Shown in pieces: positions 1 to 64,000 of a stretch of DNA of 64,000 nucleotides. How positions within the stretch are numbered: position 1 is the stretch's first letter; each line of letters begins with the position of its first letter. The notes below the pieces were generated by a model, which saw only the letters and a program-made list of their open reading frames with translations, had not been told where the DNA came from and searched no databases. The position numbers and the translations under genes were made by a program. The DNA lies in the IMG/VR virus record IMGVR_UViG_3300031951_000001, positions 1 to 64,000 of that record; one strand, 5' to 3'.

Positions 1-1032
1 GAGGAGAGAAGCTTCAATAAGGAGTGGGATATCGATAATCCTGATATTACTGAACTAGGTGAAAAGGCAAATGCTCTATATGATATGTTGGTTAAAGATA
101 GAGAAATCGAAGAACCTGATGAAGAACAACTTGATGAATTAAAGAATCTTGAAAATGAAATCAGGAGAGTTACTAATGAGATGGAACAGAGTGAGGACGA
201 AGAAAGGGCTAAACAGTTATACAACACTTTATCTGAATTACAAGACAGAGTCGAAGAATTAAGAGGTGAAATGGTAACAGTATATAACCTAATACCACTA
301 TACTACGATTATCATGGACTCCAACAATTTGAAGTTATTAGTAGTGACGCGGAAGGTAGAGAATATGCGGTTGGTGATGAAGATGAAATGGATGATGCGG
401 CATTTGAATACGCTAAAAATTATATTGATGAGGTTGGGGTTGAAGGTTTTAGAATGCATTTTTTAGAAAATTATTTGGACACTGACTCCATTGAAGATTA
501 TTTCAGAGATGTTTTTTACGATGATGTAAGACAGAATCCTGAAGTATATTTTGATGAAAGTGAAATGCCGACCACCGAAGAACAGGATAGACGTAGAGAA
601 GAACTGGAAGAATATATTGAAAATGTTAAAGGTGTCATTGAAAAGTTAAAAAGAAAACAAGATGACCTTAACAATACGATTGAAGACTTTGATGAATATA
701 AAAAACAATGGGATGAAATTGAAGAAAAGATAAGGATAATTCAAGGACATATTGATGACTCACAAGAAGAAATTGATAATATGGTTCCTGAAGGTGAAGT
801 TACAACTCAAATGGTGGAAGACAAAGTTGAATATTTGGTCTCTGAAAAAATGGCAGACCCAAGGGCGTCATTGGACGAATTTGGTATGAGTATAGAAGAT
901 TATATCGATAAGGATGCTTTAGCTCGAGGTTTAGTAGAAAGTGATGGATATGCTATTATGGGTTCATATGACGGTGCTGTTGATACGGAAAAAGTTAATG
1001 GTACGCATTACTATATCATGAGAATTAATTAA
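1..1032 (+). CDS. Acidic coiled-coil hypothetical protein, 5'-partial
   Basis: Frame of ORF 85..1032 is open back to base 1; very D/E-rich with heptad-like segments. Confidence 0.7.
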   Translation, partial: EERSFNKEWDIDNPDITELGEKANALYDMLVKDREIEEPDEEQLDELKNLENEIRRVTNEMEQSEDEERAKQLYNTLSELQDRVEELRGEMVTVYNLIPLYYDYHGLQQFEVISSDAEGREYAVGDEDEMDDAAFEYAKNYIDEVGVEGFRMHFLENYLDTDSIEDYFRDVFYDDVRQNPEVYFDESEMPTTEEQDRRREELEEYIENVKGVIEKLKRKQDDLNNTIEDFDEYKKQWDEIEEKIRIIQGHIDDSQEEIDNMVPEGEVTTQMVEDKVEYLVSEKMADPRASLDEFGMSIEDYIDKDALARGLVESDGYAIMGSYDGAVDTEKVNGTHYYIMRIN

Positions 1033-1055
1033 ATCTTTTTTTTATCATTTTTATT

Positions 1056-1859
1056 TTGTATATTTTCTGTAGTATGAATAAGACCCAGAAAATAAAGTTT
1101 GCCATGGACCCCGAATGGATTATTACGGGGTCAATCGATGCTGAACAAAAAGAATACAAGTTGATGGCTTATTTTCAGAAAATGAATGTTTTCTTGGAAG
1201 AAATTAAGTTATACCCAATGTTCATTGAGGTTTCCGTTCATTTGGGTAACATCCAAACAATCATCAATCAAAATAGAATTTTAAAAACCAAAAAAAAGTT
1301 TTTATCTCACGATGACGAACTGGTGGTTACTGATTTAGTTGTACATGACTTACCGGTAATGTCAGATGAAGAACAGGTAGAATTCAAAAAAATATTAAAA
1401 AATGTCCAACCAAAGTTATTTGATTACTTCAATATGGTTAAAGCTATATGGACTTTAGTATATGATTCTTTGACTGTTAATATCAAAAGAAATAGAAACA
1501 ATCTTAAATCTAAATCAGGGTTTTTTTATTACAGAGATGAGGGTATGACTTATGTTTGGAGATATGATATTCGGAGAGTTAGGAATTCTTTTAATCTAAC
1601 AAAGACACATGTTAAAATGATGTATAATGGTGATGGAGAGGATTTGACTATAACACAATTAATCTCTAAATTTTCTAAAACCTATAAAACCAAGAAAGAA
1701 AAAAGTTTTCCGGTGTTTGAAATTTTATCCACACAAAAATTTCCAATTGCTGAAACTTTGGTTCCGATTGCTAAAAGAAAGATAGTATCTTTGATTAATC
1801 AAAGTGCGAAGATTGAAAGGTTAGAGAGAGAAAAAAAACTAATAACAAATGGGGTTTAA
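1056..1859 (+). CDS. Hypothetical protein
   Basis: 267-aa ORF in a run of tightly coupled genes; no recognised motif. Confidence 0.7.
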   Translation: MYIFCSMNKTQKIKFAMDPEWIITGSIDAEQKEYKLMAYFQKMNVFLEEIKLYPMFIEVSVHLGNIQTIINQNRILKTKKKFLSHDDELVVTDLVVHDLPVMSDEEQVEFKKILKNVQPKLFDYFNMVKAIWTLVYDSLTVNIKRNRNNLKSKSGFFYYRDEGMTYVWRYDIRRVRNSFNLTKTHVKMMYNGDGEDLTITQLISKFSKTYKTKKEKSFPVFEILSTQKFPIAETLVPIAKRKIVSLINQSAKIERLEREKKLITNGV

Positions 1860-2049
1860 TAAAAGATTCATATCGGAGGAAACGATTTCTAATACATTAA
1901 AAAATGGAGATTCGTTAAAAAGATTATTTTCCGCCGATGCGTTGTTATTTATGGATAATAAAGCTAGTGAAGTGTATCAACTTTATCAACAAGGATTAAG
2001 TGATACTAATATTAAACTTTTTATCGATGGAAAAAAACACAATAATTGA
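1849..2049 (+). CDS. Hypothetical protein
   Basis: 66-aa ORF overlapping both neighbours. Confidence 0.55.
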   Translation: MGFNKRFISEETISNTLKNGDSLKRLFSADALLFMDNKASEVYQLYQQGLSDTNIKLFIDGKKHNN

Positions 2050-2218
2050 AAAACTCCTGTCTAAATTAAGACAACCTGTGCATATTACTTACATATCTAA
2101 ACATTTGTTGAGAACATCAATGACTGAAACCGAAAGATTGATTAGTGAAATGATAGAGGAAGGATTGATTGAGGAGAGTAAGTATGGAAAGGGGTATTAC
2201 GTTGTAAAAAGTAAATAA
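2027..2218 (+). CDS. Small winged-helix-like protein
   Basis: Pattern ISKHL..SMTETERLISEMIEEGLIEE..GKGYYVV; start moved to ATG 2027. Confidence 0.5.
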   Translation: MEKNTIIEKLLSKLRQPVHITYISKHLLRTSMTETERLISEMIEEGLIEESKYGKGYYVVKSK

Positions 2219-2220
2219 TT

Positions 2221-2445
2221 ATGTCAAAAGAAATGGTTAATCATCCTGACCACTATGGTGGGGAGGAAAATGCGTATGAGGTTGTAAAGGTTGCGGAAGC
2301 ATGGGGACTTGACCATGACGCATATCTATTCAATGTGGTTAAATATGTGGCTCGTGCCGGTAAAAAGGACCCAAGTAAAGAACTACAAGATTTAAAAAAG
2401 GCTTTATGGTATTTGGACAGAAAAATTCAAAATTTAGAAAAATGA
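2221..2445 (+). CDS. DUF3310 family protein
   Basis: VNHPDHY...NVVKYVARAGKK...DLKKALWYL signature. Confidence 0.85.
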   Translation: MSKEMVNHPDHYGGEENAYEVVKVAEAWGLDHDAYLFNVVKYVARAGKKDPSKELQDLKKALWYLDRKIQNLEK

Positions 2446-3284
2446 TAGAAAATTATATAAATAAAGTAATCAACGGTGATTGTGTTGAAGTAATGAGAGA
2501 GATGCCCGATTCATTCGTTGACTTGATTGTCACCTCACCACCTTACGGAGTAAACATTAAATATGATGTCCACGATGATGATATGGAGATAAGTCAATAT
2601 TTGGATTTTACTCGTAACTGGATGGCCGAAGCCTACAAGGTATTAAAGGATGATGGTCGTATTGCTGTTAATATTCCATATGAAATTAATCGTCAAGAAA
2701 AGGGTGGAAGAATCTTTTTGGTGTCTGAAGTTTATCAGGTGATGAAAGAAATTGGATTTAAGTTTTTCGGTATTGTAGATTTGGAAGAAGATAGTCCACA
2801 CCGCAGTAAGACAACCGCTTGGGGAAGTTGGATGAGTCCATCAAGTCCTTATATCTATAACCCAAAGGAGTGTGTAATTCTTGCTTATAAGAAACATCAT
2901 ATTAAGAAAGTGAAGGGAGAGCCACAATGGAAAGGAGAACCAATTCAAACCGAGGAAGGTAAAACTAAAATGTTGTATACTGAACAGGATAAGAAAGAAT
3001 TTATGGAATTGGTGTTCGGTCAATGGAAGTACCTCAACGATAGTAGACCAATGACAAAGGCGACATTTTCAATGGATATCCCAACAAAGGCAATTAAGAT
3101 ATTGAGTTATAAAAATGACGTTATTCTTGACCCATTCAACGGGAGCGGTACAAGTTGTGTGGCGGCAGAAACTTTAGATAGAAGATGGATAGGAATTGAG
3201 TTAAGTCATAATTATGCTGAAATATCTCGAGAACGAATACAATCGTTTATCAATCTAAAAAAACAACAAGAAATAGAATTTTAA
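2442..3284 (+). CDS. DNA N4-cytosine/N6-adenine methyltransferase, beta class
   Basis: Motif IV TSPPY near the N-terminus, motif I ILDPFNGSGT near the C-terminus; ATG 2442 overlaps the upstream stop. Confidence 0.9.
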   Translation: MIENYINKVINGDCVEVMREMPDSFVDLIVTSPPYGVNIKYDVHDDDMEISQYLDFTRNWMAEAYKVLKDDGRIAVNIPYEINRQEKGGRIFLVSEVYQVMKEIGFKFFGIVDLEEDSPHRSKTTAWGSWMSPSSPYIYNPKECVILAYKKHHIKKVKGEPQWKGEPIQTEEGKTKMLYTEQDKKEFMELVFGQWKYLNDSRPMTKATFSMDIPTKAIKILSYKNDVILDPFNGSGTSCVAAETLDRRWIGIELSHNYAEISRERIQSFINLKKQQEIEF

Positions 3285-3288
3285 TATT

Positions 3289-3317
3289 GGGGTCACATTT
3301 TGTGACCTCTTTTTTTT
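3289..3317 (+). terminator. Intrinsic terminator
   Basis: GGGGTCACA-TTT-TGTGACCTC hairpin followed by a T-run. Confidence 0.75.
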
Positions 3318-3344
3318 GTTTAGATATTTATAATAAAAAATCCT

Positions 3345-4469
3345 ATGTCGAAAACACTTAACGAATCAGAGTTACAGGAAAAAATGGTTCAAATCTACAA
3401 AGAAGAACAAAAAAAAGTTATTGAAGAAAAATGGCAAAAATTGTCAAATAAAGATAAAAAAATGGTATTGGAGATGTTAAAAATCCAATATCCTGAAAAA
3501 TCAATTTTAATTAGCGAATCAAAGTGGTACAATACTTTGGGGGATATTGTTGGCATATTTGACCCAACTGGTGTGGTTGATTTAATTAACGGTATTAGTT
3601 ATTGGAGACAAGGTGATAAGTTATTTGCCGTTTTGTCATGGATTTCCGTATTACCTTATGTAGGTGACTTAATTGCTAAACCAGTTATTGGTTTGTTTAA
3701 GATGGGAGGGGCTTCAGCGAAAGCATTCAAAGCCGCATCATTGGCCGGTGATGCCACTAAGATGGCTCAAATTGCTAAAAAAGGAGGACCGTTAGCAGGT
3801 CTTCTTACTAAAGTTAATACTTGGGCACCAAAAGTACTTGAACCTTTGGCAAAAGGAGTTAAAAAGATACCAGGTGTAGGACCGGGTTTTGTTAAAGGTG
3901 TTGAGGATTATATCAAATTATTTAAAGATGCTAATAATACTATGTCAGCAGGTGCAAAAACTGCGACAAGGCTTACTGCAAAATCAAGTAAGTTGGCGAA
4001 ACAAGGTTCAAAATTAAGTGCTGCTGAGGCAAAACAATTAAAAGCCGCATTGGATTCGGCGACGACATATAGAGGGTTTAGAGACTTCAAAGGGGGACAA
4101 AGTTGGTTAAAATACATGAAGTCAGACGCTACTTTATCATCTAAAATATCTGCCGGAGTTCCTAGATTGTGGGGAAATCCAGCAACAAGAGCTTTGATGA
4201 GAAAAACCAAATGGTATTTGGGATTGTTAGATTTTTTAGGTGTTGCTAATTTTGTTGGTCCTGATGAACTTGAAAATAAAATTGAAGATTTGGATTCTAA
4301 AATGGCCGAATACAATAATACGCCAGAGGCTCAACAAAATTGGAATGAAGATATCCAAACTACAGAACAACCGTCTCCCGAATATTCTCAGGAAGTTTCG
4401 GCGCCTGAACCACCAAAAGAAACAAATAATAAAAGTGGCGATGATATCTTTGGATTTTTATTTACATGA
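3345..4469 (+). CDS. Leader-bearing protein with pre-toxin-like helical hairpin and A/K-rich region
   Basis: TATTTAT upstream; TLNE and LISE sites; DIVGIFDPTGVVDLINGISYWRQGD..AVLSWISVLPYVGD motif. Confidence 0.55.
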   Translation: MSKTLNESELQEKMVQIYKEEQKKVIEEKWQKLSNKDKKMVLEMLKIQYPEKSILISESKWYNTLGDIVGIFDPTGVVDLINGISYWRQGDKLFAVLSWISVLPYVGDLIAKPVIGLFKMGGASAKAFKAASLAGDATKMAQIAKKGGPLAGLLTKVNTWAPKVLEPLAKGVKKIPGVGPGFVKGVEDYIKLFKDANNTMSAGAKTATRLTAKSSKLAKQGSKLSAAEAKQLKAALDSATTYRGFRDFKGGQSWLKYMKSDATLSSKISAGVPRLWGNPATRALMRKTKWYLGLLDFLGVANFVGPDELENKIEDLDSKMAEYNNTPEAQQNWNEDIQTTEQPSPEYSQEVSAPEPPKETNNKSGDDIFGFLFT

Positions 4470-5872
4470 AAAAATTAATTAACGAAAGTGGTATTAGGGA
4501 TATTAATAAATTAGCCCAAAGGTACCCAAAAGCAGAAATATACTTTCACCAAGATTTGGATGGTGTAACAACGGCAATCGCCATGAAGAACTATTTGGAA
4601 CAACATGGTATTAAGGTTGTTGATGCTCACGTAATACAATATGGTGATAAAGAATTCTCCGTTAAGAAGAACGACGCTCAAGGAGATACGATGCCTGTAT
4701 TGGTAGATTTCGCACACGGAAAACCAATGTTCGTTATTCATACAGACCACCACGATAGACAAGCGGGCGCCGAAGATACGAAATCAACATCGTTTAGACA
4801 GTCAAGGTCAAACGTTGAAACCATATCACAAATAGTTTCACCAAAAGAAGTATTCCCCAGTGAAGACATACTTCTGATTTCAACTGTGGATTCGGCAAAT
4901 TTCGCATCTCAAAATATCTCAATTGATGATGTGATTAATTATGTTTTTCGTTTAGATAAAGATAATTCCTTAAAACGGAATAAAATGATGTTAGGACTTG
5001 TTACTAACAAATTGTTATTAGCATTCAAAAACAAACCAGGGTTTCTTGAGGAATTGGTTATGGTGTGTAAACCATCTATAATGAGTATTCTTCAAAACAT
5101 TAAAAGAATAATGGTTGAGAAGGGATATGCTAAAATACCTGAATTGGAGAAGAACAAAGAGATGTATTTTCAACAGATGAAAGACTCACCAAATGTTAAA
5201 ATCGACGGAAACATAATTGTACAATATGGTGGTGATAGTATGGTGAAACCAGGTTCTTATGATAGATACACACCTTTTAAAAATAATCCTGATAAGGATT
5301 TCTTAGTTATTGCTTGGCCAATGGGATTAGTACAAGCATCATGTAATCCTTTTAAGAAAGAAAGGGCGTTAAAAGGAATCGATTTAGGAAAAATCAAAGA
5401 TGAGGTATTATCTAAATGGGAAAGCCAACTCAAGGAGAGAGAAATACCAATCTCAACAATTAAATGGATTTCTGAAAATACGAAAGGATTTGGTCCTGAG
5501 TCGGTAGGTTTTACATTTAAGGATTTTGTGGCATTGTATGGTAAGAATTATAAGACCAAAGAAAACGGTAGAGAAGAATTGGTCCACATTGGTGAGATGA
5601 TGGAAGTACCTTTTAGTGAATTACCTGAAGAACATAGAGAGATGTTAGATAAGGTAACTGTAAACGCTTGGGATTTAATTGACGCGAGTTCAGGGGGTCA
5701 TAAATGTATAACTAACATATCAGGTCTTAATTATTTGGGTAGAAGTAATAGACCACCAAAAGGTAAGTACAAGTATGACCCTGATAAGGATGATAGTCCA
5801 TATGTTAAATTTACAAAAATGATACAGAATGAGTTTGTTAGACTGTTAAAAGAAAAGATAACAAATTCTTAA
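4466..5872 (+). CDS. DHH-family phosphoesterase
   Basis: HQDLDG, LVDF and TDHHD motifs; C-terminal SGGH as in DHHA1. Confidence 0.75.
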   Translation: MKKLINESGIRDINKLAQRYPKAEIYFHQDLDGVTTAIAMKNYLEQHGIKVVDAHVIQYGDKEFSVKKNDAQGDTMPVLVDFAHGKPMFVIHTDHHDRQAGAEDTKSTSFRQSRSNVETISQIVSPKEVFPSEDILLISTVDSANFASQNISIDDVINYVFRLDKDNSLKRNKMMLGLVTNKLLLAFKNKPGFLEELVMVCKPSIMSILQNIKRIMVEKGYAKIPELEKNKEMYFQQMKDSPNVKIDGNIIVQYGGDSMVKPGSYDRYTPFKNNPDKDFLVIAWPMGLVQASCNPFKKERALKGIDLGKIKDEVLSKWESQLKEREIPISTIKWISENTKGFGPESVGFTFKDFVALYGKNYKTKENGREELVHIGEMMEVPFSELPEEHREMLDKVTVNAWDLIDASSGGHKCITNISGLNYLGRSNRPPKGKYKYDPDKDDSPYVKFTKMIQNEFVRLLKEKITNS

Positions 5873-6210
5873 AACTCAACGAAGTCACCTTCAGATATAT
5901 TCATCCTTTTACAACTACCGCCCCTCAATTCTAAAATAGTATCGCCCTCGCTACAGTAGTTTTTACAGTCATCACCTTTACATGGGGGACAACTGTGAAA
6001 TATTTTTGTGATTTGGTTATCTTTAATGAATACTATATCTAAATCGATTACACAGTTTTTCATCCAAAAACAATTTTCAGAATTATCCATTAAAAATAAC
6101 ATTCCGTTAAAATCAGGACCGAATTTTCTACCCATCATTCCCTTTTGAGTGTGTTCAGGAGTGAAAACAGTTTTGACTTTGAATTTTCGATTATTTATAC
6201 TTATAATCAT
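5869..6210 (-). CDS. DUF192 family protein
   Basis: QKGMMGR..GMLF..FWMKNCVIDLDIVFI..ILELRGG; start set at ATG 6210. Confidence 0.85.
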   Translation of the reverse strand: MIISINNRKFKVKTVFTPEHTQKGMMGRKFGPDFNGMLFLMDNSENCFWMKNCVIDLDIVFIKDNQITKIFHSCPPCKGDDCKNYCSEGDTILELRGGSCKRMNISEGDFVEF

Positions 6211-6234
6211 AAACATAAATATAACGAAAACTGA

Positions 6235-6660
6235 ATGGAGAACATAAAAAGGTACGCTGGGATAATTGTTAAGCACAAAGATGAAGTTTTATTGTGTAAA
6301 AGAAACGCTGATAATGATTTACCTGGTGTTTGGTCCATACCTGCCGGAAGATTAGAAGATGATGAAAACCCTACTTTGGGGGCTAAAAGAGAATTTCATG
6401 AAGAGACAAATGTTAAAGTAAAAGATAAGATTGAGCTTTGTGGGTTTATTAATAGAACAACTCGTGACGGTAAAAAAGTAAAAGGGTTGATGTATGTGTT
6501 TTTATGGGAGGTAAATAAGAAAGTAAAACCTGATTTGGAAAACGCTATTGACGGAGACGAACATACTGAATGTGGGTATTTTGGTATAGATAATTTACCC
6601 GAACACGATGAAAATGATAAATTGATGTCGTTAATCAAAAATATTTTGAAAAAATCGTGA
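6235..6660 (+). CDS. NUDIX hydrolase
   Basis: Nudix box GRLEDDENPTLGAKREFHEETN. Confidence 0.9.
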   Translation: MENIKRYAGIIVKHKDEVLLCKRNADNDLPGVWSIPAGRLEDDENPTLGAKREFHEETNVKVKDKIELCGFINRTTRDGKKVKGLMYVFLWEVNKKVKPDLENAIDGDEHTECGYFGIDNLPEHDENDKLMSLIKNILKKS

Positions 6661-6732
6661 ATTTTTCAAAATTACAATATATTTATCTTTCACAAACGCC
6701 CAACAACCCTTTCTTTATAGTTGGTAATATTG

Positions 6733-6780
6733 AACCCTAACATTTTTTTGAAAGAAAAACTGTTAGGGTTTTTCTTTTTT
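6733..6780 (+). terminator. Terminator-like hairpin upstream of smpB
   Basis: AACCCTAACA/TGTTAGGGTT 10-bp stem followed by a T-run. Confidence 0.7.
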
Positions 6781-6783
6781 GAT

Positions 6784-6791
6784 TATCTTTG
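6784..6791 (+). promoter_or_regulatory. Bacteroidota-type -7 promoter element TATCTTTG
   Basis: Matches TAnnTTTG, 8 nt before ATG 6799; same element precedes ATGs 7249, 13623(-), 15220, 22063(-), 24275(-), 47058(-) and 56389. Confidence 0.75.
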
Positions 6792-6798
6792 TCACATT

Positions 6799-7215
6799 AT
6801 GAAAAATTTCGAAGTAAAATTACAGAAAGTTAAGTTTGAATATGACTTCATCGAGACCTATGATGCGGGAATAGTACTTAAAGGAATTGAGGTGAAGGAA
6901 ATAAAGAAAAGGCATTTTTCGTTTATTGATGGATATTGTTATTTCAAAGACGGAGAACTTTTTGTTAAAAATGTCATAATAAATAACGCCGAAGAACCTA
7001 ACAGAGACAAAAAACTTTTGTTAAAAAAACATGAATTAACAAAATTGGAAAAAGAATTAACAAAAGGTTTGACAATGGTACCTTTCAGTTTCTTTACTAA
7101 TGATAGAGGTAGTATTAAATGTACGATAGTTTTGGGACGTAGAAACAAAAGTTACGAAAAGAAACAAAAACTAAAAGAAAAAGATTTAGAAAGAGAAAAA
7201 AAGTTGGAGGATTAA
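6799..7215 (+). CDS. smpB: SsrA-binding protein SmpB (divergent)
   Basis: YDAGIVLKGIEVK..GYCYFKDGELFV..RDKKLLLKKHEL..GLTMVP..KSYEKKQKLKEKD; true start ATG 6799. Confidence 0.85.
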   Translation: MKNFEVKLQKVKFEYDFIETYDAGIVLKGIEVKEIKKRHFSFIDGYCYFKDGELFVKNVIINNAEEPNRDKKLLLKKHELTKLEKELTKGLTMVPFSFFTNDRGSIKCTIVLGRRNKSYEKKQKLKEKDLEREKKLED

Positions 7216-7248
7216 GTTTTTTGACTATCTTTGTAAAAATTATCACTG

Positions 7249-7524
7249 ATGACAACAATAACCCACACCGTAAAAATTCAGAACGAAAAGTTTGGCACAA
7301 TCCTCAACGAGAATTTTGTTGACCCAATACAATTCAAGTTATTCTTAAAGATGATACAAGGTTGTATTGAGCTCAAGAATGATTTGTCATTCTTTAATGG
7401 AGTTGAGTTTTTGGTACATATTCCTCACAGAATTTTAGTTGATTCTATTATTACAACTTCAATTGAAACTCTTGGAGTGTCAGATATTGTAAAAAGTAAA
7501 ATTGAAGCACTCGTAACACGATGA
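7249..7524 (+). CDS. Hypothetical protein
   Basis: ORF preceded by a TATCTTTG element. Confidence 0.7.
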   Translation: MTTITHTVKIQNEKFGTILNENFVDPIQFKLFLKMIQGCIELKNDLSFFNGVEFLVHIPHRILVDSIITTSIETLGVSDIVKSKIEALVTR

Positions 7525-7793
7525 TATTAGATTCAAATACATTTGGATGGTTATTGGCAACGGGGATTGCTGTCTTCATCATAACTAAACATTGGAAACG
7601 TCTTATCAAACTTTTGATATTCGCAGGTGCTACTATGTTTGTATTGTTTGTTGTACAAATTAAAACAATGTATGATGCGGTTGTACTGGGTGAACCAAAA
7701 GAAAAACCAAAGGATGAAATAGAAATTAAGGCAGAATTGGATACTTTGAATAAAACTATCCACATTAAAGACGTACAGGTTAAACATAAATAA
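7521..7793 (+). CDS. Small membrane protein
   Basis: Two hydrophobic helices; coupled to upstream gene. Confidence 0.65.
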   Translation: MILDSNTFGWLLATGIAVFIITKHWKRLIKLLIFAGATMFVLFVVQIKTMYDAVVLGEPKEKPKDEIEIKAELDTLNKTIHIKDVQVKHK

Positions 7794-7896
7794 TGGTTTC
7801 TTGATTTGTCCTAAAATTAAGTGGTGGACCCAAAGGAACGGGCTCAAAAAAAGGAGAGAAATCTCCTTTTTTTTATATTTATAATAAAAGAACACA

Positions 7897-8202
7897 ATGA
7901 AAAATATCCTGATTACCCAAGAACAATTAAATAAGTTAGTTAATATCGTGAAGGAAAATCACGAAGGTGAAGATTCTATAACTAAAAAACAATTATTCAC
8001 AATTGCCACGTTGGCTTATAAAATGTGGGAATCGATGGATGATAATGAACAGTTGGAAGACTGGGAAGAAAGTAAGATTGCTCAATGTGAGCAGAGTATC
8101 ATTGCTGTGGTGAAGAATTATATGTATGATGAATTTGTTGATGACAATCAAACAACAGGGATGGATAAACTTAATTATGATGAGTTGGTGATAGGTAAAT
8201 GA
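7897..8202 (+). CDS. Leader-bearing hypothetical protein
   Basis: MKNILITQEQL leader, VKE site, TATTTAT upstream. Confidence 0.7.
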   Translation: MKNILITQEQLNKLVNIVKENHEGEDSITKKQLFTIATLAYKMWESMDDNEQLEDWEESKIAQCEQSIIAVVKNYMYDEFVDDNQTTGMDKLNYDELVIGK

Positions 8203-8209
8203 TAACCTT

Positions 8210-8906
8210 ATGGACACTAAAAGTTTGAAGTTGATAAAGATACAGTATGCGCTTGGAATAGAGGCGTTAGACAAACTATTGTATCAAAAGATGACGGAGG
8301 AAGAAAAGAAATGGACAAGAGAGTTGTCTGAAAAAGTGCCAAATGAAAGCATTATAGATGATTATGACGTTGTTCATGATATTCTACTGGTGGATGAAGA
8401 AAACAAAAAGAAAGTAGAAAAAATGCTTAATAGATTGGAGTTAATCTTTGATATCTATGATATTTCTGATGTATATTTCAAATATCCCGAATTAATCGGA
8501 AAAAAGTTATTTGAAGATATTGATAGTTTCGTTAAAAGTAATATTTTTTTAGATGATGTGTTAGACCATATCAATGAAGTTGGTCTTGATAACATCAATG
8601 AATTCGAAAAAAGATACTTGGCGATAACAGATGGAGATGATTCTAAAAATACACAGTAAAAACCCAATCGTTATACCTTTACCAAAAGGTGAAACAATAG
8701 AGGTTTTTTTGGATTATTACGAAAAAGATAACACTGACACAATCTTACCAACTTACCATAAATTCAAAGGGTTTTATTACGATAAACCATCTCTCGGTTA
8801 CCTCACAGACAAAATCATAAATTACTACGTTTATAAGTTTTTCAAGAGCCACGTAAGATTTTTCTCAATCGAAGGTGATGTTGCCCTGAAATTAGACAAA
8901 AGGTAA
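8210..8906 (+). CDS. Two hypothetical proteins (8210..8659, 8631..8906)
   Basis: Consecutive co-oriented ORFs. Confidence 0.6.
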
Positions 8907-8927
8907 TATTTATAGTAAAATATTCAA

Positions 8928-9383
8928 ATGAAAGACGAATCTAAATTAAAACAAGCCCTCCTCGAAGAAGTTAAGAAGAGAGGATTGTTAGAACAGGAAG
9001 AAAAACCATCAGGAGGAATGAAAGACATTATATCGGCGGCATTACACTCCAGAACTCAAGTACATATTTTTCATCTTCAAACGGACTCACAATCATCATT
9101 TGCTGAACATATGGCGTTAGGTGGATACTACGATGGTATAGGTGACTTGATTGACGGTTTAGTTGAAAGTTACCAAGGAAAACACGGAATTATCAAAGGA
9201 TATAGTATCGATAAGACACAAGATTATGAGAACGTAAAACAAGTTATATCTTATCTTGAGAAGGTTGATTCGATTATTGAGAAATCACGTAAATCAGTTA
9301 AAGAATCATACCTACAAAATCAAATAGATACCGTTCAGGAGTTAATCTATTCGACATTATACAAACTTAAGTTTTTGAAGTAA
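8928..9383 (+). CDS. Ferritin-like four-helix-bundle protein (DUF5856-like)
   Basis: HIFHLQT..SFAEHMALGGYYD..DGLVESYQG..QNQIDTVQELIYSTLYKL; N-terminal LLEE/LLEQ leader. Confidence 0.7.
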   Translation: MKDESKLKQALLEEVKKRGLLEQEEKPSGGMKDIISAALHSRTQVHIFHLQTDSQSSFAEHMALGGYYDGIGDLIDGLVESYQGKHGIIKGYSIDKTQDYENVKQVISYLEKVDSIIEKSRKSVKESYLQNQIDTVQELIYSTLYKLKFLK

Positions 9384-9452
9384 AACAATTATTCTTATCT
9401 TTGACCCTCACTTAACAGTGGGGGTTTATTTTTTAATGATATTTATAAACAA

Positions 9453-9998
9453 ATGAACAGATTAGATAATTCAGTACTATCATACATTTCTACCGTTTCA
9501 GACGTTTCTGATTGCGATTTGAAAATCGAAGAACATGATGGGCAGAAGTTTTTGATTCTATACGTTGATGTCCCAAAAATTGACTACAATAATCCTAGTT
9601 TTGATACGAATTATCGTCGAAAAATTTTAGGGACTGACCTTAGAATGGCTCACCGAATACCAGGATTGGTTTCCTCAAGAGTATTTTTAAATCGTATGGT
9701 GAATGAAGCAAAAAAGTTTTTTGGAGATGAAATAAAGTATGAAACGGCTTTCTTTCCAAAGAATTACGAGTATTTAGATGAATATGAAAAGGAAATAGAA
9801 AAAATTGCTAAGGAAGTTGAACCACAAATGGATATTGAGATTGTTTGGGACCAAGATTATGCTGTACCTATTTTGAAATTTTATTTCAATGGTAAGATGG
9901 ATATTGAAACAAAAGACAAACTTTCGAAAAAAATAAAAGAAAGAATTAATTTAGATACTTTCAGAACAATTTTGGTTCACAACCCAAAAAAATCTTAA
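9453..9998 (+). CDS. Hypothetical protein
   Basis: 181-aa ORF with TATTTAT upstream. Confidence 0.65.
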   Translation: MNRLDNSVLSYISTVSDVSDCDLKIEEHDGQKFLILYVDVPKIDYNNPSFDTNYRRKILGTDLRMAHRIPGLVSSRVFLNRMVNEAKKFFGDEIKYETAFFPKNYEYLDEYEKEIEKIAKEVEPQMDIEIVWDQDYAVPILKFYFNGKMDIETKDKLSKKIKERINLDTFRTILVHNPKKS

Positions 9999-10669
9999 AA
10001 CTCAACGTAACCAACTGTTCCATCACTTAATTCATCCTCAACGTTTTCTTCATAGTCCAATTCGATTGTTCTTTCTTTAGAATTTATAATGAATTTACCT
10101 TGAGAACCCTCATTAATTTCCCAACCACCTGGTAATTTGTCGTAACACCAATCTTCTAAAGAGGCGGGAACTGGTTTATTACCAACACCGAAAACTTCCA
10201 TGTGGTCGCCAATATAACCTGAATCACCACCACCGTTGAATTCTAATTTTGCGGTATCACCACCCAATTCATTAAATACATCATCCATAACACCCTCGAA
10301 ATCACCTTCCTCATCGGACCATTCATATTTAGAGTCGTTAGTAGAATATTCTTTGTGATATCCATCAATCTTCAATTTACGTTCATTTACATCTATTTCG
10401 AATATTAATGTTCCATTTCCTTCATAATCGTAATAATCTAACATTTCTGTGCCACGAATAATATATTCTATCAAATCACTAATCTTATCGTAAGTGTCGA
10501 TTCTTGTGCCACTATCTGAATACCAATAGTTATCTACGTAGTCTATAGTACCATATTCGGCTAGATAAACATACCCGAAGGCGGTTTTAGCTCCGTGACT
10601 ACCACAATAATATGAGAACAATTTAAGTGTTTTTAATTGTTCAGGACTTAAGTTCAAATTTTTTACCAT
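9995..10669 (-). CDS. DUF6878-like protein
   Basis: FNGGGDSGYI...GWEINEGSQGKFII...IELDYEE; a second degenerate copy in the N-terminal half. Confidence 0.65.
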   Translation of the reverse strand: MVKNLNLSPEQLKTLKLFSYYCGSHGAKTAFGYVYLAEYGTIDYVDNYWYSDSGTRIDTYDKISDLIEYIIRGTEMLDYYDYEGNGTLIFEIDVNERKLKIDGYHKEYSTNDSKYEWSDEEGDFEGVMDDVFNELGGDTAKLEFNGGGDSGYIGDHMEVFGVGNKPVPASLEDWCYDKLPGGWEINEGSQGKFIINSKERTIELDYEENVEDELSDGTVGYVEF

Positions 10670-10682
10670 ACCAATAAATATT

Positions 10683-11033
10683 CTAATCTAAATTTAAGTC
10701 CAATGTTCGTAACATCCACATTGGTTTTTCTTTGGATTCTATGGCTTGTATCCATTCACGAGCCGATGGTATATGATTATAACAATCCTCCTTAACGTGT
10801 TGCTCCCCAACGTAACGAGTATATACAGTTTTACCGTCACTATTTACGAATGACATACCAAACTTCTTTTCACACTCAAATATTCCTTCAGAGTGGTGTC
10901 TCATTATTCTATGATATGAACTACCAATCCATGCTTTGGTTTCATCGAACCAATTGTGAATATCTATGTAATCTTCTACCTTACCACCAAACTTTTTGAC
11001 TGAAGATTTTGCGTGTTGTAATGGGTGAGCCAT
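10683..11033 (-). CDS. DUF6915-like His-rich protein
   Basis: MAHPLQHAKSSVKKFGG..IHNWFDETK..HRIMRHHSEGIF..EQHVKED. Confidence 0.75.
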   Translation of the reverse strand: MAHPLQHAKSSVKKFGGKVEDYIDIHNWFDETKAWIGSSYHRIMRHHSEGIFECEKKFGMSFVNSDGKTVYTRYVGEQHVKEDCYNHIPSAREWIQAIESKEKPMWMLRTLDLNLD

Positions 11034-11068
11034 ACCTAAAAATAGTAATTACGATTATATTTATCAAT

Positions 11069-11608
11069 ATGAAGTTTATTATTAACGAACGCCAATATAA
11101 AATCATAAATGAACAGTTAGGATATTCTTCAGGAGGTTATCCTGAAGTTATGAAAACTAGTCAAAAAGAATTTGAAAAGCAATATCCTACTTTAACAAAT
11201 TTTTTAAGAGATTTATCCTTATGGTTTGTTCCATATATCGGTCCGTATTTGGTGGCGGCCAAAGGTACTTATGAAGGTATTGAATCCATAAAAAAAGGAG
11301 ATAATTTTATGGGTATGGTACAATTAATAACCAGCCCTTTGGCATTAGGAAAATATTTGAGGTTTGCCAAATTATACGGAATGGAACAAAATGAATTTAT
11401 GAAAATGTTAGAAATGATATATAAAAGTGGACTACCTGTTTTAAAAAATGAAGGGGTAGAGCAATTTTTTAGGTGGGGACAACAAAATTTCGGAACGACC
11501 AAATTTAATGCTTTTGTCGAAAACATAAAAGATACAACACAATTACAGAGTTTTTTAAACAGTTTAAATGATGAAGAAAAGAAAAAAATTGAAATTAAAA
11601 AAACATAA
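11069..11608 (+). CDS. Leader-bearing protein with hydrophobic hairpin
   Basis: MKFIINERQY..IINE leader; WFVPYIGPYL motif; start ATG 11069 after TATTTAT. Confidence 0.65.
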   Translation: MKFIINERQYKIINEQLGYSSGGYPEVMKTSQKEFEKQYPTLTNFLRDLSLWFVPYIGPYLVAAKGTYEGIESIKKGDNFMGMVQLITSPLALGKYLRFAKLYGMEQNEFMKMLEMIYKSGLPVLKNEGVEQFFRWGQQNFGTTKFNAFVENIKDTTQLQSFLNSLNDEEKKKIEIKKT

Positions 11609-11610
11609 TT

Positions 11611-12162
11611 ATGAAGTTTATAATCACTGAAGAACAACAAGATAGATTAAGTGCTTACGACAAAGCTCAAAAAATGTTTTTTAAGTATTGGGATAAGAAT
11701 GGACCCAAAGTTGACGATATGTTTTTTAAGTTGTTTGGTTTTACCAATTTTGGTTTAGAAATAGGTGGAAATGTCTTGAGGAGGGGTAATATCTATAGAA
11801 TGTTAATAAATTGGTATGGAGGTAAAAATGCGAAATTAAAGGCGATTGAAATGTTGAAAGAAAAAAACTTCACCGTTAATTATTGTGGTGGTTATAACTT
11901 TGATTTTAGTGTTATTGATTATACGGTTGAGGAAGATACGGGTGAAATTTATGTAACTGCCAAACCTGACATTGAAAACGGCACTGTAATATTAATCATG
12001 GTAGGAGGTGAGAGTCAATCATTAAAAGATGCTTTGAATAACGAAGAGTATGGATGGGAGATAGAAGGAGAAATAGCCGATTGTATCTATGAATTATTAC
12101 ATCAAAAAATCACAGAAACAACCGGCTATGAGATAGGAGTTGAAAAATTAATTATCGATTAA
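11611..12162 (+). CDS. Leader-bearing hypothetical protein
   Basis: MKFIITEEQQ leader. Confidence 0.7.
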   Translation: MKFIITEEQQDRLSAYDKAQKMFFKYWDKNGPKVDDMFFKLFGFTNFGLEIGGNVLRRGNIYRMLINWYGGKNAKLKAIEMLKEKNFTVNYCGGYNFDFSVIDYTVEEDTGEIYVTAKPDIENGTVILIMVGGESQSLKDALNNEEYGWEIEGEIADCIYELLHQKITETTGYEIGVEKLIID

Positions 12163-12767
12163 GAAATATCAGTCGATTCCAACAAAGTGTATGAGAATTT
12201 GTTACCGTGAATTTTAGCGGCTTTTCTACAAATTGACATAAACGCATCAAAATCCTTTACTCTTTTGAATACTTGACAACCTTCAGACCAGTTTTCAACC
12301 CACTGAGAGTCTTGACCTGCTTTGTGAATATTAATACCGAATACACCAGTATCGGTAACTTTTTCTTCAAAAATTAAATCTTTGTTAGCGTCTCTCCAAA
12401 CGGTAACTTCACCTAATCTTTGGCAAAGAGCCTCATATTTTCCCTGATGTTTGTCTATTTTCCAAACACCTCTGTATTGGTTAGGAACCAATCTAGCAAC
12501 ACCTTTTTTATTGTGGAATTGTTGAACCCCTTTCTTACCTGGGTCAGTCGTTGCGTTCCAACAGTAAAACTGCCAGTTTCCTGATTCATCTTTGTATGAG
12601 ATTGTAAGACAATCATCAAATACATTTGTAACTTTGTTTTTAATTGATGGATGACTATTTCTAACACCAACAATGTTAACATCATAACCTTGATTATCTG
12701 CGTCTTCAAACCATTTGTAATTCTTTGATTTTACCGCTCTTTCAATTTGTTCTCTTGTGTAGCACAT
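12159..12767 (-). CDS. Putative peptidoglycan-acting enzyme, YkuD/L,D-transpeptidase-like
   Basis: GINIH...WSEGCQV His/Ser/Cys motif; TTDPG motif. Confidence 0.55.
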   Translation of the reverse strand: MCYTREQIERAVKSKNYKWFEDADNQGYDVNIVGVRNSHPSIKNKVTNVFDDCLTISYKDESGNWQFYCWNATTDPGKKGVQQFHNKKGVARLVPNQYRGVWKIDKHQGKYEALCQRLGEVTVWRDANKDLIFEEKVTDTGVFGINIHKAGQDSQWVENWSEGCQVFKRVKDFDAFMSICRKAAKIHGNKFSYTLLESTDIS

Positions 12768-12822
12768 AATAATTATTTTTTTGTTTTATTTAACGATAAA
12801 TATTTATTAAAATATAAAGTGA

Positions 12823-13218
12823 ATGAGAAAAATCAGACAAATAATATTAGAAACGGCAGCTGAAAGGTTAATTGAGTTAATTAAAGATGACTTAAAAGGT
12901 AACAAAGAATATAAAGGTCGTTATAGTTTACCTTACTCTGATTCTAATGATGACATGGTTGATTTTATTATCACTTATCATGTCACCAAAGTTAAACTTT
13001 GGAAAACATTGACCCCACAATTTAGTTGTGCTTTTGAAGGCACCGTTTATATATCGGTCGACAACGTTTCAGTTGGTTTTGAAGGAACTGAGGATTGGGA
13101 AACCGCACATATACACGACTTACCAAGTTGGGTGGAGGAAGATTTCCAATATTCAATAGAAGAAAGATTAAAAATGTATCCAATCTGTGTAGATGTTGAT
13201 TATGATACTCAAAAATAA
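12823..13218 (+). CDS. Leader-bearing hypothetical protein
   Basis: MRKIRQIILE leader; TATTTAT upstream. Confidence 0.65.
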   Translation: MRKIRQIILETAAERLIELIKDDLKGNKEYKGRYSLPYSDSNDDMVDFIITYHVTKVKLWKTLTPQFSCAFEGTVYISVDNVSVGFEGTEDWETAHIHDLPSWVEEDFQYSIEERLKMYPICVDVDYDTQK

Positions 13219-13221
13219 AAA

Positions 13222-13250
13222 AACCCCTCGTTTCGGAGGGGTTAATTTTT
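13222..13250. terminator. Bidirectional terminator between convergent genes
   Basis: AACCCCTC-GTTTCG-GAGGGGTT with flanking A and T runs. Confidence 0.75.
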
Positions 13251-13263
13251 TTAGTCTATCAGT

Positions 13264-13623
13264 TTAGGCCTTAATTTTATAAGTCCTCAAACAATGTGCT
13301 GACCAAGCCAACAGACCGATTAAAATCGGCATGAAGACACCGTAACCTTTCAGATAAGAAAGGTGTAGAGCTACCGCTCCTGACATCATTGCGGTAATTC
13401 CAATTGCTCCAAAGATGGACGTTCTTGGATAAACCAAGAGAGCTAATGATGTCAATTCAAAAGCACCAATCCATGTCATGTGAGGAACCAACCAAAATAA
13501 AGTTAGATTCATTGTCATTTCCTCTGTGTGAGCAATTTTACCAAAACCGCTCATCCCAAGCATAAACACCACAACTGCGGTGATAAGCCATCCTAAATTT
13601 TTAAGTGTTAGATATTTTTTCAT
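13264..13623 (-). CDS. DoxX-like membrane protein
   Basis: Four TM helices, SGFGKI..GAFEL..PRTSIFG..MSGAVALHL; start ATG 13623 after TATATTTG. Confidence 0.75.
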   Translation of the reverse strand: MKKYLTLKNLGWLITAVVVFMLGMSGFGKIAHTEEMTMNLTLFWLVPHMTWIGAFELTSLALLVYPRTSIFGAIGITAMMSGAVALHLSYLKGYGVFMPILIGLLAWSAHCLRTYKIKA

Positions 13624-13669
13624 ACGGCAAATATACACAACAAATGTTATTATGTCAATATTTATGAAT

Positions 13670-14791
13670 ATGAGTTTGAAAATGTACGAACAAGAAGAAC
13701 CAAAGAAATCATCAAAAGATGAAGCATTGTTAAGTTTAATTGATGACTTCAATAATAACGAACTTGATTTAGAATTTTTGGATAATTTCATGGGTGGTTT
13801 GGAAAACTTCATATCACTTTTACAAAAGAAAGGTTGGTTAGATTTATTAGACCCTTTTGCTGAAGGGGCTCAATATATTCAAAATTCGTTATTATATTCT
13901 TTCTATAAAAATGACCCTGACTTTATATATGAAATTATAGAACATTACTTATCTGATATTACAAAAGTCGGAGAAGAATATTATTATGACGCTGATTATT
14001 CCGAACTCGCAAGCATGTTTCAAAGAGGTAATAGAGACATCGGTGAAAAAACAATTGAAGATATTTTGAGCGGTGAATATGATATCTATCAACATGGAGG
14101 TTATGATTCGGATGATGAATATAGAGACGTGTATGATAATTTGGACCACTACGCGAAAAGTGTGGTTGATGAGTTTATTGTAAATGAACTCAAAGCTATG
14201 GGAGTTCTGAAATTTTCTATATATAAAAGAACACCTGAATCATTAAAAGAAATTGCCGAGGAACAAGGTAGTGAAAATGAAATAAAATTGACCGATGAAA
14301 TAATCACCCGTTTGATGTCAGATGACGAGTGTCTTGAATATTTGATTAATAAAGAATTGGATGAGGTGAGAAGTAATTTGAATATGATATTTTCAAGTTG
14401 TTATGGAGATGGTTTGGTTGATTCGTGGTATAAAAGTTTATGGTATGAATTAGAAGGTGTTGTTGTTGATAATAAAGAAGGGGAGGTTTACACTTATAAA
14501 AAATATGGTTGGTCTAAAAATAATACAAGAGAAACCATCACGGCTTACGGTAAAAGATTTAAGGTAACCAAATGTGTTTATGATGTTGTTAAGGGTTGGT
14601 TGGATAGGAATAAAGGTAGAGATGGATACAGCGATAATACAATTGAATATTTTGCTACCTACACTAATCTACTTAAAGATTCTATGGATTACGGACCCAT
14701 GAATTGGTTGAGAGTACCACATTTAGCTGAATGGCCTGACAATAGAGAGTTTGAGAAGTGTATGAATAATAGTGTTGAAAGTTATTTTTAA
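13670..14791 (+). CDS. Acidic hypothetical protein
   Basis: Start ATG 13670 after TATTTAT; no recognised domain. Confidence 0.7.
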   Translation: MSLKMYEQEEPKKSSKDEALLSLIDDFNNNELDLEFLDNFMGGLENFISLLQKKGWLDLLDPFAEGAQYIQNSLLYSFYKNDPDFIYEIIEHYLSDITKVGEEYYYDADYSELASMFQRGNRDIGEKTIEDILSGEYDIYQHGGYDSDDEYRDVYDNLDHYAKSVVDEFIVNELKAMGVLKFSIYKRTPESLKEIAEEQGSENEIKLTDEIITRLMSDDECLEYLINKELDEVRSNLNMIFSSCYGDGLVDSWYKSLWYELEGVVVDNKEGEVYTYKKYGWSKNNTRETITAYGKRFKVTKCVYDVVKGWLDRNKGRDGYSDNTIEYFATYTNLLKDSMDYGPMNWLRVPHLAEWPDNREFEKCMNNSVESYF

Positions 14792-15189
14792 TGGAATACA
14801 AAATTGAAGAAAATAGAATCAATAATTTAGTTTTCGATTTCTTGGAAGACTATTTTAAGAGTGATGAGATTCATTACCATAATCCATACGACCAATATAG
14901 AGATGAGTGGGGAGATGAGGTTGAGGGCGAAAACCCCAATGTAATTGAATATTATATAGGTGATTACTATGAAGACGATTTATTATTCAGATTATACTTC
15001 AAAGATTATTGGACTGGTACAAACTCAACTGCCGACAAGAGAAGAAGTGAATCGCCATTATTAACAATAGCGGATAATGATTTAGAAGATTCATTGAATG
15101 GAATGTTCAGCGAACAGAAAGTTTGGGAAGAAGGATTCAAAGTTTGGTTTACTCACAAATTTGATTTGAAAATAAACAGAATTAGATAA
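14791..15189 (+). CDS. Distant member of the 31.6-34.2 kb paralogue family
   Basis: INNLVFDFL N-terminal helix and LNGMFS...VWFTHKFDLKI C-terminus. Confidence 0.55.
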   Translation: MEYKIEENRINNLVFDFLEDYFKSDEIHYHNPYDQYRDEWGDEVEGENPNVIEYYIGDYYEDDLLFRLYFKDYWTGTNSTADKRRSESPLLTIADNDLEDSLNGMFSEQKVWEEGFKVWFTHKFDLKINRIR

Positions 15190-15219
15190 ATTTGTATATA
15201 TTTGTAAAAAAAATCAAAA

Positions 15220-15603
15220 ATGAAGAATTTTATAATCACAATCCTGTTTTCACTTCTCACACTAATTTCTTTTTCACAAGATACAAGATTTGGTAGAGCT
15301 TATATGTATTACACTGGTTACAATGATGGTACCGAAGTAGTATGGAATCAATACCCAACCAAGTGTGATGTACTAGTACAGATAGAACCTGCTGAAATAA
15401 ACATTTACAGCGAAATACCGCAAACGTACCACATCATTCAAATTGATGTGAGAGAAGAAAATATGGCACGATGGACCGCAGTTAATAAAGATGGTGTCCG
15501 TTGTTATGTATATATGGGAAAATATGGTGAGTCAAATGAATTGGGTCTTACCATAGAGTTTAACGATTACGCTTGGACTTACGTTGTGGTATCTACTGAT
15601 TAA
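15220..15603 (+). CDS. Secreted protein with SPI signal peptide
   Basis: MKNFIITILFSLLTLISFS|Q; TATATTTG upstream. Confidence 0.7.
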   Translation: MKNFIITILFSLLTLISFSQDTRFGRAYMYYTGYNDGTEVVWNQYPTKCDVLVQIEPAEINIYSEIPQTYHIIQIDVREENMARWTAVNKDGVRCYVYMGKYGESNELGLTIEFNDYAWTYVVVSTD

Positions 15604-16382
15604 CTTAAATGTCTTGAAAGACAAATCGCAGCTTCTCTAGCATCCTTCCAATCTTTAATAACCTTTTTACCACGTTTATTAAACGGGATAACAGATTTGA
15701 TACCATCAGAAATCATCCACTTCTTATCAAATGGGTCTGCCTTATCCAATGAATTCTGATAATCGTAATAGAATTTATCCCATTCTTGTTGAGTGTAATC
15801 ACTTCTGTTTGGTAAATAATAGTTATCGAAAACTCTGTCACCTATTTTGAACAACGCACCACTACGGTGGGTATAACCAAAATAACCCTCAACATTATCG
15901 TTTTCAATTTGCTCGGTCACAAAATGCTCATACTCATCAAGTATATAATTTTTTAATCTAATGTTTGGGGTATATGTTTTCAATTTCAAAGCAACACCGG
16001 AAGGGTATTCCTGACAAACATAAAACTTGTTGTTGTAATACCACCAACCTGTTTTAATATCACCGATATACACCCCATTACTTGACATAAATGAATTTGG
16101 AAGTTGATTTTCCCCATCTCGGGAAGTATAAGTTCCAATCTTACCACCAGTATATTTGGTAATTAACTTAATACATTCACTATTAACAATCCATCCTTCC
16201 TCATTACGATAAGGTATCATACGGCTAACTAATTTGGTAAAACCAAGATTGAGATGTATTTTATTCAATAAACCACCACTACCACCTATGTAATGTGGGT
16301 ATTTTTCAAATTTTAGCTTTATATTTCCTACGTATGGTGTGTGGTTCTTTATCATACGCAAAATATAATCAAATCTGAACAT
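15600..16382 (-). CDS. Hypothetical protein
   Basis: 260-aa ORF. Confidence 0.65.
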   Translation of the reverse strand: MFRFDYILRMIKNHTPYVGNIKLKFEKYPHYIGGSGGLLNKIHLNLGFTKLVSRMIPYRNEEGWIVNSECIKLITKYTGGKIGTYTSRDGENQLPNSFMSSNGVYIGDIKTGWWYYNNKFYVCQEYPSGVALKLKTYTPNIRLKNYILDEYEHFVTEQIENDNVEGYFGYTHRSGALFKIGDRVFDNYYLPNRSDYTQQEWDKFYYDYQNSLDKADPFDKKWMISDGIKSVIPFNKRGKKVIKDWKDAREAAICLSRHLS

Positions 16383-16412
16383 AAAATCAAACCTTAATAT
16401 TTATATTATACA

Positions 16413-16862
16413 ATGGAAAATCCCGAATTACCCGAAAATATTAGAAAAGGAGTTGATTTATCTGTAAAGGCCCTCAAAAAAGTATATCCCTTTATTCTTG
16501 GTTGGGAATTGAGTGATACTTGGTATCAGTATAATACAACATTATATATTGAGTTAATAATGGATTTTGAAAAACTATCAGAAATTTTTACTTGGGAACC
16601 CTCACGGTATTTTATGAATAGAGTAGAAAGGGGTGAAGAAGTAAAATCCCCCGCAACACTGGTACCATTTGAATGGGGTGAGTATGGTTCTGAAGAATTT
16701 GAAACAAAATCGGAAATATCACATAAGTTGGGTAAAGACATTCGTAAAGCTCTAAATCAAGCTTATGATTTCTTACCTGATGGATATAAGAAAACTTGGG
16801 AAACTAGCTTCGGGAAAAGTCAATCAGAACTCGGAGTTGATTATTACATATTCAAACCCTGA
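16413..16862 (+). CDS. Hypothetical protein
   Basis: TATTTAT upstream. Confidence 0.65.
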   Translation: MENPELPENIRKGVDLSVKALKKVYPFILGWELSDTWYQYNTTLYIELIMDFEKLSEIFTWEPSRYFMNRVERGEEVKSPATLVPFEWGEYGSEEFETKSEISHKLGKDIRKALNQAYDFLPDGYKKTWETSFGKSQSELGVDYYIFKP

Positions 16863-17221
16863 TTTTCGTGTAACCATTTAATGGTGATATCACCAATACC
16901 GTTCTTATCATTTATAAATGACATCATAGATTTTACCTCCTTTTCAATAATAACCCTGAGTTGTTTATTGGCCACTATTTTACCCCTTCTAAATCCTTTA
17001 GGGGGTGAATGCCAAACGTTAGATATGGACCACCACTGACATTCGTTTAAATTAACGGTAATGTCGTATTTGGTGTCATATCGACTATAATAATCCTCAA
17101 CTACATACTTAAGTTTTTTTTCTTTGACTTTAACCAAAGTAAATTTTCCTTTGAATATTTGAGTTCTAAAAACAAATTCTTGACCCAAGATATATTTTTT
17201 GAAATTGCTAATGTTACTCAT
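16844..17221 (-). CDS. Hypothetical protein
   Basis: TATCTTTG upstream on the minus strand. Confidence 0.6.
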   Translation of the reverse strand: MSNISNFKKYILGQEFVFRTQIFKGKFTLVKVKEKKLKYVVEDYYSRYDTKYDITVNLNECQWWSISNVWHSPPKGFRRGKIVANKQLRVIIEKEVKSMMSFINDKNGIGDITIKWLHENQGLNM

Positions 17222-17267
17222 GAGGCAAAGATATGAAAAAATATTTTATACTTTATATTTATAGACA

Positions 17268-17942
17268 ATGAAACTTCAGAAATTTTTTAAATTATTACCT
17301 GACTTTATTAAAGATATTAATGTAGAAGGTATTATTATTAAACATACTGGTGAGTTTATCACCACCCCATACTCACGAAGATATGAAGTTGAAGTTCCGG
17401 TATATACGATAGAAAATCCTAATGATTTACCATATACCAAGGAATCTTTGACCACATGGCTGGCGGAAGAGTATTTAGGGTTTCAAAGATTTGTGAATAT
17501 TTTAGCCGGAGGACCAATAACGTACTTCGTTGAATTTGACAATTCGGTTAAGGATATATACATACCAAAACAAATTAAGGAAGAAATTGATAATTGTTTA
17601 GAATCTAAAAATTTCAATAAAGTGGCTTGGAGAAATCCTGAAAGTATCAGAGTTATTGGTGAATTCAAACGGTATAACACATTTGATACTGAAGACGATA
17701 GAATTATATGGCAAGTTGATTTTAAACCTCATAGAATTGAAATTGTTGATGAATCCGGAGTATTCAAAAAAGAAGTTAGTAAATCGGACTATGATTACAT
17801 TTTTGAAACATTGAGAGAGGATATAGAATTTTTCGAAAACAATATCTGGTCTTGTATTCAATATAAATTGGCCAATAGAAAGACATTCATAGATTTTGAT
17901 TGGATGAGTTGGTATACCCACGTAGATAACGTAAATTACTAA
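17268..17942 (+). CDS. Hypothetical protein
   Basis: TATTTAT upstream; 224 aa. Confidence 0.65.
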   Translation: MKLQKFFKLLPDFIKDINVEGIIIKHTGEFITTPYSRRYEVEVPVYTIENPNDLPYTKESLTTWLAEEYLGFQRFVNILAGGPITYFVEFDNSVKDIYIPKQIKEEIDNCLESKNFNKVAWRNPESIRVIGEFKRYNTFDTEDDRIIWQVDFKPHRIEIVDESGVFKKEVSKSDYDYIFETLREDIEFFENNIWSCIQYKLANRKTFIDFDWMSWYTHVDNVNY

Positions 17943-18061
17943 CCTTTTCCTTCAACCCTACCCAATCTTTCCCTGATGACATCATTCATTGTCAAATCAG
18001 TTTGATTCATAATTTTTTGTAATTCTTGTTCAGTCAATCCTGATAAAATATCTTTCATACC

Positions 18062-18562
18062 TTATTTCTTTCCACCAAAAGTTTTGATTGTAAAATACCA
18101 ACTTGGTTTTATGTGTTTTGGGTCTTCTATAACCACATAGATTCTACCTGTTTCTAACCCTGTATTATCATCAGAAACCGCATCTTTACCAACGGCAACT
18201 GTCCAAATATATCCCTCTTCATCCTTTACCATACTTTGGATATACATTGAGTAACGGCTAAACCATTTCTCAACAATAAATCCATTGTTAGGTAATCCCT
18301 CTGAACTAAGTGTAAGTTTAGATGGATATTTGATACCAATCAAGGTTCCCTTGTTAGAAATATCAACATAAATCGCATGTTTCCCAGCCTTTACCTTCTT
18401 CTGTTCCCAATTTATTGAAATGGTGTCAGGAGGAATAAATGTTCCTTCTTCAAATGTTTGAACTACCCACAAATCTGATTTAAAAGACACCGGGTCTTTG
18501 TAAGTTTGTGAGAATGCGTTAAGCGTTACTATGGTGAATAGTAATAAAAATACGTGTTTCAT
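18062..18562 (-). CDS. Secreted protein with SPI signal peptide
   Basis: MKHVFLLLFTIVTLNAFS|Q. Confidence 0.7.
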   Translation of the reverse strand: MKHVFLLLFTIVTLNAFSQTYKDPVSFKSDLWVVQTFEEGTFIPPDTISINWEQKKVKAGKHAIYVDISNKGTLIGIKYPSKLTLSSEGLPNNGFIVEKWFSRYSMYIQSMVKDEEGYIWTVAVGKDAVSDDNTGLETGRIYVVIEDPKHIKPSWYFTIKTFGGKK

Positions 18563-18629
18563 TTATTAGGTTTTATAGTAAATATCTTAAACAAAACGCG
18601 AGTTAAGATAGACTATAATTTTTTAGTTG

Positions 18630-18701
18630 TAGTCGGTAGGGGATTCGAACCCCTATGACAAGAATGAAAATCTTGTATCCTAACCCTTAGATGAACCGAC
18701 C
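18630..18701 (-). tRNA. trnE: tRNA-Glu(TTC)
   Basis: Cloverleaf: GGTCGGT/ACCGACT acceptor, CAAGA-TTTTCAT-TCTTG anticodon arm, AGGGG-TTCGAAT-CCCCT T arm; CCA not encoded. Confidence 0.92.
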
Positions 18702-18704
18702 ATA

Positions 18705-18915
18705 TGTTAACACCCTCCTTTATCCAACTAACAGGTGTTGTGGCTGTCCTCAATTACTTGAGTTAGGAATAAACTGTCTTGCTCCCCTTCGTGATGGGTC
18801 TTACCGACCTTAGTAGTCAACTAGAAGGTAATATATATACAAACCTTCAACTCTTCCCTATGGCTATCACACCATTTCTCATCGTATGGGACATACTATC
18901 CGATGATTAGTCGGA
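18705..18915 (-). ncRNA. Candidate structured ncRNA of unknown class
   Basis: Non-coding, GC-richer, six or more hairpins between tRNA-like element A and tRNA-Glu. Confidence 0.45.
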
Positions 18916-18920
18916 ACGTG

Positions 18921-19038
18921 TAGTCAGAACAGGATTCGAACCTGTATTTACACTTTACTTGTATTAGCTGTGTCCGATGGATTGGGTATCAATACATTTC
19001 CCTCACCACCTGCTCTTAACCATTAGAGCTACCTGACT
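18921..19038 (-). ncRNA. tRNA-like element A (118 nt, expanded core)
   Basis: AGTCAGG/TCTGACT acceptor + A73, GCTC/GAGC D stem, ACAGG-TTCGAAT-CCTGT T arm; 65-nt core with no 7-nt anticodon loop. Confidence 0.7.
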
Positions 19039-19093
19039 AACGAGAGTTATTAAGATTTTTGAATAGGTCTTTACTCTCAAATAAACCTACGAG

Positions 19094-19188
19094 TAGTCAG
19101 GACAGGAATCGAACCTGTATGATAACACGCCCTTTTATATTAACGATTGTTATCTACGTATAGCGTCTACCAATTCCGCCACCTGACT
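19094..19188 (-). ncRNA. tRNA-like element B (95 nt)
   Basis: AGTCAGG/CCTGACT acceptor + A73, Leu-type D arm GGCGGAATTGGTAGACGC, canonical T arm; no canonical anticodon arm. Confidence 0.7.
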
Positions 19189-19195
19189 ATATTTT

Positions 19196-19294
19196 TTACT
19201 TCGCTCTGCCGTAAATTAAATACCTTTCATATTCACCTTCGGCCAACACTACATACTGACCTGCAATTTTTACTACATACATTCTTTCTTTCAT
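19196..19294 (-). CDS. 32-aa small ORF (MKERMYVVKIAGQYVVLAEGEYERYLIYGRAK)
   Basis: Read by hand; AT-rich upstream; lies between tRNA-like elements B and C. Confidence 0.45.
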   Translation of the reverse strand: MKERMYVVKIAGQYVVLAEGEYERYLIYGRAK

Positions 19295-19310
19295 AACATT
19301 TTATTTTTTG

Positions 19311-19408
19311 TAGTCAGGACAGGAATCGAACCTGATATCGCCCATTTGGATGCCTACTCCACCATAAGTGTCTCGGACTTGGTGCGTATGCCAACACGCC
19401 ACCTGACT
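19311..19408 (-). ncRNA. tRNA-like element C (98 nt), possibly a degenerate tRNA-Leu(GAG)
   Basis: AGTCAGG/CCTGACT acceptor, GCGT/ACGC D stem, bulged stem closing loop CCGAGAC, enlarged variable region, T arm. Confidence 0.65.
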
Positions 19409-19484
19409 ATATCTTATTTCAAATAACTTCTACAAATATATGGTGGATTTTCTATCCCACCAAATCTAATTTGTTAAATTTTTG

Positions 19485-19605
19485 TGGCCAGGGTGAGACT
19501 CGAACTCACAACGATGCAACCCTATTACTTCTCGTGTCCAAATGGTTATGGACCGTGGTGTCTTTGGGATGTGATAGCCGTTTCCACATTACGCATTACC
19601 TGACC
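19485..19605 (-). ncRNA. tRNA-like element D (121 nt)
   Basis: GGTCAGG/CCTGGCC acceptor + A73, GTGAG-TTCGAGT-CTCAC T arm, about 90-nt multi-hairpin core. Confidence 0.65.
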
Positions 19606-19702
19606 AATTTGGGTGGGTTAATGAGTGGTTTCCCCCACCTCTTTTTACTCTGTATCAATCTACTTGCGAAGTAGTATCAACCTGCGCCACTCTGTGAATT
19701 TT

Positions 19703-19786
19703 GAGGATGAGAATCCCTCTGTGTTGTAGTGATGACTCTAGTGTCACTAAGCTCTACTCCTTTCCTTTCTCAAGGGAACAACACAC
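19703..19786 (-). ncRNA. Candidate structured ncRNA (multi-way junction)
   Basis: GTGTTGT/ACAACAC stem enclosing TTCC/GGAA and AGTGA/TCACT hairpins, then a GAGG/CCTC hairpin. Confidence 0.45.
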
Positions 19787-19922
19787 AAGTATAGGATAAG
19801 TAGAAGATGGGGGAGTGGACATCTACTTTTACGATTGGCGTTTCTCGCTATTGTGCTAGCCCCAAAATCCCAATCAACCTTTTAGTATCTCAAAGAACTT
19901 CTACAAATATAAGGAGAATCTT

Positions 19923-20231
19923 TTATTCTACCAAATCTTTTTCAATTACTTCATCCCAATCCTCAACCACAAACTTCAAACTAATCCACTCAACATCATC
20001 TTTGTTATTGTATGTGGCGTAAAATCCGCCTATTGCAATTGACATCTTTTCCTTAACGGCTTGTGTCAATAATCTTCTTGCCTCCGTGCGAATTTCACAT
20101 TCATCGGGAACCCTCATACCGTCATCAATACTTATCCATTTCCAATCGAGAGCTACCATTACCTTATGAACTCGACCAAAGTCAAAGTAGTCCATAACTT
20201 TACCAATTGCGTTAAATTCTTTTTCTTTCAT
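19923..20231 (-). CDS. Hypothetical protein
   Basis: TATATTTG upstream; MDYFDFGRVHKVMVALDWKW. Confidence 0.65.
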   Translation of the reverse strand: MKEKEFNAIGKVMDYFDFGRVHKVMVALDWKWISIDDGMRVPDECEIRTEARRLLTQAVKEKMSIAIGGFYATYNNKDDVEWISLKFVVEDWDEVIEKDLVE

Positions 20232-20466
20232 TTGACAAATATATGGTGACTTTTTTAGATGACCAAATCTTTTTTTGTGATTTTACTAAACTCGTAACCT
20301 TCGTGAAACATTCTATCAAGAAGCTCAACAGTGATTTCATCAAGGTCAATCATACCAATCATTTTGCTTTTTTTGTAAACGCCAACGTACTCCATAGTTT
20401 TTATTTTTAAGTAGGCAAATATACAACAAAATAGGTTACGGTAACATTAAGTTATTGACAAATTAA

Positions 20467-20895
20467 TTAAAATTTGTAGTCGAATGTTAGGCCATCATGG
20501 CATACAATATTCTTATCAACGATATCCCTCAATTTATCGGTAGGATAAGGACCCATTAATCTTTTTTTACATTCTTCTACATTATCTTCCATTAGGTCAA
20601 CACCATATGTGGTGGATAATGCTTCTTCTAATGAACATCCACTTCTTTCCATCTTTCGTATAACAATCTCACCCAAAAACTCACCATCACCGCAGCTGTT
20701 ATCAATGAATGTTTTGGTTGGGTCAGTGAATAATGACGGCTCTTGTTCTTCTAACTTATCAATCATTTCAATAACTAAATGATTGGGAGTAAAAACCTCG
20801 GCAGTTTGCTTAATCCTAAGTTTGTCCCTATCAACACCGGACATATAAGTTCGGTTTCTAATGTGATTAATATAATCATTTAACATTATTTTCAA
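20467..20895 (-). CDS. SAM-binding half of an adenine methyltransferase, no catalytic NPPY
   Basis: AEVFTP and IDNSCGDGEFL and YGVDL motifs; ends at IVCHDGL before motif IV. Confidence 0.7.
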   Translation of the reverse strand: MKIMLNDYINHIRNRTYMSGVDRDKLRIKQTAEVFTPNHLVIEMIDKLEEQEPSLFTDPTKTFIDNSCGDGEFLGEIVIRKMERSGCSLEEALSTTYGVDLMEDNVEECKKRLMGPYPTDKLRDIVDKNIVCHDGLTFDYKF

Positions 20896-22063
20896 TATAT
20901 TGAATTTCTAAGTCAGTTAATTCAAATTTTTTGTATAAATCATAATCACTATAATTTGTGTCACTTGATATTTTTGGTATATTTTTGAGTACTTCACCGT
21001 GAAAAAATCCTGAAAACTTACTCAAATTTAAACAATGTTTATATAGTTTTGTATTTAGCAATTTAATCAAAAATTCCGCATCCGCTTTGGAGTCAAATAT
21101 GTGAAAAAAACTGTGTTGAGTTGTATTACAATTAGTATCTATTATAGGATTTAGATATCCACTGTCACTAATTACTACTTTTAATTTGGGATAATTTTCA
21201 GTCATAAAGCTTGAGTAGATTATTTTGCTGGCGTGATATGTTTTATATTTAAAAACATCATCTTTAGTAACCGATAACAAATGTTTTTTGTTAGTTTTAT
21301 GTAATTGACTATTACTTTCAAAGGTATACTTTTCTTTTTTGGAAAAAAATTTATTAAAAATTGAAAAATCAATCGGGTTAGATGAGTTAGGTAATATTTT
21401 ATCTTTAAGACTTATGGATTCTCCACCAATTTTACACAATCCATCATAATTTTTAGACCAATAATAATAACAAGCTTGAGTACCCACACCAATAAAAGGG
21501 GATTCATCGAATATTTTTAGTAATTTTAAACCTCCACTTTCATACATTTTTTTCAAAACTAAGTGATTTGGTGATAAAAAACTTGGTGGAGTTATAAAAA
21601 AAACATTATCGGAAATTTCCATAGATTTTATAATAAATTTGGACCAAAGGTTATTAGCACCGCCTTTACCACCACCCTTACTTTTACCGTTATTATCAAC
21701 TTCTTGATATGGAGGGTTACCAATCACAACATCAAATTTCATTTTAATTTTATCACTTAAAAAATCTTTATGATGGATATTAACATAACCTCTTCTTTTG
21801 AGTTTGTTAATGTATTTTATACGGATTTCATAACCGTAAACTCTAGATTTAGCGTCCAACTCACTATATCCATAAATATCAACCAAACGTCTCACAATCT
21901 CAGAAAGGAATGTCCCTGTGCCCATGCAAGGGTCTAAAAAGTTTGATTTTGAATTTAACCATACATCTGAAGGAATCTCATCTAAAATAAGATTAACCAA
22001 TTCGATAGGGGTAAATACTTCACCTTTAGAAGGGTCTGGCTTCCATTTTTTTAAGTTGTCCAT
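20876..22063 (-). CDS. Eco57I-like (gamma class) N6-adenine DNA methyltransferase with target-recognition region
   Basis: GEVFTP, FLDPCMGTGTF and DVVIGNPPY motifs. Confidence 0.88.
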   Translation of the reverse strand: MDNLKKWKPDPSKGEVFTPIELVNLILDEIPSDVWLNSKSNFLDPCMGTGTFLSEIVRRLVDIYGYSELDAKSRVYGYEIRIKYINKLKRRGYVNIHHKDFLSDKIKMKFDVVIGNPPYQEVDNNGKSKGGGKGGANNLWSKFIIKSMEISDNVFFITPPSFLSPNHLVLKKMYESGGLKLLKIFDESPFIGVGTQACYYYWSKNYDGLCKIGGESISLKDKILPNSSNPIDFSIFNKFFSKKEKYTFESNSQLHKTNKKHLLSVTKDDVFKYKTYHASKIIYSSFMTENYPKLKVVISDSGYLNPIIDTNCNTTQHSFFHIFDSKADAEFLIKLLNTKLYKHCLNLSKFSGFFHGEVLKNIPKISSDTNYSDYDLYKKFELTDLEIQYIENNVK

Positions 22064-22064
22064 C

Positions 22065-24275
22065 TTACAAAGATAAAGTGTTTTCTTGTTTGTTGTAGGA
22101 CGTAATAATAGTGTTCAATAGTTTCTCAGACAAGGCTCCACCGAGGATGAGTTTTTTAACCGTATAAGAGTTAACACCAACTTCATAAATAAGCTCCTCA
22201 CCTAACTTCTTATCCTCAATCATATCAAGTACTTCAATAATGTTGTTTGATTCACAGTTGTTAATTTCAGATATCTCAACAATGTTTTTAACTATATTTG
22301 ATAATACTTCTTTCAGTTTAATTCTGAGGTTATCAATTACAACAGTATTTTGAGAAGAATTGTTTTCAGTCTCTTCATCTACTGACCTTTTAACTTTAGA
22401 TGAATCAATACCTTCAATTTTATCTTTTGATGAGTTATCACTAATCTCAACACCTGTCAATACTTTTACCATTTCTGAATCATTTATAACGGAATCGACA
22501 TTAACTGATTCTGAACCGATACGAATAAGTGAAGTAGAGTTAACTAATTTGTCGGCATATTCATCTAGAACAATCGGAGACATAACACCATTATCATTAA
22601 CAAATATATTTACAGAACGAAGGACTCGTAAAATGCCATCGGTTAATTCTTGAACCTGAACTCGTTCACCTTCATATACCAAATATTCATCAATCGGACT
22701 AATCTCTTCTCTATTAGGGTCAAGTGACAATGATATAACGTTACCAATGGTTTTAGGTTCACCATTATAAGTTAAACCTGGTGTTAATACCCTTGAAACT
22801 TTTTGGGCAACTGACGAATATGAGCCTCTATCAAACATTAACATTACCGTATCGATTTCAGGTATAGAGAAACTTCTTGAAGCCATGTCCTTACTTATGA
22901 AAACAACTTTCTTTCCTTGTCGTTTAGCAATTGCCACAATCTCCTTCGCCTCCTTCTCCGATTCGCGGTTAGAGGTTTCATCGCTATTAAACAATTTAAC
23001 CATATATTGAGGTCCTAATGTATCTTGAACTAGTTTATAAAACTTATTCTGTTCCTTACGATTAGGAGTACTGGCGAAAATCATTGTAACGTCTTTAGGA
23101 GATAACTCATCGGTATTTAAATCAACCAAATAAGTCATTCTACCATTATATGCACCAAATAATGATTTAATCAAATCAGTAAGAATACCTTTAGATTTTG
23201 AAACATCCATTAAAAGTTTATTCCAATCTGTACGGTACTCTTCAGGTATAGAATTAAATCTATCAATAATACCACCAATTGATAACTTTAAAAACTGAGG
23301 AGTTACGATACCACTTACCGATGATATGGATTCAGTTTTATTAGACAAATTGGCTTGTGACGGATGTAACCCATTCTTAACCATAAGCATGTCGGTATAC
23401 GACCAATGGATTATGTTATCACGAAGATTTGTAAGAGGGGCTGATACTTTCTCAAGACCGGTACCTGACATGTAAATATTCAAGTGGCAATCCAAGTACT
23501 CAATCTTATCTAAACTATTAATCCTGTGAGCTCCGAAGTCGGCTTCATCTATAATTGACATCTTTTCATTTGACGGAATATTTCTTAATGTTTCTAGCTT
23601 AGACTGATGTTCGGTCATGTGAAGAGAGGCGGCGACCACAATCATCTTATCACCGTAGTAATCATTGATTGATTCTTCTAAATCAGTAATATCGTCAACG
23701 AATACCATTGAGTCCGAAAACCCTTTAAATTTATAAAAATCAACTTCAAATGACGAGATTGCGGTCAGAACGTAGCTAGGAATAATACAAACCTTAATAC
23801 CTTTTTCAAGATATAAATTTTTAATCAGATTTAAAGACCATAATGTTTTACCGAATCTTGGTGCTAACTCTAAAGCAAAATCAATTTTTTTATATCCCGA
23901 TTGAATTTCTGAGTTGTATTTGTTTAGAAACAAATCACTTACAAAAGATTGAAAAAAACGAGTTTTAAATTCTACACGAGTATCTGAACCTGATTCAGAT
24001 ATTATTTTACTAACAGATGCCACGACTTCATCGTCAGATTTGAATCCACCAACCCATTCACGGGTTACTTTATGATAACCTAAAAGACGCAATGATTGTC
24101 TTACTTCATGGTCTGATAATGTAGTTTCACATTCAAAAATTGTTATAAATTCTTCAGATGAGCCGGTTTTTTGTTGACCAATTCTTTTTTTGGCGGTTTG
24201 TTTTCTAGACTCACCAATTTTGTATCGACCAAGTGACCTGTTGTATTCAGTGGTATAAATGTAGATTGTATTCAT
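22065..24275 (-). CDS. T5orf172/GIY-YIG-like nuclease fused to a superfamily-2 helicase/ATPase (restriction-subunit-like)
   Basis: N-terminal IYIY..YKIG..RIGQQ..REW; Walker A APRFGKT; IIDEAD; MSGT; QKVSR. Confidence 0.75.
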   Translation of the reverse strand: MNTIYIYTTEYNRSLGRYKIGESRKQTAKKRIGQQKTGSSEEFITIFECETTLSDHEVRQSLRLLGYHKVTREWVGGFKSDDEVVASVSKIISESGSDTRVEFKTRFFQSFVSDLFLNKYNSEIQSGYKKIDFALELAPRFGKTLWSLNLIKNLYLEKGIKVCIIPSYVLTAISSFEVDFYKFKGFSDSMVFVDDITDLEESINDYYGDKMIVVAASLHMTEHQSKLETLRNIPSNEKMSIIDEADFGAHRINSLDKIEYLDCHLNIYMSGTGLEKVSAPLTNLRDNIIHWSYTDMLMVKNGLHPSQANLSNKTESISSVSGIVTPQFLKLSIGGIIDRFNSIPEEYRTDWNKLLMDVSKSKGILTDLIKSLFGAYNGRMTYLVDLNTDELSPKDVTMIFASTPNRKEQNKFYKLVQDTLGPQYMVKLFNSDETSNRESEKEAKEIVAIAKRQGKKVVFISKDMASRSFSIPEIDTVMLMFDRGSYSSVAQKVSRVLTPGLTYNGEPKTIGNVISLSLDPNREEISPIDEYLVYEGERVQVQELTDGILRVLRSVNIFVNDNGVMSPIVLDEYADKLVNSTSLIRIGSESVNVDSVINDSEMVKVLTGVEISDNSSKDKIEGIDSSKVKRSVDEETENNSSQNTVVIDNLRIKLKEVLSNIVKNIVEISEINNCESNNIIEVLDMIEDKKLGEELIYEVGVNSYTVKKLILGGALSEKLLNTIITSYNKQENTLSL

Positions 24276-24303
24276 GATACAAATGTAATGGTAAAAAAGT
24301 TAA

Positions 24304-25283
24304 CTAAAGTAAATCCCTCAAATGACGCTGAAGTGTAAAGTATTTTACTCTCCACTCATTTGCTTCATCCATATACTTCTTCATCATAATAGAATCGTTA
24401 TAACGAAGATTTTCGATTCTATCAATTATTTCATTAGAAAGATTAAACTCTTTAAGGTTTCTTTCCCAATGGCTACTCAATGGTAGTCTTTCTTCTGTAA
24501 TGTTTTCCATACCTCAAATATACTTGTTAAACAAATTTTCTAAAGTATCAATGTCATCAACTGACATTTGATGATATTTTTGAGAAAGTGATGTTAATTT
24601 CTCAACAAACTTTTCTTCCTGTGAGGTCATTTTAGTTTCATCAGGAACACCAAATTTACTCAAATAACCCTGATTAGAAAGGTACTTCAAAAGATTTTCA
24701 ATATCTCTTGTACTACAAGAATCAACAAATTCATCAATTTCTATGTCAACATCAATGTCGACTGTGGTGTAAATGGACGCCATAATTATTTATTTTTTTC
24801 GGTTTTGATTGTTATTACTAAAACTAGGAACAAATATACGTAAAAAGATATAATTGCCAAAGCAAGATATAAATTTTCATTCGTTGTCATCGAACAAACT
24901 TAAATAAAAAAAACCGAATGGTCAAATTACTGTGGAATAATATCAGAACAAGTTTCTAACAATTGAATCAAACCAATGTTGATATCTTCTGACTCTAACT
25001 TCTTGATGATTCTTTTTAAACTTAAACCAACGATGAAGTGGTCCACACCACCTGCAGTGATTAAACCTATGAAGGCGAATGCCCATATTGCCAAAGGCCA
25101 CGATTGACCCATTATTGCTATAGATAAGACCGCAATAAAACTAATACCAAATGAAGTTTTTATTACGTTTTTATTTCTCTCCATCCATCTTAAGATTCCT
25201 AAATCAAAGTATTCCTCACTGAATACTTTTTTTACTCTGTTAATTTCTAATTGTGTCATAACTTTAATCTTATTTATATTCAT
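24304..25283 (-). CDS. Three hypothetical proteins (24304..24510, 24514..24783, 24927..25283; the last has TM helices)
   Basis: Co-oriented ORFs. Confidence 0.6.
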
Positions 25284-25785
25284 CAGGTATTATTCTCAAA
25301 ACTTCTTCATCACTAACTCCACCCTTAATGTATTCAAAACTTTTACCATTTATTGATTCGGCATATATCCAAACCATTTTATCGTTTAACTTATTATCAT
25401 TGAATGAACCTACGGCAACTTCACCACCCATATCTGACAGGTAATCATCCAACCAAGTTAATAACATTTGCATGAGTGCTGGTGATTTTTGAATTTCAGG
25501 TATTATAACATCAACCGTGGCGTTATAATGATTAAAATCGTCTACATCTATTGCTTCTAAATCAGTCAATATAAAATTCAAAGAAAACATAACCATTTCT
25601 CCGTCCTCACCCTCGGCGGAACAATCCATAGAACCACCAAGTTTGGTCTGTATCATCGCATATAAATAAGGATATTTTTTTGTTACATTCAATAACTCAT
25701 GAACACTACCAAAGAATTTGGCAACATCAAAAACACTTTGACCCTTGTCTAACATTGATATTATGTTTTCGGCAACTCTGCTCAT
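25270..25785 (-). CDS. Hypothetical protein
   Basis: TATTTAT upstream on the minus strand. Confidence 0.65.
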   Translation of the reverse strand: MSRVAENIISMLDKGQSVFDVAKFFGSVHELLNVTKKYPYLYAMIQTKLGGSMDCSAEGEDGEMVMFSLNFILTDLEAIDVDDFNHYNATVDVIIPEIQKSPALMQMLLTWLDDYLSDMGGEVAVGSFNDNKLNDKMVWIYAESINGKSFEYIKGGVSDEEVLRIIPDEYK

Positions 25786-25997
25786 ACCGTATAAATATCC
25801 CCAAGTATTATTTAGGTTTTTTCAATATTTATATTAAACGTATTTAGAATGGCAAAAGCAAGAAAAGAAACAAAGAAAAAAGGTAACCGTGTGAATATCG
25901 TTAAAAATCTGAAAAGGATTGAAGAAAACGATAGAGTGTTGAAAATGTTGGTTGAGAAGATGGTGACCAAAAAATAAACCACTTAAAAAACAAAAAA

Positions 25998-26656
25998 ATG
26001 GATTTTCCTTTATTGTGGGCATGTATTTGGAAAACTTGGAAGTATCATCTTTCAGGTTGTATGTTTATTTTAACAATGTATATCTTTAATGAATGTGGAG
26101 TTTGGGAAGATGAGTTCAGTCTTTGGTATGTTTATGGACCTGTAAGTTTACTTATTCCACTTATCGTTGTGGTACCAGCCATTCTAATGGTCAGAGATTC
26201 ATATAAACATTACTTGGACATAAAAAAATACTATCCCAACGGATATAAAAACAGAGAAAAGAAATGAATCTAATACATGTAATTCTATGTTTGATTGGTG
26301 CGGGATATGCTAAAGGTAGATTGGACCATATCGCTGACACAGGACAAAAGGGTGATGATTGGAAGAACAAATATAAACAAAAGGACGGACAACTCGTACC
26401 TTCAGGAAATCATTGGTGGTACTTTGGTTTATATAAACCAAACTTTCAAGAAAGGTTTCCATTCAGTTCAACTGTTATGGTTTTCGTAACTGATAGATGG
26501 CATTGGTGGCAATTTGCTATGTTGAGGTATTTTTATTTGGCGATTGCTTATGGCGTTGCGGATAACTTTATACATCAGATGTTATTGACATTTGTGGTAT
26601 TCCCCATTGTTCTTGGAGTGACATTCGAGTTAGTATATAAGTGTAAGAAGAAATGA
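25998..26656 (+). CDS. Two membrane proteins (25998..26267, 26264..26656)
   Basis: Hydrophobic helices; overlapping stop/start. Confidence 0.65.
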
Positions 26657-27373
26657 AATTTTTAATCACCGAACAACAAAATGAAAAGATAGTTGAGTTT
26701 GTGCTTAACAAAGAAATGCCCAAAAAGTTTGATTGGTGGAAAGGACTCAAAGTAGTTGACTTTAAAAGAATGATGACCCTAAGACCCAAGCTTGTTAAAT
26801 TGGAAGGGGTTTTAACGGTTGATTCAGAATGGGCGGATAAACAGTGGCCAAGATTTAATCGTGATAAAGAACCATCTTTCGGTGATATAGAACACCCTAC
26901 GTTGTTATCTGAAATTGTTTCAGTTGGAGAGGCGGATGACGTTAGAGATGCTATTAGTGATGTTCTTACTTATACGTTGGGTGAAGAAACATTTACACCA
27001 TCATTAAACCATATAGAAATTAAGTTACAATACTCTGATGATACTGACAAATAAGTTATTAGATAAGTTATTAAATAGTGATTTAATCAAACAGGTATAT
27101 CCTATGGTTGACAATATTAAAACCAGAGTGCTTTGGGATGGGGATGAAGAACTTCCTTTTTATGATATTGCTGTAAAAATATACGTTAATGATGAGGATA
27201 TGACCACGTTCAATATGTTTGAAAAAGGGTTGGACCCTCATTATTTAATTGACTTTTATATGATAGATTTACTTAAATTTGTTAATGTATCAAGAAGAGA
27301 ACTTAATCAAGTATATATTAGAGTGCTCGGCCCAAATGGGGAATCAATCTATGGTGAAATTGGTATAGTTTAA
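26653..27373 (+). CDS. Two hypothetical proteins (26653..27054 with MKFLITEQQ leader; 27038..27373)
   Basis: Coupled ORFs. Confidence 0.65.
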
Positions 27374-27377
27374 TAAT

Positions 27378-28193
27378 ATGAATCTGAAAGAAACAATAAA
27401 AAAAATATTAAGGGAAGAGATGAGACCTTATAAAGCAATGAGAAGAACTAGCTTAATTGATAGTGAAATCGTAAGGTTATTAGATATAGTATATTATGAT
27501 AAAAGAATTTGTGGAAGGTATGAGGACGCGGACATGTTTGTTCGTGTTGTAACTGAGGCTGTGGTCGAGAACCTATACTTCAATACATTTTATATGATGG
27601 ATGATACGTCAGAAGAATGGGAGAAATCAGTTGATTTTATATATGATTATATCAAAGATAGCCACGGAAAAAATCTAAAAGATTACTTCAATAATATGTG
27701 TAATGAACGGGTTGAGATAGATGAATCACTAGTAACGGAACAAATCGAAGATTTTGGAGAAAAAACCAAATTAGAAAAATCAGTAATGAGATTTATTAAT
27801 GCGTATCTTAAAGGTAAAGAACTACCTGAAAACTTTTATGGTGTTGTTGCCGACACATTTGGTGGAAAATACGGAGAAGGTTGTACCATCACATTTTTAA
27901 TGAAAAAACCATTCAAAGTACAAGACTCGGATGATTTACAAGAATTGGGGTTAGATGTAAAAAAATTAATCAAAGATTTTTTTTCAGATGAATTTAGATA
28001 TGGTATTAATATATCAACAACTACCGTCGAACACTATAAAGAATTAAAAAATCGTTTCTTTAATAAACAGAAGGGTGAGTTTACTGAAGGCGAAATAACA
28101 GAAAAGTGCTGGCCAGGTTATACACAAAAAGGAATGAAGACAATGTTTGGTAAAAGATACCCAAACTGCGTAAAGAAAACAAAGAAGAATTAA
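27378..28193 (+). CDS. Modular leader-bearing protein with C-terminal CW..Y....K...G...PNCV motif
   Basis: MNLKETIKKILREE leader; internal LVTE and ITE sites; KCWPGYTQKGMKTMFGKRYPNCVKK tail. Confidence 0.7.
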   Translation: MNLKETIKKILREEMRPYKAMRRTSLIDSEIVRLLDIVYYDKRICGRYEDADMFVRVVTEAVVENLYFNTFYMMDDTSEEWEKSVDFIYDYIKDSHGKNLKDYFNNMCNERVEIDESLVTEQIEDFGEKTKLEKSVMRFINAYLKGKELPENFYGVVADTFGGKYGEGCTITFLMKKPFKVQDSDDLQELGLDVKKLIKDFFSDEFRYGINISTTTVEHYKELKNRFFNKQKGEFTEGEITEKCWPGYTQKGMKTMFGKRYPNCVKKTKKN

Positions 28194-28588
28194 TAAACAG
28201 GAGGTTTGTCTCGTTTGGGATAAATTGATACCTCATCAATATCAACTCCAAACTTTTCGCTAACCCAATCGGCAACTATATCTATTACTTTTGTTTCCCT
28301 AATCAAAATCATCTGACGCATTGTGTCGATAATATTAGGATGTACTTGTAACAGTCCATGACCGTAATGTTTTGTCCCTTCACCACCTGGACCCCAATCG
28401 TCGTATTCACCAGTCCCGAAGAAGTAATATGCGATTTTTTCAGAACCTGTATTGGCGAACAATTCAATTCTATATGCGTCAGGATTGTGGGCATTTACAA
28501 TTTTTTTACCATCTGATTCTGAAAACTTCTCATCTAAATAATTGTAGATGATTGAATGTAATTGACCTTGTGTAATAAAGTATCTCAT
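28190..28588 (-). CDS. Paralogue-family member with leader
   Basis: MRYFITQGQLHSIIYNYLD...IVADWVSEKFGVDI. Confidence 0.65.
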   Translation of the reverse strand: MRYFITQGQLHSIIYNYLDEKFSESDGKKIVNAHNPDAYRIELFANTGSEKIAYYFFGTGEYDDWGPGGEGTKHYGHGLLQVHPNIIDTMRQMILIRETKVIDIVADWVSEKFGVDIDEVSIYPKRDKPPVY

Positions 28589-28682
28589 ATAATATAAATA
28601 CAAAGATAAATCATTTCCGTTTTATGACAAAAATGGGAATAAAAGGAAATAAAAAACCCCACTCATGAGGTGGGGTTTAATT

Positions 28683-28988
28683 TTATTGTTTTCTTAATTT
28701 GGCTCGTTTGATTGTAGGGGAGTTCTTGGAATAGAACTTTTTATACATAGGGTCGATAACATCATCATCTACATCCCTAGTAGAGATGTTCTCAATATCA
28801 AGTTCATCATCTGAATATTCTTCGGGTTCACCCTGATTCATAAAAGAATTTTTATACCACTTTCCACTACCCATAGATGATGGGTCATGGTAGAGATAAT
28901 CATTATCCTGTTCTTCTTCACTTTCTTTTATAATTCTTTTAACGAGTTTAATCAAATCAGATTCAGTTAATCTTACAACTTTTTTCAT
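28683..28988 (-). CDS. Leader-bearing acidic protein
   Basis: MKKVVRLTESDLIKLVKRIIKE. Confidence 0.7.
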   Translation of the reverse strand: MKKVVRLTESDLIKLVKRIIKESEEEQDNDYLYHDPSSMGSGKWYKNSFMNQGEPEEYSDDELDIENISTRDVDDDVIDPMYKKFYSKNSPTIKRAKLRKQ

Positions 28989-29081
28989 AGCATAATTTTT
29001 ATATATAAATATACCCACCTTTACTTAAATACCATTTTCAACTATCCTTACCACAGAAAATAAAAGTTAAACAATAATACA

Positions 29082-29711
29082 ATGGAATTATTAAAGTCAT
29101 TACAGTGGAGATATGCCACAAAGAAAATGAATGGGGAGAAAATCCCCCAAGATAAGTTAGACCGAATTTTAGAAGCAACACGACTTGCTCCAAGTTCATA
29201 CGGTCTAACACCATACCAAATCATTGTGGTGGAGAATCAAGAACTAAAGGAGCAACTTGTGCCGGCTTGCTATGGTCAAACACAACTGGCCGACTCATCT
29301 GCGGTATTGGTATTTGCAACATGGGACACAATCACGGAATCATCTGTGGATAAGTACATGAATGAAATCGCTACACAGAGAAACATCAGCGTTGATATGT
29401 TGGGAGATTTCAGTGGTATGGTTAAAGGTACGGTTAATAGTTTGACCGAAGAACAGAAAATCACATGGGCTCAAAAACAGGCATACATCGGACTTGGATT
29501 TGCTTTGGTTGCTGCGGCAACGGAAGAAGTTGACTCAACACCAATGGAGGGATTTGTTCCGACAAAGGTGGATGAGGTATTGGGTCTTAATGAAATGGGT
29601 CTGAAGTCATGTGTTATTCTTACATTGGGTTACAGAGATTCGGACAATGATTATCTATCGGCTCTGAAGAAAGTAAGATGGGATAGCGAGAGTTTGTTTT
29701 TGCGTAAGTAA
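29082..29711 (+). CDS. Nitroreductase family NAD(P)H-dependent oxidoreductase
   Basis: WRYATKK..LAPSSYGL..STPMEGF..LTLGY..KVR. Confidence 0.92.
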   Translation: MELLKSLQWRYATKKMNGEKIPQDKLDRILEATRLAPSSYGLTPYQIIVVENQELKEQLVPACYGQTQLADSSAVLVFATWDTITESSVDKYMNEIATQRNISVDMLGDFSGMVKGTVNSLTEEQKITWAQKQAYIGLGFALVAAATEEVDSTPMEGFVPTKVDEVLGLNEMGLKSCVILTLGYRDSDNDYLSALKKVRWDSESLFLRK

Positions 29712-29787
29712 TTTAACAAGAACATTAATAAGAATGGGGACTCAATTTGGGTCCCCTTTTTTCTGTATATTAGGTATTTATTATAGT

Positions 29788-31644
29788 ATGAATCTCAAAG
29801 AATCAATTAAAAGAATATTAAGGGAAGAAACCGATATACCACTTAAAATTAGAAGGAGGATTTTACCCAAACTAATTGAAAATGCGTTTCAAACGGCATT
29901 GGACGGTAATACAATGTTGAAAACCAAGCCAGGTTCCATGTTACACAAAGCTTCTTTTATAACGTTCGCAAATTTCGTTATTGATGATATGGTTGAGTAT
30001 ATGGAGGACCAAATAAACATGGATGGAAATTCATATTATTATGGTAATGACGATGCTTATATCGAAGAAGTGAGAAACCCGCTCCTTAAACATTATGGTG
30101 ATAGAATAAAAAAGAGATATGATGATATTGTTGGGGGGGATGTTTTTGAATCAGTATTAGAAGAAACAAATATACCACTCCAAGTTAAAAGGAGGATTAA
30201 TGGTGACTCATTGGCCGAATTAATACATGATATTAAAAGTTTAATTGATTCTGGCTACGATGAGTCAGATGCGATATACGATACGGTAAGACAATTTATC
30301 GCTTCAAAACAATTCAAACTTAACAATGATTCAGAACAATCTTATTGGGATTCATACATTGAAGTGGAAGAACCATTAGTTGATTATCTGAAAAGTAAAT
30401 TGAATATACGAGAGTCCGTATTAAGGGAAGAAACCGAAGAATATAAAGTAAAATTGGTTACAAATATAATCTATACTTTATATGATAATATATCATTTAT
30501 AAAACAATCAACTTTCAACGGAAAACCTTTACTTATAATTTATTTTGACTCTGATGATACTGCAGCAAACATTGAGTCGTGGTTTGATGAAAAAATATCA
30601 AGAGATATTGAGGAATGGACTTCAGGAAATATTGTTGTTTGTCCAGATTGGATATTTAATTGGGATTCGAGAAAGAAAAATGCTGATGTGTTTATAAACA
30701 CTGAACTTATAAAATATGATAACTTGGGGAATGTTGTTAATGAGTCAATATTAAGGGAAGAAATGAGCTCAATGATGAGAAGAATATTCAGAAGGGTTGA
30801 CCCCGAAAAGATGGACGGAATATTCGGAGAAGGTCTTGATACAATGACAACAAGATACATTCAGAACCAACATAATTGGCACGCAATGAACTTAGATAAG
30901 TTTAAGTCAGGTATTGTATCATATGTTATTGTTGATTTATGTATGAAATACTCTGACGTATGTTTTGGAGCTGGGGATTTTTACAACCAAGTATGGGAAT
31001 TCTTATTGAGTCATTATTCGGATGTAATGGAAGAAAGATGGAATGAGATTATGTCGGGAGAGGTTAATGAATCGGTATTAAAGGAAGATAGAAAGGCAAA
31101 AGAAACTATAAGTGATTTGGTTAAAGAGTTTGGTTTGATTAAAACTTCAGATATGGTTGGGTTGTCGATATCACAAATTGTTAAAGTAACTAATATACCG
31201 ATTGATTCAGATACCGCCAACCAAATTTTGGTCGAAATGATGAATAACGATGAATTGAAAACCAAATACAAAGATTTTAATATTCACGCAAGTTCAAATG
31301 ACGTGTTTTATTGGGAAGCAATGGTAAAAACAGGACATTTCCATGATGATATGATTGAAAACATAACAGTTGCGGCAACACCATTTTGGGATGGAGTCAA
31401 ATATACACCTGTTGAAATAGAATGGTATACATTACTTAATTATTATGGGGTAACTGTTTATGAAACATCAGGTGAAGGAAATTTTTATAAAGAACTTAAA
31501 CATCAAACAAATTTTGAAAGTGTTGATGAGTTATTGAATTGGTATGAGGAATTCTATTTACCTGAAGTGTATAATATGGTAATGAATACGTTATTACCAA
31601 AAATGCATAAGTTGGTTGATTACGAAATAAAACAAAGAGGTTAG
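29788..31644 (+). CDS. Five-module leader-punctuated protein (polyprotein-like)
   Basis: Start ATG 29788 after TATTTAT; ILREE then four internal ES(V/I)L(E/R/K)E(E/D) junctions. Confidence 0.7.
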   Translation: MNLKESIKRILREETDIPLKIRRRILPKLIENAFQTALDGNTMLKTKPGSMLHKASFITFANFVIDDMVEYMEDQINMDGNSYYYGNDDAYIEEVRNPLLKHYGDRIKKRYDDIVGGDVFESVLEETNIPLQVKRRINGDSLAELIHDIKSLIDSGYDESDAIYDTVRQFIASKQFKLNNDSEQSYWDSYIEVEEPLVDYLKSKLNIRESVLREETEEYKVKLVTNIIYTLYDNISFIKQSTFNGKPLLIIYFDSDDTAANIESWFDEKISRDIEEWTSGNIVVCPDWIFNWDSRKKNADVFINTELIKYDNLGNVVNESILREEMSSMMRRIFRRVDPEKMDGIFGEGLDTMTTRYIQNQHNWHAMNLDKFKSGIVSYVIVDLCMKYSDVCFGAGDFYNQVWEFLLSHYSDVMEERWNEIMSGEVNESVLKEDRKAKETISDLVKEFGLIKTSDMVGLSISQIVKVTNIPIDSDTANQILVEMMNNDELKTKYKDFNIHASSNDVFYWEAMVKTGHFHDDMIENITVAATPFWDGVKYTPVEIEWYTLLNYYGVTVYETSGEGNFYKELKHQTNFESVDELLNWYEEFYLPEVYNMVMNTLLPKMHKLVDYEIKQRG

Positions 31645-32024
31645 ACGATACGTCCGCTTCTTACATCAAAGACCTTATAGTCGGGGAGCATAGATTCAAA
31701 AGCATCAGAGATAAAGTATTTACCATTGGTCATCCAAACAGGGTGAGGTAACATCTCCTCAAAAAACCCATCATACTTATGGCTGTAGTATAAATCACCC
31801 GTTTTACCATCACTAAAAATAGAAAACATCATCATAGGATTACCGGCTGAATCGTATAGGACAATTCTATTACTATCCTCACTATATGATTCAATCTCAT
31901 CAACAATATAAGGAACGATGATATGTTTAAACTTATTGTATAGGTCCTCATACTCAAAATCCATCCAATGACGTTCAAGTTCGGATATAAGATTAAGTTG
32001 TGATTCGGTGATAAGGTATTTCAT
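31641..32024 (-). CDS. Paralogue array member 1
   Basis: MKYLITESQL leader; own TATTTAT. Confidence 0.75.
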   Translation of the reverse strand: MKYLITESQLNLISELERHWMDFEYEDLYNKFKHIIVPYIVDEIESYSEDSNRIVLYDSAGNPMMMFSIFSDGKTGDLYYSHKYDGFFEEMLPHPVWMTNGKYFISDAFESMLPDYKVFDVRSGRIV

Positions 32025-32036
32025 ATAAGATAAATA

Positions 32037-32372
32037 TTACATTGATAGTTCGGCGTCACCTATCAGACCACCGTATACTTTGACATCCGAAGGTTCAATC
32101 TTACCGGAGTTAGAGTTTTCCTCAACAAAATGGGTGAGAATTAATTCGGCCTCATCCTTATCAATAGAAAAGAATTCACATACACTGTTTATAAAATCTT
32201 CGGATATTATTAAAGTACCTGACCTTCTTCTATACCTCATAACGGCGTGTGTATCGTCTAAAGAATAAACAAAACTTATATAACTTGTCCAATAAACCGC
32301 CTCAAGATTTAGTGAATTAATATAATTAAAAATAATACTGTTTAATTTAGATTCGGTGATTAGGAATTTCAT
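32037..32372 (-). CDS. Paralogue array member 2
   Basis: MKFLITESKLNSIIFNYI. Confidence 0.75.
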   Translation of the reverse strand: MKFLITESKLNSIIFNYINSLNLEAVYWTSYISFVYSLDDTHAVMRYRRRSGTLIISEDFINSVCEFFSIDKDEAELILTHFVEENSNSGKIEPSDVKVYGGLIGDAELSM

Positions 32373-32387
32373 ATAAGATAAATATAA

Positions 32388-32699
32388 TTAATACCCAACA
32401 ATCGGACTGGCAACTTCCACATTAATAGATTTTATTCCGAGTTTATTTTCAATCCATTTATTAATTACATTAATGGAGTCCCCATAATCTAAAGAAAAGA
32501 ATTTGCTAACTTCGTCGACCAAGTCGTAGTGTATTGTACACCAGCGGTCTTTCGGATGATATCTAACTTGAGCATATTCATCATCTTCAGAGTTGACATA
32601 GTATAATCTATTCCCCATTTTAATTACAACGAAGTCCTGATTGTCAAGATACTTAAAAACTATACTATCAAATTTAGATTCGGTGATAAGATATTTCAT
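32388..32699 (-). CDS. Paralogue array member 3
   Basis: MKYLITESKFDSIVFKYLDNQDF. Confidence 0.75.
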   Translation of the reverse strand: MKYLITESKFDSIVFKYLDNQDFVVIKMGNRLYYVNSEDDEYAQVRYHPKDRWCTIHYDLVDEVSKFFSLDYGDSINVINKWIENKLGIKSINVEVASPIVGY

Positions 32700-32731
32700 A
32701 TAAGATAAATATATGTAATATTTATTATCAT

Positions 32732-33157
32732 ATGAGTATTAAAGAATCCATAAGAAGAATATTAAGGGAAGAAACTTTACTTAAAACCAATATAAAAGAC
32801 ATGATTTCCAAACATGGATTTTATATAACGTCCAAAATGTTAGGTGGAGTTGATATTATGAATAGTATTCTTAATATAAAAGGTTCACAGGAAGAAATGA
32901 TTTTCATTGTTAAAGCCATAATGGAACATGATGTTGAAGTTTTGGGTAATGTATGTAACTATCAAATAGTTCCGACCATGTACTCATTTAAACTATATGT
33001 AGAAATACCAAAATATTATCCCAACCATTCCGATGATTATTACCCAAACAAACAAAAAACATTTGAGGCGAGAGATTATATATCTGACTTAATAAAAAAG
33101 TTTGGAAATGAAAAGGTGAGAGGATATAATATATACGTTCAGGTAGGAAATTGTTAA
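32732..33157 (+). CDS. Leader-bearing hypothetical protein
   Basis: MSIKESIRRILREE; TATTTAT upstream. Confidence 0.7.
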   Translation: MSIKESIRRILREETLLKTNIKDMISKHGFYITSKMLGGVDIMNSILNIKGSQEEMIFIVKAIMEHDVEVLGNVCNYQIVPTMYSFKLYVEIPKYYPNHSDDYYPNKQKTFEARDYISDLIKKFGNEKVRGYNIYVQVGNC

Positions 33158-33158
33158 A

Positions 33159-33476
33159 TTAGTCAGCTCCGTAATCAGAGAAGATATAGTCAAAATCAAA
33201 ATCAATTTTGGTTTTAATCCATTCACCAATAATATTCAAAGCGGTCTCCAAGTCCAAACTAAAGAATGATGCGACCTCAACAACTAAATCTGAACTTACA
33301 AAACATTCTTTATTAACACGATTTGTGTTGATTGATATATATCCACCACTTTCCCAACTCTCCTTAGAGTCCCAAAAGACATAACCAGAGTGATACTTCA
33401 TTTTATAAAAGTCCTGGTTATTTAAGTAGTCAAAGACAAGATTAGTAAGTTTAGATTCGGTGATAAGGAATTTCAT
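33159..33476 (-). CDS. Paralogue array member 4
   Basis: MKFLITESKLTNLVFDYLNNQDF. Confidence 0.75.
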   Translation of the reverse strand: MKFLITESKLTNLVFDYLNNQDFYKMKYHSGYVFWDSKESWESGGYISINTNRVNKECFVSSDLVVEVASFFSLDLETALNIIGEWIKTKIDFDFDYIFSDYGAD

Positions 33477-33838
33477 TCGGTTTTAACAATTAATCTGTGA
33501 GAAGACCCACTGTTGATAGTGTTTTCTATTTTACCAACCTTAATACCCAAAGTATCACTAACCCATACTTTTATTATCTCTAAACAATCCAAATCATCAA
33601 TAGAGAAGAAATCAGATAATTCCTTAATTAAATCATAATTCACATATACCCAATTCCTAACAAAACCAAAAGAGTTTATGTGATAAACACTAATCTGAGC
33701 GTAAAGGTCGGACTCATTGTTTAAGAAGTATATGTAGTTGTCAAATTTCTTCTTGTTGTCATATACTATAAAATCCTGATTATCCAAATACATAGACACT
33801 GTATTATACAATTTAGATTCTGTGATTAAGTATTTCAT
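33473..33838 (-). CDS. Paralogue array member 5
   Basis: MKYLITESKLYNTVSMYLDNQDF. Confidence 0.75.
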   Translation of the reverse strand: MKYLITESKLYNTVSMYLDNQDFIVYDNKKKFDNYIYFLNNESDLYAQISVYHINSFGFVRNWVYVNYDLIKELSDFFSIDDLDCLEIIKVWVSDTLGIKVGKIENTINSGSSHRLIVKTE

Positions 33839-33855
33839 ATGATAATAAATATGAT

Positions 33856-34179
33856 TTAGTTAGGTATTACCAACGCATAACCTGAACTCGGAGCAACACC
33901 GATGCTTTCGACCTCCATTTTTATGATATTCTCAACCCATTTAACAATAACTTTATCAAAGTCAGAATCTTGTAAAGAAAAGAACATAGAAATTTCATTA
34001 TATAAATCGTAAGATACGTAACACCGACCATCTTTGTCAAATCTTATTTGAGCATATTCATCTGATTCAGAATTGACAAAGTATATGCTTTCTCTATTTT
34101 TAAACCGAATAAAGTCCTGATTGTCCAAATACTGAAGGATAATACTATCCAATTTAGATTCGGTGATTAGGTATTTCAT
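33856..34179 (-). CDS. Paralogue array member 6
   Basis: MKYLITESKLDSIILQYLDNQDF. Confidence 0.75.
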   Translation of the reverse strand: MKYLITESKLDSIILQYLDNQDFIRFKNRESIYFVNSESDEYAQIRFDKDGRCYVSYDLYNEISMFFSLQDSDFDKVIVKWVENIIKMEVESIGVAPSSGYALVIPN

Positions 34180-35244
34180 ATGATAATAAATATAAAGAAA
34201 TTACGAACTAAACAAACTCACTCATTCATCCCCCACTTTGTGGGTCGTTCCGTTCCACTAGCGTTTCACTCCACTGATGTATTCGTTCATTTGTTTATTT
34301 CCTAATTTCTCCCCCATTAATTAAGGACACATATGAGGGGACAATATATTATACCTTATGGTATAATACTGAAAGGTATAAAAGAATACCCTATCGGGTA
34401 TTAATTTGTGGTATACATGTGGTATTATACCTTATCGGGTATAGAGTAACCCACAACCCACACTATATTGTGATTTATATGTAACATTGTAATGTTATGA
34501 TAACAAACTATGGTAAATCCATATTATAGTGTGATTTTAACAGGGTTATATAGTTGTCCCCATATAAGGTGTCAGTGTTGAAGGGGAATATAATACCCCA
34601 CTAAAGTGGTCTCGTTGAAGAATTATTAATGGTCTATTTAGGGTCTATCCTAACACACTACGTGTTTCCCCGCTCCACATACTATAACTTACATTTTTTG
34701 CTGGGGTTTATATACATATAAAAAACTGGTCCTTACGACCCCTACAGAGGGGAAAAATCCCCATTCTAATACCCTACATGACCAATAGTGGTGGTAAATT
34801 GTGGTAAGACATGGTGGTAAAAGGTGGGAGAAAAGTGTCAGAGGGGATTATCCCCATCGTCAAGTGAGACTGACATTTTGACAAAATCAAGTTTTTTAAC
34901 ATAATTAACAAAGAAAAATTACACCTGACATGATGTCATCCCCAACCTGATTGACTTTTTACTACATGTTATTATGTTTAGTTATATGTACCTTAATAAC
35001 TTTAGAACCGATGTTACAAGACACGGGGATGACTACATCGTTAATTATGAGGGTGATGACTCATATGGACATTGTATATACAAACAGTTAGACCTTACGG
35101 GGAGTAACAAACCTATACGACAGAATGTGATGTTATTAACACACTGTCAGATGGGGGGAATAATAGATAACATAAATAAAAAGTCCCCACTCAAAGAGGG
35201 GGACCATGACAACCTGTCCAAAGAGATTAGGGAACACTCGTTAT

Positions 35245-35646
35245 CTATTTTGACATCTTACCTCGAAGGTCAGACAGAAGATAACGATTAAGTTTCTTCT
35301 CCATCTTTCGAGCTTCCACTTCAAAGGGGTTGTTCCAATAACCAAACTCTGCGTTGGCCGAAGCATACTTGGTGGTGACAGGTTGTAAGTAGTGAGTATA
35401 TTCATGAATGAAGGTGGAGGTCAAACGTCCAACTGTCTTACACTCATTCACACATATGCGAATGTGATTAACGTATGGACAATAGAAACCATAGAACCCT
35501 TCCCCATCATTACCATAAGAATATGTTAGGTCGCTACGCTTTCTGTTATTAACCCCCATATTCTCATGACACCATTTAGCACAGAACCGAAGAACTTTCT
35601 TTACTTGTTTCTTGGATAAGGTTGAGGTTTTTGTGTTGCTGTACAT
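35245..35646 (-). CDS. Putative zinc metallopeptidase-like protein
   Basis: FIHEYTHYLQ (HExxH) and NPFEVEAR. Confidence 0.65.
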   Translation of the reverse strand: MYSNTKTSTLSKKQVKKVLRFCAKWCHENMGVNNRKRSDLTYSYGNDGEGFYGFYCPYVNHIRICVNECKTVGRLTSTFIHEYTHYLQPVTTKYASANAEFGYWNNPFEVEARKMEKKLNRYLLSDLRGKMSK

Positions 35647-35998
35647 TGGTTTTCTTTTTATAGGTTATCTTTCCGAGTTTCGATGAGTGGATATTGTAGA
35701 ACTTTAATAAGGTATGAAGGAGGGTATTGTTATATGACCAATAGATATCGTTGTTCCTTCTACGGGTGATGAGAGCTTGACTACGTCCCCACTGTTTATA
35801 GTTGATACACATCTTGGAGTCCTCAATGATATCAACTTCAACATTGACAACACCCCAACTATAACCTTCCCCATAGTTATATGCTAGCTCCCTAATGGAA
35901 ACGAAGCGAAAGGTTCCCTTCATAGTTCCATACTCAAAGGGGAAGGTCTGCTTACCGAGTCCCTTCTTAATAATCTTGGTGAGTTGTTTGTTATCCAT
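35576..35998 (-). CDS. Hypothetical protein
   Basis: TATATTTG directly upstream (36002-36009). Confidence 0.65.
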   Translation of the reverse strand: MDNKQLTKIIKKGLGKQTFPFEYGTMKGTFRFVSIRELAYNYGEGYSWGVVNVEVDIIEDSKMCINYKQWGRSQALITRRRNNDIYWSYNNTLLHTLLKFYNIHSSKLGKITYKKKTNVQQHKNLNLIQETSKESSSVLC

Positions 35999-36065
35999 GA
36001 CACAAATATACGGCGAAACTCTTCTCCCACAATGGAATAGTCAAGTAGTTATCAACAAATAAAAA

Positions 36066-36190
36066 TGTTAAATCTCTTGGTTGGTATTCATTCCCGCCGT
36101 AACTTTGGTTGATGCTTTTCTGTGTGGGGGAAACAATAAAGCATCATGCTAAGTTACGGCCCCCAAGGTTATCCACCAAACAATTTAACA
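36066..36190. repeat. Long imperfect inverted repeat (125-nt hairpin)
   Basis: Nested stems TGTTAAAT/ATTTAACA, GCCGTAACTT/AAGTTACGGC and TGATGCTTT/AAAGCATCA. Confidence 0.8.
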
Positions 36191-36499
36191 TATAAACTTC
36201 GTTCCTCAGGTCGAGAAGTTATTAACAATGCTTGTATATGTCCCCATTCTGACATGACATCATTAGAGACCATTACAGACAGGGGGGACCTATTCTGTCA
36301 GACTGTCATAACGGTAGGGGGACTCCCTCATTTACCCCCTATACACGGGGGATACCCCTCCCCTCCCCGTATCCTCCCCCCATATATGACATTTTGACGG
36401 TCAAAAAGGGGGGGATAATCCCCTAATCAAAGTATGTATATAAAAAAACTTCCAGAAAAATTTTTGGAAAATTTTGGGTATTTATTATAAAACACTAAT

Positions 36500-36877
36500 A
36501 TGAAAAAAACAGTTAGACTTACAGAATCAGATTTAGTTAATTTGATTAAGAGAATTATAAAAGAAGAAGAGGGAACGGACTTATCTAATGTTAGAGCCGA
36601 GTTTATAGATTTAATAAAGAGTATGAATTGGGAGTTTAATCCAAATCATAACATGTCAGGGTTTGCGTTTGTCCCTAAAAAAGGGGACATTGGATATAGT
36701 GGGTTTAAGCAAGACAGTTTCAATATGTATATTGGCAAACCATTAATCTTTAATGGTAGTGATGATAATGAATATTGTTATTTAGATAAGAATAATAATT
36801 TTGTTCTCAAGAGATTTGGTAAAAAGTCAACCTCCCCTTTATCATCAGGGATTGGTGGTATTAAGAATTTATTGTGA
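36500..36877 (+). CDS. Leader-bearing protein
   Basis: MKKTVRLTESDLVNLIKRIIKE; TATTTAT upstream. Confidence 0.75.
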   Translation: MKKTVRLTESDLVNLIKRIIKEEEGTDLSNVRAEFIDLIKSMNWEFNPNHNMSGFAFVPKKGDIGYSGFKQDSFNMYIGKPLIFNGSDDNEYCYLDKNNNFVLKRFGKKSTSPLSSGIGGIKNLL

Positions 36878-37246
36878 GATATTAACCCCTCCGATGATAG
36901 TATTGTCGGACCGACCCCTCCCACAAAGAGGGGTTTTTTATTTTCCCGTATATTGACCCCCCATTCTATAAAGGTCCCATATACTGAAAAAAAATTTCTG
37001 GAAAAAATTTGATAAATTGGGAACTGTGTATTATCCTTATACTCTATGAAAAATTTCTTTATTAAATATAAGAAACCTATTGTGGTAACATTGTCTATAA
37101 CCATCCTTCAACTGCTTTTTGGGTTTGACCCCAAGTTTACATTGATTAATATTATTTGGTTATTTCTATAATTTTTTCCCTTCGGGTTGTCAATCCCCCT
37201 ACCCCCTTTTTTGTTTTATGATATATTTATATATAAAATTAATAAT

Positions 37247-37621
37247 ATGAAAAAAGTTATAAGATTAACCGAATCGGATTTAGTTCGTTTAGTAAAACAA
37301 GTTATAAATGAGCAATCTATTCCTGAACCCGAAAAGATTTCCGCTGACCATGCTAAATTTGAGGAATATGTAAAGACAAAATGGGGTTGGAAGGAAGACC
37401 CTTATGCTTCAATTGACTTTGAAGGAGGTGATAACAAGTTTACAATATGTGATGGTCCGTGTGGTTCACTTATTCCTGGTACAGATGTTAATAGTGTTAC
37501 ATGGGATGGAAAAACTAAAACGGTATATGGAACCGTATCATTTGGAGTTGACCCCAAACCAATTTCATGGAGTTATAAATTTAACCAAATGAAAACATGG
37601 TTTGATTCTTCTTTCGGATAA
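37247..37621 (+). CDS. Leader-bearing protein
   Basis: MKKVIRLTESDL..VINE; start ATG 37247. Confidence 0.75.
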   Translation: MKKVIRLTESDLVRLVKQVINEQSIPEPEKISADHAKFEEYVKTKWGWKEDPYASIDFEGGDNKFTICDGPCGSLIPGTDVNSVTWDGKTKTVYGTVSFGVDPKPISWSYKFNQMKTWFDSSFG

Positions 37622-37724
37622 ATCAAATATGATTCATTAAAAATACACCCCCTATTCAATGAGTAGGGGTTTTTTGTTTTCTATAACACGACCCCCTTTT
37701 TTATTCTGATATATTTATTCTTAT

Positions 37725-39036
37725 ATGAGATATATTATAACGGAAGAACAAAATAATATTATTCGTGTCCTACGAAGAATTGACCAAGACCATGATTTGA
37801 TTCAGGATATTGTTGTTGAGGGAATGGAAATGTATTTGTGTGATTATGACCCCTTTAATTATTTTTATGAATTTTTATGTCGGAACTCAGCATTTACTTA
37901 TCTTTTAAATTATTTTGATAACCCACGTCAAGAAGGGTTCATGAAAATGGAAGATTATATGACTGATTATATTAAGGAAAACTTTAAGGAAATGATTGTT
38001 ACCTATTGGGAAGATAATAAGGAATATTGTTAAAAAATTTTTTTCCGTTCCGATTCCCCCTACCCCCTTTTTTATTTTGATGTATTTATTGTTATATGAA
38101 TCTCACAGAATTATCACATGTTTTAACGAAGGTGTATAACAAACTTGGAAACAAGTATCTTGTTGATAATTATATTACCGAGCCGTTTGAGTTTGAGGTT
38201 AAGGTAAAATATGGTGACCCATATGAATATTATAAGTATTATGCCGAGGTTTATAGTATTCCTGATATGCCACATGATTTTAGGTATAGACCTGAAGTTA
38301 GAAAAGAAAAAAAGAAGTATGCCGTTGGAGCCGATATTAGCGTTGTTGGGAGTGATTTTAAAAGTATGATTGAATATGTTGACCCTGAAAAGAAACAGTC
38401 CATTGGTGTTAACTTTATGAATGTTAAAAAATAATTTTTTCCCTTCGGGTTTGTAATCCCCCTACCCCCTTTTTTGTTTGAGATATATTTATCTATATGA
38501 AATACATTCTTACGGAGTCACAGTATGCTGGGCTGATGAAACTAATTAAAAAACAAGAAGAGGATTTGAGTTTTTTGAAAAGTAGTGTGGTCTCTACAAT
38601 CGAACATGACGTAACAGATTTTTTAAACTCCAAGTTTCAAGGTAGATTTGGACACTATGGTTATACGCAATATCCCGTATTTTTTATTTATCCTGATAAA
38701 TTAACCTCTGAACTTACAAAATATAATAGGAGAGAACCGGCTTTGGTTATTGCTTATAATATAAAAAAATCTACAGGCAAAGTTGAAATTAATATTTTTT
38801 GGAATACTAAAGTGAGTTTTAATTATAAAACAGAAGATGGTAAATGGAAAAGAAATAAGTATCCCCAAAATACCATTAAGTGGGATTATATGAATAACCC
38901 TGACGGAGAAGAGGAATTCTTATCTAAATTGGAAAAGACCATTAACGGAAGAATAAGTGAAAGGGCTCAAAACAAAATTATTGATGATTTTGAAAAACTT
39001 TATAGAGAAGAATATCAAACTAGTATATTAAATTAA
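37725..39036 (+). CDS. Three hypothetical proteins (37725..38033, 38096..38434, 38497..39036)
   Basis: Each has its own TATTTAT; leaders MRYIITEEQ, MNLTE and MKYILTESQ. Confidence 0.7.
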
Positions 39037-39106
39037 TTTTCTAAAATTTTTTCCTTCGGGCCGGCAATCCCATACCCACTTTTTTATTTCCGATATATTT
39101 ATATAT

Positions 39107-40325
39107 ATGAAAAAGATAATTAGACTTACCGAATCCGAACTAATCAAAGTTGTAAAACGTATTATTAACGAACAGCATTTTGATGAATTTATGACATCAT
39201 CTGAAACATCTTCAGTCTCTAATGTCGTACAAAATCTTGAAAGAGAAATGGGTGATTACAAAAATAAAATGGATGGATTTTTATCCGATTTGAAATCATC
39301 AGGTGATATTGATTGGAATAGATTCTTGAAGCAAGTTAGAAATCAAACAAGTGAAATATTTCATAAGTATGATGATGAATCTTTATCTAGGGAGGACTCA
39401 TTAAACCTCTTCAATACATTCTCCCAACTCCAATCAAACCTTCTTAATCATTATAAAGGACAATACAGAAATTCTTAATTAATATAATATTATGAAAAAG
39501 ATAATTAGACTTACAGAATCAGATTTAACAAGAATTGTTAAACGTGCTATTAACGAATCGGACCGAGCTTATGGTCATGAAGAAATAGGTAAACTATATT
39601 CTAAATTGGGAGACGATGAGGATGTTGAATTGAGTGACGAGTCTGGCGAATTGTCAGGTGGGATTGTTAAGAAGATTGACTATGTAAAGAATATGCTGAG
39701 AAAAGCCATAAAGAATGAGGATTGGGAAATGGTTAATAGAGCCATGAGTTATCTTAACATGAAATTATAAAAAATAGTTTTTTCATTATATTTATAATAA
39801 AACAATTATAATGGGAAAAAAAATTCGATTGACCGAATCTGAGTTAACCAAATTAATAAAGAAAATGATTTCGGAAGACTTGGAAATGATGGACGTTTCC
39901 TCAGATTCTGATTATTATAAAGCAAGAAAACGAGAAGTATCCATACCCAAAGACGATTTGGCGTTACTAGGTCATATGGCCACAAGGTATTGTGAAAGAA
40001 AAGAAAATCTACCAGATTGTCAAAGAGTTCAGGATTTGTATTCCCGTTATCAATTATTTATGTAAAATTAAAGAAAATGAAAAAACCTATTAGATTAACC
40101 GAATCCGACCTTAATAGAATTGTTAAAAAAACAATTATGGAAATGGGAGGTATGACCAATTCAATTGAGATGTATGACTTCAATAAAAGAAAAATGATAA
40201 ATGGATTACATCAATTGAAATCCTCCATAGATAGTGGAGATAATGAAACTGCATCACATATTGTACAAGTTTTACTTTTAACATTAAACGAACTTGATTC
40301 TTATGTTGATGAAATGAAAAGATAA
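39107..40325 (+). CDS. Four RLTE(S)(D/E)L leader proteins (39107..39478, 39492..39770, 39811..40065, 40077..40325)
   Basis: Shared N-terminal 20 aa, unrelated C-termini. Confidence 0.75.
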
Positions 40326-40329
40326 CATT

Positions 40330-41223
40330 ATGAAAAATTTATATTTTTTAGACAACTCAGAAAGAGAAAGAATTCTCAATCTACATGAATCGGCAACCAA
40401 GAATCAATATTTGATTAACGAACAATCGGCAGATAAAGATATTGCCGGTAGAATATATAAAGCATCGTATGGACCTGGTACAGGTAGTGATTTTTTAACC
40501 GCAATACAAGCAATATCTAGTTTACAACAATTGAAAAATGTTGATGCTCTTTTGAAGAGTGGTTATGGTCAACTTGGTCTACAAGGTCAAATTAACGATG
40601 AATTTAACCCACAAGAAGCAACCGATAGAGCAAGCTTAAAGGCGTTTCAGAGTCACTTGGCTAAACTTGGTGCTACGATGACATTCGACCAAAATAGAAA
40701 CGAAAGTGTTGTTATTAATTACCAATCAACCGTTCAAGCTCAACCTGAGACACAAAAAACAGAAGAGCAACAAGTGGCTGATTGGTCACAAAAATTCCCA
40801 TGTGTTGTAAACTATCCCGGAGCCCAAAAAATTGCCAATCCCCGTACCGATACTAATGTTTCAGGCACTGTTGCTTATAAAATAGGTGAATTTACTTATT
40901 TTATTGATGGTAACCAATATGGTAAAGGAAGTTATAGTACCTACACATGTGATGATGCATTTTTCAAAAATTCGTCAAGAGTACAAGCCAATCCAGAACA
41001 AAAGGGAGGTAAGACAAGTGGTGCTCCACAACCTTACAAACATGCTCAACATGTAACAAATGTTCAGAACAAATTAAAGGAGATTGACCCGGCCTTCGCT
41101 GGTGGAGTTACAAAAACAGGTCAAATGGACCAAGCTACTATAAACAAGCTCATGGAAATACTTATGTCAAAAAAGATGCCTGAGACTAAAGTTGAGACAC
41201 CGGCTCCTGAAGCTGAAGGTTAA
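40330..41223 (+). CDS. Leader-bearing protein with possible C-terminal peptidoglycan-binding-like helices
   Basis: MKNLYFLDNSERERILNLHE leader; VQNKL..TGQMDQATI. Confidence 0.55.
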   Translation: MKNLYFLDNSERERILNLHESATKNQYLINEQSADKDIAGRIYKASYGPGTGSDFLTAIQAISSLQQLKNVDALLKSGYGQLGLQGQINDEFNPQEATDRASLKAFQSHLAKLGATMTFDQNRNESVVINYQSTVQAQPETQKTEEQQVADWSQKFPCVVNYPGAQKIANPRTDTNVSGTVAYKIGEFTYFIDGNQYGKGSYSTYTCDDAFFKNSSRVQANPEQKGGKTSGAPQPYKHAQHVTNVQNKLKEIDPAFAGGVTKTGQMDQATINKLMEILMSKKMPETKVETPAPEAEG

Positions 41224-41237
41224 AAAAGATACCAATT

Positions 41238-42449
41238 ATGAAATTTATAATTACCGAAGAGGAAAAAAAATATATTAAGGGACTCTATGGGTTGATAACT
41301 GAACAGACCAATGTTTCTAATGTTGTCATACCCGACAATATTTTGGAATATTCATATGACGAATGGGTAAAATGGTATAATGAAAATATAAAACCATTCA
41401 ACTCTACAACTCTAAGGAAAATAGTAAAAAATCGTATACCCGATAACCCTGATTTATTATTATCAGATGGTATAAGAAGCATCACTAAAACTCCGGATGA
41501 TAGAAGTAAATTCAATGGATTATTGAAAAAGTTTAACACTCCTCTATCTTCAAGTGCGACTATTTCAGAAAGAGATTCATTAATTTCAGCCTTCGAGCTA
41601 GCTCAAAATCTTGTTAATGAAGTTTATGAAAAATGGAATGATAGTTTGAAAAAAAATATGGTATTAACCATAACAGAAACAACAGAAACCGTTCCTGGCG
41701 AATCTATCGGTGGTACGGTAGAATTCCCAATTGAATGGAATCCTGATACCAATATTCAGTTATATGTTAATAATGAGTGGGAGTTGTCTCCAGAAGCCAT
41801 TGAATCTTATAATCAAAATATTCTAAGTAAAGTAAATATTGCGAAAGAACAATTCCCAAATGCGATAATATCATTGAAGTCATTGGATATTCAAACTTCT
41901 GCATCAAGATATAGAAATACCGGGCGGGCATCCGATTTAACTTTTCAAGAGCTATCAGGATATAGAAACAATTCTGCCAAAGATTATATAATTAATTCAT
42001 TAAAAGAAAATGGTGTCACCGAGACGGATACCGTAACCCCAACTCAACAATATTTAGGAAGTAATGGTGATGGTACCACAGGACCTAATCCTCCTGAGCC
42101 AAATGCTTATGTTAATGGAGGTAATGTTAAAATGAATACAACATCTACCGAACCAAGAAACCAATTTGGAGAACCTCACGCAACACCTGAAGAATATAAC
42201 CAATACAAATATTTAAAAGTGAAAATTGTTTTAGCCGCCACGATAGAGACAGAGGAAACCACACAGTCACCTGTTGAAGTTTTCAATTACTCATTGGATA
42301 TTGACGGTAAAATTATACCACCACCAACTCCGGTTAAAAGACCAAAACCAAAAGGTAAGTCATCCTCATTTAATTTCAGGGATAAATTAGCAGGATTTTT
42401 GAGTATAAATCCTAAATTATGTGCCGCTTATCAATCAGGAGGAAACTAA
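41238..42449 (+). CDS. Leader-bearing protein with possible OmpA-like region
   Basis: MKFIITEEEK..LITE leader; IQTSAS..LSGYRNNSAKDYI pattern. Confidence 0.45.
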   Translation: MKFIITEEEKKYIKGLYGLITEQTNVSNVVIPDNILEYSYDEWVKWYNENIKPFNSTTLRKIVKNRIPDNPDLLLSDGIRSITKTPDDRSKFNGLLKKFNTPLSSSATISERDSLISAFELAQNLVNEVYEKWNDSLKKNMVLTITETTETVPGESIGGTVEFPIEWNPDTNIQLYVNNEWELSPEAIESYNQNILSKVNIAKEQFPNAIISLKSLDIQTSASRYRNTGRASDLTFQELSGYRNNSAKDYIINSLKENGVTETDTVTPTQQYLGSNGDGTTGPNPPEPNAYVNGGNVKMNTTSTEPRNQFGEPHATPEEYNQYKYLKVKIVLAATIETEETTQSPVEVFNYSLDIDGKIIPPPTPVKRPKPKGKSSSFNFRDKLAGFLSINPKLCAAYQSGGN

Positions 42450-43028
42450 TACAAAACAAGCGACCATTTCGTTTTCTTTATTGTATGAGATGCCCACTGC
42501 AAAAGTTTGACCATCACTCAATAATGTGTCATTATGACCAGGACTTAATATCCAGCATTTTAACACTACCAAACTCAAACAGTCATAATAATTCATTCCT
42601 TCTTCATAAACAATAAGGACGGGATAAATCATGTGACCCATCATTAGGTTTTCACGAACGTCAACATAATTAACACCATACAAATCGCATCTCTCATCAA
42701 CGTCTTCTTTTGAAGATGTAGGTTGTTTGTGGTCCAAGTAACCATTCTTCAAACAGTAAGAAGATTGTTCAGTTGCAACCTTTACGATTGATTTATCGTA
42801 TGAAACAAATTCTAAACCTTTTGATTTACGGTATTTATTGTAATTTTTTTCAAAATACACATTGAATGAATCAATCGAGAACGTCTTTACGTTCGGTTTA
42901 ATAACCAACATAGTTTTTTCTAATTCGTCAACTGTCATTACTTTATTGCCCAAAGTTTTTTCTGTGGATTGACAGTATGAAAAAATGTTCAGGGACAAAA
43001 AAAGTGAGGTAATTAATAGTGGTTTCAT
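42435..43028 (-). CDS. Secreted CAP/SCP-domain protein
   Basis: Signal peptide ending YC|Q; NKYRKSKGL..LDH..ENL..WILSPGHND. Confidence 0.8.
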   Translation of the reverse strand: MKPLLITSLFLSLNIFSYCQSTEKTLGNKVMTVDELEKTMLVIKPNVKTFSIDSFNVYFEKNYNKYRKSKGLEFVSYDKSIVKVATEQSSYCLKNGYLDHKQPTSSKEDVDERCDLYGVNYVDVRENLMMGHMIYPVLIVYEEGMNYYDCLSLVVLKCWILSPGHNDTLLSDGQTFAVGISYNKENEMVACFVLVSS

Positions 43029-43405
43029 TTTGTTATATGATATTCTAAAGTATCTAAAATTTGTACAACACCTACAGTATTATAATCCCAAAATTCACTC
43101 CCAACAGGAATGGTTTGTTCGTATGTTAAATTATTACGCAAATCTAATACCAAAAAACGATTTTTGGGTAAGGTGTCGATAAAAATACTATCTACGATAA
43201 TAAATTCTACATCAACATTTGTGTTCTCAAGAAGTTTTACATCATCTTCAGTTACTTCTGACAAACTTTGTTCAAATGAATTATCAATAATACGTTCGTA
43301 TTTTTTTTTACTAATACGAGAACCGTCAGACAACTGAACATTCTTTCTTGTTACACAAGATGATGTTAGTAGAATTACTATGATATATGTGAATATATTT
43401 TTCAT
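43025..43405 (-). CDS. Lipoprotein
   Basis: Lipobox LTSS|C. Confidence 0.65.
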   Translation of the reverse strand: MKNIFTYIIVILLTSSCVTRKNVQLSDGSRISKKKYERIIDNSFEQSLSEVTEDDVKLLENTNVDVEFIIVDSIFIDTLPKNRFLVLDLRNNLTYEQTIPVGSEFWDYNTVGVVQILDTLEYHITK

Positions 43406-43477
43406 TATTTCCTACAAATATACTAAATTTTTTCATATCCAATTTTTTTTCTTAAAATTTTTTCCTATAATTAATTT

Positions 43478-44732
43478 ATGAATATAAATTTTGAAACCCC
43501 CCAACTAATGTTTAAACTCACCAAGTATTTTGGTGAAATGGAAGATGGACGAACATTTGCTATAGTTGTTCGTTCAGGAGATGATTATGATTCAGTGGAA
43601 GATATTGAAACTGATGACGATGAATTCACACAAGAAGAGCTTGATGCTATTGAAAAAAGTTTTTATGATTCTTTATAATTTATAACTATGAAAAAAGAAA
43701 AAGCAAAAATGGCCGCGCCAAAGAAAGAAAAAAAGAAAAAGGTTGCCGAAAAAACAATTGTAACCGCTCCGAAAACAATTTCAGTTAAAATGGTAGAGTA
43801 TTATAATACCATGGTTGTACACGAACCAATTGAAATCAATGTTGAGGATTATCCCGAACTAAACGGGATGTCAGAGGAACAAATTAAGGATTACATTAAA
43901 GAGAATTGGTCTGACATGAAATCAACGAATGAGGAATGGTACGAATCCCTTTATGACGAATGTAGTCAATCCGACGTAATGAGAGAAAAGATTACAGGTG
44001 AAGAACAAGAATGTTACTTCGATTAATTGAATTATAGTACTATTTATAAGTAATAAACCATTAACAAAAAAATAGTACTATGAAAAACGGTGGTGGTTGT
44101 GGTTGTGGAAAATAATTTCCCAAACACGTTAAACAGAACAAAGGGAAGAGTAATCTTCCCTTTTTTTTCATATAAACTATAATTATTTTTATGACAAACG
44201 AACAAAAAGCACAACAATACGGAGAGTTATTGAACGAACACACAAGATTGGGTAATCAGATTAACGAAATTAAAGGACAAAGTATTGATTTGAATCAAAA
44301 TCAGTTGAGTCAAATCGGAAGACTGGAAACCCAACAAATTCGAATTATGAATTACATTAATAGACTGCTCTCACAGTAATCATCTATTGTATATTTATAT
44401 ACATGAAGATTGTATTAACAGAATCTCAAATGGAAAAGTTGATTGATGAGCAATTGACTAAACCTAAAGAGACCGAGGATTTTTCAGAGTATATCAGAAA
44501 ATTTAACACGATTAAACTTAATAATAAGACATTTACTCCTGACGATTTTTTATCGAAGTTAAATAATTCACCAATCCAACTTAATTTATTCCATATTCAA
44601 ACAGATGGGTATAATATCGGAACGGGAGCTTTATCTGCTAAAGGTAAAATTGGTAATCTCAATTTGATATTGAGTGTGAAACCGGTAGGAGATTTCAAAA
44701 CAGGTTTGGTTACAATAACAAAAACGATATAA
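43478..44732 (+). CDS. Four hypothetical proteins (43478..43678, 43688..44026, 44191..44379, 44403..44732)
   Basis: Co-oriented ORFs; the last has an MKIVLTESQM..LIDE leader. Confidence 0.6.
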
Positions 44733-44760
44733 ACCTTATATTTATTATAAAACAAAAGAT

Positions 44761-45174
44761 ATGAAACATTTATTGAATGACTTATCCGAAGAGGAAAAAA
44801 ATAGAATTCGTGAGCAACACACTGGCGGTAAGAAACTTGTAATCGAAAATTTCGATAAACTTGTTAATACCAAACTTGGTGATGTTAAACCATTGTTGCG
44901 GGAACAAACTGAGGAAGCAAATATTACAAAATCTATTCAGTGTTTTTTAAATAAAAGAATGAATGCGGGTTTAGTAGTTGATGGTTTAGCCGGTGATAAT
45001 ACAAGTAAAGCCGTTGAAAAATACCAAAGTAACATTGGAGTTTTTCCTACTGATGGGATATTGGGCCCCGATACAAAAGATAAAATGCCACAATCTGACG
45101 TTAAAATATTAGAGGAATGTATAAATGAACATTCGGATATTATTGATAAAGTATTAAGGTGGTTTGGATTTTAA
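44761..45174 (+). CDS. Leader-bearing peptidoglycan-binding (PGBD-like) protein
   Basis: MKHLLNDLSEEEKNRIREQH..LLRE leader; IQCFLN..VDGLAGDNTSKAVEKYQ..DGILGPDT. Confidence 0.75.
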   Translation: MKHLLNDLSEEEKNRIREQHTGGKKLVIENFDKLVNTKLGDVKPLLREQTEEANITKSIQCFLNKRMNAGLVVDGLAGDNTSKAVEKYQSNIGVFPTDGILGPDTKDKMPQSDVKILEECINEHSDIIDKVLRWFGF

Positions 45175-45204
45175 AACTATAAAAGGGGTCTTATGACCCC
45201 TTTT

Positions 45205-45405
45205 TTAATGACGGTTACACGGAGCTTTGAAATGAACCAAGTCGTTTCCTTTATTCATTTTCTGAACTTTCTTTGAATGCTTTTGTCCTCGTTTTGCATG
45301 TGCCGAATAATTGTAACCACGTTGAGGTGATGAACAAGAACCGAGAAACAGGATTGACAAAATGATTGTTGCGAACAGAACAAATGCTTTGAATGGGTTT
45401 TTCAT
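45205..45405 (-). CDS. Small basic lipoprotein
   Basis: Lipobox LGS|C. Confidence 0.6.
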   Translation of the reverse strand: MKNPFKAFVLFATIILSILFLGSCSSPQRGYNYSAHAKRGQKHSKKVQKMNKGNDLVHFKAPCNRH

Positions 45406-45482
45406 AATTGTATGGGTTTAAAATTGTGGTACAAATATACTTCACTTTTTTAAATCTACAAATATTTTTTATAAAAAAACTT

Positions 45483-46154
45483 ATGAACATAGTACATAGT
45501 CCAGGAGGACCGGTGGTTAAAGAACTTGATGATTTTTTGAGGAGTGATAGATGTCCTGTCTCCGAATACCCAATACAAGTAAGACATTCTCATGGGGATG
45601 AAAAACACATAACTTTTATGATTGAACAATTAACCGAAGATATTGTGAAAGACCCTATGGTATTAGGCCCACTACATAGGGATGCGGTCCATGAAGTTTG
45701 GACATTTAGCGAATACAACATTCATCTAATGAATCAAGCGGGGATTACTAAAGCGAGATTGATTAAATTAGAACCTACCGATGAGTATAGGGCGGAAATT
45801 CTTTCATACAATCCTGACAACACTTATGACTATGATGTATCTTTCTTTGGTTGGATGAGTGAAAGAAGATACAATATGATGTACCAATTACAAAGTAGAG
45901 GATTGAGGGTTATGTATGGACAGGATGGTTGGGGTGAGCATAGAGACAGAATTATTGCTAAAAGCAAAGTTATGGTTAACGTACATTATGCGGAAGATTT
46001 TAAATGTTTTGAACAAATCAGATGTTTTCCTTGGATGTGTACCGGTAAAATAGTTGTGAGTGAAACTAGTTATGATACGGACGAAAGAGTAATATTCGCC
46101 GATTATGACAAATTAGCCGATACTGTTGCCGAAGTAATTAGAACAAGATTTTAA
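45483..46154 (+). CDS. GT-B glycosyltransferase-like protein
   Basis: DVSFFG..ERR..IIAKSKVMVNVH..FEQIR..KIVVSE; start ATG 45483. Confidence 0.7.
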   Translation: MNIVHSPGGPVVKELDDFLRSDRCPVSEYPIQVRHSHGDEKHITFMIEQLTEDIVKDPMVLGPLHRDAVHEVWTFSEYNIHLMNQAGITKARLIKLEPTDEYRAEILSYNPDNTYDYDVSFFGWMSERRYNMMYQLQSRGLRVMYGQDGWGEHRDRIIAKSKVMVNVHYAEDFKCFEQIRCFPWMCTGKIVVSETSYDTDERVIFADYDKLADTVAEVIRTRF

Positions 46155-46184
46155 AAAAAACAATATTTATTATAAAATAATATT

Positions 46185-46604
46185 GTGATTAACTTAAATG
46201 AAGAAGTAAGAAAGTTTGGATACCTTTCATTGTATAAAAGAGGTGTGGTTATTTCCGAACAAACAACAGGCACAACTAGTACTAGCGGTGTAACTTCAGG
46301 TTTAACTACAGTAGAAACTACCTTACTCGGTTTTCTAAATGACGTTGTTCAAAAAAGTTTAACCCAAGACCCATCAAATGTTTCTTTCAGTGGATTAACC
46401 GATGATGTCGAGAAAAGAAAACAAATGACTGATTTGAGTAATCAATTAATACAAAAAAGAGATACTGGTTCGGTAGATGTAAATCAAAGTAATTTTCAAT
46501 TATATCTCAATACGATGAACAGTATGTTTCCTAATACGGAAGACAAACTCCCATTTTATCAATTGGGGTTAGGTGTTAAAAAGATGGAACAGAAAACCAT
46601 TTAG
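46185..46604 (+). CDS. Leader-bearing protein
   Basis: (M)INLNEE..VISEQ; TATTTAT upstream. Confidence 0.6.
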   Translation: MINLNEEVRKFGYLSLYKRGVVISEQTTGTTSTSGVTSGLTTVETTLLGFLNDVVQKSLTQDPSNVSFSGLTDDVEKRKQMTDLSNQLIQKRDTGSVDVNQSNFQLYLNTMNSMFPNTEDKLPFYQLGLGVKKMEQKTI

Positions 46605-47058
46605 GTACTAATCCATGTTTCCATACCGCGAAACTTGATTTCGCACCACGGTAATAATTCCTATATGACTCCACAACATCGGATACTTTATATTCATCAG
46701 GCATTGCCTTTGGTGGTTCAGTAAATCCAACATCATTAATTGTTGGTTTATTTGACAAACACCACTCAATAACATCCTGTGATTTATGACGTTTTTCGTA
46801 ACGACTGGTGTATTCTTTACAAAGGGCGAGTCCAAGTTCGCAAAGATAAAGATAGTTCGATAATGAGGACCTGGTCCATATAGAACAGGGGTGATTCTTG
46901 TGGGATAACTTATACGGTACTTGGTCGGTCGGTTGGTCGGTCATGTAATGTGCCGAACAAAGTAGTTGAGCCGTCTCAAGAATCATTTTGACCACATGTT
47001 TATCACAATGGTCTTTAGCACATTTTTCTACATCCCAATCTAAAAAGAAAATATTCAT
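46576..47058 (-). CDS. Pyrimidine-dimer DNA glycosylase / endonuclease V-like family
   Basis: MNIFFLD..DKHVVKMILETAQLL..HKNHPCSIW..EYTSRYEKRHKS. Confidence 0.8.
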   Translation of the reverse strand: MNIFFLDWDVEKCAKDHCDKHVVKMILETAQLLCSAHYMTDQPTDQVPYKLSHKNHPCSIWTRSSLSNYLYLCELGLALCKEYTSRYEKRHKSQDVIEWCLSNKPTINDVGFTEPPKAMPDEYKVSDVVESYRNYYRGAKSSFAVWKHGLVPKWFSVPSF

Positions 47059-47089
47059 AGTACAAAGATATTTATAAAAAAACAAAGAT

Positions 47090-48110
47090 ATGAAAAAGTC
47101 ATTAGTTATGTTATCACTATTCTCATTTTTATTTGCTGGTTGTACATTGACCATTGGAGATGGATGTAAATGTGGTGAGAATGGATGTAGTAAGCCTGCG
47201 CAAATTCAAATAATTGAAAAAGAACCTCAAGTTGAGGAAACAACAGATTTTCCATCTGACGAATTCCATGTAGTTGAGGACACCACAGAAAATTTCTAAA
47301 AAATGGTTTTTACAATAACTGAAAAGAAAAAACAGGCTTTATTGTCGGTCCTACAATCATTCTTCGATGGTAAGCTAGAAGAATATAGGGATTTGGATGA
47401 TGCCGGTGAATTGGAATATTTTACCGGAGCATTTGTAAATAACATAGATAAAATAGAGATTGCTGACATCAGAAGGTCCGAAGGTATATGGTCCGTTGAT
47501 TTGATATTCCATATGAATAGAATTTACTCATATGCTGATGAAGATTTGATTTATGATTTATCTTCAGGATTAACCGATTATATTGGTGAAAACGATATAA
47601 ACGTATCACAACAAGAAGCGGAATATGGCATCTGAATTAGAAAGACTGTCTGATAAAGTATTGTTTCAAATTATAAAACAAATCGATGAAAATTGTGAGT
47701 CTAATAGTATTTCGTTAGAATCTGAATTTGGTGATGAAATTATCACTGTTATTGACCAAACTCTCAAAATTTTTGGAATAATTGATAATCCAAAATATAT
47801 TGATGATGAATTCTTATGGACAGTATTGAAAATGAACATGAATAAATTATCTGATGATAGATTGGTGGGAAATTTAGAACGGCCAGAAATTAAGGAATAT
47901 GAATTTGATATTGATGTAAGTGAGACGGTTTATCAGACAAGTTCATGGACACATCGAATAGAATCATATGGAAATCCATATAGAATAGCGAGAGCCATGG
48001 AATATAACGGAGATTTAGATTATTGGGAGGGAAGACAAGGTTATACCGATATTAACGACTCAGAAACTAATGAGATAAGAATAGATAAAAGAAGTTTCAA
48101 AGAGATTTAA
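47090..48110 (+). CDS. Lipoprotein (47090..47299) and two hypothetical proteins (47303..47635, 47625..48110)
   Basis: Lipobox FAG|C; coupled ORFs. Confidence 0.6.
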
Positions 48111-48874
48111 TCCAACTCTCCCAAGTTATCCACATTTATTCTACCGTTCAATCTTTTTCCAAACTTTGGTTCATCTATCGCTTCGTAAAAATACGTATCG
48201 TCTTTCTCTAATGTTTGATTCATAGGCTCTACAATAGGTGTTTGGACTCTCATTAAACTTATAGTTTTATTGTTTGGGTATATTGAGTCAGGTGCCATTT
48301 CATCCCATTCATCTAACTCCATAAATTCATTCATTAACTCTGTATCATATGAGGCATAAAACCACTGACTAATCTCTCTTTTATCATAATCGTCGTAAGT
48401 TCCACTACCACCACATTCATTACAATTTACTTGTCCATCGCCTGCACAGTAATCACAATCTAAATCACCATCGCCATCACAAAGCCCGCAAGTATCATCT
48501 TCCTCATCTCGTCCACTACCACTACAATCACTACATTCTTCGCGGCCAGTACCATCACAGTAATCACAATTTTCATATCCATCACCATCACATTGAGGAC
48601 ATTGGGTCTCTGAATAATCCAAATCTATTTCAATTAATGAGTAGGCAAATAAATTATTAACTATTTCATCATACTTTTTATCTAAAACTTCGGGAGTATC
48701 TACGAGCGGTAAAAGAAAAGAAGAAATTATAATATCTTTAGCCGTCATTCCCTCTGCTAATTTATTATAAGGGAAAGTAGAATGAAAGTAGGTATAGATG
48801 TCTGTGGGTTGTATGTTGCTGAAATTAGGTTGATGTATTTTTTTTACAACCGAAATTAATTTATTTTTTTCCAT
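48107..48874 (-). CDS. DnaJ-type zinc-finger protein without J domain
   Basis: Six CxxCxGxG repeats; start ATG 48874 after TATTTAT. Confidence 0.8.
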   Translation of the reverse strand: MEKNKLISVVKKIHQPNFSNIQPTDIYTYFHSTFPYNKLAEGMTAKDIIISSFLLPLVDTPEVLDKKYDEIVNNLFAYSLIEIDLDYSETQCPQCDGDGYENCDYCDGTGREECSDCSGSGRDEEDDTCGLCDGDGDLDCDYCAGDGQVNCNECGGSGTYDDYDKREISQWFYASYDTELMNEFMELDEWDEMAPDSIYPNNKTISLMRVQTPIVEPMNQTLEKDDTYFYEAIDEPKFGKRLNGRINVDNLGELD

Positions 48875-48936
48875 ATTAATAAATAGTCTATGGGCACGCT
48901 TGTTGATATTTATACAATAATATACAAACAAAAAAA

Positions 48937-49269
48937 ATGAAAAAGATAATTACTTTGGTTTTTTTGATGATGTCCATTATGTCTTTTGGACAAAAATTTA
49001 ATGCCGAGTATAATTTGGTTATTGATTACAATGGTAAGGAAAGACTTGAAAAAAATCATTCAGGAGTTTGGACCGTATCCGACTCAACCTTGTATCAGTT
49101 TTATGATAACGACACTTTAGAATATAAAATTTCAGAAATAAAAGGTAGAAATGTTTTTCATGTAAATGATTTTGGAGAAACAGTTAAATTTTTATTTAAC
49201 GCAAATGGAGATGTTGTAAGAACTAATATGACAAGACCAAATCAATATCTTATTTACAGAAAAAGATAA
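48937..49269 (+). CDS. Secreted protein
   Basis: MKKIITLVFLMMSIMSFG|Q. Confidence 0.7.
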   Translation: MKKIITLVFLMMSIMSFGQKFNAEYNLVIDYNGKERLEKNHSGVWTVSDSTLYQFYDNDTLEYKISEIKGRNVFHVNDFGETVKFLFNANGDVVRTNMTRPNQYLIYRKR

Positions 49270-49285
49270 TTTTGTATTTATTAGT

Positions 49286-49987
49286 ATGGAAAATCTTGAT
49301 TACTTGAAACTTCAAAAGAAAATCGTCAATTCTGAAAATTTAGATGAGTTAAAGGACGCGGTAAAAGAAGTTAATCAATTTGTCAAAGATAAAAAAATAA
49401 AATCAGGTTCTGACGAGTTTAAAAAACTACAGGAAAGAATCAACATAGTATTAATCAAATTGAGAAAGAAATTAAAAACAGAACAAAAAACTATTGTTGT
49501 TACAGAGCAACAATTAAGTAGAATAGTTAAATTATTGTCGGAAGTTGATTCAACGTCACAGGACATTATTGATAGAATTCTTGACCAAATTTCAAAACAC
49601 GGGGAAGAATCATTGTCTCCATCACAAAAGAAAAAGTTACAAGATTTTAGTTCGGGTAAATCATTAGAATATGATAAACCAAAATTCAGAGATAGACCAG
49701 GTGTAACATTTGAATCACAAGAAGAACCCACTGTTTCATTTACATTACTTGAAACAATTGAAACTGAAGATGGTCATGAATACTTGGGTGAAGTTGTGTT
49801 TATGGAAAATGAATACACCGGATTTGTAACTACCGATGAGAATGAAGAACTCACATCAATTGAGTTTGAAAACTTAAATACACAAAAAGATTTATTAGAA
49901 GACGCGGGAGACAATGTCCCCCACATCGTAAGTTTTTTCGAAGGTGTGGTAATGGGATTAGCCGATGAGGACAATCCTTACGATTGA
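49286..49987 (+). CDS. Modular protein with internal leader
   Basis: Internal KTIVVTEQQLSRIVKLLSE; TATTTAT upstream. Confidence 0.65.
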   Translation: MENLDYLKLQKKIVNSENLDELKDAVKEVNQFVKDKKIKSGSDEFKKLQERINIVLIKLRKKLKTEQKTIVVTEQQLSRIVKLLSEVDSTSQDIIDRILDQISKHGEESLSPSQKKKLQDFSSGKSLEYDKPKFRDRPGVTFESQEEPTVSFTLLETIETEDGHEYLGEVVFMENEYTGFVTTDENEELTSIEFENLNTQKDLLEDAGDNVPHIVSFFEGVVMGLADEDNPYD

Positions 49988-50469
49988 GTTTTTGGTTTTC
50001 TACCCCTTTTCTTTTTTTCAGGTACTGGAGTTGGCGTCGGGGCGTTAATAGATAATTCAGTTAATTCAACACCATCCTCATCATCCTTGTGAAGTTTTTT
50101 GTAATTTTTCCAAGAAATTAGAAAACCAATAAAAATTAGTGAGATAAAGATTAAGATAGTTATTAGCATAGTTTTTCAGATAAATATATAAAAAAACCCC
50201 TTTTAGTAGGGGTTTTTAATTATTTGGTTAATTTAATTTTATCGTTTCTTCTCCAAGACGTGAGCTCGTTCGATTGCCATTTCTTGAGTTTTAAATCCTT
50301 TTTCTACCAATTTCTTGGCGTGATAGATTTGAAAGTCAGTTGATGCTACTTCGGGACCCATGTGTTTGGATGACCCATCTTTTTTTGGACGGAATGAATC
50401 TTTACCATAAATGTCGTAGTGACCTACTTTGGTCATATAACGACCTCGTGAATTACCTTTTGTTGCCAT
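49978..50469 (-). CDS. Two small proteins (49978..50169 membrane-anchored with basic tail; 50239..50469)
   Basis: ORFs separated by a terminator at about 50192-50218. Confidence 0.6.
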
Positions 50470-50555
50470 GTTTATATAAAATTATTAATTTTGTTTGATG
50501 GTACAAATATATGAAACAAATCGATTGAAAACAGAAAAAAAATAAAAAATATTTT

Positions 50556-51334
50556 TTGATACCATATATTTTTTCACTTACATTTGTTCAAATGAAAATA
50601 CAATTAAACCCTTTCTCGCAAGTATTGTTGAGTGAATCTCACAAAGAAATTGTTTTGTTACCCTCACCCCAATTACATTATTACGATAAAGTAATGGGGA
50701 AAAACGATTGGACTATCGTCTTATCTATTAAGTTTATTATATGGGAAGTAGGATTGGCTATGGTTAAACCTGCGGAAATTATTAATACCAATAAAAATCA
50801 AGAACTGTAATGAGTAAAATATTAAGTAATTTTAAGAACATACATTTCTTGTGGTTAGTAGGTGTAATTTGTTTTTTGTCATTCTACATTCCTGTTGCTT
50901 GTTTTACAACATATTCAGATTATGTTCCCGAATGGACTCTACCGATATTTGTTTTTTCAACCATGATTCCACTTTGGTTTCATGAGTTTTTATGGAGGAC
51001 CGCTCAAATAGGGTCGGCTTCATATTTGGGGTTTCATGAGTTACATTTTGAGGATAGAAAATGGAAAAAGAAAACTTGTAATCCATTTTACTTTTTGTTT
51101 CACTATTTTTGGTGGTTAAGAAGAAAACCAATATTTTGGTTAATGACTTTAGCAATTATCGGGAGTCTTATTTACGGATATGTTGCTCCCTACGATGAGG
51201 ATGGGATTCACCCATTCACTCCTTTCCACGGTATAAATGCTATTTGGTGGCTTGGAATTATAAAAGATTTTGTTATATTTAGAAACGACGCTAAAGAAGG
51301 ATTAATTAGACATTATAGACACAATTACGAATGA
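50556..51334 (+). CDS. Hypothetical protein (about 50592..50810) and polytopic membrane protein (50810..51334)
   Basis: TACATTTG upstream; several TM helices. Confidence 0.6.
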
Positions 51335-53145
51335 AACATTTAATTTTATTACTATCAATTTTACTATCGTCTCTAACTTCATTTTCACAATGTGGTGGAG
51401 CTCTTACATTTGATTTAAGTACCCCACCAGCCGCTGACGGAACATACCCCCCCAACACAACCATAGAACTTTGTGTTACAATGACCGGATGGAATGGTAA
51501 TGCCCAAGGGTCTAATTGGATGGAAGGTTTCGGATTAACATTGGGAGCGGGATGGGTAGTTGTGAATCCAACACTTCCTCCTGACGATGCTGACGCAGAT
51601 GCAAGCGGAACTTGGTTATGGATGAATACTGTAACTTCTGATGCCACAGGTTTGGTGGCAGGTCCTGGTTATTTCTTTGAAGGTCCGACAGGCCCAACAG
51701 ATGGTAACCCCGGTAATGACTGGGGTGACTATTGTATGAATGGAGATTGTGTTTGGACTTTCTGTGTCGAACTTACTTCATCGGGTAATAGTGGTGACCC
51801 TTTAAATATTGAGGTACAAAACTTTTCTGATGGTACTATGGGGAGTTGGGGTAATGCCGATTGTGTAGGTCAAGACCCACCTGTTAGTATTTTTATTGGA
51901 GAGGTTGGATGTAACACATATGGATGTACAAACGCTGCGGCTTGTAACTATGATGCCAACGCGGCTTGTGATGATGGTAGTTGTATTTTACCAGGTTGTA
52001 CCGACCCACTTGCCTGTAACTTTGATTTAAACGCACCCTGTGATGACGGTAGTTGTACTTATGGTGGATGTACCGACCCAATTGCCTGTAACTTCAATCC
52101 ACTTGCGGGATGTGATGACGGAACTTGTAACTATTTCAGTATGGGGGACATAACCCATAATTTTATCCCATGTCCTGACACAACTTGTACTGGTTCAGAG
52201 GTAATGTATTCAGTTACAGGAAATATTACTTCCACATATGATTGGCAAGTTTCAGGTGGAGGACTTGTAACTACTGACCTCACAAAAGATTGTGAAATTA
52301 TTTGGGGGGACATTCCTGGAACATATACAATTACGGTACAAGAAACTACGGAGGAAGGATGTGTCGGAGTAATTAAAACTTGTGAAGTTGAACTTATCAT
52401 ACCCGATATTATATTCAATCATAACTCATTTTCAATGTGCTTAAATTCGTCGGATGAGATTATACCGTTTCCGCAAGGTGGAAGTTGGTCTTCAGAGTTT
52501 ATGAATGGAAACACATTTGTTGGAACCAAACCTGGAACATATCATCCATCCTACCTTACTAATATTCACGGATGTGACATCCAAGAAGAAGTTGAGGTTG
52601 TTGTTAAAAGAAAATACGAAGCTCCAAATATTATTTATAGTGCCGAGTTAATTGACCTTTGTTTTGATTCGGGAGTTCAAACATATATTGCTGAAGATAC
52701 AGTTGGTGTAACATACGGATGGTTTATCGACGAAGTTAAACAATTATCGAACGAAAATAATATGACAATCGAATGGTATGATACTACACGAACTTATATT
52801 GTTAAGGTGATTGCTTACGACGAGATTGGTTGTGAAAGTGAACCAAAATTAATATCCGTAAAAACCGAATCCTGTCAGAGATTTTTCGCACCAAACTCAT
52901 TTACGCCTAATGGTGATGGAACAAACGACATTTTTGAAGTCAGAGGATTGTCAGTTTATAGACCAATGATGAGAGTATTCAATAGGTGGGGTGTGGTAGT
53001 TTATGAATCATCAAATCTTTGGTGGACTGGTGATAGTGGAAGTGGTTACTATTGTGACAATGGAATCTATAATTGGATAATTGAATATAAAGATAAATTC
53101 GGACAGAATAAACAAGAGTCCGGTTATGTAACACTTATTAGGTAA
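51331..53145 (+). CDS. Secreted Cys-rich repeat protein with T9SS type-B (gliding-motility-associated, CHU_C-like) C-terminal domain
   Basis: Signal peptide SFS|Q; three GCT(N/D)..ACN..A.CDDG(S/T)C repeats; FAPNSFTPNGDGTNDIF..FNRWG..GYVTLIR. Confidence 0.88.
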   Translation: MKHLILLLSILLSSLTSFSQCGGALTFDLSTPPAADGTYPPNTTIELCVTMTGWNGNAQGSNWMEGFGLTLGAGWVVVNPTLPPDDADADASGTWLWMNTVTSDATGLVAGPGYFFEGPTGPTDGNPGNDWGDYCMNGDCVWTFCVELTSSGNSGDPLNIEVQNFSDGTMGSWGNADCVGQDPPVSIFIGEVGCNTYGCTNAAACNYDANAACDDGSCILPGCTDPLACNFDLNAPCDDGSCTYGGCTDPIACNFNPLAGCDDGTCNYFSMGDITHNFIPCPDTTCTGSEVMYSVTGNITSTYDWQVSGGGLVTTDLTKDCEIIWGDIPGTYTITVQETTEEGCVGVIKTCEVELIIPDIIFNHNSFSMCLNSSDEIIPFPQGGSWSSEFMNGNTFVGTKPGTYHPSYLTNIHGCDIQEEVEVVVKRKYEAPNIIYSAELIDLCFDSGVQTYIAEDTVGVTYGWFIDEVKQLSNENNMTIEWYDTTRTYIVKVIAYDEIGCESEPKLISVKTESCQRFFAPNSFTPNGDGTNDIFEVRGLSVYRPMMRVFNRWGVVVYESSNLWWTGDSGSGYYCDNGIYNWIIEYKDKFGQNKQESGYVTLIR

Positions 53146-53399
53146 TGTACGATAGAAAAGTTATGTTAAGATTATTTTGGTCCATTGTTTTCATTATATT
53201 GTTATGTATAATGACATTATTGGTCGGATGTACGAGTAGAGAAAAACAAAAAGAAATTAGTGTATATGATGTTGATACATTAGATACAGAATACTCCGTT
53301 TATATAATTGATAGTTGTGAGTATATAATTTTTTACGGAGGTAGTTCGACTTGGGGAAGTCATAAAGGAAATTGTAGTAATCCGATTCACAATAGATAA
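53145..53399 (+). CDS. Small lipoprotein
   Basis: LLVG|C; HKGNCSNPIH tail. Confidence 0.6.
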   Translation: MYDRKVMLRLFWSIVFIILLCIMTLLVGCTSREKQKEISVYDVDTLDTEYSVYIIDSCEYIIFYGGSSTWGSHKGNCSNPIHNR

Positions 53400-53418
53400 T
53401 TTGCCGTATATTCGCGGT

Positions 53419-54480
53419 ATGAATGAGGTTTTGAATAGATATTATGAGGAAGGATTGGTGTATAAACAAGTACATCCGACCCTTCCTTTGACTATTTGGA
53501 ATTATTCTGAAAAGGTTCAGTATGATAATTTATGGGATGATATAACTTTACAAACTCGAGGTCTTGTAACTGATGACGAGGGTAATATAATCGCAAGACC
53601 ATTTCGTAAATTTTTCAATGACACTGAAGGAAGACATACTCCGACAGAAGAATTTGATGTTTATGAAAAAATGGACGGTTCTTTAGGTATCCTATTTAAT
53701 TATCAAGGTGAATGGGTTATGGCTACCCGAGGGTCATTTGTATCTGAACAAGCAATCAAAGGTTTTGAGATTCTCAAGAATTATGATTATGAAAAACTTC
53801 ACAAGAATTACACTTACCTGTTTGAGATAATCTATAAGGAAAACAGAATAGTGGTTCAGTATGATTATGATGACTTAATCCTTATTGGTGTGATAGAAAC
53901 CAAAACCGGATACGAAGTTGATTTACATGATGGAGAAAATGATATCAGGTTGAGGAATATGATACATAATCTTGGGTTTAAATTGGTAAAAAAATACGAC
54001 CAACTTAAAAATTTTTCTCACTTGAAAGATTTTATACCCGACAATAAAGAAGGGTATGTTATAAAATTTTCTAACGGCGAAAGAATAAAAATCAAAGGTG
54101 AAGAATACTTAAGATTACATAAACTGATGACAAATGTCTCAACAACTGCGGTTTGGGAAATGTTAAGTGAGGGTCGTGATGTCTTGGAAATACTGAAAGA
54201 TGTTCCTGATGAATTCTATAAAAGAATAAAGATGTATGTTTTAGATTTGAGATATTCTTATTTATCTTATAGTGAATACGCGGGAAAAATGCATGACAAA
54301 TTCCGTTACGGTAAATTTAACGATAGATATCCCGAGCCGACCAAAAAAGAATTTGCGGAATTTTTGACATTGAATAATATTGACCCGAAGGTGAAAGCAT
54401 TATGCTTTGCGATATGGGACAATAAGAATTATGATAAAATGATATGGAAATATATAAAACCTGAATTTAAAAGATTATGA
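53419..54480 (+). CDS. T4 Rnl1-like RNA ligase
   Basis: ARPFRKFFN, EKMDGS (motif I), ATRGSF, FEII, EGYVI and RIKIKGEEY; start ATG 53419. Confidence 0.9.
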   Translation: MNEVLNRYYEEGLVYKQVHPTLPLTIWNYSEKVQYDNLWDDITLQTRGLVTDDEGNIIARPFRKFFNDTEGRHTPTEEFDVYEKMDGSLGILFNYQGEWVMATRGSFVSEQAIKGFEILKNYDYEKLHKNYTYLFEIIYKENRIVVQYDYDDLILIGVIETKTGYEVDLHDGENDIRLRNMIHNLGFKLVKKYDQLKNFSHLKDFIPDNKEGYVIKFSNGERIKIKGEEYLRLHKLMTNVSTTAVWEMLSEGRDVLEILKDVPDEFYKRIKMYVLDLRYSYLSYSEYAGKMHDKFRYGKFNDRYPEPTKKEFAEFLTLNNIDPKVKALCFAIWDNKNYDKMIWKYIKPEFKRL

Positions 54481-55151
54481 ACATTTTAATTAAATACCCC
54501 TCGAGAGGAAGACCCGAGTTGTTTAAACAAACAACACAAAAATTTATAGATAAATTATCAGCTAAACACGATGTTAAATTTGTTTTTTCTCTTGATATAG
54601 ATGATAAAACTATGAATAATTCTGAAATTATTGAGTTTATGATGTCATTACCCATCAAGAAGAAGATAAATTTTAGAAATAATAAAAGTAAAGTAGATGC
54701 GATAAACACAGATTTGGACGATGAAAAATTTGATATTTTAATCTATATACAGGATGATTTGACACCAATTATTCATGGGTATGATGATTTGATTGCAAAC
54801 CAATTTGAAAAATCGGAGTATGGTCTGGATTGTATGATACATTTTCAGACCCCAAGATGGTCCGATTCTTTGGACATATATTGTGTGATGGGTAAAAAAT
54901 ATTATGATAGATTTGGATATGTATATCATCCGTCTTATAAGGCTCTTTTTTGTGATGACGAATACACCGAAGTTTCTAAATTATTAGGTAGAAATGTTTT
55001 TGTACCCGGCATTGACCCATTTCATCATAATCATGGTTTAATACAAGGGGATGAAGTTGAAATGACAAATAGGTCTCATGGAAATGAGGATTGGGCTCTT
55101 TTACAGCAAAGAAGAGAGAATAATTTTTATTTGGATTTATCATCAAATTAA
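54477..55151 (+). CDS. GT-A (GT2-like) glycosyltransferase
   Basis: IKYPSRGRP..DILIYIQDD..YHPSYKALFCDDE. Confidence 0.75.
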   Translation: MNILIKYPSRGRPELFKQTTQKFIDKLSAKHDVKFVFSLDIDDKTMNNSEIIEFMMSLPIKKKINFRNNKSKVDAINTDLDDEKFDILIYIQDDLTPIIHGYDDLIANQFEKSEYGLDCMIHFQTPRWSDSLDIYCVMGKKYYDRFGYVYHPSYKALFCDDEYTEVSKLLGRNVFVPGIDPFHHNHGLIQGDEVEMTNRSHGNEDWALLQQRRENNFYLDLSSN

Positions 55152-55168
55152 CAATAATTTTTTTTAAT

Positions 55169-55873
55169 ATGAAAGCGATTGTGTTAGGAAAAGGGAAGTT
55201 GGGAAGTGAAATTGTTAAACAAACGGGATGGGACTACTTGTGTAGGGCTGAACATGAAATTACAATTGATAATTTCGATGAGTGGAAAAATAAAATGGAC
55301 GATTACGATGTGGTTGTTAATTGTATTGCAAACACCGATACGTATTCGGATGACAAGGACAAACATTGGAAAGCCAATTACGAGTTAGTAACTTACTTGG
55401 CGGAGTATTGTGATGACTACGGAAAGAAGTTGGTTCATATATCGACCGATTACCTTTATCAAAATTCGGTAACAGAAGCAACCGAAGAAGACGAACCATT
55501 GTTTGACCATACTTGGTATATGTTCACTAAATTATTGGCTGATGAATATTTGAAAGAACATGCGAAAAATTATTTGATTTGTAGATTGTCACATAAACCA
55601 TATCCATTTCCTTATCATAGTGCTTGGACTGATGTGATGACAAACGCCGATTATACACCAGTAATTTCTGATTTAGTTATTAAATTAATTGAAGGAGGTG
55701 CTAGTGGTTTGTATAATGTTGGTACAGAAAAAAAGTCAATTTACCAACTGGCCAAAAGAACCAAAGAAGATGTTAAAGAAATATTTTCACCACCACACGT
55801 ACCAAAAGATATTTCGATGAATTTGTCAAAAATGGAAAAATTCTTATTAAATTTGTATCAAGTATCGGAGTAA
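55169..55873 (+). CDS. RmlD-like NAD-dependent sugar-nucleotide reductase
   Basis: VLGKGKLG, VVNCIANT, HISTDY, YMFTK and GLYNVG motifs. Confidence 0.8.
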   Translation: MKAIVLGKGKLGSEIVKQTGWDYLCRAEHEITIDNFDEWKNKMDDYDVVVNCIANTDTYSDDKDKHWKANYELVTYLAEYCDDYGKKLVHISTDYLYQNSVTEATEEDEPLFDHTWYMFTKLLADEYLKEHAKNYLICRLSHKPYPFPYHSAWTDVMTNADYTPVISDLVIKLIEGGASGLYNVGTEKKSIYQLAKRTKEDVKEIFSPPHVPKDISMNLSKMEKFLLNLYQVSE

Positions 55874-55879
55874 ATTATT

Positions 55880-57089
55880 ATGGATAAAAAATTATATGTT
55901 ATAAAACTAAAACATAATTTGACCGACATTGTTTTGGGTGAAAAAATTATTATACCACAAGGGGAAATTATTTTAAATAATATCAGCAGTGATACTTTAT
56001 CTCTGATTGATTTTCCCCTTGTGGTGAGAGAATACGGAAACGGTATTAAGACATTCGCACAAAAAACTGACTGTACAATTGAAGAGATATGAAGATTAGA
56101 TTAGTTGAAACGGATACACCATCGAGAGTTAGCTTCATGGGTAAAAAATTATCTTTTTATTCCAAAGATGTTTATCACAGAACTAAAATCTCGAACCCAC
56201 AACATATAATTGTTGTTGATGAGAATGAAAAAATGATTTCATCTAGCTCGTCAGAACTAACTCCGGATTTTATAATATCAGATGATGATATTAAGTCAAT
56301 CGTTGAATTTCACAACAGAACAGGTAATTTACCTGACTTTTATTTGTTTGAAAAGGATGTTTGATATATCTTTGTAAAATTATTAGAAATGGATAAAGAT
56401 TTTATATCGGATGAGCTGAAAATTCGGCTCATAGAATATGGGTTTGATATACCCGATGTTGATGATGTTTTGTATCAACAAGCATTTAGATGGTTTAGAG
56501 AAAACAAAAATTTATTTGGGTTTGTAGAACAAATAACTAAACACACATATAAATTTTTTGTAAAAGATTTTAGTGAAAATAAAGGATTGGTATTTTCTAG
56601 TTATGTTTATGATAACTATGAGGAAGCTCAATTGGAATGTCTAAAGAAACTATTTGAAATTTAATTATATGACAAGGTTAGAACGCAAAAGCAATTTTCA
56701 AGAACAGGACAGTATGGACGCAGGTCGCGGGGTATTTGGTCTCATGGATGGAGTTATGATGAAAGTTTTTCGGATTAATGATGATGAACTTGATAAGATT
56801 TGTGAATTGGCAACCGACGATGAGTTGGAACTTTTTACAAAGGAGGATAGAACAATCAGTGAGTCAAAACAATTACTAATGTTTCTAAAAGAAAAAATTT
56901 ACATCAATGGAAAATAAATGGTTTAACTTCAAGACAAAGGTCATCCAAAAAATTGCTCAAATTTTTGGAGTAAAGGTTCATGTCTTCCAAAGTTTGTCTA
57001 ACATAAAAACAATAGACACTGACGACATCGAATCTCCTAACGATTACAAACAACCAACAAGCGTACCCGAGCGCCAAATCGGAGATTAA
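55880..57089 (+). CDS. Run of five small hypothetical proteins
   Basis: 55880..56092, 56089..56364, 56389..56664, 56654..56917 and 56907..57089; coupled. Confidence 0.6.
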
Positions 57090-57090
57090 A

Positions 57091-58179
57091 ATGTTATCAG
57101 ATAAAATTAAAAATATAATATTCGAATATCTTTTAGATGAAATCTATAAAGTTGAGATAATCTATTATCGCGACAGTGTATGGTTTATTGACAGAGAGAA
57201 TCGGTATTGGTATTTTGAATATCACAAAGTGGACAAACACCTTTGGTGGAGATGGTCTCATTTTACCACGGCTCTAACAATGTTTTCAATGGAGGCTGAA
57301 AAGGAACAGTATTTATTAGGTGAACTGGTTAATATGATTTTAACCAAGAAACAAAAACTTGAATCAAAGTATCCAAACAAGATATTCAAGACCGTTGGAA
57401 GTGTTATGAATTTTGGGGATAAGGTGGACGAGGTATTAAATAGCGAGGTAGAAACAACTCTTCATCGAAGGTTAGACCGTCGTTATCAGGTGGATGAGGT
57501 CCTAAATAACGAGGTAGAAACAACTGATGGTTATGGATGGAAACCAAGATTTGTGGTGGATGAGGTATTAAATAACGAGATAGAAACAACGGAAATGCAT
57601 CTCACCCCAAGGCAGTGGAAGGTGGACGATGTATTAAATAACGAGGTGGAAACAACATCCGGGTCTGACATAGCAATATCGCAAGGGTTGGGTGAGGTCC
57701 TAAATAACGAGGCGAAAACAACCGACAAAGTAGGTTCTCAATTCTGCGTAGAGGCGGATGCTGTCATAACTTTTGAGGTTGAAAAAACTAGTCATGGGAC
57801 ACTGATTGATGAAGATAAAATAATAGATGAGGTATTATCAGTTGACATTGAAACAATTGGATATTCAAAAACGCATAGGCTTCGTCCTGTAACAGGAGCA
57901 CTTGATTACAATGATAATCCGATTGAAATAAAATCAATTAGAAAATTAAAAGGTGAAAGTCCCCTCCAAGATGTTATCGTCAGTCAAATTCTTGATGAAT
58001 CAGATAAGGTGACCGACAAGCTCAAGATTAAAGAGGATGATTATGTTAAAACATATAGTCACGATGTTTATATGTGTGACCACCTTGTTCAGAATGTTTT
58101 AGATGTTGGTGTTAATTCAATACATTATGATGCTGAATCACACACTCCACTTATTGACGGAATACTAAAAAAGGCTTAA
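57091..58179 (+). CDS. Paralogue-family domain followed by 22-aa repeats (12 conserved + 10 variable residues)
   Basis: VDEVLNNEVETT repeated; N-terminal domain aligns with the 33856..34179 protein. Confidence 0.8.
   Translation: MLSDKIKNIIFEYLLDEIYKVEIIYYRDSVWFIDRENRYWYFEYHKVDKHLWWRWSHFTTALTMFSMEAEKEQYLLGELVNMILTKKQKLESKYPNKIFKTVGSVMNFGDKVDEVLNSEVETTLHRRLDRRYQVDEVLNNEVETTDGYGWKPRFVVDEVLNNEIETTEMHLTPRQWKVDDVLNNEVETTSGSDIAISQGLGEVLNNEAKTTDKVGSQFCVEADAVITFEVEKTSHGTLIDEDKIIDEVLSVDIETIGYSKTHRLRPVTGALDYNDNPIEIKSIRKLKGESPLQDVIVSQILDESDKVTDKLKIKEDDYVKTYSHDVYMCDHLVQNVLDVGVNSIHYDAESHTPLIDGILKKA
57423..57857 (+). repeat. In-frame CRISPR-like array: 36-nt repeats with 30-nt unrelated spacers
   Basis: Repeats start at 57423, 57489, 57555, 57621 and 57687, with degenerate copies at 57753 and 57822; consensus GGTGGATGAGGTATTAAATAACGAGGTAGAAACAAC. 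Confidence 0.9.
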
Positions 58180-58188
58180 ATTTGTAAA

Positions 58189-59805
58189 ATGAAAGATATT
58201 AACGACCTTCACCAAGAACTTGATGATTTGACTTACCTTAACGCAAAGATGAGAGATGAGGGATTTGATTATTGTTTCCGTCATTATTCATCATTTGAAG
58301 AAATTAAGGATGAGAAGTTTCACGAACTCAGGTTGAAGTACATTCAAATTGCCGAGGAACTTGAGAACTATGTGAACACTCAATATGAATTGAAACAAGA
58401 CGAAATTGATAACTACGAAGAAAAAGATGAAAATTAATATGAATATAACTCGGCATTTTTTTTATGTCTTGTTAACGGTTTTTATTTTATCTGGTTGTGG
58501 AGAATCAGTCAATGAAAAAAACTTTGATATAAGTATGCAGAAAATAAATGGTGAATGGATACGCGAATCACATTCATTACCTGAAGACGCAGATTTTTTC
58601 ATTGACACTTTCAATGGCAGTTATTCATTACGATATATTAGAGGTGAAGGTAATTGTTTTTCCAAAAGAGAGAAACTTGTGAGAAACGGGATTATTGATT
58701 ATAGGATTAATAACTAATAATTACGAATATGAAAATAACATTTGGCGACCTCAAAACAGGGGACAGAATTAAGACAAGATACTCAGGTATGGCAACGGTA
58801 GTTGAAACTGGTTGTTATAAAGGAACAATGGTTAAACTGAAATGTGATACCCCAAAGTGGTGCTGTCCTTATTTTTATGAACACGAATTAGAATTAATAT
58901 GAATAATACAGAAATAACACCGGTACCTGAAATCACCGCCGACACCACAAGAGTATGTGAAATCAGATTTGATTGTTTGGTTACAATGCATGATGTGGGA
59001 TATAGAAAATATGAAGGGATGTGGGGTCAGGAGAAACAATCAAAGACACCACAATGGTTCAGAGCGAATCATAAAATAACACTTGAAAGCGTTAAACACG
59101 CTGACCCATATGAACTTGGGATGAGAATAAAACAAATGTTTCACGAATTAGAAAATACAATTAAAAAATATGAAAACGGAACAACCTATCAAAGTCATGA
59201 ATAAAGAACAACAACAGATTATTGATGAGGTGTATGAGAGATATTGGAGTAGTATTGAAACTTCAGAATATGATGGGATTGGTCCTACATCAATTAAGTT
59301 ACCAACACTAATGAAAGAAGAGTTCATCAACAAATGTAAAACAGACCCAGAGTTCTCTGAAAAGTGGGGGTTGAAGATTTATACCAAAGTAGATGGTGAT
59401 AAGGTTTGGATGGGAATGGTTTATAATGATAATGCTGTTGAAATTAGATTAAAATAGAAAGTTATGAATGAAATACGTAGGCTAATTAAAAAAATTGAAT
59501 ACACACATTATATAGAGTATAAGGGAAAACAATATACTAGAAAAGAAGTTATTATACCAAAGGCTTTTTCTTGGGAAGGTACACCTGATAAACTTGAGGA
59601 TATACATACTATTTCGTGGCAAGATTATGATTATGAGGTTTATCAAAATAATGGAAATATTCATTATTTTAGTTGTGACCACGGATGGGCTAAAAATGGC
59701 GTGATGGATAAATCAAATCCTGTGCCTAAAATAGAAAAATGTTTCAAAAAAACTATTGGTAAAGATTTAATATATTTCAACGAAACAATAGAAAGTTATG
59801 AGTAA
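58189..59805 (+). CDS. Run of hypothetical proteins (58189..58437, lipoprotein 58427..58717, 58899..59204, 59170..59457, 59464..59805)
   Basis: Coupled ORFs; lipobox LSG|C in the second. Confidence 0.6.
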
Positions 59806-61102
59806 AATACAAGTAACACAACCAACATTTCTAATCAATTTAGATAATCCGACAGAAGTTAGTTATGTGCCAATGGAAGGTAATTGGAAATCAATTATAG
59901 TTGAAACATATCAACATGGGTTTCCTGAAATACAAGATGATGAAATTCTTTATGTCTATAAAGAAAATAGAGGTTATATTAAAAAACAAGTTATGACTAA
60001 TACATTAGACAAACAATACCAAGACCTACTCCAAACAATTTTGGATTTTGGTTGTACGAAGAGTGACAGGACTGGAACTGGAACCAAATCAATTTTTGGT
60101 TACACCATCCGTCATAATATGAAAAACGGATTCCCACTTCTTACAACAAAGAAGATGGCGTTTAAAACAATGGTAACCGAGTTGTTATGGTTCTTGAGAG
60201 GTGATACTAACATCAAATACCTTGTTGACAATAATTGTCATATCTGGGACGGAGACGCTTTCAAAAACTACATCAGTAAAACTAATGAATTCAAAGGTGA
60301 TTGGCCGGACACAATGGAAGAATTCATCAACAAAATAAAAACGGATGATGGGTTTGCTAAAAAATATGGGGAATTGGGTTCCATCTATGGGAAACAATGG
60401 AGAAGATGGACTAAAAAGAAAATGTATCTATCAACAGATGGTTCATATGAAAACATTTATGATGAGGCAGACCAAACAGTTATAGACCAAATAGCAATCC
60501 TCATTAACGAACTCAAAACAAACCCAGACTCAAGACGACTAATGGTTTCAGCTTGGAATGTAGGTGAATTAGACCAAATGGTTCTTCCACCTTGTCATTA
60601 TGGATTTCAAGTTTATACAAGAGAGTTGAGTTATGATGAAAAAAGAAACATTTATAATTCAGACCCAATGAGTTATGGAGGTACAGCGTCTCCATTACCA
60701 CCAAATTCTGAAGAAATTAAATTTGACCCCCATCACGCAGAGAAAGATTGGGACAATAATTACGCAAGTAAAAAGATTCCAACCAGAGCAATCTCATTAA
60801 TGTGGAATCAACGTTCCGTCGACACATTATTGGGGCTCCCATTCAATATAGCATCATACGGATTACTATTAACAATAATTGCCAAAGAAGTTAATATGGT
60901 ACCTGATGAATTGATTGGAAATTTGGGTGATACCCATTTATACCTCAACCATATTGAACAAGCAAAAGAACAGATTGGTAGAGAACCATTTGAATTACCA
61001 AATTTAGTAATAGAACATAGTAGTTTAGAGCCGGTTGAATTGGTTTATAAGTTAGAAAACTATCAATCACATCCAGCAATTAAGGCACCACTATCCAACT
61101 AA
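59798..61102 (+). CDS. thyA: Thymidylate synthase with N-terminal extension and insertions
   Basis: DRTGTGT, FPLLTTKK, ELLWFLRG, LPPCH, QRSVD and PFNIASY; core could start at ATG 59993. Confidence 0.95.
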   Translation: MSKIQVTQPTFLINLDNPTEVSYVPMEGNWKSIIVETYQHGFPEIQDDEILYVYKENRGYIKKQVMTNTLDKQYQDLLQTILDFGCTKSDRTGTGTKSIFGYTIRHNMKNGFPLLTTKKMAFKTMVTELLWFLRGDTNIKYLVDNNCHIWDGDAFKNYISKTNEFKGDWPDTMEEFINKIKTDDGFAKKYGELGSIYGKQWRRWTKKKMYLSTDGSYENIYDEADQTVIDQIAILINELKTNPDSRRLMVSAWNVGELDQMVLPPCHYGFQVYTRELSYDEKRNIYNSDPMSYGGTASPLPPNSEEIKFDPHHAEKDWDNNYASKKIPTRAISLMWNQRSVDTLLGLPFNIASYGLLLTIIAKEVNMVPDELIGNLGDTHLYLNHIEQAKEQIGREPFELPNLVIEHSSLEPVELVYKLENYQSHPAIKAPLSN

Positions 61103-61641
61103 TGAATAAAATTATTATAATATTTTTTATATTATTGAGTTTGGTTTCACATTCTCAAAAATATATTGTCTCACAAAATAACACAAAATCTAATGAGTGG
61201 GTAATTGTTTGGGGTGGAAAACCAAGCACTAGTTATGGTGCGGAATACATGGTTGATAAGGCCTCATTGCACCTAAATTGTAATAATGTTATTTACGCCG
61301 ATTACCAATTATCAAGACAAAAGTGTGATGAAATTATAAAAAAGGTTTCACCAAATGGGGTTGTTACTGAAGTTTATGGATTTTCAAGGGGTGGATATAA
61401 CGCCTTTATGGAAATAGGAAAAGTTAAATATGTTTGGTTAATTGACCCCCTTATACCACAAAAATATGATACCCCATTTGGTATTACAAATGTCTTTATG
61501 ATTTACAATCCATCGGTATGGGATGGGGGTAATAGCTCAAGATTAAAAAACTTTTCAACCAAATTAAAACCTGTCAACTCGGTAAGGGTTGATATGTCTC
61601 ACCTTAAAATACCGAACTATTTTTTTAATACTTACCGATAA
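61102..61641 (+). CDS. Secreted protein, possibly alpha/beta-hydrolase-like
   Basis: Signal peptide SHS|Q; VYGFSRGG (GxSxG) and LIDP. Confidence 0.5.
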   Translation: MNKIIIIFFILLSLVSHSQKYIVSQNNTKSNEWVIVWGGKPSTSYGAEYMVDKASLHLNCNNVIYADYQLSRQKCDEIIKKVSPNGVVTEVYGFSRGGYNAFMEIGKVKYVWLIDPLIPQKYDTPFGITNVFMIYNPSVWDGGNSSRLKNFSTKLKPVNSVRVDMSHLKIPNYFFNTYR

Positions 61642-61644
61642 CAA

Positions 61645-62100
61645 ATGGAAGATGACCTGTGGTGTAATTATTCTGACCTACCAAGTGTAATGAGTTACGA
61701 ACAACCAAAAAAGAAATATCCCGACAATGTTGTATGGAGTGAAGAGCGTGGATATTATGCTCACCTACTACCATATGCGACAAACATCGGAGCTCCGGTC
61801 ATTAAACCCGACAATGTATCAACTTGGAAGAACGAGAAGATACTAAAGACAAACCATTACTTCAATAGAAAATACGAGGAGATAAAAGAACAATACCAAA
61901 AACTCATTGAGGAGTTTGAATGGAACAATATTGTTTATAACGCAACTTATAATTTTCAACCAATAATCGGTCAAAATTACTTTCTCTATCGTAGAAATAG
62001 TGGAGAATATTTCTTATCTTTAATAAAACCAACCGAATGGAAACAAGAATTCATTGGTGAGTTTGAACTTGATTCAGATAATAAATGGAAAAAAATATAA
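61645..62100 (+). CDS. DUF2452-like protein
   Basis: EEIKEQYQKL..VYNATYNFQPIIGQNYFLY..FLSLIKPTEW. Confidence 0.75.
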   Translation: MEDDLWCNYSDLPSVMSYEQPKKKYPDNVVWSEERGYYAHLLPYATNIGAPVIKPDNVSTWKNEKILKTNHYFNRKYEEIKEQYQKLIEEFEWNNIVYNATYNFQPIIGQNYFLYRRNSGEYFLSLIKPTEWKQEFIGEFELDSDNKWKKI

Positions 62101-62103
62101 ATT

Positions 62104-62857
62104 ATGGAAAATCTATTATTAAAATCAGAACCAGTGGACGCACCTTCTTTTACATTTAGTCTAGAAGAAAAGACAATCATTGTTATTGACTCAAAAGGAT
62201 TTAGTTATAAAGGAGAGTTAATTGAAGATGCCGGAGAAGTGTATAATTTATTTAAAAGTTTTTTGGAACAATCATTAAATAACTACTAAAAATAAAACCA
62301 ATGGCACGCTATAGAGTATTAGAAATCACAGATAAGTTAATTTATAACGGAAGACCATATTGGGTTATTGAAAAAAAAATACTAGGTCTATGGTGGACTC
62401 AGTATTTTGAAGAACATTCAGAGTGGGGAGCAACCTATTATGAAAAAGATAAGGCGATGACCTGGTATGAATATCACTGCGATAATGACTCAAGAATAAA
62501 AACCAAAGTAATTGCTCAAAACAAATGATGGAAGACCTCAAACATAGATGGGAACAAATTGACGAGGACGATTATGTTGCCAAATATCGTGATATGATGC
62601 TCCGAGTTGAAAAGATGGAGGAGCAACAATGGTGGTGGGCGGTTTATAGAGGAAAAGAAGAACTATGTCCCGAGAAACCATTTGCGAGAAAGAAAGATTA
62701 TGCGATGAAGATGGCAGAGGAATGTGCCGAGGAAAACATTGAACCATATGTTTCAGATGATTTTCAGATTGGACCGGATGGTGCGTTTGAATATACTGAC
62801 GATGAAATATCAGAGTGGGACGGAACATTAATGGACGGACTTGAAGAAGAGGAATAA
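62104..62857 (+). CDS. Three hypothetical proteins (62104..62289, 62301..62528, 62525..62857)
   Basis: Coupled ORFs. Confidence 0.6.
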
Positions 62858-63998
62858 GAATATTATTTGGTTAATAATTCTCACATTAAGTGGATTGGTG
62901 TCGCTCGCCCAATGTCCTAACGCAAATTTTGAATTTGGTACCTTTACTAACTGGACTGGTAAGAGAGGAACTTGTTGTCCGATTAATCTACCATTTGTAG
63001 GTATATTGGCAGGTAGACAAACAATTGTAAGTGCCGGACTTGACCCCCATTCTTGTGGGGGACTAAACAGAGTATATCAAGGTAATTTTTCGGCAAGATT
63101 GGGTAATGACCAAAACAATTCAAGAGCCGAAGGGTTGTATTATACATTTACCGTAAGCCCCGCAACAACGTTAGTTCAGTATGCTTATGCTGTTGTTTTA
63201 CAAGACCCTGGACATAATGACGGAGCTCAACCAAGATTCCAATCAAGGGTTAGATTATCTAATGGTAGTATTATACCTTGCACAGAATATGTTGTAACTG
63301 CGGGACCTAACCTTCCTGGTTATAATTATTGTATGGAAAATGATATTTTTGGAAATCCAGTACAGGTTGCTTATAGTGATTGGAGGGTTATTTCAATTGA
63401 TTTATCTTCTTATGTTGGACAAAGTGTTACACTTGAATTTGAGACAGGTGATTGTGATTTAGGTGCTCACTATGGTTACGCATATATTGACGCAATATCT
63501 TGTGGACCAATTGAGACAGAAATTTATTATTGTCAAGCAAGTGACTCTATTTTGATTGAGGGACCTGAAGGTTTTGCAACATATGAGTGGGTTGAAACTG
63601 GTGACACAACAAGGGTTATAACAATTCCCCCATTAGTTTATGATACGTTAAATTTAAATGTTACAACTGTTACTGGATGTGAATTAACTCTCCAAATTAT
63701 TTTGGACCCAATTCCACTTCTTGCAAATATTATTTGTGAGGATGTTTGTTTTCCTGATTCTAATAATTTTATTAATCTTACTCCTACCATAGAAGGATAT
63801 AATGTAAAATTTTTATGGGATTTTGACGACGGAAATATATCTGATGATATATCACCAACTCACCAGTACTTGTCACCAGGTGTTTATAATGTAACAATGA
63901 CCGCAAATGTATTAAATACAAACTGCACGGATATTGTAAATTGCGAGGTTGAGGTCTTCGATATTCCTGTAATTCCTGGAATTATTAGTCACGATTAG
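62841..63998 (+). CDS. Secreted Bacteroidota-type beta-sandwich protein with C-terminal PKD domain
   Basis: Signal peptide SLA|Q; NANFE.GTFTNW, SARLGN and YAVVLQDPGH; WDFDDG..SPTHQY..PGVYNVTMT PKD motif. Confidence 0.8.
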   Translation: MKKRNKNIIWLIILTLSGLVSLAQCPNANFEFGTFTNWTGKRGTCCPINLPFVGILAGRQTIVSAGLDPHSCGGLNRVYQGNFSARLGNDQNNSRAEGLYYTFTVSPATTLVQYAYAVVLQDPGHNDGAQPRFQSRVRLSNGSIIPCTEYVVTAGPNLPGYNYCMENDIFGNPVQVAYSDWRVISIDLSSYVGQSVTLEFETGDCDLGAHYGYAYIDAISCGPIETEIYYCQASDSILIEGPEGFATYEWVETGDTTRVITIPPLVYDTLNLNVTTVTGCELTLQIILDPIPLLANIICEDVCFPDSNNFINLTPTIEGYNVKFLWDFDDGNISDDISPTHQYLSPGVYNVTMTANVLNTNCTDIVNCEVEVFDIPVIPGIISHD

Positions 63999-64000
63999 TC

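What the first reader, a model, noticed from the sequence alone, without database searches (positions are those of the whole stretch)
51331..53145. Phage-encoded substrate for the host type IX secretion system
Seen: signal peptide, acidic beta-rich domain, three Cys-rich GCTD-type repeats, Ig-like segments and a complete type-B CTD at the C-terminus. Established: type-B CTD proteins such as SprB are exported by T9SS with a PorP/SprF-like partner and displayed on the surface. No such partner is recognisable here. Inference: the phage uses host T9SS to display its own surface protein or to jam secretion and gliding, for example masking receptors or changing adhesion of infected cells.
Basis: partly seen in the sequence, partly recalled or inferred. 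Interest (0 to 1): 0.6.

Follow-up and report, generated by a model that had tools for sequence, protein, structure and literature searches.

The report
Jumbo-phage type B T9SS surface protein
A 322-kb freshwater phage, and its many relatives, carry a well-conserved gene for an exported, adhesin-like protein that ends in the tag Bacteroidota use to place proteins on their surface, so the phage probably uses the host's type IX secretion system to redecorate the infected cell.

Summary
ORF 51331-53145 (+, 604 aa) has a signal peptide, an acidic beta-sandwich domain, three 24-residue four-Cys repeats and three Ig-like domains. It ends in a complete type B CTD (Pfam CHU_C 60.2 bits, cut-off 27; TIGR04131 33.2, just under 35).

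It is not host contamination. The record is a 322,372-bp virus with a T4-like terminase. The gene is tightly packed with conserved phage genes, and full-length homologues (48-100% identity) lie in syntenic contigs of related phages up to 321 kb.

The genome holds a second, 190-aa type B CTD protein. It has no PorP/SprF gene, in a search that finds 10-16 copies in each of five Bacteroidota MAGs. It has no convincing type A CTD.

The missing partner is not an obstacle. F. johnsoniae has "orphan" type B cargoes that share an unlinked shuttle, and in one Flavobacteriales MAG the phage CTD matches orphan CTDs best.

Most likely the protein is exported by Sec and then the host T9SS, and held on the surface by a host PorP/SprF-like shuttle. 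What it does there is inferred only. "Jamming" is not favoured.

Phage T9SS cargo has been published for type A CTDs (Cryophage, 2020). I found no report for type B.

The parts
50810..51334 (+). Upstream 174-aa hydrophobic protein, apparently with several membrane-spanning segments, of unknown family. Its stop overlaps the start of the CTD gene (ATGA).
   Evidence: ORF; junction read. No Pfam or PHROG family. It lies directly upstream of the homologue in relatives of 64-79% identity, and in the same locus in L018. The membrane topology is read from the sequence, not computed.
51331..53145 (+). Gene for the 604-aa exported type B CTD protein (P0001).
   Evidence: More than 100 clusters of full-length homologues at 50-93% identity.
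51331..51387 (+). Sec signal peptide, aa 1-19. Predicted signal peptidase I cleavage leaves an N-terminal Gln (the Bacteroidota Q-rule).
   Evidence: Sequence. Q20 and C21 are nearly invariant. Modelled as a helix at aa 2-13. Q-rule: PMC5837995. No signal-peptide predictor was available.
51388..51915 (+). Acidic N-terminal beta-sandwich domain, aa 20-195. Adhesin- or pilin-like fold with no catalytic signature.
   Evidence: AF2 pLDDT 85.8, pTM 0.82. VIA Z 8-9 to AgI/II C-domains, Gram-positive pilins and alpha-2-macroglobulin MG domains. TM 0.74-0.85 to mostly viral ESM Atlas clusters and to one Bacteroidota CUB+SprB cluster. 32 of 176 columns invariant.
51922..52137 (+). Three tandem 24-residue repeats with four Cys each (GCTDxxACN[YF]...CDDG[ST]C), aa 198-269.
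   Evidence: Copy number varies from 1 to 3 among homologues. The same repeat forms long arrays in proteins of many Flavobacteriales MAGs, at up to about 70% identity. No Pfam model matches.
52138..52872 (+). Three Ig-like beta-sandwich domains, aa 270-514.
   Evidence: AF2 model. Foldseek matches to GhpA, titin and other tandem-Ig proteins. Weak Ig_7 hit. Two homologues lack one domain.
52873..53145 (+). Type B T9SS C-terminal domain (CHU_C, aa 515-604) at the extreme C-terminus, followed by the stop codon.
   Evidence: PF13585 60.2 bits. TIGR04131 33.2 bits against 35. 22 of 90 columns invariant, the highest share of any region.
53145..53399 (+). Downstream 84-aa predicted lipoprotein (LLVGC lipobox). 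Its start overlaps the stop of the CTD gene (TAATG).
   Evidence: phrog_19356, function unknown. Conserved directly downstream in relatives of 66-79% identity.
62841..63998 (+). 385-aa PKD-domain protein ending in ISHD. It is the first gene of a second cluster that continues outside the window: G000 64047-64604 (PKD_6 protein, also ending ISHD) and 64607-65179 (190-aa signal peptide + Ig + CHU_C protein).
   Evidence: The cluster and the ISHD ending are conserved in a relative.

Best explanation
P0001 is a real, long-resident gene of a clade of freshwater T4-related jumbo phages whose hosts are Bacteroidota.

**Proposed route (inferred).** The protein is made in the infected cell and exported to the periplasm by Sec. 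Signal peptidase I cleaves it before Gln20. The host type IX secretion system then recognises its type B C-terminal domain. A host PorP/SprF-like outer-membrane shuttle takes it from the translocon and keeps it on the cell surface, because the phage encodes no shuttle of its own. The shuttle is probably of the kind that serves "orphan" type B cargoes.

**Proposed role (inferred).** The passenger is all-beta and has no recognisable enzyme domain: an acidic beta-sandwich, disulfide-rich repeats and Ig-like spacers. It would therefore act as a binding or coating protein. It could change what the infected cell sticks to, or cover the surface against further phage adsorption.

**What is shown:** the gene, its domains, its phage context, its conservation, and the absence of a phage shuttle gene.
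For: **Domains**
- Domains and signals.
- The mature protein has 30 Cys and pI 4.05, which fits an extracytoplasmic protein.

**Phage identity**
- Virus record of 322,372 bp, CheckV completeness 100%.
- T4-type terminase at 112 kb. The nearest cultured relative is Flavobacterium phage vB_FspM_immuto.
- Neighbours include a T4 Rnl1-like RNA ligase and thymidylate synthase.
- The start and stop codons overlap those of the neighbouring phage genes.

**Conservation**
- 1383 hits at E <= 0.001 (most below 50% identity and probably sharing only the CTD or repeats); the 120 listed are 42-100% identical, nearly all full length, on contigs up to 310 kb.
- Syntenic in IMG/VR contigs up to 321 kb.
- The CTD is the region with the most invariant columns.

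**Bacteroidota host**
- About 16 of the phage's ORFs have signal peptides that end before Gln (Q-rule PMC5837995).
- The Cys repeat is shared with many Flavobacteriales MAG proteins.
- Cellular homologues are T9SS type B cargoes of Bacteroidota MAGs, set among housekeeping genes.

**No phage shuttle**
- PF11751 finds nothing in the phage. The same search finds 10-16 copies in each of five Bacteroidota MAGs.
- A custom HMM built from 20 PorP/SprF proteins also finds nothing.

**Orphan route is precedented**
- Orphan type B cargoes of F. johnsoniae use the unlinked shuttle Fjoh_1677 (PMC12618676).
- Type B cargoes stay bound to PorP-like proteins (PMC9143113).
- In MAG G003, CTDs without an adjacent PorP/SprF gene match the phage CTD better than those with one: 23 against 10, Mann-Whitney p = 5.7e-5.

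**Other**
- A second type B CTD protein lies in the same genome.
- Short contigs of a close relative of the gene occur in one sediment metatranscriptome. This is weak, because DNA carry-over is not excluded.
Against: - No experiment shows secretion.
- The host is not identified, so neither its T9SS nor a matching shuttle is known.
- TIGR04131 falls 1.8 bits short of its cut-off.
- The five type B motifs A-E of PMC12618676 could not be mapped, because the figure is not held.
- Type B CTD and shuttle pairs are reported as highly specific (PMC12618676). A foreign CTD might therefore not be accepted.
- The function of the N-domain is unknown. Fold matches of Z 8-9 are in the range the tool calls common.
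- The orphan-versus-paired comparison rests on one MAG and on hand-read adjacency from truncated lists.
Confidence: 0.58

Rival explanations
1. The protein is secreted by the T9SS but released rather than anchored. It would then act outside the cell, for example by binding polysaccharide or particles, or by binding to progeny virions or cell debris after lysis.
For: - sfGFP fused to type B CTDs is recovered in culture supernatant when the shuttle is co-produced (PMC12618676).
- The phage also encodes a secreted Endonuclease_NS and an S8 subtilase, so it has an extracellular programme.
- The N-domain fold also occurs as stand-alone proteins of about 190 aa in mostly viral clusters.
Against: - Type B CTD proteins are reported to stay associated with PorP-like proteins for surface anchorage (PMC9143113).
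- The Ig-like spacer string is typical of surface-anchored stalks such as GhpA.
Confidence: 0.17
2. The protein is a decoy cargo. Its CTD occupies the host T9SS translocon or a shuttle and so shuts down secretion and gliding. The passenger part would matter little.
For: - The phage brings no shuttle of its own.
- Over-produced type B CTD fusions are not secreted without extra shuttle (PMC12618676), so shuttles can be limiting.
- T9SS and gliding proteins are recalled as phage-resistance loci in Flavobacterium. This is from memory and was not checked here.
Against: - The passenger domains are conserved as strongly as the CTD: N-domain 70%, Cys repeats 79%, CTD 72% mean identity, with 32 invariant N-domain columns.
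- A plug would not need 500 residues of conserved, disulfide-rich passenger.
- The 190-aa CHU_C protein would be a better candidate for such a role.
Confidence: 0.08
3. The CHU_C domain serves here only as a structural beta-sandwich. The protein would be periplasmic or a virion component (decoration or fibre) and would not pass through the T9SS.
For: - Phage decoration and fibre proteins often carry Ig-like domains (general knowledge).
- TIGR04131 is just under its cut-off.
- The CTD loop at aa 520-534 is modelled with low confidence.
Against: - The cleavable signal peptide, with its conserved Q20-C21 site, would send the protein out of the cytoplasm where heads and tails assemble.
- 30 Cys point to an oxidising compartment.
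- The domain sits at the extreme C-terminus and matches the whole Pfam profile.
- The gene lies among nucleotide-metabolism genes, far from the giant ORFs at 160-300 kb, which are presumed (not shown) to be structural.
Confidence: 0.1
4. The gene is host DNA: either a chimeric assembly or a very recent passenger with no role for the phage.
For: - Cellular homologues exist. L031 is 44% identical over the full length, within a Bacteroidota MAG.
Against: - One Logan contig of 9.6 kb spans the whole stretch without any difference, though that run may be the source of this DNA. Independent freshwater runs cover the stretch in separate identical pieces.
- Identical loci occur in three other IMG/VR contigs.
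- Synteny with phage genes holds on both sides across relatives of 48-79% identity.
- Its divergence matches that of neighbouring phage genes: 70% against 64-80% in L013.
- GC content at the locus is no outlier.
Confidence: 0.02

Closest known systems
Orphan type B CTD cargoes of Flavobacterium johnsoniae (Fjoh_1123, Fjoh_1720, Fjoh_4934), served by the unlinked SprF-like shuttle Fjoh_1677 (PMC12618676)
   Same: Both have a Sec signal peptide plus a C-terminal CHU_C/TIGR04131-type domain, with no PorP/SprF gene next to the cargo gene. The passengers are putative adhesins. In MAG G003 the phage CTD matches orphan CTDs best.
   Different: This gene is encoded by a phage, so the shuttle must come from another genome. 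No identity to the F. johnsoniae proteins was measured here. Secretion is untested.
SprB/SprF and Fjoh_3952/Fjoh_3951 cognate pairs (type B cargo with an adjacent shuttle gene)
   Same: The CTD family is the same. Both have a long beta-rich passenger displayed on the cell surface. Bacterial relatives of the N-domain carry SprB repeats.
   Different: No adjacent shuttle gene, and none anywhere in the phage genome. P0001 itself has no SprB repeats and is far smaller than SprB. Nothing points to movement along the gliding track.
"Cryophage" T9SS cargo genes (Bellas et al. 2020, PMC7468147)
   Same: Phage-encoded proteins with T9SS sorting domains, proposed to hijack the host system.
   Different: Those carry type A domains (PorV route, possibly cleaved or LPS-linked) on enzymes and a PA14 protein, and they are hypervariable island genes. 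This one is type B, has no recognisable enzyme domain, and is conserved and syntenic across a jumbo-phage clade.
GhpA grappling-hook protein of Aureispira (PDB 9fl*; T9SS-secreted)
   Same: A string of Ig-like domains gives the best Foldseek matches, E about 1e-11. It is also a Bacteroidota surface structure.
   Different: The match is a generic tandem-Ig resemblance (TM 0.25-0.46, 11-16% identity). GhpA is about ten times longer. No homology is claimed.
Q-rule signal-peptide proteins of Porphyromonas gingivalis phages (PMC10367356)
   Same: Phage proteins adapted to Bacteroidota Sec/SPI export, proposed to modify the host envelope.
   Different: That paper's main text does not mention the T9SS. 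Those are temperate phages of an oral pathogen.

Membership tests
T9SS type B CTD cargo (CHU_C PF13585 / TIGR04131) | Type B C-terminal domain recognised by the family models, located at the extreme C-terminus | tested here: met
   PF13585 scores 60.2 bits against a cut-off of 27. It covers profile positions 3-86 of 86 at aa 520-602 of 604. The six-frame search gave 65.5 bits. Caveat: TIGR04131 scores 33.2 bits against a cut-off of 35.
T9SS type B CTD cargo (CHU_C PF13585 / TIGR04131) | [quoted passage not shown] | tested here: met
   The sequence shows an MKH n-region, a 12-residue hydrophobic core and an SFS|QC site. The Q20-C21 site is conserved in the family. The Q-rule applies (PMC5837995). 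No dedicated predictor was available, so this rests on inspection.
T9SS type B CTD cargo (CHU_C PF13585 / TIGR04131) | Five conserved motifs A-E within the last 100 residues, each needed for secretion (PMC12618676) | tested here: inconclusive
   The motif sequences are in a figure that is not held. The full-length profile match and 22 of 90 invariant columns fit intact motifs but do not map them.
T9SS type B CTD cargo (CHU_C PF13585 / TIGR04131) | A PorP/SprF-like shuttle that takes the cargo from the translocon | tested here: not met
   The phage genome has none. PF11751 finds nothing, although it finds 10-16 copies in each of five Bacteroidota MAGs. A custom HMM run with --max also finds nothing. 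The feature could be met in trans by the host, as for orphan cargoes (PMC12618676). That cannot be tested without knowing the host.
T9SS type B CTD cargo (CHU_C PF13585 / TIGR04131) | Secretion depends on the T9SS core (GldK/L/M/N, SprA) | not testable with these tools
   This needs expression in wild-type and T9SS-mutant Bacteroidota.
T9SS type A CTD cargo (TIGR04183 / PF18962) | Por_Secre_tail domain at the C-terminus | tested here: not met
   P0001 has no hit. The best match in the whole phage genome is 12.7 bits, below the cut-off of 23, and it lies inside a 1162-aa ORF.
PorP/SprF (PF11751), tested on the phage's 264-aa putative outer-membrane barrel (G000 122699-123493) | Sequence or profile similarity to PorP/SprF | tested here: not met
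   hmmsearch gives E 1.2. hhalign gave 85% probability only while the signal peptides were included, and 0.9% once they were removed. ESM Atlas features point instead to Gcw_chp (PF09694) barrels, score 0.97.

The most novel reading that the evidence does not exclude
The jumbo phage may install a multi-part surface coat of its own through the host T9SS. The parts would be P0001, a 190-aa CHU_C "carrier" that takes two CTD-less PKD proteins with the conserved ISHD ending to the surface, and a phage-encoded Gcw_chp-like outer-membrane barrel. The barrel gene lies next to the P0001 homologue in some relatives and would act as a non-PorP anchor. Together these would re-programme adhesion, gliding and phage susceptibility of the infected cell. 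That would be a new kind of virus-driven takeover of a secretion system.
Probability: 0.1. Interest if true: 0.85.

Novelty: new variant of a known kind. Interest (0 to 1): 0.55.

Why it matters
- **A secretion system as a phage tool.** T9SS cargoes shape adhesion, gliding, polymer degradation and virulence in Bacteroidota. A cargo gene that is conserved and vertically inherited in a widespread clade of freshwater jumbo phages would mean viruses routinely use this system to alter the surface of infected cells. That bears on superinfection, particle attachment and carbon flow in lakes.
- **A probe for shuttle recognition.** How type B CTDs are matched to PorP/SprF shuttles is an open question. 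A CTD that must work without a co-inherited partner should carry the minimal signal for a general or "orphan" shuttle.
- **A host marker.** Q-rule signal peptides and type B CTDs could help assign uncultured phages to Bacteroidota.

Tried and rejected
- **Phage-encoded PorP/SprF.** Pfam PF11751 found nothing in the genome, and neither did a custom HMM from 20 MAG PorP/SprF proteins run with --max.
- **The 264-aa barrel as a divergent PorP.** hhalign gave 85% probability, but this came from aligned signal peptides. It fell to 0.9% once they were trimmed, so the idea was rejected.
- **Complex prediction of that barrel with the P0001 CTD.** Score 0.00, verdict "no answer". This counts neither for nor against binding.
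- **Type A CTDs in the phage.** None is convincing. The S8 subtilase, whose C-terminus looked like a type A CTD by eye, has no Por_Secre_tail hit.
- **Naming the N-domain.** Pfam, NCBIfam and PHROGs gave nothing. ESM Atlas features gave 0.77, which is noise. PDB fold matches show only generic adhesin or pilin beta-sandwiches. No paralogue exists in the phage genome.
- **Close relatives among catalogued phages.** Megablast of 15 kb found nothing. tblastn found only weak CTD or repeat matches in four records, including two uncultured phages of 634-642 kb.
- **First genome-contig scan with the single protein.** It found nothing. The alignment-based scan worked.
- **PorP/SprF next to bacterial homologues.** None lies within 5 kb of the homologues in L031, L033 or L044.
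- **Rfam on the leader region with the odd depth spike.** Nothing above noise.
- **Sigma-70 promoter scan.** No more sites than in shuffled sequence (28 against 26.7). It is also not suited to Bacteroidota promoters.
- **Literature.** I found no report of phage type B CTD proteins.
- **Large representative protein search.** Not used, because the word search and family scans settled what the protein is.
Full report
**1. The observation**

The ORF runs from 51331 to 53145 on the + strand and encodes 604 aa. All the listed features are present.
- **Signal peptide (aa 1-19).** It has a short basic n-region, a 12-residue hydrophobic core and the site SFS|QC. Q20 and C21 are kept in at least 90% of 38 aligned homologues.
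- **Acidic N-domain (aa 20-195).** It has 21 acidic and no basic residues. Folded alone, it gives a confident beta-sandwich (pLDDT 85.8, pTM 0.82).
- **Cys repeats.** Three 24-residue repeats with four Cys each start at aa 198, 222 and 246.
- **Ig-like domains (aa 270-514).** The full-length model has pLDDT 81. Its best PDB matches are tandem-Ig proteins, among them the T9SS-secreted GhpA of Aureispira.
- **C-terminal domain.** The last 85 residues match the whole Pfam CHU_C profile (PF13585, 60.2 bits against a cut-off of 27, E 2.2e-16). NCBIfam TIGR04131 scores 33.2 bits, just below its cut-off of 35.
- **Cysteines.** The mature protein has 30 Cys and pI 4.05, as expected for an extracytoplasmic protein.

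**2. Phage or host?**

The gene belongs to the phage.
- **The record.** The window is the first 64 kb of a 322,372-bp IMG/VR virus record that CheckV rates as complete.
- **Hallmark genes.** A T4-type large terminase lies at 112 kb. Its nearest relatives are uncultured huge phages, and the nearest cultured one is Flavobacterium phage vB_FspM_immuto at 27% identity.
- **Neighbours.** Around the gene lie a T4 Rnl1-type RNA ligase, a glycosyltransferase, an epimerase and thymidylate synthase.
- **Gene packing.** The start overlaps the stop of the upstream gene (ATGA). The stop overlaps the start of the downstream gene (TAATG).
- **Homologues.** The word search returned 1383 proteins; the 120 listed are 42-100% identical and nearly all full length, on contigs up to 310 kb.
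- **Synteny.** Sampled contexts are phage-like and syntenic. The module of membrane protein, P0001 and small lipoprotein is kept in relatives of 64-79% identity. More distant relatives (48-62%) keep the gene among other genes of this phage clade.
- **Rate of change.** Its divergence tracks that of the neighbouring phage genes.
- **Read support.** One 9.6-kb contig spans the stretch without any difference, though that run may be the source of this DNA. Independent freshwater runs cover the stretch in separate identical pieces. The stretch, or part of it, is held by 20 runs from 16 studies, mostly labelled lake or fresh water; several are labelled "fungus metagenome".

Host contamination is therefore very unlikely.

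**3. The host**

The host is inferred to be a member of the Bacteroidota.
- About 16 ORFs of the phage have signal peptides ending just before Gln, and five more have lipoboxes. N-terminal Gln after signal peptidase I cleavage is the Bacteroidetes Q-rule (PMC5837995).
- The Cys repeat recurs in long arrays in many Flavobacteriales MAG proteins, at up to about 70% identity.
- The closest cellular homologues sit among housekeeping genes such as LptF/G and ABC transporters:
  - L031 is 44% identical over the full length.
  - L033 and L044 share the N-domain at 31-38% identity and carry SprB repeats and CHU_C.
- These five MAGs each carry 10-16 PorP/SprF genes and 23-46 type B CTDs.

**4. The shuttle question**

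The phage has no PorP/SprF gene.
- PF11751 finds nothing in the phage genome.
- That search is valid: it finds 10-16 copies in each of five Bacteroidota MAGs.
- A custom HMM run without filters finds nothing either.

This does not make the protein unusable.
- In F. johnsoniae, 3 of 12 type B cargoes are orphans and share the unlinked shuttle Fjoh_1677. Some crosstalk between pairs also exists (PMC12618676).
- In the one MAG with a megabase-scale scaffold (G003), I compared CTDs with and without an adjacent PorP/SprF gene. The 23 without one match the phage CTD at 37.6-71 bits. The 10 with one reach only 37.3-45.2 bits (Mann-Whitney p = 5.7e-5).
- The phage CTD therefore resembles the orphan class. 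This is a lead, not proof: it rests on one genome, and adjacency was read by hand from lists that are cut short.

**5. What else the phage exports**

- **Second CHU_C cluster.** A second type B CTD protein of 190 aa lies at G000 64607-65179. Two PKD proteins precede it, and both end in ISHD. A 50%-identical homologue elsewhere keeps that ending and the overlapping gene pair.
- **CTD similarity.** The two phage CTDs share about 35% identity.
- **Secreted enzymes.** The genome encodes a secreted non-specific endonuclease and an S8 subtilase.
- **Putative barrel.** It also encodes a 264-aa protein that looks like an outer-membrane barrel. This protein is not PorP-like once signal peptides are removed, and it resembles Gcw_chp barrels by language-model features. 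In two distant relatives its gene lies directly or nearly upstream of the P0001 homologue. A complex prediction with the CTD gave no verdict.

**6. The passenger**

- No enzyme family is detected.
- The N-domain resembles adhesin and pilin beta-sandwiches at Z 8-9, a range the tool calls common.
- By shape it recurs in several mostly viral ESM Atlas clusters, including stand-alone proteins of about 190 aa. It also recurs in one Bacteroidota cluster with CUB and SprB repeats.
- The passenger is as conserved as the CTD. That argues against a pure "plug" role.

**7. Mechanism proposed**

- **Shown:** the gene, its domains, the phage context, the conservation, the absence of a phage shuttle, and the Bacteroidota-type export signals.
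- **Inferred:** Sec export, cleavage before Gln20, recognition by the host T9SS, hand-over to a host PorP/SprF-like shuttle of the orphan kind, and retention on the surface. Type B cargoes stay with PorP-like proteins (PMC9143113).
- **Inferred function:** a binding or coating protein that changes adhesion of the infected cell, or masks it from further phage adsorption.

Transcription is only hinted at. Four short contigs, 91-97% identical to the gene, occur in one sediment metatranscriptome, where DNA carry-over cannot be excluded.

**8. Comparison with what is known, and novelty**

- Phage-encoded T9SS cargo has been published once, to my knowledge. Cryophage carries type A sorting domains on hypervariable enzyme genes, and the authors called it a unique occurrence (PMC7468147).
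- P. gingivalis phages encode Q-rule proteins. The main text of that paper does not mention the T9SS (PMC10367356).
- I found no report of phage type B CTD proteins.
- The ESM Atlas already holds a CHU_C cluster labelled 96% viral. Weak CHU_C-like matches also occur in two uncultured phages of 634-642 kb.

I therefore rate this a new variant of a known kind: a type B, partner-less, conserved cargo in a jumbo-phage clade.

**9. Limits**

- No signal-peptide predictor was available.
- The host is not identified.
- Motifs A-E were not mapped.

Noticed in passing
window 62841-63998; G000 64047-64604 and 64607-65179 (L028 2047-3176): Two signal-peptide PKD proteins both end in the motif ISHD. A 190-aa signal peptide + Ig + CHU_C protein follows them closely. 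A 50%-identical homologue (L006 15526-16694) keeps the ISHD ending and has an overlapping pair. This may be a carrier-and-passenger set for the T9SS.
   Followed up: partly
whole G000; in the window e.g. 15220-15603, 18062-18562 (-), 42435-43028 (-), 48937-49269, 61102-61641; lipoboxes at 43025-43405 (-), 53145-53399, 58427-58717: About 16 phage ORFs have signal peptides that end just before Gln (the Bacteroidota Q-rule), and five have lipoprotein boxes. That is a large phage-encoded secretome and a clue to the host.
   Followed up: partly
G000 122699-126558 (L026 2699-6555): A cluster of three exported proteins. The first is a 264-aa putative outer-membrane barrel ending in LQILF, limited to this phage clade and Gcw_chp-like by ESM features. 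The others are a secreted Endonuclease_NS (193 aa) and an S8 subtilase (769 aa). In L018 and L017 the barrel gene lies next to, or near, the P0001 homologue.
   Followed up: partly
window 53401-54480, 54477-55151, 55169-55873, 59798-61102: A T4 Rnl1-type RNA ligase (phrog_562, E 1.6e-68), a glycosyltransferase, a nucleotide-sugar epimerase, and a thymidylate synthase with an N-terminal extension of about 60 aa.
   Followed up: no
window 50522-50695: In two independent freshwater runs (X15, X17), summed contig depth here is 15-20 times that of the flanks. The stretch is the A/T-rich leader upstream of the operon. There is no Rfam match and no long repeat in the genome. Unexplained; it may be low-complexity cross-mapping.
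   Followed up: partly
L031 / G004 (CAZKRL010000019.1 and sister contigs): A MAG whose record title says "uncultured Comamonadaceae" holds 10 PorP/SprF genes and at least 23 type B CTD proteins. It looks like a Bacteroidota genome with the wrong label.
   Followed up: no
window 51922-52137 and loci L035, L036, L059, L062, L074: The 24-residue four-Cys repeat (GCTDxxACNYxxxAxCDDGSC) has no Pfam model. It forms arrays of many copies in proteins of many freshwater and marine Flavobacteriales MAGs, and also occurs in a marine single-cell virus record.
   Followed up: partly
window 18629-18701 (-) and 20876-22063 (-): A tRNA-Glu (UUC) gene and a DNA methyltransferase (phrog_3689).
   Followed up: no
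window 50192-50217: A perfect 10-bp G+C-rich hairpin with T-runs on both strands lies between two minus-strand ORFs. It looks like a bidirectional terminator just upstream of the P0001 transcription unit.
   Followed up: no

What the first reader, a model, noticed from the sequence alone, without database searches (positions are those of the whole stretch)
57091..57460. The array gene is a member of the 31.6-34.2 kb family, and its repeat is that family's C-terminal motif
Seen by manual alignment with 33856..34179: KIKNIIFEYL/KLDSIILQYL, RDSVWFIDRE/RESIYFVNSE, TMFSM/MFFSL, and the repeat VDEVLNSEVET against VENIIKMEVES without gaps. In single-copy paralogues this motif is followed by a short, highly variable tail. 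This copy lacks the ITES leader and TATTTAT and lies among host-promoter genes. Inference: the family has a constant body and a variable tip; this gene stacks many tips, either as a multivalent version or as a reservoir of tips for recombination into the expressed paralogues.
Basis: partly seen in the sequence, partly recalled or inferred. Interest (0 to 1): 0.72.

Follow-up and report, generated by a model that had tools for sequence, protein, structure and literature searches.

The report
Phage gene stacking hypervariable peptide cassettes
A gene of an uncultured freshwater T4-like jumbo phage is a true but distant relative of a small phage protein family, and it repeats that family's end-piece (a conserved 12-residue motif plus a variable 10-residue tip) seven times in one translated protein whose function is still unknown.

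Summary
It is only borderline within the window but solid once relatives are added.

**Evidence within the window**
- BLASTP against one paralogue gives E 0.22.
- The six-paralogue HMM scores the array ORF 13.5 bits, the third-best non-seed ORF of 819.

**Evidence from relatives**
- The array N-domain profile against the family gives hhalign probability 83%, E 1e-5.
- The family HMM hits 217 of 264 array-type proteins, up to 40.7 bits. That alignment covers the MKxxITES leader and aligns the family's WVEN motif with repeat 1.
- In most relatives the N-domain ends in WVEEVLNxKVxTT, which is itself the first repeat.
- In relatives, array genes sit inside clusters of the single-copy family.

**In the window gene**
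- Repeat 0 has decayed to ELVNMILTKKQK, and about 22 residues are inserted before the first clear repeat.

**What the array is**
- It is protein-coding, not CRISPR-like. 476 of 482 repeat cores lie in frame with an N-domain. There is no Cas1, reverse transcriptase, Rfam hit or RNA fold.
- Spacers are 10 aa long, enriched in R, W and H, and conserved once formed (pN/pS 0.36).
- Cassettes are gained, lost and swapped between relatives.

- "Constant body, variable tip, stacked tips" is supported.
- The "reservoir for the paralogues" idea is not: spacers and tails share nothing.
- Function is unknown. No Pfam, PHROG, PDB or GenBank-phage match was found.

The parts
57091..58179 (+). Array gene, 362 aa: N-domain, 7 motif+tip units, C-terminal region of decayed units. 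GGAG Shine-Dalgarno at -11..-8, no TATTTAT box, no MKYLITES leader
   Evidence: more than 228 homologues whose lengths differ by about 22 aa
57091..57414 (+). N-terminal alpha/beta body domain (residues 1-108), homologous to the body of the 31.6-34.2 kb family
   Evidence: AF2 pLDDT about 85, with H4-17, four strands and H73-93. Canonical relative pLDDT 91-96. Profile tests
57322..57357 (+). 'Repeat 0' (ELVNMILTKKQK, residues 78-89): decayed positional equivalent of the family's WVENxLxxxV motif and of repeat 1 of canonical arrays. About 22 inserted residues follow (57358-57423)
   Evidence: MAFFT alignment A3; hhalign register
57424..57459 (+). Repeat 1, VDEVLNSEVETT
57460..57489 (+). Spacer 1, LHRRLDRRYQ (cassette also seen in P0002)
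57490..57525 (+). Repeat 2, VDEVLNNEVETT
57526..57555 (+). Spacer 2, DGYGWKPRFV (cassette shared with P0002, P0008, P0011, P0079 at other positions)
57556..57591 (+). Repeat 3, VDEVLNNEIETT
57592..57621 (+). Spacer 3, EMHLTPRQWK
57622..57657 (+). Repeat 4, VDDVLNNEVETT
57658..57687 (+). Spacer 4, SGSDIAISQG (shared cassette)
57688..57723 (+). Repeat 5, LGEVLNNEAKTT (decaying)
57724..57753 (+). Spacer 5, DKVGSQFCVE (shared cassette)
57754..57789 (+). Repeat 6, ADAVITFEVEKT (63% identical to repeat 1 at DNA level)
57790..57822 (+). Spacer 6, 11 aa
57823..57858 (+). Repeat 7, IDEVLSVDIETI (61% identical to repeat 1)
57859..58179 (+). C-terminal region conserved in this subclade. It holds decayed units (…QNVLDVGVNSI…) and ends in a half repeat (LIDGILKKA*), as canonical arrays do (VEEILNENPTE*, MEQVLNQ*)
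31641..34179 (-). Six single-copy paralogues (31641-32024, 32037-32372, 32388-32699, 33159-33476, 33473-33838, 33856-34179). Each has the MK[YF]LITES leader, the body domain, a W[VI]E[ND]… motif and a tail of 7-17 aa. TATTTAT lies 5-6 nt before the ATG in five of them
28190..28588 (-). Seventh, divergent paralogue (leader MRYFITQGQL)
   Evidence: HMM E 4.5e-6; TATTTAT box

Best explanation
**Shown**
- The window belongs to a 322-kb T4-like phage from freshwater metagenomes.
- Gene 57091..58179 is a derived member of a large, unnamed, phage-only superfamily.
- The basic unit of that superfamily is a body of about 75 aa (helix, four-stranded sheet, two helices). Its last helix carries W-V-E-E-V-L-N-x-K-V-x-T-T and is followed by a short variable peptide.
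- Single-unit members are the MKYLITES paralogues at 31.6-34.2 kb.
- In array members the 12-aa motif plus a 10-aa tip has been duplicated in tandem, 2 to more than 14 times, and the protein ends in a half repeat.
- The array is translated.
- The motif is strongly conserved, and it is homogenised within each array.
- The tips are unrelated to one another and fixed in length. Each one is conserved once it exists.

**Inferred**
- Arrays change by recombination between the 36-nt repeats. This adds, drops or swaps whole cassettes while keeping their order.
- The product is a flexible, multivalent protein that presents many different 10-residue peptides rich in R, W and H on one body.
- Because it lacks the leader, it acts in the infected cell.
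- The single-tip paralogues carry a leader that looks like a T4 capsid-targeting sequence with a prohead-protease site. They may be packaged and injected.

The target of the tips is unknown.
For: **Lineage**
- gp23-type capsid protein and gp21-type protease are present.
- The source samples are freshwater.
- The capsid protein is 36-41% identical to those of Mel-JY01, immuto and RM378.

**Homology**
- Profile and HMM tests.
- Structural match.
- Canonical architecture.
- Repeat 1 is part of helix H69-86 of a confidently modelled N-domain.
- In relatives, array genes are adjacent to single-copy members, with up to three in tandem.

**Coding**
- 476 of 482 repeat cores lie in stop-free segments that also hold an N-domain.
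- The other five frames carry 4-7% stop codons.

**Repeats and tips**
- Motif logo: V88 E81 E79 V90 L98 N93 x K/E V93 x T79 T85, in percent.
- Repeat DNA identity is 82% within arrays and 71.5% between arrays, with lineage-specific residues at motif position 7.
- Tips are 10 aa in 221 of 228 distinct spacers.
- R, W and H are enriched 2.3-2.6 fold.
- pN/pS is 0.36 over 74 homologous cassette pairs.
- Cassette maps are collinear, with single gains, losses and swaps.
- Other 29-30-nt spacers occur between the same repeats in co-occurring relatives.

**Leader**
- It occurs on about 16 unrelated ORFs.
- The T4 precedent is described in PMC9026906.
Against: - No function was tested, and no named family, solved fold or cultured phage carries either family.
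- The array region is modelled at pLDDT about 25-45. 'Flexible display' therefore rests on absence of predicted structure.
- The complex prediction gave no answer.
- The window gene's own direct match to the family is weak (7.7-13.5 bits). Membership rests on transitive homology.
- E-values are for databases of about 1,000 sequences.
- The motif regular expressions used to pick units slightly bias the logo and the counts.
- The raised GC3 of the array is unexplained.
- The capsid-targeting role of the leader is an analogy only.
- Some array-type proteins do carry the leader (P0241, P0284, P0381).
Confidence: 0.6

Rival explanations
1. Multi-core peptide precursor or polyprotein. The body acts as a leader or recognition domain. 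The conserved 12-mers are processing sites. The 10-aa tips, or 22-mers, are cut out as separate peptides, as in cyanobactin or other multi-core RiPP precursors, or by the phage's own gp21-type protease.
For: - Conserved flanks surround hypervariable cores of fixed length.
- Every core is bounded on both sides, because proteins end in a half repeat.
- The array is predicted to be disordered.
- Each core is under selection of its own.
- 77% of units read [LIVM]-x-E at motif positions 1-3, loosely like the T4 protease motif (PMC9026906).
- A gp21-type protease is encoded.
Against: - No maturation enzyme lies next to array genes in 15 loci examined. Only ORFs with matches in this genome were recognised there.
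- The most invariant residues (L5, N6, V9) are not explained by a [LI]-x-E site, and P3 is V rather than L or I.
- The array gene lacks the leader that would take it into the prohead, where gp21-type proteases act.
- The motif is a structural helix of the body in its first copy.
Confidence: 0.2
2. The tips are neutral linkers. The conserved helices are the functional elements, for instance multiple docking sites, and the 10-aa segments merely space them.
For: - There is no similarity among tips, and they have odd, nearly flat codon-position GC.
- Spacing is fixed.
Against: - pN/pS of 0.36 within cassette families shows constraint on the peptide sequence.
- The R/W/H enrichment is not what neutral AT-biased drift would give.
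- The same cassettes persist across genomes whose N-domains differ by 15-50%.
Confidence: 0.1
3. Silent reservoir of tips that recombine into the expressed single-copy paralogues.
For: - Motif homology would allow such recombination.
- The gene lacks the family's promoter-like box and leader.
Against: - Spacers and family tails share no more identity than shuffled controls (611 x 90).
- The frame is kept open through all spacers.
- The gene has its own Shine-Dalgarno sequence.
- Orthologous tails are stable.
Confidence: 0.04
4. A CRISPR-like or other non-coding repeat-spacer array, with the ORF an accident. The geometry (36 + 30 nt) fits, and from memory the repeat end GGTAGAAACAAC recalls Cas13b repeats.
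For: - Period of 66 nt, spacers with no similarity to one another, decay at one end.
- Collinear spacer order among relatives.
Against: - Repeats are only 61-88% identical, and their differences are largely synonymous.
- The frame is open across hundreds of spacers.
- No Rfam repeat family matches.
- The repeat RNA does not fold.
- The genome has no Cas1 and no reverse transcriptase.
- No protospacer occurs in the genome or in 110 loci.
Confidence: 0.01
5. Chance resemblance: the array gene is not related to the paralogue family.
For: Direct tests within the window are weak.
Against: - Reciprocal profile hits through many intermediates.
- Full-length collinear alignment that includes the leader in P0284.
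- Tandem adjacency of the two types in eight relatives.
- Structural hits.
Confidence: 0.04

Closest known systems
T4 internal proteins (IPI, IPII, IPIII) with the capsid targeting sequence
   Same: - A T4-like phage with a gp21-type protease.
- A plastic cluster of small, fast-diverging genes that share a short N-terminal leader ending in [LI]-x-E (MKYLITE|S against T4 MKTYQEFIAE|).
- The leader sits on unrelated proteins.
   Different: - There is no sequence homology to the T4 internal proteins.
- Packaging and cleavage are untested.
- The array gene itself lacks the leader.
- T4 internal proteins have no repeat arrays.
gp38-type tail-fibre adhesins of T-even phages (conserved glycine-rich motifs alternating with hypervariable segments); from my own knowledge, not tested here
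   Same: - Short conserved motifs alternate with hypervariable segments in a T4-like phage protein.
- The conserved motifs are thought to serve as recombination points that reshuffle the variable segments.
   Different: - No homology and no glycine-rich motifs.
- The gene is not in a tail-fibre module.
- Copy number varies, and segment length is strictly fixed here.
Multi-core RiPP precursors (for example cyanobactin PatE-type); from my own knowledge
   Same: An N-terminal constant part is followed by several hypervariable cores of fixed length, each flanked by conserved recognition sequences. Cassettes differ between otherwise similar genomes.
   Different: - Here the constant part is a folded domain of about 80-108 aa whose last helix is the repeat.
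- No processing or modifying enzymes were found nearby.
- The source is a virus.
- No released peptide is known.
CRISPR arrays
   Same: Geometry only: 36-nt repeats, 30-nt unique spacers, conserved spacer order with gains and losses, decay at one end.
   Different: - It is translated in one frame.
- Repeats diverge at synonymous sites.
- There are no cas genes, no repeat RNA structure and no protospacers.

Membership tests
MKYLITES small-protein family of this phage lineage (31.6-34.2 kb paralogues; no Pfam or PHROG entry) | Alpha/beta body domain detectable by the family profile | tested here: met
   - Direct match is weak: 13.5 bits, i-E 0.0043.
- Array N-domain profile against the family: hhalign 83%, E 9.6e-6.
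- The family HMM hits 217 of 264 array-type proteins, up to 40.7 bits.
- The reciprocal search also hits.
MKYLITES small-protein family | C-terminal W-[VI]-E-[ND]-x-L-x-x-x-V motif after the FFSL helix, followed by a short tail | tested here: met
   - It is present as decayed 'repeat 0' at residues 78-89 and as seven further copies.
- In canonical relatives the motif is repeat 1.
- A single-copy member carries the strict repeat motif.
MKYLITES small-protein family | N-terminal MK[YF][LI]ITE[SQ] leader | tested here: not met
   The array protein starts MLSDKIK. Some array-type relatives do carry the leader (P0241, P0284, P0381).
MKYLITES small-protein family | TATTTAT box 5-6 nt before the ATG, and a place in the tandem cluster | tested here: not met
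   Upstream there is GGAG and no box. The gene lies 23 kb from the cluster. In eight relatives array genes are inside such clusters.
CRISPR array | Near-identical non-coding repeats with cas genes or a known repeat family | tested here: not met
Diversity-generating retroelement target | Reverse transcriptase plus a template repeat matching the variable region | tested here: not met
   There is no RVT_1 match in the genome. Spacers have no near copy elsewhere in the genome.
Multi-core RiPP precursor | Repeated variable cores between conserved recognition sequences | tested here: met
   (architecture only)
Multi-core RiPP precursor | Cognate processing or modifying enzymes encoded nearby; peptide released | tested here: inconclusive
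   No enzyme was recognised beside array genes in 15 loci, but most neighbours are unknown ORFs. Release cannot be tested with these tools.
T4-type capsid-targeted internal proteins (applies to the single-copy paralogues) | N-terminal propeptide ending in a gp21-type site, with a gp21-type protease in the genome | tested here: met
   The leader ends I-T-E|S. Peptidase_S77 matches at E 1.5e-25. The motif is described in PMC9026906.
T4-type capsid-targeted internal proteins | Presence in virions and cleavage of the leader | not testable with these tools
   This needs virion proteomics. No cultured host or phage is available.

The most novel reading that the evidence does not exclude
The array genes are a virus-encoded 'peptide library'. 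Each 10-residue cassette would be an individually functional peptide, released or displayed. Cassettes would be exchanged between phages through the flanking repeats. This would be a protein-level counterpart of multi-core RiPP precursors, and in its bookkeeping a counterpart of CRISPR arrays. The single-tip paralogues would be the injected, one-peptide versions. The family has about 400 clusters at 50% identity in freshwater and marine phages, so it would be a widespread and unrecognised phage system.
Probability: 0.2. Interest if true: 0.85.

Novelty: new variant of a known kind. Interest (0 to 1): 0.62.

Why it matters
Two abundant phage protein families are shown to be one superfamily with a simple building rule: body, motif, tip. 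One has more than 1,000 clusters at 90% identity. The other has about 400 clusters at 50% identity. Neither has any annotation.

The array members show an unusual mode of protein evolution: an in-frame repeat-spacer layout. In it:
- the repeats are homogenised within each array;
- the spacers behave as discrete, selected, exchangeable cassettes;
- synonymous-site composition differs sharply from the rest of the genome.

The finding gives a concrete handle on a block of 'dark matter' in large freshwater T4-like phages, through cassette maps, leaders and promoter boxes. It also suggests testable roles in host takeover or anti-defence. In addition, it warns that CRISPR finders and gene callers can misread such loci.

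Tried and rejected
- Tandem Repeats Finder found nothing, because the unique spacers break the tandem identity. The repeat finder did find the family.
- Pfam, PHROGs, ESM Atlas, Foldseek against PDB and AFDB, and VIA-align wide gave no named family or convincing fold. The best Z was 4.6, to MCM N-terminal domains, which is below the tool's own noise level.
- tblastn of the array protein, a canonical array protein and a paralogue against 50,697 GenBank phage records gave no match.
- The CRISPR reading was rejected.
- The diversity-generating-retroelement reading was rejected.
My tail extraction was imperfect: many 'tails' began upstream of the motif.
- Spacers against the phage's own genome and 110 loci gave only other arrays.
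- The complex prediction of the array protein with paralogue 33856-34179 returned 'no answer' and is not evidence either way.
- My first stop-codon counts were circular, because units were taken from open frames. I replaced them with the frame-independent test.
- The sigma-70 scan around the gene gave 40 sites against 28.5 ± 5.5 in shuffles, with none convincingly placed. 'Host-promoter genes' was left undecided.
- In read laying the data were contigs only, and the runs labelled RNA were probably DNA. There is no expression evidence.

Full report
**Setting**

The window is the first 64 kb of a single 322,372-bp virus record with 34% GC. The record encodes a gp23-type major capsid protein (PF07068, E 1e-64) and a gp21-type prohead protease (PF03420, E 1.5e-25). 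The capsid protein is only 36-41% identical to those of Microcystis phage Mel-JY01, Flavobacterium phage immuto and Rhodothermus phage RM378. Near-identical DNA occurs in freshwater and lake metagenomes. This is an uncultured, deep-branching T4-like jumbo phage.

**The object**

ORF 57091..58179 (+) encodes 362 aa. It has three parts.
- An N-domain of about 108 residues.
- Seven units with a 66-nt period. Each is a 36-nt repeat encoding V-D-E-V-L-N-x-E-V-E-T-T plus a 30-nt unique spacer. Repeat identity to the first copy falls from 88% to 61% towards the 3' end.
- About 100 residues that contain decayed units and end in a half repeat.

**Check of the observation inside the window**

The statistics within the window are borderline.
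- BLASTP against 33856..34179 gives E 0.22.
- An HMM of the six paralogues, searched against 819 ORFs of the genome, scores the array ORF 13.5 bits (domain i-E 0.0043). It is the third-best non-seed ORF, aligned over HMM positions 9-92.
- hhalign gives E 1.4e-3, probability 18%.
- The 11-mer match between the repeat and VENIIKMEVES scores 25 in BLOSUM62. Five of 119,426 genome 11-mers do as well.
- A PSSM built from 369 repeat units ranks that paralogue's motif 13th of 117,321 windows. The other five paralogues rank 100-1400.

**Relatives settle it**

The array protein has more than 228 metagenomic homologues, and their lengths differ by about 22 aa. The paralogue family has more than 1,000. 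A profile of 22 array N-domains finds 396 clusters at 50% identity in 1.84 billion proteins.

In most of these, and in 110 fetched loci, the N-domain ends in s-W-V-E-E-V-L-N-x-K-V-s-T-T. That motif is already the first repeat. Arrays of 2 to more than 14 units follow directly, and the protein ends in a half repeat such as VEEILNENPTE* or MEQVLNQ*.

MAFFT places the window's ELVNMILTKKQK (residues 78-89) opposite that first repeat. The window subclade therefore has a decayed 'repeat 0' and then about 22 inserted residues before its clear repeats.

Profile tests improve as diversity is added.
- hhalign gives E 1.1e-4, 5.4e-5 and 9.6e-6 with probability 83%.
- The deep family HMM hits 217 of 264 array-type proteins. 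The best is P0284 at 40.7 bits, aligned from the MKIIITES leader through WVEEILNCKV.
- The reciprocal search hits single-copy members at 21-28 bits.
- One single-copy member (L021 646-954) ends in VENILNIKVSKT plus nine residues.
- AF2 models the canonical N-domain at pLDDT 91-96, with repeat 1 inside its last helix.
- Foldseek matches that model to 104-118-aa proteins of an uncultured phage at probability 1.0. I could not read those sequences.
- In eight related phages the array genes lie inside clusters of MKYLITES-type genes, up to three in tandem.

The correction is that the seven repeats are extra copies of the family motif, not its positional equivalent.

**Coding or CRISPR-like?**

The 36 + 30 geometry invites a CRISPR reading. 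I tested and rejected it.
- Of 482 strict repeat cores found in any forward frame of 110 loci, 476 lie in stop-free segments that also hold an N-domain. Only L115 is broken.
- The other five frames of the spacers carry 4-7% stop codons.
- Repeats differ largely at synonymous sites.
- There is no Rfam family, no repeat RNA fold, no Cas1, no reverse transcriptase and no protospacer.

**Properties of the cassettes**

- Spacers are 10 aa in 221 of 228 distinct cases.
- They are enriched 2.3-2.6 fold in R, W and H, and depleted in K, T, I and N.
- Cassettes recur in different genomes. Seventy-four homologous, non-identical pairs give pN/pS of 0.36.
- Cassette maps of relatives are largely collinear, with single gains, losses and swaps.
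- Repeats are homogenised within arrays: 82% DNA identity within against 71.5% between, with lineage-specific residues at motif position 7.
- Contigs from other samples show other 29-30-nt spacers between the same repeats.
- The motif logo, in percent, is V88 E81 E79 V90 L98 N93 x K/E V93 x T79 T85.

**An unexplained feature**

GC at four-fold degenerate third positions differs sharply across regions.

| Region | GC3 at four-fold sites |
|---|---|
| Spacers | 0.405 |
| Repeats | 0.359 |
| N-domains of the same genes | 0.257 |
| Long ORFs of the genome | 0.218 |

The differences are significant (Fisher p 5e-16 and 3e-42). Spacer GC is 0.433, against 0.368 expected from the same amino acids with the genome's codon usage.

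'Constant body, variable tip, stacked tips' fits.

The tails of single-copy paralogues differ between paralogues but are conserved among orthologues.

The 'reservoir' idea fails. 611 spacers against 90 tails show no excess identity over shuffles, and the array is itself a selected coding sequence.

The gene lacks the leader and the TATTTAT box. That box lies 5-6 nt before the ATG of five of the six paralogues and of five other leader-bearing genes. The array gene has a GGAG Shine-Dalgarno instead. 'Host-promoter genes' could not be verified.

**How it most likely works**

Shown:
- Membership in the superfamily.
- The origin of the repeats.
- Translation of the array.
- Selection on the cassettes.
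- Cassette turnover between relatives.

Inferred:
- Recombination between the repeats drives the turnover.
- The protein is a multivalent presenter of short peptides rich in R, W and H, on a largely unstructured chain (array pLDDT 25-45).
- It acts in the infected cell.

The MK[YF][LI]ITE[SQ] leader heads about 16 unrelated ORFs. One of them lies between the protease and capsid genes. The leader resembles the T4 capsid targeting sequence with its protease site (PMC9026906). The array protein begins about where a cleaved paralogue would begin. The single-tip paralogues may therefore be packaged and injected. This is an analogy, not a result.

The main rival is a multi-core peptide precursor. 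77% of units read [LIVM]-x-E at motif positions 1-3, but no processing enzyme was found nearby.

**Comparison with what is known**

There is no Pfam, PHROG, Atlas name, PDB fold or GenBank phage match. The closest known designs are these:
- T4 internal proteins, for the leader logic.
- gp38-type adhesins, for conserved motifs alternating with hypervariable segments.
- Multi-core RiPP precursors, for the architecture.
- CRISPR arrays, for the geometry only.

It is a member of none of them.

**Verdict**

The object is an unannotated, widespread phage superfamily with an unusual in-frame cassette array. Its function is unknown.

Noticed in passing
window 28190-28588 (-): A seventh, divergent paralogue of the family. 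It has the leader MRYFITQGQL and a TATTTAT box, and scores HMM E 4.5e-6.
   Followed up: partly
window 11611, 26653, 37725, 38497, 41238, 44403 (+) and genome 118104-119060: The MK[YF][LI]ITE[SEQ] leader heads about 16 otherwise unrelated ORFs. One of them lies between the gp21-like protease and the gp23-like capsid gene. The leader looks like a T4-type capsid targeting sequence with an [LI]-x-E protease site.
   Followed up: partly
window 27378-28193, 32732-33157, 29734-31644 (+); L019, L022, L026, L035, L036: A second leader type, M-x-L-[QK]-E-x-I-[RK]-[RK]-[IV]-L-R-E-E, begins two window ORFs. It also occurs three times inside the 636-aa ORF 29734-31644, which looks like a fusion of modules. 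Genes with this leader flank array genes in relatives. A third type, (K)IVRLTESDLxRLVKRV, occurs in relatives.
   Followed up: no
window 31.6-44.4 kb, upstream of ATGs: TATTTAT lies at a fixed 5-6 nt before the start codon, with no Shine-Dalgarno sequence, in at least ten leader-bearing genes. Transcripts from it would be leaderless or nearly so. It may be a phage-specific promoter.
   Followed up: partly
window 57424-57858 and arrays of L011-L120: GC at four-fold degenerate sites is 0.41 in spacers and 0.36 in repeats, against 0.26 in the same genes' N-domains and 0.22 genome-wide. Spacer GC is nearly flat across codon positions. The cause is unknown.
   Followed up: partly
window 59798-61102 (+): Thymidylate synthase of 434 aa, with an N-terminal extension of about 70 aa and an internal insert that splits the Pfam match into two stretches.
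   Followed up: no
window 62841-63998 (+): An ORF running off the window end with a signal-peptide-like N-terminus and a PKD domain (E 8e-9). It is possibly a surface or adhesin-like protein and hints at a Bacteroidota-type host.
   Followed up: no
L022 1711-3983, L025 1203-3286, L026 1014-3226: Three array genes lie in tandem in some relatives, each with its own N-domain and a different cassette set. P0121-P0123 are tandem fusions of two single-copy bodies.
   Followed up: partly
window 59214-59347: Contigs from two DNA runs skip or replace 74-107 nt here, and depth peaks at 59284-59417. This suggests a variable or repeated element inside ORF 59170-59457.
   Followed up: no

What the first reader, a model, noticed from the sequence alone, without database searches (positions are those of the whole stretch)
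57423..57857. CRISPR-like 36+30-nt repeat-spacer array that is translated in frame: a hypervariable peptide display array
Seen: repeats of exactly 36 nt alternate with five spacers of exactly 30 nt and then one of 33 nt. Repeats 1-4 differ from consensus by 2, 2, 1 and 3 nt, repeat 5 by 7, and 6-7 are degenerate, so decay is polar. Spacers share no similarity and are GC-richer than the surrounding DNA. The 66-nt unit keeps frame: VDEVLNNEVETT plus LHRRLDRRYQ, DGYGWKPRFV, EMHLTPRQWK, SGSDIAISQG, DKVGSQFCVE. Five of the eight changes in repeats 1-4 are synonymous and two more are conservative, implying selection on protein. Established: 36/30 geometry is typical of type II and VI-B arrays, and Bacteroidota Cas13b repeats end in CAAC, as these do (GAAACAAC). 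Against a true CRISPR: no cas genes, no repeat hairpin, non-identical repeats. Spacer codons vary at all three positions, unlike AAY-templated DGR variation. Inference: an undescribed mechanism inserts or randomises fixed-length 10-codon segments between constant scaffolds, creating a peptide library, or a captured array was domesticated into coding sequence.
Basis: partly seen in the sequence, partly recalled or inferred. Interest (0 to 1): 0.9.

Follow-up and report, generated by a model that had tools for sequence, protein, structure and literature searches.

The report
Hypervariable peptide-cassette array in a jumbo-phage protein
The CRISPR-looking 36+30-nt array is the translated middle of a jumbo-phage protein: a constant 12-residue motif alternates with interchangeable 10-residue cassettes that related phages swap by recombination, which is an unusual natural peptide library and not a CRISPR.

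Summary
Seven 36-nt repeats sit at a 66-nt period (57424-57858), inside a 362-aa ORF (57091-58179, +) of a ~322-kb freshwater jumbo phage with a likely Bacteroidota host.

It is not a CRISPR array:
- the repeats are not identical and have no hairpin or Rfam match;
- there are no cas genes in 64 kb;
- I found no protospacers and no polar acquisition;
- the reading frame is open only in the coding frame.

It is a coding tandem array of 22-codon units, a 12-aa acidic motif (VDEVLNxEVETT) plus a 10-aa cassette. At least 228 homologues keep this exact period and differ in length by 22-aa steps.

The cassettes fall into about 150 unrelated families (Chao1 ~290). Their composition is near random and no position is conserved. 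Each family recurs almost unchanged in many phages, under weak purifying selection.

Arrays turn over fast. Proteins with N-domains at least 99% identical share only about half their cassettes. Shared cassettes are about 5-fold less diverged at synonymous sites than the same gene's N-domain. Divergence rises stepwise through the flanking repeats, which marks crossovers inside the repeats.

No insertion or randomising mechanism is supported. Function is unknown; a disordered, multivalent conflict protein is my inference. Assembly chimeras are a caveat.

The parts
57091..58179 (+). Complete gene, 362 aa: N-terminal domain, cassette array, C-terminal region. It starts 1 nt after the upstream ORF ends, and the next ORF starts 10 nt after its stop.
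   Evidence: ORF list and translation. 228 homologues at E<=1e-3, with lengths stepping by 22 aa. No Pfam or PHROG family.
57091..57423 (+). N-terminal folded domain (residues 1-111), rich in Trp, Tyr and Phe. It is the family's defining constant part.
   Evidence: AlphaFold2 pLDDT 64-88 in 10-residue blocks over residues 1-110 (nine of eleven blocks 73-88), with a helix, four strands and helices. 160 clusters at 50% identity in 1.84 billion representatives. No annotated structural match.
57424..57459 (+). Repeat 1 (VDEVLNSEVETT)
57460..57489 (+). Cassette 1, LHRRLDRRYQ
   Evidence: The family is seen in 3 proteins. In IMG/VR it matches only the same phage's array.
57490..57525 (+). Repeat 2 (VDEVLNNEVETT)
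57526..57555 (+). Cassette 2, DGYGWKPRFV
   Evidence: The family has 25 occurrences and 6 point variants. Only self hits in IMG/VR.
57556..57591 (+). Repeat 3 (VDEVLNNEIETT)
57592..57621 (+). Cassette 3, EMHLTPRQWK
   Evidence: The family has 5 occurrences. Only self hits in IMG/VR.
57622..57657 (+). Repeat 4 (VDDVLNNEVETT)
57658..57687 (+). Cassette 4, SGSDIAISQG
   Evidence: The family has 16 occurrences and 8 variants. Only self hits in IMG/VR.
57688..57723 (+). Repeat 5 (LGEVLNNEAKTT), 8 nt from consensus
57724..57753 (+). Cassette 5, DKVGSQFCVE. In homologues it lies at or near the 3' end of the exchangeable part.
   Evidence: Only self hits in IMG/VR.
57754..57858 (+). Degenerate repeats 6 (57754-57789) and 7 (57823-57858), with the 33-nt cassette 6 (SHGTLIDEDKI) between them. 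These are fixed 3' edge units.
   Evidence: The terminal units are position-specific in homologues.
57859..58179 (+). C-terminal conserved region (residues 257-362). It holds three further degenerate motif copies at 57973-58014, 58081-58122 and 58150-58176. The last two are separated by a further 9-10-residue segment, and the protein ends in half a motif (IDGILKKA).
   Evidence: Located by string search. Conserved columns in alignment A1. Low AlphaFold2 confidence. Reading these stretches as motif copies is my own inspection.

Best explanation
What it is. The feature is the central region of a protein-coding gene of a ~322-kb jumbo phage from freshwater metagenomes. The host is probably a member of Bacteroidota. 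The region is a tandem array of 22-codon units. Each unit has a conserved, acidic 12-residue motif (consensus VDEVLNxEVETT, 36 nt) followed by a 10-residue cassette (30 nt). The 36+30 geometry is 12+10 codons, and the likeness to CRISPR is coincidental.

What is shown.
- The cassettes form a population-wide pool of discrete, mutually unrelated peptides.
- Each cassette is kept nearly unchanged, under weak purifying selection, in many related phages.
- Arrays differ in which cassettes they hold, in how many, and occasionally in order.
- The changes arise by homologous recombination or gene conversion, with crossovers inside the conserved 36-nt repeats, between co-circulating relatives. Modules are swapped, gained and lost much faster than the flanking domains accumulate substitutions.

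What is inferred.
- The protein is a folded N-terminal domain carrying a long, acidic, intrinsically disordered and multivalent tail.
- In that tail the constant motif is the scaffold or anchoring element and the cassettes supply variable specificity.
- The locus is under diversity-favouring selection in a phage-host or phage-phage conflict, for example as binders or decoys of variable partners.

What is unresolved. The origin of new cassette families is unknown.
For: Coding:
- 0 stops in frame against 3-19 in the other frames. Fifty random codons of spacer composition stay open only about 5% of the time.
- 228 homologues, with lengths in 22-aa steps.
- The period is exactly 22 aa in 489 of 535 unit steps. 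It is kept in relatives whose N-domain is 35-50% identical: 34 of 50 long representatives keep it.

Discrete pool:
- 648 cassette instances fall into 145-152 families, with a Chao1 estimate of ~290. Hamming distances are bimodal.
- Every cassette position has ~4.1 bits of entropy (3.6 at position 10) and there is no hydrophobic pattern. Composition correlates r=0.73 with uniform random codons.
- No similarity between families at nucleotide level, in any register or on either strand.

Selection on the peptide:
- pN/pS is 0.31 (0-2 aa differences) and 0.47 (3-5 aa differences).
- The same family occurs twice in one array in only 2 of 131 proteins.

Recombination:
- Shared cassettes show synonymous differences at 4-6% of codons where the same gene pair's N-domain shows 24-34%.
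- Around shared cassettes with unrelated neighbours, divergence rises from 5% in the cassette to 8% in the near third of each repeat and 18-25% in the far third. The far value equals the baseline for random repeat pairs.
- The N-domain, C-terminus and downstream DNA give discordant similarities.

Turnover:
- Pairs with N-domains at least 99% identical share 49% of cassettes, and about 10% have identical arrays.

Disorder:
- pLDDT is 23-33 across the array against 64-88 in the N-domain. The array has pI 4.2.

Context:
- The gene lies among small accessory ORFs between RNA ligase, glycosyltransferase and epimerase genes and ThyA. This order is kept in relatives.
- Tad6 anti-defence homologues occur in the window and beside the RNA ligase gene in a relative.
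Against: - The function has no direct evidence. There is no family, structure or annotated homologue.
- Low pLDDT could partly reflect an alignment scrambled by the shuffled cassettes rather than true disorder.
- The homologue arrays come from short-read metagenome assemblies. Contigs end inside the array in 14 of 40 loci. Some apparent reshuffling and some repeat mosaicism could therefore be chimeric assembly of co-occurring strains.
- Against that caveat, the window's array is 100% identical in five independent assemblies, and several arrays recur in different data sources.
- The pN/pS values are conditioned on recognisable similarity, which biases pN downward.
- Order is mostly collinear. 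Only 22 of 333 co-occurring family pairs are seen in both orders. Much of the variation is therefore presence or absence of units rather than free shuffling.
- A strict 10-residue length with no sequence constraint is not explained by a purely disordered linker model.
Confidence: 0.7

Rival explanations
1. The cassettes are functionless fixed-length linkers. Only the repeated 12-residue motif matters, as a multivalent short linear motif that must recur every 22 residues. Cassette diversity would then be drift plus recombination.
For: No cassette position is conserved and the composition is near random. The motif and the exact period are conserved through deep divergence. The array is predicted to be unstructured.
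Against: pN/pS is 0.3-0.5 rather than ~1. Cassettes persist nearly unchanged across genes whose flanks have diverged. Tandem duplicates of a cassette, the commonest product of unequal crossing-over, are almost absent at 2 of 131 arrays. That points to selection for distinct cassettes within an array.
Confidence: 0.2
2. The protein is a polyprotein or multi-core precursor, analogous to cyanobactin PatE or to fungal and neuropeptide precursors. The constant motifs would be protease or enzyme recognition sequences, and the 10-residue cassettes would be released as a mixture of peptides.
For: Conserved flanks around hypervariable cores of fixed length, with several cores per precursor. This is the architecture described for cyanobactin precursors (PMC4663559, PMC2854353). 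The array is unstructured.
Against: No protease, macrocyclase or other peptide-modifying enzyme appears among the 42 ORFs of at least 150 aa or the ten small ORFs flanking the gene. No modifiable residue is conserved in the cores. Large conserved N- and C-terminal regions are unusual for a precursor. There is no sequence similarity to known recognition sequences.
Confidence: 0.08
3. The array is a structured 22-residue solenoid, LRR-like as in the FNIP/FGxxFN repeats of Cafeteria roenbergensis virus Crov588. The cassettes would form variable surface loops of a binding protein.
For: A profile of the family hits Crov588 (PDB 6nyr) at E=4.9e-9 with the same 22-residue period, aligning DEVLN to ENVLP (structure described in PMC9525666). 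A strict unit length is typical of solenoids.
Against: Each aligned stretch is individually weak, with independent E-values of 0.03-23, so the score comes from periodic resonance. The part of the FNIP repeat that forms the Phe spine and Asn ladder aligns to the cassette, which here has no conserved or hydrophobic position. There is no Pfam LRR or FNIP hit even at E<=10. AlphaFold2 predicts no regular structure.
Confidence: 0.1
4. The array is a CRISPR-derived or CRISPR-mimicking RNA element. It could be a domesticated array, a phage mini-array, or an RNA anti-CRISPR decoy for a 36/30 system such as type VI-B or II-C, acting at RNA level.
For: The geometry is exactly 36+30 nt and the repeat ends in CAAC. 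Some repeat codons (GAG, GAA, ACA at codons 8, 10 and 11) are almost fixed synonymously. The likely Bacteroidota host belongs to a phylum where such systems occur (own knowledge).
Against: The repeats differ by 2-12 nt. There is no hairpin: z-scores are positive and shuffles fold as well or better. No Rfam family matches, including the CRISPR-DR families. No cas gene was found in 64 kb. I found no protospacers in the window, the related loci, INPHARED or IMG/VR. No array of this repeat occurs in 185,579 reference genomes. Rare cassettes are not polar. The frame is kept open in all homologues. Comparable synonymous fixation occurs at 19% of N-domain codons.
Confidence: 0.03
5. The hypervariation is produced by a dedicated mutagenic or insertional mechanism, such as a DGR-like retroelement, silent-cassette gene conversion, or an unknown 30-nt writer.
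For: The cassettes have a random-like composition and are GC-richer than the genome at all codon positions. Their length is strictly fixed. Many families are singletons: 74 of 152.
Against: No reverse transcriptase or recombinase was found in the window. There is no second copy of the repeat or a donor array in the window or in the complete 322-kb genome. The same cassettes recur across phages and diverge by ordinary point mutation. The same array is identical in five samples. Variation is not restricted to adenine-templated codons.
Confidence: 0.04

Closest known systems
Hypervariable coding minisatellites (tandem-repeat proteins reshuffled by recombination), e.g. the S. aureus protein A X-region, streptococcal M and Alp proteins, and Anaplasma MSP1a (own knowledge)
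   Same: In-frame tandem units. Copy number varies in whole units between close relatives. Units are reassorted by recombination within the conserved parts. The edge units are degenerate.
   Different: In those proteins the unit variants are point-mutated versions of one another. Here half of every unit is a cassette with no detectable similarity to the other ~150 families, of strictly fixed length and random-like composition. The element is also in a phage accessory gene rather than a bacterial surface protein.
Multi-core RiPP precursors with hypervariable cassettes (cyanobactin PatE type; PMC4663559, PMC2854353)
   Same: Conserved recognition-like flanks alternate with short hypervariable cores of fixed length. 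There are several cores per protein and the cores are swapped between relatives.
   Different: No processing or modifying enzymes were found nearby. No residue is conserved in the cores. The N- and C-terminal regions are large and conserved. There is no sequence similarity and no evidence of cleavage.
CRISPR arrays with 36-nt repeats and 30-nt spacers (types II-C and VI-B; own knowledge)
   Same: The DNA geometry is 36+30 nt. The unique 'spacers' are shared and reassorted among relatives. The 3'-most repeats are degenerate.
   Different: This array is translated. The repeats are not identical and have no structure. There are no cas genes, no protospacers and no polar growth. Selection acts on the peptide.
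False CRISPRs: tandem repeats in protein-coding genes that array finders mistake for CRISPR (Zhang and Ye 2017, PMC5294841)
   Same: A repeat-spacer pattern inside an ORF with no cas context.
   Different: Most such cases are ordinary domain repeats. This one has truly unrelated cassettes of fixed length and rapid modular turnover.
FNIP/FGxxFN 22-residue leucine-rich repeats of giant viruses (Crov588, PDB 6nyr; PMC9525666)
   Same: A 22-residue period and an E-x-V-L-(N/P) segment. Both are viral, with many repeats.
   Different: The core-forming half of the FNIP repeat corresponds to the unconstrained cassette here. There is no Pfam hit and no predicted solenoid.

Membership tests
CRISPR array | Near-identical direct repeats | tested here: not met
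   The copies differ from consensus by 2, 2, 2, 4, 8, 11 and 12 of 36 nt. 121 distinct repeat sequences occur among the related genes.
CRISPR array | Repeat with a conserved RNA structure or a match to a known CRISPR-DR family | tested here: not met
   MFE is 0 to -3.8 kcal/mol and no better than shuffles on either strand. There is no Rfam match at E<=10.
CRISPR array | Associated cas genes | tested here: not met
   Pfam scans covered the 42 ORFs of at least 150 aa in the 64-kb window and the ten small ORFs beside the gene. No Cas domain was found. The rest of the 322-kb genome was not scanned.
CRISPR array | Spacers derived from foreign DNA (protospacers) | tested here: not met
   97 spacers were compared with the window and all fetched loci, and only 11-14-nt chance matches appeared. 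The array against INPHARED gave E>=0.4 only. The 22-nt cores of the five window spacers hit only the same phage's own array in IMG/VR. Host genomes and metagenomes were not searched for spacers.
CRISPR array | Non-coding transcript and polar (leader-end) acquisition | tested here: not met
   The frame is open only in the coding frame. Rare cassettes make up 10-13% of units in the first four position quintiles and 2% in the last. Both ends hold the commonest cassettes.
Diversity-generating retroelement target | Reverse transcriptase plus a template repeat, with adenine-specific variation | tested here: not met
   No RT domain was found in the window. No second copy of the repeat occurs in the window or in the complete genome contig. 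All three codon positions vary.
Silent-cassette gene conversion systems (vls or pilS type) | Archive of unexpressed donor cassettes in the same genome | tested here: not met
   The repeat motif occurs in one array only, both in the window and in the 322-kb contig IMGVR_UViG_3300031951_000001.
Leucine-rich repeat / FNIP repeat | Conserved hydrophobic core and Asn ladder in every unit, forming a solenoid fold | tested here: not met
   Cassette positions have 3.6-4.2 bits of entropy and no hydrophobic pattern. There is no Pfam LRR or FNIP hit. No regular structure is predicted. The only support is a weak periodic profile hit to Crov588.
Multi-core RiPP precursor (cyanobactin-like) | Hypervariable cores flanked by conserved recognition sequences | tested here: inconclusive
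   The architecture is analogous. There is no sequence similarity to known recognition sequences, and cleavage is untested.
Multi-core RiPP precursor (cyanobactin-like) | Adjacent protease, macrocyclase or modifying enzymes | tested here: not met
   None were found among the window ORFs scanned or in the syntenic relatives' called genes.
Coding minisatellite / variable tandem-repeat protein | In-frame tandem units with copy number varying by whole units among relatives | tested here: met
   Homologue lengths cluster around 292, 317, 340, 362, 383, 405, 426, 447 and 468 aa. 489 of 535 unit steps are exactly 22 aa.
Coding minisatellite / variable tandem-repeat protein | Rearrangement by recombination within the conserved part of the unit | tested here: met
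   There is a divergence gradient across the repeats flanking shared cassettes. Cassettes are younger than the flanks. The caveat is that short-read assemblies could mimic part of this signal.

The most novel reading that the evidence does not exclude
Jumbo phages of freshwater Bacteroidota maintain a population-wide combinatorial peptide library. Hundreds of unrelated 10-residue cassettes of non-homologous (de novo or captured) origin are displayed between constant acidic motifs on a dedicated scaffold protein. They are continually reassorted under frequency-dependent selection as variable binders or decoys in phage-host or phage-phage conflict. This would be a protein-level counterpart of an immune or antigenic repertoire that needs no DGR, and it might have an as yet unseen way of creating new fixed-length cassettes.
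Probability: 0.2. Interest if true: 0.85.

Novelty: new variant of a known kind. Interest (0 to 1): 0.6.

Why it matters
If the pattern survives long-read validation, it is a widespread kind of targeted protein hypervariation in large phages. The N-domain family has 160 clusters at 50% identity. The variation works by reassorting discrete peptide modules and not by mutagenesis. It would add a third route to phage hypervariability, beside DGRs and tail-fibre mosaicism.

It would also point to an unknown conflict interface in jumbo phages of Bacteroidota. It offers a natural scaffold for displaying arbitrary 10-mers. Finally, it is a clean cautionary example for CRISPR array finders, because exact 36/30 geometry can be 12+10 codons.

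Tried and rejected
- Tandem Repeats Finder missed the array because the units are too divergent.
- Rfam and per-repeat folding gave nothing.
- tblastn and blastn against cultured-phage genomes found no relative and no protospacer.
- Pfam and PHROGs give no family for the protein.
- Foldseek against PDB and BFVD found no annotated fold, only uncharacterised homologues from uncultured phages.
- The PDB profile hit to the Crov588 LRR was examined and judged to be periodic resonance.
- The genome-contig scan used a pattern that was too degenerate. It returned 99 hits against ~140 expected by chance (my own arithmetic), and no 66-nt-spaced array.
- I tested whether cassette families are related by frameshift or reverse complement. 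No pair reached 80% identity over 18 nt or more, the same as for shuffled cassettes.
- I tested whether the fixed synonymous codons in the repeat indicate an RNA or DNA signal. The result is not distinguishable from the N-domain background.
- I did not run a second structure prediction, because a shallow or scrambled alignment would not have been more informative.
Full report
**1. The observation**

The region 57419-57858 contains seven copies of a ~36-41-nt unit with start-to-start spacing of 66, 66, 66, 66, 66 and 69 nt. In register these are 36-nt repeats at 57424, 57490, 57556, 57622, 57688, 57754 and 57823, with five 30-nt spacers and one 33-nt spacer. A degenerate version of the repeat matches five times in the 64-kb window, all inside the array, against 0.01 expected from shuffles.

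The copies differ from their consensus by 2, 2, 2, 4, 8, 11 and 12 nt, so decay toward the 3' end is real. Spacers 1-5 have 47% GC, against 33% for the rest of the gene and the window.

**2. The array is coding**

The array lies inside ORF 57091-58179 (+), 362 aa. Over the array the reading frame has no stop codon, while the other five frames have 3-19 stops. Fifty random codons with the spacers' composition remain open only about 5% of the time. In repeats 1-4, seven changed codons are synonymous and three are conservative replacements.

The window is part of a ~322-kb jumbo phage genome (IMGVR_UViG_3300031951_000001). It has 33% GC. It carries a T4-type RNA ligase, thymidylate synthase, DNA methylases, SmpB, a tRNA and a protein with a CHU_C type IX secretion sorting domain, which points to a Bacteroidota host. 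The gene sits in a run of same-strand small ORFs between the RNA ligase, glycosyltransferase and epimerase genes and ThyA. This arrangement is kept in relatives.

**3. Tests of the CRISPR reading**

- No repeat folds better than its shuffles on either strand.
- No Rfam family, including the CRISPR-DR families, matches at E<=10.
- No Cas, reverse transcriptase, recombinase or protease domain appears in any of the 42 ORFs of at least 150 aa or in the ten small ORFs beside the gene.
- The 22-nt cores of all five window spacers hit only the same phage's own array in 2.9 million IMG/VR contigs.
- 97 spacers from related genes give only 11-14-nt chance matches to the window and to all fetched loci.
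- blastn against cultured-phage genomes gives nothing below E=0.4.
- A degenerate repeat pattern found only scattered single hits in 185,579 reference genomes. By my own arithmetic about 140 were expected by chance and 99 were seen. None formed an array.
- The CAAC ending is the codons Glu-Thr-Thr.

CRISPR membership fails on every defining feature that I tested.

**4. The family**

The protein has 228 homologues at E<=1e-3. None is named and none has a Pfam domain. Their lengths fall into classes 22 aa apart, from 292 to 519 aa. All share a Trp/Tyr-rich N-terminal domain of ~110 aa and a conserved C-terminal region. Between them is a variable number of units made of a 12-residue motif (VDEVLNxEVETT or VEEVLNHEVETT) and a 10-residue cassette.

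The step between motif starts is exactly 22 residues in 489 of 535 cases. Relatives with only 30-50% identity in the N-domain keep the same design, for example VEGILNxxVxxT plus 10 residues. Among 50 long representatives of 160 clusters found with the N-domain alone, 34 have at least two exact 22-residue steps. By my own inspection, the C-terminal region of the window protein contains three more degenerate motif copies, and the protein ends in half a motif.

**5. The cassettes**

I counted 648 cassette instances in 131 non-identical proteins, and they form 145-152 families. Pairwise Hamming distances are bimodal: 4 or fewer within families, and 7-10 between families as expected for unrelated 10-mers. 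There is a thin bridge at distances 5-6.

74 families are singletons and the Chao1 estimate is about 290. Every cassette position has about 4.1 bits of entropy, 3.6 at position 10, with no hydrophobic pattern. The amino-acid composition correlates better with uniform random codons (r=0.73) than with AT-rich random codons (0.35) or with the N-domain (0.25). Cassette GC is 42% against 32% in the flanks, and it is raised at all three codon positions. Different families show no nucleotide similarity in any register or on either strand.

Each family nevertheless recurs in many proteins with few changes. For example, the window's second cassette family has 25 occurrences and six point variants. Within families, pN/pS is 0.31 for 0-2 aa differences and 0.47 for 3-5 aa differences. 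This is purifying selection, although the estimate is biased downward because families are defined by similarity.

**6. How arrays differ**

104 distinct arrays occur among the 131 proteins. Pairs whose 85-residue N-domain core is at least 99% identical share on average 49% of their cassettes, and only about 10% of such pairs have identical arrays. Sharing falls to about 5% at 70-80% identity.

Order is mostly collinear. 22 of 333 family pairs that co-occur at least twice appear in both orders, and some cassettes are tied to the first or last positions. Rare cassettes are spread over the first four position quintiles (10-13%) and are scarce in the last (2%), so there is no CRISPR-like polarity. 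The same family occurs twice in one array in only 2 of 131 proteins.

**7. Mechanism of turnover**

I obtained DNA for about 30 related genes.

- Shared cassettes carry synonymous differences at 4-6% of codons in gene pairs whose N-domains differ synonymously at 24-34% of codons. The adjoining repeats are intermediate.
- For shared cassettes with unrelated neighbours on both sides, divergence is 5% in the cassette, 8% in the nearest third of each flanking repeat, 15-18% in the middle third and 18-25% in the far third. The far value equals the baseline for random repeat pairs.
- Where a neighbouring cassette is also shared, the repeat between the two cassettes stays at 3-5%.
- The N-domain, the C-terminus and the downstream DNA give discordant similarities between the same genomes.

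Together these are the marks of homologous recombination or gene conversion with crossovers inside the 36-nt repeats. It moves a cassette together with the adjoining parts of its repeats between co-circulating phages. No donor archive exists in the same genome: there is one array in the window and one in the complete 322-kb contig.

There is a caveat. These are short-read assemblies, and 14 of 40 loci end inside the array, so some mosaics may be chimeric. Against that, the window's locus is 100% identical over 7-13 kb in five independent assemblies, and several arrays recur in different sources.

**8. Structure**

AlphaFold2 with a 32-sequence alignment gives pLDDT of 64-88 in 10-residue blocks over residues 1-110, with nine of the eleven blocks at 73-88, and predicts a helix, four strands and helices. 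It gives pLDDT 23-33 with no secondary structure across the array, and low confidence for the C-terminal region. Foldseek finds no annotated fold. The array is strongly acidic, with pI 4.2.

A profile of the family hits Crov588, a 22-residue FNIP/FGxxFN leucine-rich repeat protein of a giant virus, at E=4.9e-9 (PMC9525666). However, each aligned stretch is individually weak. The half of the FNIP repeat that builds the Phe spine and Asn ladder aligns to the unconstrained cassette. Pfam LRR and FNIP models do not match. I therefore treat this hit as a resonance of period and not as membership.

**9. Interpretation**

Shown:
- a translated tandem array of 12+10-codon units;
- a discrete pool of cassettes shared across the population;
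- weak purifying selection on the cassettes;
- fast modular turnover;
- recombination within the repeats.

Inferred:
- a folded N-domain carrying a disordered, multivalent acidic tail;
- constant motifs that act as scaffold or anchor, and cassettes that provide variable specificity;
- selection for diversity in a conflict setting. The accessory-gene neighbourhood fits this. Tad6 anti-defence homologues occur in the window and beside the RNA ligase gene in a relative.

Unresolved:
- how unrelated cassettes of exactly 10 residues originate;
- why the length is so strict when the sequence is so free.

The rivals are functionless linkers, a cleaved multi-core precursor, an LRR-like solenoid, an RNA-level CRISPR mimic and a dedicated writer. 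I score them at 0.2, 0.08, 0.1, 0.03 and 0.04.

**10. Novelty**

The nearest known kinds are hypervariable coding minisatellites of bacterial surface proteins, multi-core RiPP precursors with hypervariable cassettes (PMC4663559, PMC2854353) and false CRISPRs in coding repeats (PMC5294841). None combines unrelated fixed-length cassettes, constant motifs, population-wide reassortment and a phage accessory gene. My literature searches did not find a description of this family. I rate it a new variant of a known kind, with interest 0.6.

Noticed in passing
window 6721-7215 (+): A phage-encoded SmpB homologue (Pfam SmpB, E=1.6e-32). ARAGORN found no tmRNA gene in the window, only tRNA-Glu at 18629-18701.
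   Followed up: no
window 15600-16382 (-); also the contig of P0002: A Tad6 (type I Thoeris inhibitor) family hit at E=1.9e-13. A Tad6-family gene also sits directly upstream of the RNA ligase gene in a relative's contig, so anti-defence genes lie in this accessory region.
   Followed up: partly
window 51331-53145 (+): A 604-aa protein with a C-terminal CHU_C type IX secretion sorting domain (E=2.2e-16). This is a marker of Bacteroidota and suggests the host phylum.
   Followed up: no
window 59798-61102 (+): The thymidylate synthase is 434 aa, with an N-terminal extension of ~70 aa. The Pfam match is split into two stretches, which suggests an insertion within the domain. Relatives have 367-374 aa.
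   Followed up: no
repeats at 57424-57723 and in loci L005-L047: Codons 8, 10 and 11 of the repeat (GAG, GAA, ACA) and the NNC form of the variable codon 7 are almost fixed synonymously across 121 distinct repeats, against the gene's own codon bias. Codons 1, 2, 4, 6, 9 and 12 vary freely. This is compatible with concerted evolution, but it is not explained.
   Followed up: partly
loci L008, L024-L027, L029-L037: 14 of 40 fetched contigs end inside the array. Assemblers break there, which hints at co-existing variants within a sample and warns about chimeric assemblies.
   Followed up: partly
loci L010, L041-L047 compared with window 57091-58420: The N-domain, the C-terminal region and the downstream gene give discordant similarities between the same genome pairs, for example 83%, 93% and 97%. 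The array therefore separates segments with different histories.
   Followed up: partly
protein P0123 (233 aa): A distant relative carries the N-terminal domain twice in tandem, each copy followed by one or two motif units.
   Followed up: no
window 57404-57589 and 57531-57728 (-): Two antisense ORFs of 61 and 65 aa overlap the array. They are probably a by-product of the purine-rich coding strand.
   Followed up: no
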